From: Verrucomicrobiota bacterium
Lineage (GTDB): Bacteria; Verrucomicrobiota; Verrucomicrobiia; Opitutales; Seribacteraceae
DNA: 31,197 bases
NCBI GenBank assembly: GCA_027622665.1
Contig: JAQBYT010000045.1
Coordinates: forward strand, 1-31,197
Direction of reading: 5' to 3'
This document shows, piece by piece, positions 1 through 31,197 of this stretch. Positions within the stretch are counted from its first letter, which is position 1. Each line of letters begins with the position of its first letter. The translations under genes were made by a program, and so were the position numbers. Below the pieces are notes generated by a model that saw nothing but the letters and a program-made list of their open reading frames with translations, had not been told where the DNA came from and made no database searches.

Positions 1-5
1 AAACT

Positions 6-37
6 CAGACGCCCTCCGGCGAACCGGAAGGCGTCTG
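6..37 (-). terminator. Probable intrinsic terminator hairpin downstream of the Gfo/Idh/MocA gene
   Basis: On the minus strand CAGACGCCTTCCGG-TTCG-CCGGAGGGCGTCTG forms a 14-bp stem (one G-U pair) with a UUCG loop, ~45 nt after the stop at 81. The U-tract is cut by the window edge. Confidence 0.65.
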
Positions 38-80
38 TTGAAAAACTTGCGACGTCTCCGCCGCAATCAAACGTATAAGA

Positions 81-1466
81 TCAGGACACTCCGGCCACTT
101 CCCAGCCTTTTCTGTACTTCTTGGTGACGTACTGTTGAGCTTCCTTGGTGCTTGCCTTGAGTTTCTCCGTGTCCCAATCAAATTTGCCACCGGCTCGCAT
201 AGCCAAGTTGCCGATCAAGATGGATTCGGTGAGGTTGGCCGAGTACTCGAAGTTGGACATGGCGATCTCGGGCTTGCCTTCGCGGATGGCGCGTACCCAT
301 TCTTCCTTCATTCCTCCGTCTCCACGACCATTGCGAGGGAGAAAAGGTTCGGGTTTCTTAAACTCATTCCTCCCCTGCCACTTGCCATCGGAAAAAAGCT
401 TCCAATCGGCTCCGTAATCGTTGGAAGAATAAATTGTCCCCTTCGTTCCGATTATGAGCGAACCGCTACTGCTGGGCTTTTGACCATGAAGCAAATCCAA
501 TGGGGGCCAGTTTTTAGTCTTGTTGTCGATCTTGCCTTCGTACCAAAAGAAGTCGACGGCGCCACGAGATTCGATGGCAGGGAATTGCATCTTTATACTG
601 GCCCATGCGGGAAAAGTCTCAGAATTAATGGGACCAACGTTTATGGCTTCTACCTTGGTGGGTTGCGTAAGTTCACAAGCCATGTAAGCGAGGTTGGCGG
701 TATGGCAAGCCATGTCGCCCAATGCGCCTGTGCCGTAATCCCACCAACCGCGCCACTTGAAAGGAATATAGGCGGGGTGATATGGACGCATGGGAGCAGG
801 ACCAATGAATTGATCCCAAGAAACGTGACCGGGAACCTCGGGGGTATCCTTAGGTCGAGCAGTAATTCCCGGTGCCTGAGGCCAGACCGGACGATTTGTC
901 CATACGTGCACTTCCTTGATCTTGCCAAGGGCGCCCGAACGGACGACTTCGACGCCTTCGCGAAGACCGTTTTCGGCCGTGCCTTGGTTCCCCATCTGCG
1001 TGCAAATCTTGTTTTTCTTGGCCAACAAACGCATTTGGCGAGCTTCCCACACGGTATGAGTGAGGGGCTTCTGAACGTAAACGTGAATACCTTTTTCCAT
1101 AGCCCGCATAGCTGCAGGTGCATGGTGGTGGTCCGGGGTGCTGACGTTGAGAGCGTCAATCTTATCTCCCATCTTATCGATCATATCGCGATAGTCGGCG
1201 AACTTGACCGCCTTGGGATGCTTGCGCAGGGCAACGTCGAGACGACGGGAGTCAACGTCGCAAGCGGCCACCACGTCGCCGTGACCGGAAGCATGATCGA
1301 AGTCGCTCTTCCCTTTGCCGCCTACGCCGATGCCTGCAATCTGGAGACGATCGTTAGCGCCGAAGACACGACTAGGGAGAAAAGTGAAGGCGAATGCCGA
1401 GGAAGCTGAAGCTCCCAAGAATGCGCGGCGCGAGTAATGAGTGGTGTTAACGTAGCTCTTAGCCAT
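81..1466 (-). CDS. Gfo/Idh/MocA family NAD(P)-dependent oxidoreductase with Tat signal peptide
   Basis: N-terminal SRRAFLG twin-arginine motif, Rossmann IGVGGKG, STPDHHH, HVYVQKPL and GALGDMACH motifs. Confidence 0.92.
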   Translation of the reverse strand: MAKSYVNTTHYSRRAFLGASASSAFAFTFLPSRVFGANDRLQIAGIGVGGKGKSDFDHASGHGDVVAACDVDSRRLDVALRKHPKAVKFADYRDMIDKMGDKIDALNVSTPDHHHAPAAMRAMEKGIHVYVQKPLTHTVWEARQMRLLAKKNKICTQMGNQGTAENGLREGVEVVRSGALGKIKEVHVWTNRPVWPQAPGITARPKDTPEVPGHVSWDQFIGPAPMRPYHPAYIPFKWRGWWDYGTGALGDMACHTANLAYMACELTQPTKVEAINVGPINSETFPAWASIKMQFPAIESRGAVDFFWYEGKIDNKTKNWPPLDLLHGQKPSSSGSLIIGTKGTIYSSNDYGADWKLFSDGKWQGRNEFKKPEPFLPRNGRGDGGMKEEWVRAIREGKPEIAMSNFEYSANLTESILIGNLAMRAGGKFDWDTEKLKASTKEAQQYVTKKYRKGWEVAGVS

Positions 1467-1511
1467 GGTTGTGTTGATTATGGAATTTTGAAGAAAGGGT
1501 GAAAGGAAACG

Positions 1512-1541
1512 AACTTACTTTTCGATAAATCGAATCGGCAA
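1512..1541 (-). promoter_or_regulatory. Putative sigma70-type promoter TTGCCG-N18-TAAGTT for the oxidoreductase
   Basis: Same motif and 18-nt spacing as four other upstream regions in this window. Confidence 0.5.
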
Positions 1542-1581
1542 GAGAAAAACCTTAGATGCCCGAAGAATTTTCCGATGCCAA

Positions 1582-1878
1582 TCAAGACGCACCCACCTGG
1601 CAGGCAAGAGCGATTTCGTCGATCACCTTGGGGTTCTCTATCAATTTTTCCTTCGCCTTCCTGGAAAGCTTTTTAATCCTCAACTCCACCTTGAGGGCCA
1701 AGCTCCTGTCACCAAGTTCTCGCCTCATTACTAATTTCAGGGGGCCACGACCCCGCAGGTACTTCGCGCCTCGTTTACCTTCGCAATGCTCTTCGAGTCG
1801 GCGATTCACATCCAAAGCGATTCCGGCATAAAGACTATCGTCCCTGCAACGGACGAGATAGACGGACCACTTATCCAT
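1582..1878 (-). CDS. GIY-YIG nuclease family protein (UPF0213/YhbQ-like)
   Basis: 98 aa with WSVYLVRCRDDSLYAG, RRLEEH, GAKYLRGRGP and ALKVELRIKKLSR motifs. Confidence 0.9.
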   Translation of the reverse strand: MDKWSVYLVRCRDDSLYAGIALDVNRRLEEHCEGKRGAKYLRGRGPLKLVMRRELGDRSLALKVELRIKKLSRKAKEKLIENPKVIDEIALACQVGAS

Positions 1879-1893
1879 GAGAGTTAAAGGGCT

Positions 1894-3561
1894 TCATTCG
1901 CGAAGGGAATCGGGGGCGTTCACGTCGTAGGAACCAGTCGATTGGTGGGGCGTCATGGGCCAGTCGTCCGTACGGAAGGGATAAGCGGGCAACTCGCGCG
2001 CGTTCATCAAGCCACCTGCAGGCAAGTTGGACCAACCGTAACGTACGGCAACGGGTTCGGCGACCTCGTCGCTCCAGGCGATTACTGCAAAATCATCCTT
2101 GTCGACACGCACCCGAGCGTGGTGAAATTCGCGGTCTTTTCCGGAAATGTAAAAACCGACCTCGACGTCTTGATCGAGCAACAACCCTCGAGCCGTACCT
2201 TTTTCGAAGCGCACGGTGACCTTGCCATCCTTCACTTCCATAGAGTCGTAAACAGGGCCACGCCACTCGATGGGACGGTTGCCATAACCTTTCACCCCGT
2301 ACACCTCGGCCAGAGCCCAGCGAGCGGAACGTTCGCCAACGGGCAACTTCCGTTGGGGATGAATGCCGCCCGAAGTGTTCGTGTCGTAAGTGGCGACAAG
2401 TCCAGTGTTCTTGGTGCGCTTCCAAGTCAATAATTGGATTTCTCGAACAATGCTGGCGTGATGGTTCATATCGTAGGTCATGGATCTCCGATTACTCCAA
2501 CCGGCAATTTGGATAATGCAAAAAGGCAGGTCAGGTTGGCCGAAGACCTTGCGCCAATCCGAAATGACGGCGGGACAAGTTCTGGGATAAGGCTTCCATC
2601 CGACGGTGAACGAATTGTTTTCGCCCTGATAAAAAAGGACGCCACTCACGGCCGCACGTGAAATGGGAATGGTCATACCGTTCATCATTCCTCCGGGTTG
2701 AGCTTTGTCGTCGGGATTCTCATAAGCCTTGGAGTTCGGTCGACGGGGCTCCCGCTCCCCCTTAGCCTTGGCCTCGACTCGGGCATTCTCCCAGTCCTTG
2801 AGATCGGTCTCGTAACGCTTCTTTGCCCCTTCCTCTCGCCCGCCGGAAATCCACTCGTTTCGCGCTTTTTCAAACTTCTCGAAATGGGGCTTCATGGCAG
2901 GGATCGGCCTAAGGGTCTCCTTTGTGACCCAGTGCTGGGCCATGGTGCCTCCCCAAGACACGTCAATCAGTCCAACCGGCGAGTCCAACACGCGCCTCAA
3001 ACGCCGGGCGAAGTAATAGCCGACGCCCGTACAGTTTTCAGCTTGCTCGGAAACACACAGACGCCAATTCCCTTCCGGTGTCGTGGGGTTCTCCACGGGG
3101 AAGTCGTCCTGCCACTCAAAACGAGCCACCTTGGGCAAACGAATGAAACGAATTTCCGGGTGTTTAACGGAAAGCATTTCGAGATCGGCATCTCGGGTAG
3201 AACGAAGTGTCCATTCCATGTTACTCTGGCCACCACAGACCCAGACCTCGCCCACCAGTACGTCCTTGAGGGTTCGCCTGCCGCTCTTGCTCGACACCAC
3301 CAACCTACGTCCATCAAAGCTCTTATTAATCGCGGGCAACTTGATTGACCATTCACCTTTCGCGTCCACCTCTGCCATAACCGAATGTTCCGCAAAACTA
3401 ACCGTCACTTTCTCGCCGGGAGTTCCCCAGCCCCAGACGGGAACCTCCTTGCCGGCTTGCAAGACCATATGGTCCCCGAACAGGTTCGCCAAACGAACCC
3501 CTGCGTGAGAATTCATTCCGATCAAGAAGAGGGCAGCGAAGAATAGGTAGGCGATGCTCAT
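1894..3561 (-). CDS. Sialate O-acetylesterase (SASA/SGNH) family secreted carbohydrate esterase
   Basis: LFGDHMVLQ, GEVWVCGGQSNM, FYQGENN, IHPQRK, AVRYGW and PFRTDDW motifs. Start moved to the ATG at 3561, which begins a signal-peptide-like segment. Confidence 0.88.
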   Translation of the reverse strand: MSIAYLFFAALFLIGMNSHAGVRLANLFGDHMVLQAGKEVPVWGWGTPGEKVTVSFAEHSVMAEVDAKGEWSIKLPAINKSFDGRRLVVSSKSGRRTLKDVLVGEVWVCGGQSNMEWTLRSTRDADLEMLSVKHPEIRFIRLPKVARFEWQDDFPVENPTTPEGNWRLCVSEQAENCTGVGYYFARRLRRVLDSPVGLIDVSWGGTMAQHWVTKETLRPIPAMKPHFEKFEKARNEWISGGREEGAKKRYETDLKDWENARVEAKAKGEREPRRPNSKAYENPDDKAQPGGMMNGMTIPISRAAVSGVLFYQGENNSFTVGWKPYPRTCPAVISDWRKVFGQPDLPFCIIQIAGWSNRRSMTYDMNHHASIVREIQLLTWKRTKNTGLVATYDTNTSGGIHPQRKLPVGERSARWALAEVYGVKGYGNRPIEWRGPVYDSMEVKDGKVTVRFEKGTARGLLLDQDVEVGFYISGKDREFHHARVRVDKDDFAVIAWSDEVAEPVAVRYGWSNLPAGGLMNARELPAYPFRTDDWPMTPHQSTGSYDVNAPDSLRE

Positions 3562-3678
3562 TGCGTCATTGATGCACCTCAAAGACGACTTGACGAGGCA
3601 AGAAAACAAAGTCTCTTAAGGTTTTAGGCGCTTTTACGCTTTCCCTTCGACTGCATTCCTCCAAAGTTCAGCCTCATC

Positions 3679-5145
3679 ATGTCATACCTGTCAAAAGTAC
3701 ACAACACCGACCAAGATTGGTCTCAATCCAATGCCCAGCTAGTAGCTGTCGGTATCTTCGAAGCCCAAGAGCTAACGCCTCTGGGACAAACGATCGACAA
3801 GCACCTCGCGAGCGGCATTTCAAAAGCTGTCCGATTGGGCGCCCTAACGGGTAAACCCGGCGAAGGCCGAACCTTTTATGACGACGAGCGAATAATCCTC
3901 GTTATGGGGTTGGGCAAAAAAGAGAACTTTGACTCCGAGGCCATTCGCAAGGCGGGCGGGTCCATTGCCAAAATGGCCTTGGGCATGAAAGTGACTTCTC
4001 TGGCCGTGGAATGCTTGTGCTCTTGTTCCGAGCAAAAGGATTGCCAAGCCCTCGCGGAAGGAATCGTCTTGGGCAGTTATCGCTTCAACTTTCACCGGAC
4101 AGGCAATGAAGACGGCCCCGACTTGGAGGAGGTCACGGTATTGGGAGGAGATGGGGCCGCTTTGTCAAAGGGTGCTGTAATCGCAAACGGAGTTTGCCTT
4201 GCCCGTGATCTCGGAAACCACCCTGCAAATGTGGCTACCCCCACCAGGCTGGCCGAGGAAGCACAGAGAATCGGTGATTCGGGCGGCATGAAGGTAACCA
4301 TCCTCGACCGGGAGGAAATCGTTGAACAAGGAATGGGCGCATTTGCCGCCGTGGCCCAAGGAAGTGACGAACCTCCCAAGTTCATCACCCTTGAATACAA
4401 GGGTGGTCCCGAAAATCAAAAACCAATCGCCCTAGTGGGCAAGGGTCTCACTTTCGACAGCGGGGGCATATCGATCAAGCCCTCGGGCAAAATGGATGAG
4501 ATGAAGTTCGACATGTGCGGATCAGCGGTGGTGCTGGGAGTCATGCAGGCGGTATCCATACTGAAACCGGCCTTGAATCTAATCGGGGTTATTCCCTCAA
4601 CGGAAAACCTGCTCGGAGCTAAAGCTTTCAAACCCGGAGATATTCTGAAGGCCTATAACGGTAAAACGATCGAGGTGCTCAACACCGACGCCGAGGGGCG
4701 CTTGATATTGGCCGACGCCCTCAGTTACGTAACGATGAAGCACGAGCTCGAATACGCCTTGGATTTCGCGACGCTGACGGGGGCTGTGCTGGTCGCTCTA
4801 GGTCACCACACAACGGGGATCATGGGAACCGACGAAGAGTTGATTCGCAAGGTAAAGGCATCCTCAGCCAAAACGGGCGAAAAGGTCTGGGATTTTCCAC
4901 TATGGGATGAATATTGCGAGGAAGTGAAGTCCAAGGTGGCCGACGTCAAAAACCTCGGCCACGAAAGAAATGCCGGCACGATCGCGGGCGGAGCCTTCTT
5001 AAAGGAGTTCGTCGAAAACGATACCCCTTGGGTACATTTCGACATCGCAGGCTCGGCTTGGGGTGAAAAAGAAAAGCCTTACGGTCCGAAAACGGGAGCA
5101 ACCGGCAACATGATACGTTTGGTCATTGATCTTCTTGAAATCTAG
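3679..5145 (+). CDS. pepA: Leucyl aminopeptidase (M17)
   Basis: GKGLTFDSGG, MKFDMCG, NTDAEGRL and ATLTGA signature motifs. Confidence 0.95.
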   Translation: MSYLSKVHNTDQDWSQSNAQLVAVGIFEAQELTPLGQTIDKHLASGISKAVRLGALTGKPGEGRTFYDDERIILVMGLGKKENFDSEAIRKAGGSIAKMALGMKVTSLAVECLCSCSEQKDCQALAEGIVLGSYRFNFHRTGNEDGPDLEEVTVLGGDGAALSKGAVIANGVCLARDLGNHPANVATPTRLAEEAQRIGDSGGMKVTILDREEIVEQGMGAFAAVAQGSDEPPKFITLEYKGGPENQKPIALVGKGLTFDSGGISIKPSGKMDEMKFDMCGSAVVLGVMQAVSILKPALNLIGVIPSTENLLGAKAFKPGDILKAYNGKTIEVLNTDAEGRLILADALSYVTMKHELEYALDFATLTGAVLVALGHHTTGIMGTDEELIRKVKASSAKTGEKVWDFPLWDEYCEEVKSKVADVKNLGHERNAGTIAGGAFLKEFVENDTPWVHFDIAGSAWGEKEKPYGPKTGATGNMIRLVIDLLEI

Positions 5146-5172
5146 GAATTTCGCGATGCCATATGAGAAAAA

Positions 5173-5198
5173 TGAAACTTTTACCTCCAAGCATCGTT
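5173..5198 (+). promoter_or_regulatory. Putative ECF-sigma promoter TGAAAC-N16-CGTT upstream of the His-rich protein gene
   Basis: Matches the classical ECF -35 (GAAAC) / -10 (CGT) architecture and closely matches the motif upstream of the ECF sigma gene at 8299-8324. Confidence 0.65.
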
Positions 5199-5252
5199 GA
5201 AGTAGAAAAGAAACCTATAGGCTTACGAGCCATAATCCAAAACCACATAAAA

Positions 5253-6320
5253 ATGGCTAACTTATTAAAACGACTCGGCGGAGCATGCCTCGCGGCAAGC
5301 ATCGTTACCTTCTTCGCTACCTCTGCGGTCGCCGAAGACCGAAAAGGACCACCACCCGAGAGACATGGCAAGCCCGAGGCTCGCCCCGGCGGTTCTTCCC
5401 ATGGAAAAAGCTCTTCTTCCTCGTTGAGAGATCGCTGGAACAAAATGAGCGAAAAGGAACGCGACCAAGCTCGCGAGAGAATGAAGGAATCCTGGGCTAA
5501 ACGCATGCGAGAAGCCAAGGAACGCCATAGCCGAGATGGCGATCGTGACCATGGCGACCGTGATCATCGAGGTGACCACGACAAGCGCGACGCTCAACAC
5601 GGCGGTTCTTCACACGGCAAACCCAGCGGCGACCATGGGAAATCTCATGGCAAACCCGGCGACCATCAAGGCAAACCCGAAGCTCGCCAAGGTCATTCCT
5701 CTCATGGTCATTCCTCGATCCTTTCCCGGATGAAAGACAAGTGGAACGGCATGAGCGAAAAGGAAAAAGACGCCGCACGCGATCGTATGCGGAGAGCAGG
5801 AGAAGCTTGGGGGCAACATCTTCGAGAACGTTTCTCCCAACACAAGTCCGGCGGCGACCACGGCAAACCAGCTCAAGCTAGACCCGGCGACCAGCATCGG
5901 GGTCCCTCTCACGCAGAAAAATCTCCGCAACATCGACCAAGCCCAGCGCACGGCAACCCTCCCCACGCTAAGCCCGACGGTCAGCATCGCGGTCGACCCG
6001 ATGGCCCCCCGCATCATGCAAGATCCGGTGACCGCCACGGCAACCCCCGACACGCTAGGCCCGACGACCGGCATCACGGCAGAGGCGGACCTCCACGGCA
6101 TGCAAGATCCGGTGACCGCCACGGCAAAACCCAACACGCTAGACCCGGTGGTCAGCATCGTGGCAGAGGCGGTCCTCCGGAATATGCTAGACCCGACGGA
6201 CGCCACGGCAAACCTTCGCACGCTAAGCGAGGTGGACAGCATCGTGGCAGAGGCGGGCCTCCGCAACATGCGAGACCTAATTGCAAAAGGTGTGGCAAGC
6301 AGGGCTCAAAACGCAGATAG
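5253..6320 (+). CDS. Secreted His/Arg/Gly/Pro-rich low-complexity repeat protein with two DUF3106-like helices and a C-terminal CxxC
   Basis: ATG 5253 gives a Sec signal peptide (MANLLKRLGGACLAASIVTFFATSAVA). About 37 His by hand count, internal repeats, and a strong terminator downstream. Confidence 0.85.
   Translation: MANLLKRLGGACLAASIVTFFATSAVAEDRKGPPPERHGKPEARPGGSSHGKSSSSSLRDRWNKMSEKERDQARERMKESWAKRMREAKERHSRDGDRDHGDRDHRGDHDKRDAQHGGSSHGKPSGDHGKSHGKPGDHQGKPEARQGHSSHGHSSILSRMKDKWNGMSEKEKDAARDRMRRAGEAWGQHLRERFSQHKSGGDHGKPAQARPGDQHRGPSHAEKSPQHRPSPAHGNPPHAKPDGQHRGRPDGPPHHARSGDRHGNPRHARPDDRHHGRGGPPRHARSGDRHGKTQHARPGGQHRGRGGPPEYARPDGRHGKPSHAKRGGQHRGRGGPPQHARPNCKRCGKQGSKRR
5949..6280 (+). repeat. 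Four degenerate in-frame tandem repeats of ~84 bp (28 aa, HGKPxHARPxGQHRGRGGPPxHARxxxR)
   Basis: Units begin with CACGGCAA at 5949, 6036, 6120 and 6204. Confidence 0.9.
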
Positions 6321-6349
6321 ACTTCGAGAGTAATTTATCATTCAGCAAG

Positions 6350-6378
6350 AAAGCCCGCCTGTTGGCGGGCTTTTTTTT
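6350..6378 (+). terminator. Intrinsic terminator (possibly bidirectional)
   Basis: AAAGCCCGCC-TGTT-GGCGGGCTTT hairpin whose 3' arm runs into a T8 tract. The A-rich 5' flank could serve the minus strand. Confidence 0.9.
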
Positions 6379-6673
6379 GCTCCGGAACAATCCGCTTATC
6401 CGAGGAGGATCTGAGAACTCCCAAAGGTTTCACAGCAACAGACCCATTTCTCAGAAAACGACAAGGCCAAGTCACTTAGCAAATCCGAGAACGAACAGGT
6501 GGTTCGAGGCCAAAGATTCGCAGCCTATAAACCAACTCCAATTCGGGCTTTTCTTCAACCTGTCACAAGGTTTGGAAAAAAGGTAAAGACAAAGCAAAGC
6601 TCCGCTAAGTTAAAAGGATGGATCGACCCTGAAAAGCCGAATCGCTTTGTATATCGTTCCGCCTCAACCCTCT

Positions 6674-7273
6674 TCAGCGAGCCGGTGGTGTCGGTCGGTG
6701 GTGGGGAGCATTCCTGGGTGGATCAATCGGCGGGAAGGGAGGCTTGCCGCCACGCACGGACCGACCAAGCACTCGATCCATAAAAGCTTTGCGCTCATGG
6801 GGAGGTAATCGCTGAAACTCGAGCATCTCCTTGTCGCGTTTCTTGGAAGGCAAGCTGTCCCAGTAACTACGAAGAGAATTCTGCTTGTGATGGAAATTTC
6901 GAAAAACCTCGCTTCGCCTCTGCAATGGGAGTTCGCGAAATCGTTTAAGGCGACGACGCATATCTTCACGATCCTCGGGAGACATCTTCTCCAACCGCTG
7001 TATGGTTTCTCGCATCAAGCGTAATTTTTCGGGAGGAGTGTCAAGCAAACGCCGGAGCATCTCGATTTGTTCACCACCCCGATCCGCAAGGGGGAAGTCG
7101 GATCTTGCTCCACGATGCTGCCTTTTATCTTTCTCGGGATTGGTGTCACCTCCAATTGATGAATTTTTTCGGGATGAATGCGAAGGTCCCGACTTCTCCG
7201 CCATAGTTCGAGGAAGAATGCCCAAGGTAAAAGAAATGACTATGGCGGAAAGTGAGCGAGTGAGCATTTTCAT
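6674..7273 (-). CDS. DUF3106-like basic helical protein with N-terminal signal/anchor
   Basis: Repeated (W/F/L)xx(L/M)(S/P)(P/S)xxR helices: LEKMSPEDR, FRELPLQRR, YWDSLPSKKR, FQRLPPHER. ATGA overlap with the upstream gene. Confidence 0.75.
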   Translation of the reverse strand: MKMLTRSLSAIVISFTLGILPRTMAEKSGPSHSSRKNSSIGGDTNPEKDKRQHRGARSDFPLADRGGEQIEMLRRLLDTPPEKLRLMRETIQRLEKMSPEDREDMRRRLKRFRELPLQRRSEVFRNFHHKQNSLRSYWDSLPSKKRDKEMLEFQRLPPHERKAFMDRVLGRSVRGGKPPFPPIDPPRNAPHHRPTPPAR

Positions 7274-7644
7274 AAGTCTTCCACATTTTCGGTCAACATG
7301 GCAAAGAGGTCAATTGTTTGCTCGTCGATCAAAAGAGTTTCGTCGGCCAATGGTTCGGCAAGCAGAAGGATATCGTCGAGATAGAGCTGCTTTTCGGGAG
7401 ATGCTACGGGAGACGAAAGTGGCTCTGTTTTTTCACTATGATTGAGAAAATTCGGCAAACACAAAGCCGCGACCAAACAGGCCGCAAGCGCGAGTGCCAA
7501 AGGGATGGGAAAGGAGAAGGACAAAGTTTGCCGGGGTTTCCGGATGTGACTTAGTGTCTGCTCGGTAAAAGCATGAGAGGGCACCCCCTCCTCATTGATC
7601 AAGAATCGATCAATCCGTTCGTCATTTTCAGATTCAGTTTTCAT
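7270..7644 (-). CDS. Putative single-pass membrane anti-sigma factor
   Basis: Directly downstream of the ECF sigma with an ATGA overlap (7641-7644). Short cytoplasmic N-terminus, one TM helix (IPLALALAACLVAALCL) and an acidic C-terminal tail. Confidence 0.75.
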   Translation of the reverse strand: MKTESENDERIDRFLINEEGVPSHAFTEQTLSHIRKPRQTLSFSFPIPLALALAACLVAALCLPNFLNHSEKTEPLSSPVASPEKQLYLDDILLLAEPLADETLLIDEQTIDLFAMLTENVEDL

Positions 7645-8285
7645 GATGATGTACGGTGCAGTTCGTCCAATGCCTTGCGTGCCTGTTGGCGTGCTCGGTG
7701 TATCCAAGTTTTCACTACGAATTCGGACGCCTTCATTATGCCAGCGATCTCTTTGTAGGATAATTCTCTCTGGACTCGCAGCAACAAAGCGGTGCGATGA
7801 GCTTCAGGTAAGCGTTCGAGGCAAATTTCCAAGGCCTCCTCGATGTCATCCAAAGGATTTCGCCCCGGAGTAGACAGTTTCAATTCGGCAGGATCAACGA
7901 TATCGATGGGTCGCCGCTCACGCCGCTTTATTTCGTCCAGTAATAGATTTCGGGCTATCGTAAAAAGATATGTGGAAAATTTTGCCGTAGGCTTATAGCG
8001 ATGAGCGGAACCATGAAGCTTTATGAAAACCTGCTGAGCCAATTCTTCGGAATCGGCATGGCTCCTCAACGAACGATGAAAAAAACGAAACAAAGGAATT
8101 TTCCATCTATCAATAAGGTTCGTGAGAGCAGTTTCATCCCCCGAGGCTACTCGATTCATAAGATCCGCCGACTCATCAACGGATACTTGGGAATCAATCG
8201 ATTGCTCTCGTTCCACTTTCTTAGGAATGGAACCAAAGAGACCGAGCAAGCTCACGGCACTCGAACTGTTTAAAGACAAAGTCAT
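7641..8285 (-). CDS. ECF-subfamily RNA polymerase sigma factor (sigma-70 group 4)
   Basis: Region 2 (SGDETAL...EELAQQVFIKL...FSTYLFTIARNLLLD) and region 4 (LPEAHRTALLLR...LSYKEIA...VKTWIHRAR). Exact start uncertain. Confidence 0.95.
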   Translation of the reverse strand: MTLSLNSSSAVSLLGLFGSIPKKVEREQSIDSQVSVDESADLMNRVASGDETALTNLIDRWKIPLFRFFHRSLRSHADSEELAQQVFIKLHGSAHRYKPTAKFSTYLFTIARNLLLDEIKRRERRPIDIVDPAELKLSTPGRNPLDDIEEALEICLERLPEAHRTALLLRVQRELSYKEIAGIMKASEFVVKTWIHRARQQARKALDELHRTSS

Positions 8286-8298
8286 TCATCAGGTATAG

Positions 8299-8324
8299 AA
8301 CGACGAGAAAGATAAGAAAGTTTC
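8299..8324 (-). promoter_or_regulatory. Putative autoregulatory ECF promoter GAAAC-N17-CGTT of the sigma operon
   Basis: Minus strand GAAACTTTCTTATCTTTCTCGTCGTT just upstream of the sigma ORF. ECF genes are commonly autoregulated. Confidence 0.65.
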
Positions 8325-8492
8325 GGAGAAGGCAAAATTCATGACTGAAAGAGCAAGGCATTGTAACGGCATTTAAGAAATAGACGGCAAAATTCTCTTT
8401 TGAAAAGTTTTTAAGATGAACATGTAGACTTGCTTGCTAGCGTTACATATCTAACGTAACTCAAAACCTCTTTAACCCACAACTCCCTCATC

Positions 8493-9575
8493 ATGAAAAA
8501 TAGACAAACTCTCTCTCGTCGCCACTTCATTTCATCTGCAGCAACCGCTTCGATTGCAACTCCGATGATCTTGTCGGCAAAGAAAAGCCAATCCAAACAG
8601 CTGGTGATGGGAGAAGGCGAACACCGATTCGAGGTACACCACGATTGGGCCCAGCTCCCCGACAAATTCACTTGGCAGACCACGCACAACGTCGCCGTGG
8701 ACAAAGCGGGCAACGTTTACGTCATTCATGAGGGTCGAGCCAACCTCAAAGATCATCCATCGATTTTCGTATTCGACCCGAACGGCAAGTTCGTCCGCGC
8801 CTTCGGCAACCAGTTCCAAGGTGGCGGGCATGGTCTGGAAGTGCGACAGGAGGGCAATGAGGAATTTCTCTATGTGTGCGCCTACCAGAACGTGAAGGCC
8901 TTCGCCAAGCTCACCCTCAAGGGAGAAACGGTTTGGGAAAAATACGCCCCCATGGACAGTGGAGTCTACCGCAAGGACGAAGACACCGTTCGCGTAAAGC
9001 GTTGGGGACGCGACGCCTTCCTTCCGACCAATTTCGCCTTTCTAGATGATGGAGGATTCCTGCTGGCCGACGGCTACGGTTCCTTCTGGATTCATCGCTA
9101 TGACAAGGACGCCAACTGGGTGTCCAAGTTCGGTGGTCCGGGCAAGGGGGAAGGAAAATTCGCCACGCCGCACGGCATCTGGATCGACAGACGCCCCGGC
9201 CTCGATGAAAAAGTCGTCATCTGCGACCGAGCTCATGGCACCCTCCAACTACTGACTCTAGAGGGAAAGTATCTGGAAACCATCAAGGGATACGGCATGC
9301 CCGCCAACGTAGACACTTGGAAGAACCTCTTGCTGGTGCCCGAACTTCACGCCCGCGTCACCCTCCTGAACGAAAAGAACGAAGTTGTCGCCCACCTCGG
9401 CGACGACGTCGAGGGCGTGGTAAAGAAGAAAAAAGTATCCCGCGGCAACGCAAAGACTTGGGTCGACGGAAAGTTCGTCCACCCTCACGACGCCTGCTTC
9501 GGAGCCAACGGCGACATCTACGTCGCGGAGTGGGTTAGCACAGGTCGAGTTACCAAGCTGAAGAGACTATCATAA
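8493..9575 (+). CDS. Tat-exported NHL-repeat beta-propeller, peptidyl-alpha-hydroxyglycine alpha-amidating lyase (PAL)-like
   Basis: SRRHFI Tat motif, with HGL, ADGYG, TPHGI, CDR and HPHD motifs. Confidence 0.8.
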   Translation: MKNRQTLSRRHFISSAATASIATPMILSAKKSQSKQLVMGEGEHRFEVHHDWAQLPDKFTWQTTHNVAVDKAGNVYVIHEGRANLKDHPSIFVFDPNGKFVRAFGNQFQGGGHGLEVRQEGNEEFLYVCAYQNVKAFAKLTLKGETVWEKYAPMDSGVYRKDEDTVRVKRWGRDAFLPTNFAFLDDGGFLLADGYGSFWIHRYDKDANWVSKFGGPGKGEGKFATPHGIWIDRRPGLDEKVVICDRAHGTLQLLTLEGKYLETIKGYGMPANVDTWKNLLLVPELHARVTLLNEKNEVVAHLGDDVEGVVKKKKVSRGNAKTWVDGKFVHPHDACFGANGDIYVAEWVSTGRVTKLKRLS

Positions 9576-9591
9576 CGTTAAACATAACCGA

Positions 9592-10878
9592 ATGCGCCAC
9601 TTACCAATAAAGTCACAGCTATTCAAAGAGAACCGAAAACAACTCTCTGAGTTGCTCGTTGCAAAATCCTTAGCCGTCGTTAACGCCAACGACGTCTTGC
9701 CGACCAATGCCGACGGCAGTCTCGTCATGCACCCGAATTCCGATTTGTTTTACCTCTCGGGGATCGAGCAAGAGGAGAGCATTCTTTTGCTCTTCCCCGA
9801 TGCTTCCGACCCGAAATCACGAGAGGTTTTATTCGTAAGGGAACCGAACGAACATTTACAGATATGGGAAGGATACAAGCATTCCAAAGAAGATGCCCGT
9901 AAGATTTCGGGAATCCGAAACGTGAAATGGATTTCGGAGTTCCCGGGACTGTTCCGTATCCTAATGTGCGAGGCGACAAGCGCCTACTTGAACTGCAACG
10001 AGCACAAGCGGGCTGGAGTCGAGGTGGAAACCCGTGACGACCGCTTCATTAATCAATGCAAACGCGATTACCCTCTGCAAAACTTTCGAAGGTTGGCGCC
10101 CCTGCTGCACGATCTGCGAGTAGTGAAGAACCCGGTGGAGATCGACTTGCTCAAGGAAGCCGTATCGATCACGGAGAAAGGTTTTCGACGCATATTGAAA
10201 TTCGTAAAGCCCGGAGTAACGGAATACGAGGTGGAAGCGGAGTGGGCCCGAGAGTTCATTAGTAGAAGAGCAAAGTTCGCCTACTCTCCAATTATTGCAT
10301 CCGGCAAAAACAATTGCGTTTTGCATTATCTGCAAAACGACCAGACCTGCAAAAGCGGGCAACTTCTCTTGCTCGACGTGGGGGCTTGCTACGCCAACTA
10401 CAACGCAGACCTCACCCGAACCATTCCGGTCAGCGGCAAGTTCACCCGCAGGCAAAAACAGGTGTACAATGCCGTCCTTCGCGTCATTCGCGCGAGCATT
10501 GCCGGAGCAACGGTGGGGAAACTGCATAGCGACTGGCAGAAAGAATCGGAGGACATGATGACCGAGGAGCTCCTCAAGCTTGGCTTGCTGAAGCCTGCTC
10601 AAGTGAAGAAGCAAACGGCTGATCGACCCGCTGCAAAAAAATATTTCATGCATGGACTGGGACACCCACTCGGTCTGGACGTTCACGACGTAGGCGACTC
10701 GACCAAGCCGTTCGAAGCCGGATGCGTACTTACCGTGGAACCTGGAATTTACATACCCGAAGAAGGTTTCGGTGTTCGCCTTGAGGACGATATAGTAGTG
10801 ACCAACGATGGCCCCGTAAACCTAATGGCCAAGACACCCATCGAGACGGATGAAATCGAAGCCATCATGAATCGGTAG
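9592..10878 (+). CDS. pepP: Xaa-Pro aminopeptidase (M24B, aminopeptidase P)
   Basis: LHY, LLDVG, ADLTRT, HGLGHPLGLDVHD, TVEPGIY and GVRLEDD motifs. Confidence 0.93.
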   Translation: MRHLPIKSQLFKENRKQLSELLVAKSLAVVNANDVLPTNADGSLVMHPNSDLFYLSGIEQEESILLLFPDASDPKSREVLFVREPNEHLQIWEGYKHSKEDARKISGIRNVKWISEFPGLFRILMCEATSAYLNCNEHKRAGVEVETRDDRFINQCKRDYPLQNFRRLAPLLHDLRVVKNPVEIDLLKEAVSITEKGFRRILKFVKPGVTEYEVEAEWAREFISRRAKFAYSPIIASGKNNCVLHYLQNDQTCKSGQLLLLDVGACYANYNADLTRTIPVSGKFTRRQKQVYNAVLRVIRASIAGATVGKLHSDWQKESEDMMTEELLKLGLLKPAQVKKQTADRPAAKKYFMHGLGHPLGLDVHDVGDSTKPFEAGCVLTVEPGIYIPEEGFGVRLEDDIVVTNDGPVNLMAKTPIETDEIEAIMNR

Positions 10879-10975
10879 CCAACGAACCGCTTGCACTTTC
10901 GTCTACAGTAAACTTACCACATTTCCCATTGAGAGAAACCCTCTCTTGATTTTCAGTCCACTACCCACCGAGATC

Positions 10976-12517
10976 ATGAACAAGTCCCTCATAGTGTCTG
11001 TATTTGTACTTTTGCTTGCCCTCGGTAACAAGGCCTTTGCCAACAAGCCCAACGTCATCGTCATCATGGCGGACGATCTGGGCTATGGAGACATCGGGTG
11101 CTACGGTGCCAAACCGAAGAACCTGAAGACTCCGCATATCGATCGCCTAGCCAAAGAAGGACTGCGTTTCACCAATGGGTACTGCTCGGCTTCCACCTGT
11201 ACCCCTACGCGTTACTCCTTTCTCACAGGCACCTATGCCTTTCGCGGAAAAAACACCGGAATCGCACCTCCCAGCTCGCCGTTGATCATTCCCAAGGACG
11301 TTTACACCCTTCCCGACTTGATGCAAAAAGCGGGTTACAAGACTGCCGTAGTAGGAAAATGGCATCTTGGGCTAGGAGAAACTGGAGTGGGTCCTCAATG
11401 GAATGAGGAACTCAAGCCCGGCCCGCTCGAGATCGGTTTCGATTACAGCTTTCTTCTTCCCACCACCAACGACCGCGTCCCTCAGGTTTACGTCGAGAAC
11501 CACCGCGTGCTCAACCTAGACCCCAAGGACCCCCTCTGGGTGGGCCGGAAGAAACCCAGCCCGGATCACCCAACCGGAGTCACCCATCGAAAGACCTTGA
11601 AGATGGACTGGAGCCATGGACACAACTCGACCATCCACAACGGGATTAGCCGGATCGGTTTCTATACCGGCGGGCATGCAGCCCGCTTCAGAGACGAGGA
11701 TCTGGCTGACAAATGGGTCGAGAAATCAAACGAGTGGATCGCCAAGAACAAGGATAACCCCTTCTTCCTCTTTTTCGCCTCCCATGACTTGCACGTTCCC
11801 CGTATTCCGCACGAACGCTTCCAGGGCAAATCCGGAATGAGCTATCGTGGAGACGTCATTGTCCAGCTCGACTGGTGCGTGGGCGAATTGATCAAGACCC
11901 TTAAGAAACATGACTTGGAAAAAGACACCCTAGTCGTTTTCTGCTCGGACAACGGGCCGGTCGGGGACGATGGGTACAAGGATGAAGCTCTCGAGAAGAT
12001 GGGCGACCACAAGCCCGCCGGCCCCTACGGCGGCGGCAAGTACAGCGTGCTTGAGGGGGGAACCCGCACACCCTTCATCACCTACTGGCCCGGGACCATC
12101 GAGCACGGGGTCTCCGACAAGATGGTCTGCACCATCGACTTCGCGACCAGCCTCGCCAACCACCTAAAGGTTGAAATCCCCGAGGAGGCCTGCCTCGACA
12201 GCCTCGACGTCATGGATGCTCTTCTGGGCAAAAAGGGAGCAAAGGGGCGTACCCACCTGGTCCAGCAGGACAACGGACGGGGAGGCAACTACGGCTATCG
12301 CGTGGGCAACTGGAAACTGCAACGCCACGACTCCAAGAAAAAGCGAAATGTCGTGGTCAACCAGAAACTTGCGAATTCCCCAGCACCCCGGCTGGCCCTT
12401 TATGACCTGAGTAAGGATCCACGGGAAAAAAACAACTTGGCGGAGAAGAATCCCGAGATACTTAAAAAGATGAAGAACGAATTACAAAAGATCTTGGACG
12501 ACGGGCGATCGCGCTAG
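10976..12517 (+). CDS. Arylsulfatase (Cys-type formylglycine-dependent sulfatase), secreted
   Basis: Signal peptide from ATG 10976, with ADDLGYGD, CTPTR, GKWHLG and SDNG motifs. Confidence 0.95.
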   Translation: MNKSLIVSVFVLLLALGNKAFANKPNVIVIMADDLGYGDIGCYGAKPKNLKTPHIDRLAKEGLRFTNGYCSASTCTPTRYSFLTGTYAFRGKNTGIAPPSSPLIIPKDVYTLPDLMQKAGYKTAVVGKWHLGLGETGVGPQWNEELKPGPLEIGFDYSFLLPTTNDRVPQVYVENHRVLNLDPKDPLWVGRKKPSPDHPTGVTHRKTLKMDWSHGHNSTIHNGISRIGFYTGGHAARFRDEDLADKWVEKSNEWIAKNKDNPFFLFFASHDLHVPRIPHERFQGKSGMSYRGDVIVQLDWCVGELIKTLKKHDLEKDTLVVFCSDNGPVGDDGYKDEALEKMGDHKPAGPYGGGKYSVLEGGTRTPFITYWPGTIEHGVSDKMVCTIDFATSLANHLKVEIPEEACLDSLDVMDALLGKKGAKGRTHLVQQDNGRGGNYGYRVGNWKLQRHDSKKKRNVVVNQKLANSPAPRLALYDLSKDPREKNNLAEKNPEILKKMKNELQKILDDGRSR

Positions 12518-12557
12518 GTTCCAAATAAAAAGCGATAGTTCTCCCACAAAAGCCCAA

Positions 12558-13169
12558 ATGCGTTATCTTGTTGTTGCCACACTTTGGGCAACCATCTCAT
12601 CCCATGCCACGACTAGGGGATTTGCAGATTCCGAAAACTCCTGGGAGTCATCTGAGGATTCAGGCAATGGCTGGAGACAATCCAGTCGGTTCGGACTGTA
12701 TGACGAAACCCTCACCTCATGGATCTATCATCAGGATCATGACTGGTTGTACCGACACTCGGAAAACACCGAATCGATTTGGCTATACGATCCAGTGCTT
12801 GGCTGGCTTTGGACGACTGATTCGATCTATCCTTTCCTCTATCAGTATTCGGGATAGGAGTGACTCTATTACATAGTGGGAAGCTCCAACCCCAGAACCT
12901 TTTACGATTACAATCAGTTGAAGGTCAGAAATGAGGATGCATTGAAAGTCTCCAGTTCTTCCTCGACCTCCTACGAATGGGACCCTGTTGTTCATCTCTA
13001 TCCGGGCACGGACTGGAATGTGTCCGACATTGCAGTGAATTTTCGTTGGAAACGCCTTCTCCAGCAGGACAACCAAGACCAATACGTCGCCGCCCTAACC
13101 TTCCGCTTGCAAATGAGGACACCATGCAAAACGATCCTCAAAAAGGGAGATCTACACAATGATTGCTAG
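12558..13169 (+). pseudogene. Decayed gene for a secreted protein with a Trp-rich (WIYH...GWLWT...YP.LY...WLYY) domain
   Basis: ORFs 12558-12857 and 12876-13169 are in the same frame, separated by TAG (12855) and TGA (12861) in YQYSG*E*LYYIVGSSNPRTFYDY. Coding-like remnants continue to ~13460. Confidence 0.65.
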
Positions 13170-13490
13170 GGATTTGCTTTTTTTGTGGCCGATTGAGGGC
13201 ACCGTTGAGGGGATACAGGGGGGACCTCTATCATCGTCACATGGGAATACACGCTGTACATGGCAATCCGGCACGCACTTGTTCGACGAAGACTAGGTGT
13301 TCGTGCTCGACGGCGACCCAGGTCTCGGCCTGCGTCTGACCGATCTCCACGGATACCATTATATTGACGACCAGCTTACGGGAAGAACCTCTTGCAGGTT
13401 GTTATGAATCAACCGAATCAGGTTCTTCCCTTCACCTGATCCGTTCGACAAATCTTCTTGATCAAGGAAAGATCTTACACGGCAATCTAC

Positions 13491-13520
13491 TTGCCGGAAA
13501 ACGAGCGTGCACCCTAGGAT
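13491..13520 (+). promoter_or_regulatory. Putative promoter TTGCCG-N18-TAGGAT, 7 nt before the ATG (leaderless-type)
   Basis: Recurrent motif and spacing in this window. Confidence 0.55.
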
Positions 13521-13527
13521 GGGTCGG

Positions 13528-15606
13528 ATGAAAGCCTGCCTGCTCCTCTTTCTTTTTCCCCTGCTTTTATGCGGTCAAATTCTCGACCGAACGTACGTCG
13601 TTCTCTTCATGGCGGACGACATGGGCATGGGGGACACCTCCGCCTATCAATTCTTAACCAAGAACACGGACGAGCAACAACTCAAGACCCCGGCCATGCA
13701 AAGGTTGGCCAACATGGGAATGCTCTTCACAGACGCCCATACCCCGTCCTCCCGTTGCACCCCGACTCGCTACGGTTTGCTCACAGGTCGCTATCCTTGG
13801 CGGGCCCGGATGAAGCATTGGGTACTCTTCGGAGTGCAGGGAGATCCCCTGATCGAGTCCGACCGCCCAACCCTAGGAACACTCTTTCGTTCGCAAGGCT
13901 ATGCCACCGCCATGGTGGGTAAATGGCACCTCGGTCTGCGCTATACCCGCACGGATGACAAACCCGCGGCCGGCTGGGAAGATGCGGATCTGAGTAAGAA
14001 GGTCTTCGACGGTCCATATCAGCATGGGTTCGACTTTGCCCGGTTTACTTCCCGATCGCACGGCACCTCAGGACCGGATGCCAAGATTACGGGGACAAAA
14101 ACGGGCAAGAGGAAGAAAGGGGATAGAAACACCCCAACCCAATCGATCGGGCCAGGCCACGTTCACGAAGAAACCTCCGTAAGCGCGAACGGACAAGGCA
14201 AGCAACTCCATAAGGACGGGTCCAATGCCTATGACCTTCACTCCCTCGGTAGCCGACACTCCGATCACGCCATCTCTTTTCTCGACGATCACCTCGCTGG
14301 AAAGACCTCTTCCGGGAAACCCGTCTTTCTCTATTACCCGAGCAATTCCAACCACGGTCCCTACACCCCGGACAAGAAAATCGGGGGGGAAGCAGTCAAG
14401 GGAGCCGGACGCTCCATGTCCGGTCAACCAGTCTCGGTACGTCTAGATTACATATACGAGAACGACGTCGCCCTCGGTCGCCTGCTGGATTACTTGGAAA
14501 AGACGGATGACCCTAGGCGCAAGGGAAGGAAGTTGATGGAGAACACCATCGTGATCTTCACCTCGGACAATGGAGCAGAGGTCAAAGAAAAGACAGCCAC
14601 CGGACCCGTTCGAAGCAACAAGGGGAGCTGCTACGAAGGGGGACATCGCGTTCCTTTCATCGTTTCCTGGCCCCAAGGCAAGGTGGGGGATGGAAACCCA
14701 AATACGGCAGGCAAAAAAAGCGACCAACTGATCGGCCTGCAAGATTTATTCGCCACCTTCTCGGATGTTATGGGCGTTGCCCTGCCCGACTTACGAAAAG
14801 GGAAAACGGGCGCCGAGGACAGCCTAAGCCTTCTGCAAGCATGGCGGGGCAAACAGCTTCCGAATCGACCCATGTTCTTCAACGACCACAAGGAAAGCAA
14901 GGACGGGGCCGCCTCCGCCATGCGGATCGAAAACCCCAAGGTGGGAAGTAAAACCGTTCCAGGGAAATGGAAAATATTCTTCGATGCCTCCCTACTCCGT
15001 CGAGGCAATGCCAACCCGTCCGAGCTCTACGACCTAGCCACCGACCCAAGGGAAGAAAAGAACCGCTTGGGGGACGAGAGCCTGAAACCTCTCGTCAAAC
15101 GGCTTGTTTCCATCGCCCTCCTCCACCGTAACGCATGCGGACACCGCTTCGTTCCGCTCGTGCCTAAGAAGCGAATAAGCTTTGACTGGACCAAGCCTAT
15201 ACCATCCCCCTCTCCCATAGTGATGAACCTATCAACGAAGGGCGGAAAAGCCTCCATCGACCCGGATGGCGTGGGGATTCCAGGCCTAGGATCTCCGAAG
15301 GTCGACTCAGGCCAAGGCGTGACCTTGCGCTTCCAACAGGACGTCCTCGTCGAGTCGGTCGGTTTGAAGGCAGGCAACGACGGAACATGCGGTGGAAGCG
15401 TGCGGATGGGGAAACGAGCCCCGCTCGCCATCTACTGCACGGACAAGGACAATGACGCCAAGGACCAACAGGGAATCATCAGCGACCTGGGCATCCTGAA
15501 AGCGGGCGAGACGCTTGTTCTCGAGGCTGACCCGCACTTCGGCGTGGAGTCACCGGGAAGCTGGAAACTCCAATCCCTTGTCGTTCGTCCATTGGCCCAA
15601 GAATAG
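13528..15606 (+). CDS. Cys-type sulfatase with a C-terminal extension of unknown function
   Basis: ADDMGMGD, CTPTR, GKWHLG, SDNG, YEGGHRVP and LYDL..DP.E motifs, plus ~140 extra C-terminal residues. Confidence 0.92.
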   Translation: MKACLLLFLFPLLLCGQILDRTYVVLFMADDMGMGDTSAYQFLTKNTDEQQLKTPAMQRLANMGMLFTDAHTPSSRCTPTRYGLLTGRYPWRARMKHWVLFGVQGDPLIESDRPTLGTLFRSQGYATAMVGKWHLGLRYTRTDDKPAAGWEDADLSKKVFDGPYQHGFDFARFTSRSHGTSGPDAKITGTKTGKRKKGDRNTPTQSIGPGHVHEETSVSANGQGKQLHKDGSNAYDLHSLGSRHSDHAISFLDDHLAGKTSSGKPVFLYYPSNSNHGPYTPDKKIGGEAVKGAGRSMSGQPVSVRLDYIYENDVALGRLLDYLEKTDDPRRKGRKLMENTIVIFTSDNGAEVKEKTATGPVRSNKGSCYEGGHRVPFIVSWPQGKVGDGNPNTAGKKSDQLIGLQDLFATFSDVMGVALPDLRKGKTGAEDSLSLLQAWRGKQLPNRPMFFNDHKESKDGAASAMRIENPKVGSKTVPGKWKIFFDASLLRRGNANPSELYDLATDPREEKNRLGDESLKPLVKRLVSIALLHRNACGHRFVPLVPKKRISFDWTKPIPSPSPIVMNLSTKGGKASIDPDGVGIPGLGSPKVDSGQGVTLRFQQDVLVESVGLKAGNDGTCGGSVRMGKRAPLAIYCTDKDNDAKDQQGIISDLGILKAGETLVLEADPHFGVESPGSWKLQSLVVRPLAQE

Positions 15607-15668
15607 GAACAAGAACTTGTCCACGGAAACCGTTCTCTCGGGCATCGCATAAGAAAGCTGAGCTTCTT

Positions 15669-17630
15669 CTATTCCTCAATCTCTTCGGGATTGAATACTC
15701 GAAAATAAAGCTGACGGTATACGAGAAAGTTCACCCAGTTGCGCAATGCGTATCCGCAATTCTGCAAATTCGCTTCACTGTAATCGTTTGATTTACCTCC
15801 GCTTGGGTGTACGCCGTCCCGGGAAATGAGCGTGCCATCCCATGCACCTTCCGGGCGACGCCGGATACATTCGGAATAAAAGTCCGCGAGAGGCACCTGA
15901 AGGCTCGCGGCTACTTCGCGAATAATCCGATTGGCATCGGCAACCGCCTCCTCACGACCGCGCCGAGGTGGGATTGTGTTAAGGATCGGCACGCAACCCG
16001 CAGCCATGCATTTTCGAACGACTTGCTCGAGGCGCTCGCGATAAAGCTCGGGAACTCGCCCGCCCGAAACGTCGTTCGTGCCGATCATGATAATTGCCGC
16101 TTCGGGCTTATCTCGCTCGATAACGGCATCCATGGACTTCAAAAGTTGTCCGACCTGCCATCCCGAATAATTAGCATGCTTTGGCCCTTTGTCACGAGTC
16201 CCCTTGAAGTAGTCGCGCCAGCGCATCTTGCCGGGTCGCTTGGGAAGACCGTCATCGCGGGTCAGATACCGTTGGGGCTCGTCCCATCCCATCGCCGACC
16301 AGAAGGCCATCGAATAAGTTATTGAATCCCCGAACTGGGCAACGTACCCGGGTTGACCCTTGAATCGCCGGTGAACCTTGTGCATGGCGGCCAAGATTTC
16401 GGGTGACTGAATGCCCGGCTTCAACCGCCCTGCCGCCACTCCTTCCTTGAGCGCCTTGACTCGCTCGGGAAGTTCCACCGCTTGAAGAACTGCGTGTTCA
16501 TCAAGGAAAGTCTGGCCTGCTTCCGATTTAGCTAGAGAAGTACGAACAATTTGGTCGATGTGCACATTACCAATTAGCTCGATGGCGCTGTCGCTGGTAA
16601 TATTTATTGGTGGTCCGACCACGAGGTTTCCTTTGACGAGCAACCCGTCATTTTTGAGCTGAACCAAGATCGGACGCCTCGGCCTGGGAGCCGGGTCATG
16701 AATGGTATTCCCTTCAATCCGACAGTCTCGAGTGTAACACGCCAAGATACCCGTCTCCGGGCATTGGGAGATGAAATTGTTTCGGGCCACGCAATTAATT
16801 GCTTGCAAGGGAGAATAACCAAGTGACGGGTTGCCCAACGCAATTGCCACGTCGCAATCGATGAATACGTTGCGCTCAATTTTGCAACCACGACCGTTTT
16901 CCGAAATGTAAATGCATCCACGACCCTCCCGAGTGCGTCCTTGGATGCCTAGGAAGACATTGTCGCTTATCGTCCAGTCGATCGTATTCTTGACGTCAAT
17001 CCCACCAATGTAATTCCCATTGAACGAGTCGGCCGTATCGGTCTCGTCATCCGCAAACTGTTTGGGGCGATCATTGTAAAACAGGCAATATTGAATGCGA
17101 CATTCTCGAGGTCCCCGAGCGCCTTTCTCCTTCGGCATAGCCGGCGCTTTGACGCCACGTTGCCAAACGTTCTGGATGACGCAGTTGTAAATCGTCGCCT
17201 TTTCCGCGCCTCGATCCGAATTGATCTTGAACCCGTTCCACTTGACGTTCCGGATAGTCAGATCCGCAACCGTAACGCCCTTGGCGCCCGTGATGCCTAC
17301 CAGTTCGCCATGCCGACTCGATGCACCGTCAAGAATGACCTTATGCCGATCACCGGATGCGCTTCTGAGAGTTACGTTGTCAGTCGTGATTTCAAAGTAA
17401 CGAGGCATCAAGTAATGCCCATCCGCCAGCAGTATGGCCCCCCCCGGTGCGACGTCTTTGGCCGCTTGGAACAATTCATTAACAGTTTTTACCTGAATAA
17501 CTTCACCGGAAGGCTTCGGTAGCGAAGGTGCTTTGGGAAACCAAGGTTGGTCGGGAATCCCGCCAAACCCATTCGACGCCACGACAAGAAATAAGAAAAT
17601 CGAGGTCCACCCATATAAGAAATATCTCAT
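15669..17630 (-). CDS. Secreted right-handed parallel beta-helix + SGNH/GDSL hydrolase fusion
   Basis: N-half has PbH1-like repeats (ISDNVF, IERNVF, ARNNFI, IEGNTI). C-half has FGDSITY, IGTND and DGVHP. Signal peptide from ATG 17630. Confidence 0.85.
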   Translation of the reverse strand: MRYFLYGWTSIFLFLVVASNGFGGIPDQPWFPKAPSLPKPSGEVIQVKTVNELFQAAKDVAPGGAILLADGHYLMPRYFEITTDNVTLRSASGDRHKVILDGASSRHGELVGITGAKGVTVADLTIRNVKWNGFKINSDRGAEKATIYNCVIQNVWQRGVKAPAMPKEKGARGPRECRIQYCLFYNDRPKQFADDETDTADSFNGNYIGGIDVKNTIDWTISDNVFLGIQGRTREGRGCIYISENGRGCKIERNVFIDCDVAIALGNPSLGYSPLQAINCVARNNFISQCPETGILACYTRDCRIEGNTIHDPAPRPRRPILVQLKNDGLLVKGNLVVGPPINITSDSAIELIGNVHIDQIVRTSLAKSEAGQTFLDEHAVLQAVELPERVKALKEGVAAGRLKPGIQSPEILAAMHKVHRRFKGQPGYVAQFGDSITYSMAFWSAMGWDEPQRYLTRDDGLPKRPGKMRWRDYFKGTRDKGPKHANYSGWQVGQLLKSMDAVIERDKPEAAIIMIGTNDVSGGRVPELYRERLEQVVRKCMAAGCVPILNTIPPRRGREEAVADANRIIREVAASLQVPLADFYSECIRRRPEGAWDGTLISRDGVHPSGGKSNDYSEANLQNCGYALRNWVNFLVYRQLYFRVFNPEEIEE

Positions 17631-17779
17631 ATGATCTCGGAAACTTAAATCCTTCGATCCATCAAGACTATTCCAAGCATTTCCTGACATTCGACAGGAA
17701 GGGGACCACAGAGGAACTTTAAGTCTTGAACGCCGGACTTGTTTCCAAAGAGTAAATCCCCCGTGAACACCAATCTATC

Positions 17780-19219
17780 ATGAAAAAAATCACCTTAACC
17801 ATCCTCGCCTTGCTTTTGACCTCTCTACTGGGAGGCGAAACGAAAAAGCCAAACATTGTCATCATCTTCATTGATGACATGGGCTACGGGGACGTCGGCT
17901 TCAATGGGGCCACCGGCCCGAAGACTCCGAACCTCGACCGCATGGCCGAGGAAGGAATGATCTTTTCAGACTTCTACGTCGGTTGTGCCGTCTGCTCGGG
18001 ATCAAGAACGGCTCTCATGACCGGAGCGCATTACCAACGGCTGAGCATGAACGCAGTTCTCTTCCCGCAAAGTTCCCAAGGCCTGCACCCGGATGAGCAG
18101 ACCATTGCGGACATGCTCAAGGGAAACGGATATAAAACTGCCTGCGTGGGCAAGTGGCACCTCGGGCACCTGCCACCTTGTCTTCCCACTTATCAGGGAT
18201 TTGAAAGTTACTACGGCGTGCCCTACAGCAACGACATGTGGATCGACCCGGCCAACAAACTGGCCAAGGATCTGGCGGTTCGCGAAGGCCTGACACGCAA
18301 GGAGGTGGAGGCGGGCCACAAGAAACGCAATTGGGTTCCCCTCATGCGGGGAGAGGAAGTGATCGAGTATCCCGCCAACCAGAAGACCCTGACTAAGCGA
18401 TACACCGAGGAATCGATCAAGTTCATTACCAAAAACAAGGACAACCCCTTCTTCCTCTACCTTCCCCATACCATGGTTCACCTCCCGCTCGCGGTTTCCA
18501 AGGAATTCGAAAATCGCACCGGCAAGTTGATCTGGGACGCGATCGAGGAAGTCGACTGGTCGGTAGGAGAAGTCCTTAAGACCATCAAGTCGCTCGACAT
18601 CGAAGAGAACACTCTAGTGGTCTTCACCAGCGACAACGGTGCCGCGGTCGGAAGCTCCCTCCCCCTGCGAGCCAAGAAAGGAAGCGTCTACGACGGGGGA
18701 ATCCGCGAACCAACCGTTATGTGGTGGCCGAACCAAATCCCCGCCGGCAAAACTTGTCGCGAGGTGGCCGCGTCCATCGACCTTCTGCCCACTCTGGCCA
18801 AGTTGAGCGGAGGGAAGCTCTCTGGTCGAAAGATCGACGGAAAGGACATTTGGCCGCTCATGTCAGGTAAGCCTGGAGCGAAGAGTCCACACGAGAACTA
18901 TGTCTTGATGCATGGGCCGGGAACAGTACGCAGTGGAAAATGGAAGTTCTATCCCTGGCGGGAAGGAAAAGGGGGAAGACGCCACGACAAGGCAAAGAAC
19001 CCGTCGACCGACCCCGTTCAATTGTACGACACTCTTGCCGATATAGGCGAAACCAAGAATCTCGCCGCGAAGCATCCCGATGTAGTCAAACGAATGCAAA
19101 CCGCGTACGACTCGCATATCGAGGAGATCAAGCAACACAAGCGTCCGACCCGGGGGATGAATCGCCCCGCAAAAGCATCATCACCCGAACGTCCCGGTCC
19201 CCGCAAAAAGAAAAAATGA
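17780..19219 (+). CDS. Arylsulfatase A-like sulfatase (variant CSGSR motif)
   Basis: [31 protein letters not shown] and SDNG motifs. Confidence 0.93.
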
Positions 19220-20658
19220 AAAACCTTTACCTAACTTTTCTGCTCATCCTTTCAACGGGTCTGTCAGGAAAACCCAACGTCCTCTTCATCGCCGCCGACG
19301 ACCTGTCCTGCGCTCTGGGTTGCTATGGCGACCCGCTTGCCAAGACCCCTCACTTGGACAGGTTGGCAGCATCCGGGGTTTGCTTCCTCAAGGCATACAA
19401 TCAATTGCCTCTTTGCAACCCGACCCGGGCCTCGGTGATGACGGGACTGCGCCCCGACACGATCAAGGTCTACGACTTAGACAGGCATTTCCGGGACGAG
19501 GTTCCACATGCCGTCACCGTGTCCCAGCAATTCATGAAGCATGGCTGGTGGGCCGGACGGGTGGGCAAGATCTATCACTACAACGTGCCCGCCAGCATAG
19601 GAACGGACGGCTTCGACGACCCGTCTTCCTGGCAAAAAACGGTCAACCCGAAGGGGCGCGACAAAACGGACGAACACCTCGTGTTCAACGCCGAACCCCA
19701 CCGCAAGATAAGCGGTGCCCTCAGTTGGCTGGAGGCCGACGGCAAGGACGAGGAGCAGACCGACGGCATGATCGCGACCGAGGCAATCAAACTGATGGAG
19801 CAACGGAAGGACAAGCCCTTCTTCATCGCAGCCGGGTTCTTTCGTCCACATACCCCCTACGTCGCACCAAAAAAGTATTTCGATATGTATCCATTGGAGA
19901 ACATGCGCCTGCCCTATGCCCCGGCGGATGATCGCAATGACATTCCTACCGCCGCCTTCGCCCACAACTGCCCCGTACCACATTACAATTTAGACGAACT
20001 GACCTGCCGCAAGGCCATGCAAGCCTACTACGCCTGCGTATCCTTCATCGACGCTCAGGTCGGACGAATGCTCGACGCCCTCGACCGCCTCGATCTGTCG
20101 GACAATACAATTGTCGTTTTCTGGAGCGACCATGGCTACCACCTGGGCGAACACAACGGGATCTGGCAGAAGCGCACACTCTTCGAACAAGGAGCCCGGG
20201 CGCCCCTCATCATCAAGGCGCCAGAGGGCAAGGGTAATGGGCAAGCCTGCCGGCGCATCGTCGAGTTCGTGGACCTCTACCCCACCTTGACAGGACTCGC
20301 GGGTATCCCCACCCCAAAAGCTGTCGAGGGTCGCTCGCTCGTGCCACTGTTGAAAAACCCGCTGACCAAATGGGACGGTCATGCCATTACTCAAGTCCTG
20401 CGACCGGCGGATGACCGACTGTCCGAACCTGTCATGGGGCGAAGCATCCGGACCGAACGCTGGCGGTACTCGGACTGGGGAGAAGGCGAGCATGGCGTCG
20501 AACTGTACGACCATCACGCCGATCCAATGGAATTCAACAACCTCGCCCTCCAGCCGGACAAGCGAAGCAAGGCGGTTATGAAAAACCTCCGCAAACTGCT
20601 GGTCAAGAAAGCCAGCGGGAAGGTACCCCAGACTCCCTTTAATCCGAAGAGGCTCTAG
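19216..20658 (+). CDS. Iduronate-2-sulfatase-like sulfatase
   Basis: True start is the ATG at 19216 (ATGA overlap, signal peptide). ADDL, CNPTR, GKIYH, RPHTP and SDHG motifs. Confidence 0.93.
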
Positions 20659-20689
20659 GAAACCTTCCACCAAAACCATATTTCCAAAA

Positions 20690-21033
20690 ATGGATTCCAT
20701 TACCATCGTCGCAATCGTAGTCGGTCTGAACTCCACGACCGATCCGATGACCGTAAGCTCGATGCAAGGGGAGAAAGCCTCAAAGTCGTGATCGAAAACC
20801 AAGGGGACACCAAGGTGGGCATTGCCGGCATCCAAGTAATCGACGGCCACGGGAAAAGCCGCTTTCCCATTCCCTACTCGAAGGAAGATGATGCGGTTCA
20901 CGGATTGGACGAAAAAAGTGGGAAGGAAGTTCGCAAGCAATTGGTCTCCGAGAAGATCAGCCCAGGCACTTACAAGACCCCCGACCTCTCCCTACAGGAA
21001 CAGGAGAGTCTGAAATATCGTCGCGGAGCGTGA
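20690..21033 (+). pseudogene. Probable frameshifted remnant of a small membrane-anchored protein
   Basis: ATG 20690 gives a hydrophobic start (MDSITIVAIVVGL), while the protein-like body (LKVVIENQGDTKVGIAGIQVIDG...) is in another frame. Confidence 0.4.
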
Positions 21034-21078
21034 TGGACGTCCACGGGGAATCCTAGCCGGCGACCATCGGCAAGTGAG

Positions 21079-22713
21079 TTGAAAAAGCCAAGACATCACG
21101 ATCTAGACGCCTTGCGGGCATTTGCCATGCTGCTTGGGATCGCACTTCACGGTTTGCTTTCGTTCATCCCAATTCCGATCTGGCCGGCCCAAGACGTGAA
21201 TCAGAGCGAATTCTATGGAATACCTTTGATGTTGATCCACGGCTTTCGGATGTCCCTGTTCTTTTTTGTCAGCGGATTCTTCACTATGATGATGTGGCAA
21301 AAAAGGGGAACGCTTTCCCTACTCAATCACCGATTCAAGCGAATCGTGATTCCGTTCTTCCTCTGCTGCGTCATCCTCGTGCCCCTGCAAAACAAAATGG
21401 GCTGGATCAATGAGTGGTGGAATGGAGAGGAGGAACTTTCCTCCGAAGGAAATCAGGACCAGATCTCAGAAAGCAATCAATCCATCGGAGCCAAAAAGAA
21501 AACGGCCAAAGACATTTGGGAAGCCTCACGAGCCGGGGACTTGGAAGAGTTGTTATCGTTTCTGGGCAGCGGCATTGACCCGAACGAAAAGGATGCGAAG
21601 CAAATAACCCCCCTGCACTGGGCTGCTGGGACCGGACAGATTGAAGTGATGCATGCCTTGATCGACGCCGGAGCCGATGTCAACGCGAGGGACGGTTCTC
21701 GCTCAACCCCGCTTCATTTCGCAGCTTTTCTGGGACAACCAAAAAGCGTTCGAATTCTTCTAAAAAAGGGAGCGGACTCAAAGCTCAAGAACCAGTACGG
21801 ATCGGTCCCCCTGTGGAGTGCCTACACGGATAAAAAAACCACGAAGTCGACTGCAGAGGACTTCCTTAACCTCGCCGTTCAATTCGATGAAATCAAGAAA
21901 GGAAGAAAAGAAGTGATTCGGATTCTTGGCGGGAAACCTGCCCAAGAAAAGGATGACTGGTTTGCCCGGACCTACATCTTGAACGGTCAATTCATAACTC
22001 ATCACTTTTGGTTCCTTTACGACCTGCTCTACCTGATCGTCGGATTCGTCGCCTTGGCCGGCCTTCTCAAATTCCTTCCCTTTCCCCGATTGCTCCCTTG
22101 GCTTGCCGAGTCTCCTCTGCGCCTGCTTTGGCTCATCCCCCTAACTTGGTGGGTTCAGTATTGTATGCGTGAGAATTTCGGGCCCGACACCACGGTGACG
22201 CTCGAACCCGACTGGATCAAACTGGGCTATTTCGCGATCTTCTTCGGATACGGGGCAATTTGCTTCGGACATTCCGGGTTTATCGAAAAGGCGGGACGCC
22301 TTTGGCCCGTTTATTTTGTATTGGCTGTGCCCGCCTTTATCATCGGCCTGAGCCTAATGGAGGCCAAGGGGATGGAACACCAGAGGGAAATCGCCTCCTT
22401 CGCCGGGGCTGCCTATGCTTGGCTAATGATCCTTGGGATGATCGGGCTCTTTCGAAGGTTCTTCTCCAAGAAAAACTCGAAGGTTCGCTACTTGTCGGAT
22501 TCCGCCTACTGGCTCTATCTCGCTCATATCCTAGTCCTTCAAATTATTCAAATCTGGGTTGCGGAATGGCCCCTGCCCAGTTTGCTCAAGTTCGTCTTCG
22601 TATGCATAACCGCAACTGGTCTGCTGTTGCTTTCCTATAGACACCTGATTCGTTTCACATGGGTCGGGACGATGTTGAACGGCAAAAGACACAGGGCGGA
22701 TGGAGCAGGCTAA
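21079..22713 (+). CDS. Acyltransferase-3 (OpgC/MdoC-like) membrane protein with inserted ankyrin repeats
   Basis: RHHDLDALRAFAMLLG, HGFRMSLFFFVSGFF, HFWFLYDL and SDSAYWLYLAH motifs, plus ankyrin TPLHWAA/TPLHFAA repeats. Confidence 0.9.
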   Translation: MKKPRHHDLDALRAFAMLLGIALHGLLSFIPIPIWPAQDVNQSEFYGIPLMLIHGFRMSLFFFVSGFFTMMMWQKRGTLSLLNHRFKRIVIPFFLCCVILVPLQNKMGWINEWWNGEEELSSEGNQDQISESNQSIGAKKKTAKDIWEASRAGDLEELLSFLGSGIDPNEKDAKQITPLHWAAGTGQIEVMHALIDAGADVNARDGSRSTPLHFAAFLGQPKSVRILLKKGADSKLKNQYGSVPLWSAYTDKKTTKSTAEDFLNLAVQFDEIKKGRKEVIRILGGKPAQEKDDWFARTYILNGQFITHHFWFLYDLLYLIVGFVALAGLLKFLPFPRLLPWLAESPLRLLWLIPLTWWVQYCMRENFGPDTTVTLEPDWIKLGYFAIFFGYGAICFGHSGFIEKAGRLWPVYFVLAVPAFIIGLSLMEAKGMEHQREIASFAGAAYAWLMILGMIGLFRRFFSKKNSKVRYLSDSAYWLYLAHILVLQIIQIWVAEWPLPSLLKFVFVCITATGLLLLSYRHLIRFTWVGTMLNGKRHRADGAG

Positions 22714-22717
22714 ATCG

Positions 22718-23332
22718 ATGATGAAGAAAACCTTTCTATGGCTTGGTATTTTTTTCGGCGTCCTATTTTGGTCGGGGATCGAACCGAAAGATCGACTGAC
22801 TTGGTTTATGGAAGCGGGACCGGCAATCATCGGCTTGATCGTAATGGGGATTACCCGTAAATCATTCCCCCTCACTCCCCTACTCTCTTTTTGGATTCTA
22901 CTTCATTGCATCGTTCTGATGGTGGGAGGGAAGTACACCTATGCGGAAGTCCCCCTTTTTGATTGGATCGGCGAAACCTTCGGGTGGGAAAGAAACAACT
23001 ACGACAAGGTGGGTCACTTCATGCAAGGCTTCGTACCCGCCTTGATCGCTCGGGAAATCCTTATTCGGAAGCAAGTCGTGACTTCCCGGGGATGGCGAAA
23101 CTTTCTAATCGTCTCGGTCTGCTTGGCCTTCAGCGCCTTTTACGAATTGATCGAGTGGTGGGCGGCAATCATGATCGGAGAAGCTGCCGATGACTTTCTC
23201 GGCACACAGGGATATGTCTGGGACACGCAGTCCGACATGGCCTTGGCTCTAGCCGGCGCCATTGCCTGCCTAATCGCATTGACGAATTCTCACGACAAGC
23301 AACTTGCTGAATTGAACAAATCCATTTCCTAA
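22718..23332 (+). CDS. DUF2238 (YjdF-like) inner membrane protein
   Basis: GGKYTYAEVP, RNNYDKVGHF, YELIEW and FLGTQGYVWDTQSDM motifs. Confidence 0.9.
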   Translation: MMKKTFLWLGIFFGVLFWSGIEPKDRLTWFMEAGPAIIGLIVMGITRKSFPLTPLLSFWILLHCIVLMVGGKYTYAEVPLFDWIGETFGWERNNYDKVGHFMQGFVPALIAREILIRKQVVTSRGWRNFLIVSVCLAFSAFYELIEWWAAIMIGEAADDFLGTQGYVWDTQSDMALALAGAIACLIALTNSHDKQLAELNKSIS

Positions 23333-23352
23333 GCCAAGAACAGCAATAGATG

Positions 23353-23382
23353 TTGGCTTGACCTCTTGGGCTTGGATATCAT
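23353..23382 (+). promoter_or_regulatory. Putative promoter TTGGCT-N18-TATCAT for the lipoprotein gene
   Basis: Recurrent motif and spacing in this window. Confidence 0.45.
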
Positions 23383-23445
23383 GGTTGAAGTTTCAGCCAA
23401 CTTGTACAACTGTCGTTCCTTCGAATTGTTCAACAATCCCCTAAA

Positions 23446-23802
23446 ATGGAAATTTTAAAGAAATATTCAGTTCTTGTCTTGTTAGTCTTGGGAATTGCTT
23501 CATGCGGAGATAAGGAAAAGCCGGTAACCTTAAGCTCTGAACTTACTGCCAAGAAGCTTTCCATGACCGTGTCCAAAGTTCTTGATAAGGATGTTTCGAT
23601 CTACCTCATCTCCGAGGAAGCAGTCGAAGGGGAACTTATAGCCAAGGCTTTAAACCAGACCTCACAGGAAATCGGGCGAGCCAGCCAAATCATTACCCTT
23701 GGTGCGGACGATGCAAAAATGATCACCTTCAAGTTTGATGCCGAACTCGACGTCGAACACGTCGTGAAATATTTGATCGACCTGAAAAAAGATTCCTCGT
23801 GA
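23446..23802 (+). CDS. Hypothetical lipoprotein
   Basis: Basic N-terminus, hydrophobic core and lipobox IASC, followed by a beta-rich mature domain. Confidence 0.75.
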   Translation: MEILKKYSVLVLLVLGIASCGDKEKPVTLSSELTAKKLSMTVSKVLDKDVSIYLISEEAVEGELIAKALNQTSQEIGRASQIITLGADDAKMITFKFDAELDVEHVVKYLIDLKKDSS

Positions 23803-24001
23803 GTCAGAATAAAGGTTGAGGCAGACCGGAGAAACTCCAATCTCCTAACGCCAATGACCTCCATCCGAAATTGTGGATATCCTTTTACCAGGCTTCCGAT
23901 GGATCGAATAAAGAGTCATAGAAATCCCAAGGCCTTTTCCACACAGCTCAACATAAGTCGCAGTCTAAAACTTTGCGTCAAATAACATCGGAACGATTAA
24001 C

Positions 24002-25279
24002 ATGAAACTTACCCCCATTTCCCTTCTTCTGCTGGCGGCAACCTTGATCTCATCCGATCTCGCTTTCGCCGCGTCCAAGTTCGCCATCCCCGCCACCGAT
24101 GAAGGTTTGCCGGGCGAAGGCCCCATACGCCGATACGGTTGGTTTCAGAATCTCTGGGAGCGCAAGAGGTCGGACTGGGCCAAGAAGGTTGAGCAGGATC
24201 AAGGAGCCTTGGTATTTCTCGGCGACTCCATCACCCAGGGTTGGGGCGACAACATGGGCAACAGCTTCCCCGGAGTCAAGGTGGCCAACCGCGGCATCAG
24301 CGGGGACACCACGCGCGGCGTACTCATCCGTATGAAGGGAGACGTTCTCGATCTCAACCCCAAGGGCGTGGTCATCCTGATCGGCACCAACGACCTAGAA
24401 GAAAAGGCATCCCCCGAGGTCATTGCCGGAAACTTGAAACTCATCATCGCCAAGTTAAAAAAGCACAATTCAAAGATGCCGATCATTCTCTGCCACACCT
24501 TCCCAAGTTCGGCCAGCAAGAGACGACCGGCCGACCAGATAAAGAAGATCAACCAGCTCTATTTCGCCGCCGTCAAGGGCGATCCTCAAGTGACTGTGCT
24601 CGACACTTGGCTTCTCTTCGCGGATGCCAAGGGAGATGCGAAGAAACTGGAATTCCCCGACCTACTCCACCCGAACAAGCTGGGTTACGCAAAATGGGCC
24701 GCCGCCCTCCGACCCTTGCTCGCCACCAATGGCTTTATCGAGACTAAGCCCGAAGACTTTGCCATGGAACCCGGATTCGTCAGCCTCTTCAACGGAAAGG
24801 ACCTTAGCGGTTGGGGCTTTCGTGCAAAGAAAACCTTCAAGCAGACTGCTGGCTTCGATGGAAAGAAAGCCAGCGACGATAGCCGCTACAAGGCAATCAA
24901 CGGTCGCCTCGTTGTCACTACCCCTCCCGAGGGTCGCCGCGCCCAGCAGCTTTGGACGACCAAGGAGTTCCCAAAGGACTTCACCCTAAAGCTCGAGTTT
25001 CGGGCAACGCCAAACGCGGACAGCGGCGTGTTCATACGTAAGCCCCAGCTCCAATGTCGCGATTACGTCTTGGCCGGCCCTTGGAAGGACCTAAAGAATT
25101 ACAAACCACAGGAATGGAACGAAATTGTGGCCGTGGTAAAAGGAGGGGTTGCCCATTGCACTTGCAACGGGGAAGTCCTCAACGCCGAGTTCAAGGTACC
25201 CGCCACCGGCCCCATCGGACTCGAGGGGGATCGCGGGCAAATGGAATACCGCCGCATTCGTCTCAAGACGTCTAAGTAG
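24002..25279 (+). CDS. Secreted GDSL/SGNH acetylhydrolase + DUF1080 (3-keto-disaccharide hydrolase-like) fusion
   Basis: FLGDSIT, NRGISGDTT, IGTND and DLLHP motifs, then SLFNGKDLSGW...DSGVFIR...EWNEI...GPIGLE...YRRIR. Confidence 0.9.
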   Translation: MKLTPISLLLLAATLISSDLAFAASKFAIPATDEGLPGEGPIRRYGWFQNLWERKRSDWAKKVEQDQGALVFLGDSITQGWGDNMGNSFPGVKVANRGISGDTTRGVLIRMKGDVLDLNPKGVVILIGTNDLEEKASPEVIAGNLKLIIAKLKKHNSKMPIILCHTFPSSASKRRPADQIKKINQLYFAAVKGDPQVTVLDTWLLFADAKGDAKKLEFPDLLHPNKLGYAKWAAALRPLLATNGFIETKPEDFAMEPGFVSLFNGKDLSGWGFRAKKTFKQTAGFDGKKASDDSRYKAINGRLVVTTPPEGRRAQQLWTTKEFPKDFTLKLEFRATPNADSGVFIRKPQLQCRDYVLAGPWKDLKNYKPQEWNEIVAVVKGGVAHCTCNGEVLNAEFKVPATGPIGLEGDRGQMEYRRIRLKTSK

Positions 25280-25305
25280 GAAACCGAGCCAGATCTCGCT
25301 TTTAC

Positions 25306-27777
25306 TTAGTTACGGAGAAAGGCGAGCAGGTTCGCCAATTCTTGTCGAGTCATGGTTTGCTCGAGACCGTCCGGCATAAGGGAGACGGGAGATGCCCGCA
25401 GACTCTTCAACTTTGCGCGAGAAATGGTTTCGCGCTTACCAAGTGGAAGGACCAAGGTGACGGCGCTCGCGGATTCCTCGGCAAGGATGCCGGCGTGGGT
25501 CTGACCATCCGTAGTCTCGGCTTGGTAGAGAACGTAATTTGGGTAGATCTCCCGGTTGGGAACGAGGAGATGAAGCAAAAGGGCGTCGGCGGGTTGATTC
25601 CGAAGACCAGTAAGGTCAGGGCCCACGGCGTACCCGACATCACCGAGACGATGGCAAGATGCGCAGGCTCGTTGAAAGATCGGTTTTCCAGCAGAAACAT
25701 CGGTGGAGAGGGTGAGAACCTTCTTGTGGTCTAGATAAACCTTCATCCGGTCCGAGCTTTCACCGGCGTCAAACAACTTGGCGGCCCGAATCTTCGTGGC
25801 GGGATTCCCCGTAAGACGAGGTCGCAGATTAAGGCTCACCGCATGCAAAGGGAGCGATGACGACTCCAAGGAATCGAGGACGAGCGGATGAAACGCCTTT
25901 CGGCCAAGAAGAGCATCGGCGAGAATATTTCTGTCGTCGGGGCCAAGGGTCGGGTGCAGGGCGAGAAGTTTTGCGCCATGGGCCAAGTCGTCGGTTTGAG
26001 CAAGCGAGCGAATGGATGCTTCCCGCACCTCCTTCGGTTGAGAGGGAACGATTAGGTCAAGGAGCTGTGAACGGTTTCCTCGATCAAGAAAACGGATGGC
26101 CAACAAACGATCGATCAAAGGCAACTTCCGATTGATCGAAGCCGACCGGGCCTTGGGCTGTAGATCGGCAAAAAAGGGCTTGCGAACATTCTCACTGAAC
26201 CCAAGCAAAAAGGCCAAACGCTGGGGGAAACTCCAATCCTTTTTTTTATCCAAGAGCTCCCGGACGCTGTGGGGCAACTTGTCGGTGGGCTCCTCCTTTG
26301 CCAAAATGCGAGCGATTTCCTCCATGAAGGCGGGAGAAACTTTTGCGGAAAGCTTACCCGCCAGCTCCTTTGCGCTTCCGGGACAAGAACTAAAAATGGC
26401 AGCCCGGAACCATGGATTCGCGCCGGACTTCTCGGCCAACCCGGCGAGACGAGAAAGATTTCCCTTGGCCTTCAAGGCTTGGCTTATGGCGAGACCAACA
26501 CCCTTCGATTGACGCCAAGGCATCGGTTTGGCTTCGCTTTTCGAGGAAACTCTCCATATGCGTCCGCGCTTCTTGCCAGCAGCAAAGTCCATCCCTGCGG
26601 CGGCCTCGGGCGGAAGGTAATTGGGATGGTCGACGTACTTGCGATACATGTCGCAAAGGTAGAGAGCCCCATCGGGACCATTCGCTGCAAACACCGGTCG
26701 AAACCATTGGTCGGGCGAGGCTAGAAACTCGCGACCCGCGGCAGATGGTCTTGAAGTCAGTTCCACCTTTGTCTCCACGACCGACCTACAATGAACGAGG
26801 TTCTGGGCAGGTTCGCAAATGAAGAAACTTCCACGGTGTCGGGGCAAGCCATCCCCGGTAAAGAAACACAGCCCGCAGCAGGAAGTGAAGCTGCCGGCGT
26901 GCAAGTGTTGCATCAGCTTTGGAATATATCCTGCAGCGGTGGTATCGGGTGCGAGAGGGAAAAGGGGTGTCGCAGAACCGGGTTCGGCCAAGTCCATGAC
27001 CGTCCGGGCACCGGATAAGTTCGGGTTTCTCTCAAGAACACCGGAATCAAACACCACCCAGCGAAGCGGGTGACGGTTATCGCAAACAAAACGACGCCCT
27101 TCTCGATCGAAAGCCTGGCCCACTTGACCGGAGCCCGTCAGTGATTCCACCAAGAAGGTCTCGGGATGAAAACGCCAGTCGTTCTTCCTGGCCTCCACCG
27201 CAGGCCGATCAGGATGTTTCGGCGACGTTACTTTTCCGCCGGTCAATCCACTCGTCAAGTACACCCAGCCATCCGGCCCCAAGGTGGGTGAGGCTACCCG
27301 CAACTGCTCGCTGCTGCTGTTCGTGAAAAAACCGGTCAAGACTACCTCCCGCTTGTCCGCTACCCCATCGTCGTCAACGTCCTCCAAGTAGAGAACGTCC
27401 GGGGCATCGGTCACGAAGAATCCGTTTCCCCATGGTAGGATTCCGTTGGGAAAAGTGAAGCCGTCGGCGAAAGTCGTCCGTTTCTCGAAGCGCCCATCCC
27501 CATCCGCATCCTCCAGCCGCACAACCACACCCGCATGTTCATTCGGCAATCCCTTACCGGGGTGAGGGTACCCTCGGCTCTCCACCACGAACAGCCGGCC
27601 CTTCTCGTCAAAGCAAAGGGCCACGGGATCGACCACCTCGGGTTCAGCCGCGACCAAGGAAACCTGCAAGTCATCCGTTTCCAACCGAAAGGCGGCCAAT
27701 GCCTCCTCGGGCGAAAGTGGATTAGCCCAAGAAACATGGGCAAGGAACGGCAACGTACATAGAACGAAATATTTCAC
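25306..27777 (-). CDS. PVC-type putative membrane-bound dehydrogenase with C-terminal c-type cytochrome (CxxCH)
   Basis: LSPEEAL...VAAEPEVVDP, FRPV..GPDGALY..DMYR and CASCH...VGPDLT...SLMPDGLE motifs. Start placed at GTG 27777 (signal peptide, promoter fit). Confidence 0.88.
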   Translation of the reverse strand: MKYFVLCTLPFLAHVSWANPLSPEEALAAFRLETDDLQVSLVAAEPEVVDPVALCFDEKGRLFVVESRGYPHPGKGLPNEHAGVVVRLEDADGDGRFEKRTTFADGFTFPNGILPWGNGFFVTDAPDVLYLEDVDDDGVADKREVVLTGFFTNSSSEQLRVASPTLGPDGWVYLTSGLTGGKVTSPKHPDRPAVEARKNDWRFHPETFLVESLTGSGQVGQAFDREGRRFVCDNRHPLRWVVFDSGVLERNPNLSGARTVMDLAEPGSATPLFPLAPDTTAAGYIPKLMQHLHAGSFTSCCGLCFFTGDGLPRHRGSFFICEPAQNLVHCRSVVETKVELTSRPSAAGREFLASPDQWFRPVFAANGPDGALYLCDMYRKYVDHPNYLPPEAAAGMDFAAGKKRGRIWRVSSKSEAKPMPWRQSKGVGLAISQALKAKGNLSRLAGLAEKSGANPWFRAAIFSSCPGSAKELAGKLSAKVSPAFMEEIARILAKEEPTDKLPHSVRELLDKKKDWSFPQRLAFLLGFSENVRKPFFADLQPKARSASINRKLPLIDRLLAIRFLDRGNRSQLLDLIVPSQPKEVREASIRSLAQTDDLAHGAKLLALHPTLGPDDRNILADALLGRKAFHPLVLDSLESSSLPLHAVSLNLRPRLTGNPATKIRAAKLFDAGESSDRMKVYLDHKKVLTLSTDVSAGKPIFQRACASCHRLGDVGYAVGPDLTGLRNQPADALLLHLLVPNREIYPNYVLYQAETTDGQTHAGILAEESASAVTLVLPLGKRETISRAKLKSLRASPVSLMPDGLEQTMTRQELANLLAFLRN

Positions 27778-27785
27778 GACTGGAC

Positions 27786-27815
27786 ATATTGCGTTAGCTG
27801 TGGTCACACCGCCAA
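27786..27815 (-). promoter_or_regulatory. Putative promoter TTGGCG-N18-CAATAT, 8 nt before GTG 27777
   Basis: Recurrent motif and spacing; divergent partner of the promoter at 27907. Confidence 0.45.
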
Positions 27816-27906
27816 GACGAAAACCGGCAAAAGTCATAAAGTTTTGGTTCGGGCCGTTAATGGTCAAAGCGGTGGCAAAGAAAACCAAGGTCCCTTATCC
27901 TTCGGC

Positions 27907-27936
27907 TTGCCAATATCCACTCGGAAAACTCAAGGT
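27907..27936 (+). promoter_or_regulatory. Putative promoter TTGCCA-N18-CAAGGT, 6 nt before ATG 27943
   Basis: Recurrent motif and spacing in this window. Confidence 0.45.
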
Positions 27937-27942
27937 GCGGGG

Positions 27943-30036
27943 ATGAAAGTTGTTCACGCCCTACCCCTCATACTTACGTTCTGTTTCTCGCACCTCACCG
28001 GTGCCGAGTTTCGGGCGGGAGCCGTAGCCCTCGACGTCACCCCAAAAAAGTTCCCCGTACTGGTCAACGGCGGCATGACGAGTCGCAACGCCACCGGGGT
28101 GACCGACCCCATCTACGCCAAGGCCATTGTTCTGGCGGACGGCAAGAGCGAGATCGCCATCGTGGTGGTCGACAGTTGCATGATGCCGCGGCCCCTTTTG
28201 GACGAGGCCAAGGCCCTGGCGGCCAAGCGGACAGGAATCCCCACCGACCGCATCCCGGTATCCGCCACTCACACCCACACGGCGCCCTCCACCCTCGCCT
28301 GTCTGGGTACCAATGCGGACCCTCGGTACACTCCCTACCTGAAAGGAAAAATTGCCGAGGCCATCGCCGAGGCCCAAAAGAAATTACAGCCAGCACAGGC
28401 GGGATGGAACCAAGCGAACGCCGCCGAATTCACCGCACTACGCCGCTGGATACGCCGGCCCGACCGCATTGAAAAAGATCCCTTCGGCAACCCCACCGTG
28501 CGGGCCAACATGCACGCGGGTCGCAACTGGAACGACGTCACGGGCGAATCCGGCCCCGAGGATCCCGATCTCACCCTCATCTCGATCCAAGACAGAAAGG
28601 GTAAACCACTCGCCATCCTGGCCAATTTTTCCATGCACTACTTCGCCGGCGTCAAGGCAATCAGCTCGGACTACTTCGGTAGATTCGCAAACAACTTGGG
28701 CGACATGCTCGATGCGGACGAAAGCTTCGTTGGCATCATGTCCCACGGTTGCAGCGGGGATATCTGGCGTCGCGACTACACACTCCGCAACTGGTCCGTG
28801 GATCCGCCAAAGAAGGAGGAGCAAATGCAAATCGACTCCTACGCCAAGAGCTTGGCCGAACGCGCGCTCCTCGACTACCGCAAGATCAAGCATCGCACGA
28901 ACCTCGACCTCGCCATGGCTGAAACCCGCATGACCCTCAAGTACCGCGTCCCCGACGTCGGGCTTCTCCAATGGTCCGAGGCAATCGTTGCCGAAATGGG
29001 TGAACGTAACCCCAAGACCAAAACCGAAGTATACGCCTTCGAGCAAATCGTCCTCCACAAACGCCAACAAACGGAGATCGTCCTGCAGGCTCTTCGCATA
29101 GGAGACATGACGATCACCACCACTCCCAACGAGACCTACGCCCTAACCGGTCTCAAGCTGAAGGCGAAAAGCCCGTTCCCCAAGACCATGGTCATCGAGT
29201 TGGCCAATGGCGGCGACGGGTACATCCCCCCGCCCGAGCAACATTTCCTCGGAGGCTACAACACTTGGGCCGCCCGCTCCGCCGGGCTCGAGGTACAGGC
29301 GGAACCGAAAATCACGGAAGCCTGCCTGCGGCTTCTTGAAGAAGTTTCTGCAAAACCACGTCGCGTCCCACTGGTTTCGCAAGGCTCCTTGGCAAAGGCC
29401 ATCGCCGAACTCAAACCCATTCACTGGTGGCGCATGGACGAATTACAAGGCCCGCTCGCAATCGACGAGCAAGGCAACCGCGACGGTCACTACGAGGACG
29501 GAGTGGTCTTCTACCTTGAGGGACCGGACTCGAAAGGTTTTACGCCCGGCCAAGTCAACCGCTGCGCCCACTTCGCCGGCGGTCGCCTCCGAGCACGCCT
29601 GCCGAAACTTGGAAACACCTACGCCATTTCCCTCCGGTTCTGGAACGGCATGCCCGACAATTCCCGAACCGTGCTCGGTTGGATGTTCAGTCGAGGACGC
29701 GACCATTCGCTCGACGCCCTCGGCGATCACCTCGGTCTGGACGGGAAAGGAAACCTGCTCTTTAGCGACGGTGGCAAAACCCATCCTGGAAAATCATCGG
29801 TTAAGCGTTGGACATGGATGCAGGCGACCTTGGTACGCAAGGGCGAGGACGTCAGGGTCTATCTCGACGGCAAGATCGAGATCGAGGCGAAGGTAACAGC
29901 CAACCTGCCTGCGGAAGACATCTTCATCGGCGGACGCAACGACAACCGGTCAAACTGGGAAGGACGCATAGACGAGGTCGCACTATTCGACCGAGCCCTC
30001 ACCCAGAAAGAAGTTGAGAGCCTGTCGCTTGATTGA
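27943..30036 (+). CDS. Neutral/alkaline ceramidase-like hydrolase with C-terminal LamG/ConA-like domain
   Basis: FRAGAVALDVTP, ATHTHTAP, NFSMHY, SSDYFG and GYIP motifs, then WWRMDE...VYLDG...FIGGR...WEGRIDEVALFDRALT. Confidence 0.82.
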   Translation: MKVVHALPLILTFCFSHLTGAEFRAGAVALDVTPKKFPVLVNGGMTSRNATGVTDPIYAKAIVLADGKSEIAIVVVDSCMMPRPLLDEAKALAAKRTGIPTDRIPVSATHTHTAPSTLACLGTNADPRYTPYLKGKIAEAIAEAQKKLQPAQAGWNQANAAEFTALRRWIRRPDRIEKDPFGNPTVRANMHAGRNWNDVTGESGPEDPDLTLISIQDRKGKPLAILANFSMHYFAGVKAISSDYFGRFANNLGDMLDADESFVGIMSHGCSGDIWRRDYTLRNWSVDPPKKEEQMQIDSYAKSLAERALLDYRKIKHRTNLDLAMAETRMTLKYRVPDVGLLQWSEAIVAEMGERNPKTKTEVYAFEQIVLHKRQQTEIVLQALRIGDMTITTTPNETYALTGLKLKAKSPFPKTMVIELANGGDGYIPPPEQHFLGGYNTWAARSAGLEVQAEPKITEACLRLLEEVSAKPRRVPLVSQGSLAKAIAELKPIHWWRMDELQGPLAIDEQGNRDGHYEDGVVFYLEGPDSKGFTPGQVNRCAHFAGGRLRARLPKLGNTYAISLRFWNGMPDNSRTVLGWMFSRGRDHSLDALGDHLGLDGKGNLLFSDGGKTHPGKSSVKRWTWMQATLVRKGEDVRVYLDGKIEIEAKVTANLPAEDIFIGGRNDNRSNWEGRIDEVALFDRALTQKEVESLSLD

Positions 30037-30107
30037 TGGAAAGAAACCTCTCACCAATACGCAGAGAACACGGAGCCTCCTTCAGATTAATGAACCCCGC
30101 CCACCCT

Positions 30108-30218
30108 TGTCATTGCAAGCCACAAAGTGGTGTGGCGATTCAGCCTGAGACGCAATGCGAATGCCCTACGCGTCCGCTGGATTGCCGCGTCAGGACTTCG
30201 TCCTTCCTCGCAATGACA
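30108..30218. repeat. Inverted pair of TGTCATTGC-tagged REP-like palindromic repeats
   Basis: Copies at 30108-30143 (+) and 30177-30218 (-), each with an internal hairpin. Confidence 0.88.
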
Positions 30219-30275
30219 AATGCCAAAATATATCCTTCCTCTCTTTGATGAAAACACTTCAAGTAAACTAACCAC

Positions 30276-30854
30276 ATGAACGATTGGGAACAACGCTACC
30301 AAGAGGGCGACGTCCAATGGGACAAAGGAGAGGCCTCCCCCGGACTAGTCGATTGGCTGGCCGAAAACGCAGACCACCCGACAGGCAAGGTCATCGTCCC
30401 CGGGTGCGGTTTCGGGCACGACGCACGGGCATGGGCCGAAGCCGGTTTCGAAGTGGTGGGCTACGACCTCGCCCCAGCCGCCGTCAAAGGCGCCGAGGAG
30501 CAAACCCCGGATTCCCTACCCGACGCCACCTTCCGTCTCGGCGACTTTCTCGAAGACGAACCCTTCGACGCCTTCGACTACGTCTTCGAGCACACCTTCT
30601 TCTGCGCCATCGATCCGGCTCGACGCCCAGATCACGTCGCGGCCTGCCGGAACTGGCTAAAGCCAAAGGGCAAACTCCTCGCCGTCCACTACATGCTGCC
30701 CAAGGACGAGGAAGGCCCGCCCTTTGGTACCGACAGGGAGGAAATCATCAAAAGATTCTCAACGAATTTCCAACTCCTCTCCGATTGGACACCCCGCTCC
30801 TACCCGCACCGAACGGGCCTCGAGCACATGTTCCTCTGGGAAAAGAAAGACTGA
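30276..30854 (+). CDS. TPMT-family class I SAM-dependent (thiol/halide-type) methyltransferase
   Basis: WEQRY...WDKGEASP, VIVPGCGFGHD, GDF, EHTFFCAIDP and GPPF motifs. Confidence 0.88.
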   Translation: MNDWEQRYQEGDVQWDKGEASPGLVDWLAENADHPTGKVIVPGCGFGHDARAWAEAGFEVVGYDLAPAAVKGAEEQTPDSLPDATFRLGDFLEDEPFDAFDYVFEHTFFCAIDPARRPDHVAACRNWLKPKGKLLAVHYMLPKDEEGPPFGTDREEIIKRFSTNFQLLSDWTPRSYPHRTGLEHMFLWEKKD

Positions 30855-30880
30855 GACTCTCCCGAACCTCGCCCCTAGGC

Positions 30881-31197
30881 TGTCATTGCAAGCCCGTCAG
30901 GGTCTGGCAACCCACGCACTCTCTCTGTCATTGCGAGCCCGTCAGGGCGTGGCAATCCAGTCTGATGCGTTATGCGGGATGCCCGAGCGGGGTGGTTGGT
31001 TGCCGAATGGTTCGGCTGGATTGCCGCGTCGCTACGCTCCTCGCAATGACAACGGTGGGGAGTGGCGGGCGAGGTGGGTTCCTCTCAGTTTAGGGACGTA
31101 TCCCCTGTGCTGTCATTGCGAGCCCGCAGGGCGTGGCAATCAGGTCTCCTCACTTTTTTGTCATTGCGAGGAAGGTCTCGAAGAGAACTGACGTGGC
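30881..31197. repeat. Cluster of five TGTCATTGC-tagged REP-like repeats (BIME-like), truncated by the window end
   Basis: Copies at 30881-30914 (+), 30926-30960 (+), 31016-31051 (-), 31111-31143 (+) and 31159-31197 (+, truncated). Confidence 0.9.

Follow-up and report, generated by a model that had tools for sequence, protein, structure and literature searches.

Within the window, the 31,197-nucleotide stretch of DNA analyzed here, three minus-strand genes face a plus-strand gene for a His-rich protein, and the question raised by this locus is whether the four genes form one regulatory circuit and what such a circuit would control. The original prediction read them as a self-contained ECF sigma factor module of four parts that answers envelope or metal stress. 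The ORF coordinates confirm the layout, with the three minus-strand genes joined by two ATGA overlaps, at 7641-7644 (sigma/anti-sigma) and 7270-7273 (anti-sigma/DUF3106). Within the window the triad has pepA, NHL, and aminopeptidase P genes as neighbors, and no adjacent RND metal efflux operon was found among them. The features of the locus are as follows.

5173-5198, plus strand: ECF-type promoter motif of the His-rich gene; -35 TGAAAC(TTTT) at 5173-5178, 16-nt spacer, -10 CGTT at 5195-5198
5253-6320, plus strand: His/Arg/Gly/Pro-rich protein, 355 aa, likely exported; mature pI 11.2, predicted mostly disordered
5253-5333, plus strand: likely Sec signal peptide (heuristic), aa 1-27, ending in SAVA; hydrophobic N terminus conserved in 11 aligned homologs
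5421-5534, plus strand: helical repeat 1, aa 57-94; W-x-x-M-S-E-K-E-R motif, weakly DUF3106-like, with 10 of 12 invariant columns
5718-5837, plus strand: helical repeat 2, aa 156-195
5847-6275, plus strand: tandem repeats of about 84-90 nt, His/Arg/Gly/Pro units; lengths vary among orthologs
6282-6293, plus strand: C-terminal CxxC (CKRC)
6347-6378, no strand assigned: GC-rich stem-loop, likely terminator, possibly bidirectional; T-run on the plus strand, TTTCTT on the minus strand
6674-7273, minus strand: DUF3106 protein, 199 aa, likely exported; E 1.7e-7, above cut-off
7270-7644, minus strand: putative anti-sigma factor, 124 aa; 44-aa N-terminal part, one transmembrane (TM) segment, acidic/hydrophobic C-terminal tail
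7641-8285, minus strand: ECF sigma factor, 214 aa; Sigma70_r2 and r4_2
8299-8325, minus strand: ECF-type promoter motif of the triad; -35 CGAAAC(TTTC) at 8325-8320, 17-nt spacer, -10 CGTT at 8302-8299

The sigma factor matched the Pfam r2 and r4_2 models and TIGR02937 above cut-off and has regions 2 and 4 only, the arrangement that defines an ECF sigma. The putative anti-sigma factor gave no Pfam match; a single hydrophobic 19-mer (KD 2.47 at aa 45) places its TM segment at about aa 45-63, and in 17 of 17 orthologs the last 35 residues hold 6 to 12 D/E and 0 to 2 K/R. The DUF3106 protein has a predicted helical core (aa 61-168) that is net basic, as in 14 of 16 orthologs, and a Gly/Pro/Arg tail. 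Across 16 orthologs, the core shows no conserved His or Cys column and just one Met column, kept in 15. No sequence relative in the PDB was found for the DUF3106 gene or the anti-sigma, and fold searches with the DUF3106 model gave no Foldseek match at E 0.001 and a best Z of 4.4, with none at Z 5 or more.

The triad of ECF sigma, single-TM anti-sigma, and DUF3106 protein is conserved across the order Opitutales, and the ortholog loci support the operon as it was predicted. In 17 of 20 first-set loci the anti-sigma gene is followed by the DUF3106 gene, PF11304 is matched by 15 of 16 third genes of ortholog loci, and 25 of 26 further loci have a DUF3106-profile match downstream. One genome, G026, carries the sigma and the anti-sigma but no third gene, which counts against a three-gene module. 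At a strict threshold, the sigma is present in 45 of 251 genomes of the phylum; separately, it has 150 matches among distant relatives. In two draft genomes, G001 and G007 (79% and 97% complete), neither a sigma nor a DUF3106 ortholog was found, and the two known sites of the triad stand empty, which may reflect one single loss. Each of the two retains four other sigma matches.

As had been proposed, both transcription units carry the same ECF-type promoter motif, TGAAAC-16-CGTT before the His-rich gene and CGAAAC-17-CGTT before the triad. The consensus YG[ACT]AACTTT-CGTT precedes all 20 of the sigma orthologs in the first set, against 0.23 expected, the pattern having been drawn up after these 20 sites were known. 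In the 26 further loci, which lie outside the training set, it precedes the sigma in 20 and is missing in 6; 18 of those 20 belong to one family. In two sigma-bearing genomes, G036 and G040, the strict pattern did not outnumber its reversed control (5 versus 11 and 1 versus 4). A scoring matrix (PWM) trained on 17 sigma-upstream sites, all from other genera, ranked the His-gene site 3rd genome-wide (score 21.6) and the sigma site 28th (17.3). A score of 20 was reached by only 6 of 9.03 million positions, which corresponds to a chance of about 1.3e-4 per 200 nt. The motif upstream of the sigma orthologs makes autoregulation, which the original prediction had assumed, likely. The rpoR-rsrA-rsrB triad of Cupriavidus (ECF37) counts against this reading: in a lacZ test it showed no autoregulation, rpoR being RpoD-driven (PMC13492112).

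For the His-rich ORF, a start at 5163 was rejected in favor of the likely start at 5253, because the orthologs begin MKIxNL there and the promoter falls inside the longer ORF. The product is 10.4% His, 14.9% Gly, and 14.4% Arg and contains RGRGG repeats; the mature protein has 35 His by region counts and a net charge of +39 at pH 7, and longer homologs have 8 to 18% His. It had been called secreted; the N-terminal hydrophobicity and an AxA-type site, both heuristic grounds, indicate a likely exported protein. The helix motif said to be shared by the two exported proteins is real but weak, since the DUF3106 profile matches the His-rich protein below cut-off (E 0.0086, 17 bits versus a gathering score of 24.3; 16.9 for the homolog in G080), and profile-profile comparison gave a probability of 61% over 25 columns. 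None of the 12 invariant columns is His. The C-terminal CxxC is kept in G004, G001, P0001, P0002, and P0004, is reduced to one Cys in G003, reads CxxxxC in G013, and is absent from G080. The protein had no NCBIfam or Asr match, no match in a plasmid search, and, for aa 27-205, no usable match in the ESM Atlas. Its close homologs in the protein collection number only 5 + 4; a match in G011 (E 3.5e-4), confined to the signal peptide, was excluded before counting.

Conservation of the promoter was also checked at the His gene. The motif precedes 9 of its 11 copies at a score of at least 13 (20.0 to 21.9 in 8 of 11 genomes and 13.1 in G013), and the only failures are G001 (4.6) and G007 (-0.8), the two genomes in which no sigma was found. 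The motif is kept across three genera and lost only where the sigma is missing, and this comparative evidence supports the His gene as a likely target of the sigma. It is very unlikely, in our view, that the His-gene motif is read by another ECF sigma or arose by chance. Similar -35 elements do occur in other groups, as with TGAAACTTT of ECF30 in the available part of the ECF classification (PMC7826278), and the pattern in G033 also precedes a second ECF gene. The source genome has 11 sigma-like genes, with the motif before 1 of the 11 only. Against this stand the low chance expectation for a score of 20 and the coincidence of motif loss with a missing triad sigma in genomes that keep other sigma matches.

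The claim of a self-contained four-part circuit, in contrast, was not supported. Of 18 informative ortholog loci, only 2, each from the source genus, have the His gene next to the triad, so four-gene synteny was rejected as a conserved unit; in G009, G013, and G080 the gene lies on another contig than the sigma, and the motif also precedes other genes. Its place beside the triad is likely a translocation or late rearrangement in one lineage. Judged by the motif, the His gene is likely one member of a dispersed regulon that includes EF-hand proteins, a DUF1549/1553 protein, and, in relatives, Metal_resist proteins, and the sigma likely controls it jointly with likely exported EF-hand proteins, of calcium-binding type, encoded elsewhere. 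Candidate promoters of two EF-hand genes lie in G000 on C4 near 45842 and on C48 near 25351. A 159-aa EF-hand gene repeats the His-gene pattern, with upstream scores of 17.9 to 18.2 in G003, G006, and G013 against 6.3 in G001 and 1.4 in G007. In G080, which is from another family and was found by protein search, the sigma, His-rich, EF-hand, DUF1549, and sulfatase genes independently carry the motif upstream. A 96-aa candidate target weakly matches the Asr model (E 7.7e-5, 23.5 bits, cut-off 50). Several top sites of the source genome are not conserved among sigma-bearing genomes: that of a giant protein recurs in 1 of 3, of a YHYH gene in 1 of 2, and of one DUF1549 gene (C61) in 2 of 3. A second DUF1549 gene (C59; 0 of 3) and FlgF (0 of 2) were rejected as conserved targets. 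A crude count of signal peptides (7 of 12 versus 34%, p 0.07) showed no significant enrichment; the gene caller had missed both EF-hand genes.

By sequence comparison, the gene order is ECF37-like and the promoter ECF249-like. The promoter predicted for ECF249, CGCAACTTT (-35) and GTT (-10), matches the motif at 20 of 20 first-set sites, all of which fit YG[ACT]AACTTT-like / G[TA]T, and that group, like the triad here, has an anti-sigma at +1 with one TM segment (one or two in the group criterion). ECF249 includes Verrucomicrobia (3.39%), and an EF-hand domain is noted near its subgroup s3 (Casas-Pastor et al. 2021, PMC7826278). However, the available group description mentions neither a DUF3106 at +2 nor a regulon nor any member that has been studied, no Opitutales name was found in the available supplement text (PMC7826278), and the filing of our sigma under ECF249 is by promoter and taxon only. 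ECF37, with RpoR-RsrA-RsrB of Cupriavidus metallidurans, shares the order sigma, single-TM anti-sigma, DUF3106 and the -10 CGTT (PMC7826278, PMC13492112), but is 99% Proteobacteria, has a -35 of TGTCAACC that our sites lack, and has DUF3619 (or RskA-like) anti-sigmas (PMC7826278), whereas DUF3619 was found in 0 of 17 anti-sigmas here at E 0.05. ECF111 and ECF290 also have a TM anti-sigma at +1 and a helical stress protein at +2, which is of the LTXXQ or heavy-metal-resistance family rather than DUF3106; both belong to other phyla, and the ECF111 promoter is unlike our motif (PMC7826278).

CnrH-CnrY-CnrX (ECF291) likewise combines a sigma, a short anti-sigma that crosses the membrane once and has about 45 aa in the cytoplasm, and a helical periplasmic partner. 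CnrX, however, is membrane anchored with a His/Glu/Met metal site (His42/His46/Glu63/His119/Met123), and the order cnrYXH, the efflux output, and the promoter all differ from those here (PMC6851896, PMC7826278). The CnrX-type metal sensing originally suggested is not supported, because the third protein lacks a conserved histidine. A broader metal-stress circuit, in which Ni, Co, Zn, or Cu would activate the sigma and the His-rich protein would serve as a metal sponge in the periplasm, is unlikely. The His content of the protein and its homologs, the C-terminal CxxC, the motif before Metal_resist (PF13801) genes in G009 and G013 and before the YHYH gene of the source genome, and the link of RpoR to Co/Ni resistance (PMC7826278) speak for it. 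It is opposed by the DUF3106 core with its lone Met, by the lack of an invariant His column and the high positive charge of the His-rich protein, by the absence of an efflux pump among 9 scanned candidate targets of the source genome, and by the failure of one query to find a Metal_resist homolog in that genome.

The pI and the RGRGG repeats would also suit a surface or matrix program, with a strongly basic His/Arg protein that binds extracellular polyanions (sulfated glycans, LPS, polyphosphate, or DNA) and the sigma governing a developmental or attachment state. The window is rich in sulfatase genes, and in G005, G009, and G080 the motif is also found before genes for DUF1549/1553 proteins and sulfatases. 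We nevertheless consider this distinctly unlikely, as the sulfatase orthologs of the source genome are not themselves preceded by the motif (scores -4.0 and -4.8) and no outer-membrane export signal was identified.

On balance, though with considerable doubt, we think that the module likely activates its own operon together with a few scattered genes for basic, low-complexity proteins, likely exported, which would protect the envelope under stress. This reading of shared control rests on gene order, conservation, the promoter motif, and the joint presence and absence of motif and sigma. The 124-aa protein would hold the sigma at the membrane, and the net-basic DUF3106 helices would cover its acidic, hydrophobic periplasmic tail, a logic modeled on RseA/RseB. 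Envelope or cation stress would titrate DUF3106 away, freeing the sigma, and the His-rich, EF-hand, and Metal_resist-family proteins would serve as polycationic holdases or buffer ions, much as Asr or Spy does. Such stress, buffered by basic Asr/Spy-like proteins, is our best guess for signal and effector role. E. coli Asr is an intrinsically disordered stress protein of the periplasm that has chaperone activity (PMC10746267), which the composition and predicted disorder of the His-rich protein would fit, but it is tied to the RstAB two-component system and not to an ECF sigma (PMC13425233). Caulobacter CaBP, a periplasmic EF-hand protein linked to the ECF sigma SigV, responds to calcium limitation and acid; it differs in its adjacent cabp-sigV pair under SigT, unidentified anti-sigma, and -35 GGAAG/CC, and the available text describes no DUF3106 or His-rich partner (PMC13171946).

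A more specific and improbable version is a charge-titration envelope sensor, in which basic DUF3106 helices cap the acidic anti-sigma tail, the output is exported polycationic and EF-hand proteins, and the two DUF3106-like helical units of the His-rich protein re-cap the anti-sigma, its His-rich linkers making the feedback pH- or metal-sensitive. A complex prediction for anti-sigma aa 66-124 with DUF3106 aa 58-175 gave no verdict (score 0.02) and carries no weight here. If true, the sensor would give DUF3106 its first function and would reveal the first ECF249-type regulon. The searched literature yielded no functional study of either; DUF3106 appeared only in two Helitron papers and, separately, in the ECF classification supplement, and ECF249 only in the classification paper. 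The sigma/anti-sigma/DUF3106 architecture itself is already catalogued. New for this sigma are a promoter motif, a short target list that comes with a presence/absence control, and an effector family not described before, which together make the role of such triads directly testable.

Between the converging units, 6456-6659 is without RNA-library contig cover in 8 of 8 runs, the contigs showing neither ends nor levels. Rfam gave nothing above gathering score in 5000-8600. The stem of the likely terminator is kept in G003 and G004, with the loop changed.

The His gene and the triad of ECF sigma, anti-sigma and DUF3106 genes lie on contig C41, which constitutes the entire window, from a draft genome of 4.5 Mb (G000); close homologs carry the labels Opitutales or Opitutae. 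The interval between pepA and an NHL-repeat gene holds a single plus-strand open reading frame (ORF), which stops at 6320, and, on the minus strand, three ORFs linked via ATGA overlaps. These ORFs, their overlaps and the plus-strand gene are all present as originally described:

3679-5145, pepA, one flank of the region
5173-5198, plus strand, promoter motif upstream of the His gene
5253-6320, plus strand, His gene
6674-7273, minus strand, gene for the DUF3106 protein
7270-7644, minus strand, gene for the 124-aa single-TM putative anti-sigma, a protein with no Pfam family
7641-8285, minus strand, gene for the ECF sigma
8299-8325, minus strand, promoter motif upstream of the sigma gene
8493-9575, NHL-repeat gene, the other flank

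The start of the His gene is most likely 5253, because orthologs begin there. In the model of its product, two helical units (aa 57-94 and 156-195) are confident, whereas pLDDT is below 50 for 233 of 355 residues; the mature chain has a pI of 11.2. From their hydrophobic N-termini only, the His-rich and DUF3106 proteins are predicted to be exported.

The sigma was found at an E value of 2e-37 or better in 21 of 41 genomes, G000 included, and the loci of the other 20 were retrieved for comparison. The DUF3106 gene followed the anti-sigma gene in 17 of these; two loci were interrupted by contig ends, and that of G026 has no DUF3106 gene. At the phylum level, 45 of 251 genomes gave sigma matches at E 1e-42, and among 30 loci retrieved from these, 25 of the 26 that were new had a DUF3106-profile match downstream. 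The anti-sigma carried an acidic, hydrophobic C-terminal tail in every case (17/17), and the DUF3106 core was net basic in 14 of 16. Many anti-sigma orthologs (L027, L030, L031, L032, L036, L037 and L040) have two to four tandem copies of an N-terminal sigma-binding-like motif, and G039 (C102:473-2027) holds another copy of the sigma, accompanied by a DUF3106 gene of its own.

The pattern YG[ACT]AAC(TTTT)-16/17-NG[TA]T, written only after inspection of the sites concerned, stands upstream of all 20 sigma orthologs, versus 0.23 expected. A matrix built from 17 sites outside this genus scored at least 13, the cut-off, in 20 of the 26 new loci and failed in six; 18 of the 20 positive loci belong to one family. 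In the genome-wide ranking of G000, the His site was 3rd and the sigma site 28th, and of 11 sigma-like genes only this sigma has the motif. Its -10 element ends just 14 nt ahead of the sigma ATG (8285-8299, minus strand), and the message would therefore be almost leaderless; several sigma orthologs have a similarly small gap, starting 36 to 46 nt past the motif start. In G080, three near-identical promoter copies (C50:35558, C164:8016 and C185:10950) precede the His gene, a DUF1549 gene and a contig end. The strict pattern also lies upstream of a different ECF sigma gene (L054, G033 C12:74381), possibly a regulatory cascade.

The His gene is present in 11 of 41 genomes, all of one family (a weak G011 match was left out), and in 4 of 201 genomes of the order, one outside the family. 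It adjoins the triad in only 2 of 18 informative loci, both in this genus, so the self-contained four-gene system originally proposed is not supported: the triad is conserved as a unit, and the His gene is not part of it. The triad is beside nrdB in 7 of 20 loci, folC and nrdB are adjacent without it in 9/9 genomes of this genus, and the His gene comes after a similar gene in G013 and G080 (DUF7133 in the latter). Because of this distribution, the convergent layout is likely a late rearrangement.

The upstream motif tracks the His gene itself, with scores of 20.0 to 21.9 in eight of the 11 genomes and of 13.1 in G013. G001 and G007 fail; neither yielded a sigma or DUF3106 ortholog, and both known triad sites are empty there. 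In G001 the NHL gene directly follows the end of the His gene. In G005 and G008 the motif is present and the sigma was not found, but the NHL gene is missing too and the His genes run off contig ends, which is what an assembly gap would give. Conservation of the motif extends to 9 of 11 His genes as well as the sigma genes, the exceptions being G001, G007 and the six failed loci. Recognition of the motif at the His gene by another sigma, or a chance match there, is in our view improbable. We consider the His gene a likely target of the sigma, as proposed, rather than a fixed neighbor of the triad, and regulation is better supported than could be shown when it was first suggested.

Other high-scoring intergenic sites in G000 precede two EF-hand-type proteins of 159 aa (with Pfam matches) and 96 aa (with none), two DUF1549/1553 proteins, a YHYH protein, a DUF481 protein, a 2148-aa protein and FlgF. 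Seven candidate targets were checked in five genomes each. The motif of the 159-aa gene was kept in 3/3 sigma-bearing and 0/2 sigma-lacking genomes; in sigma-bearing genomes, it was kept at the 96-aa gene in 2/2, one DUF1549 gene in 2/3, the YHYH gene in 1/2 and the giant protein gene in 1/3. FlgF and the other DUF1549 gene were rejected as conserved targets, the motif being kept in no sigma-bearing genome checked. The 2148-aa protein (G000 C6:11420-17866, minus strand; L095), likely exported, has no Pfam or NCBIfam match, and its gene has a tandem paralog in G003. A strict pattern search over 12 genomes, which did not beat its control in G036 and G040, found EF-hand genes (G005, G009, G033 and G080), Metal_resist genes (G009 and G013) and sulfatases (G005, G009 and G080). 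A crude test for enrichment of exported proteins among the candidates gave a p of 0.07. A surface or matrix program, with such sulfatases among its members, seems quite doubtful. A metal circuit would accommodate the Metal_resist genes and is unlikely: the DUF3106 core has no conserved His or Cys and fails the test for CnrX metal ligands (PMC6851896), so the suggested CnrX-type analogy is not supported as regards ligands.

The system is best interpreted as an ECF module that regulates itself and a small regulon, whose proteins are basic, of low complexity and likely exported. Judging by architecture and charge, the anti-sigma would tether the sigma, DUF3106 may cap the anti-sigma tail, and envelope or cation stress might cause release, RseA/RseB and Spy being the comparison systems. 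By analogy with Asr (PMC10746267), the effectors could act as a holdase or ion buffer. Group descriptions, in the sections available (PMC7826278), give ECF249, which includes Verrucomicrobia members, the promoter CGCAACTTT / GTT, and ECF37 the order DUF3619-DUF3106 with a different -35. Compared by description, this module resembles ECF249 in promoter type and ECF37 in its third gene, unlike ECF37 in its -35, and thus appears to join the two. One study reports that rpoR is not autoregulated (PMC13492112), and we therefore treat autoregulation with caution; another links a periplasmic EF-hand protein of Caulobacter to an ECF (PMC13171946). No paper on this module or on its His-rich effector was found in the literature searched, which took in only a minority of subscription papers.

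In 8/8 seawater or marine RNA libraries there are contigs over portions of the His gene and triad; this marks their presence in the libraries and not transcription. In several seawater contigs, A5249G restores an ATG two codons upstream, the one orthologs use. The roughly 300 nt from the terminator to the DUF3106 stop codon (6380-6673) have 91% mean column identity in G003 and G004, with no Rfam match and no long ORF noted as common to both. Downstream of the module, four genes for sulfatases form a cluster with a beta-helix/GDSL gene (10946-20658), and the window also encodes an acyltransferase-3 domain protein that carries an insertion of ankyrin repeats (21079-22713, plus strand).
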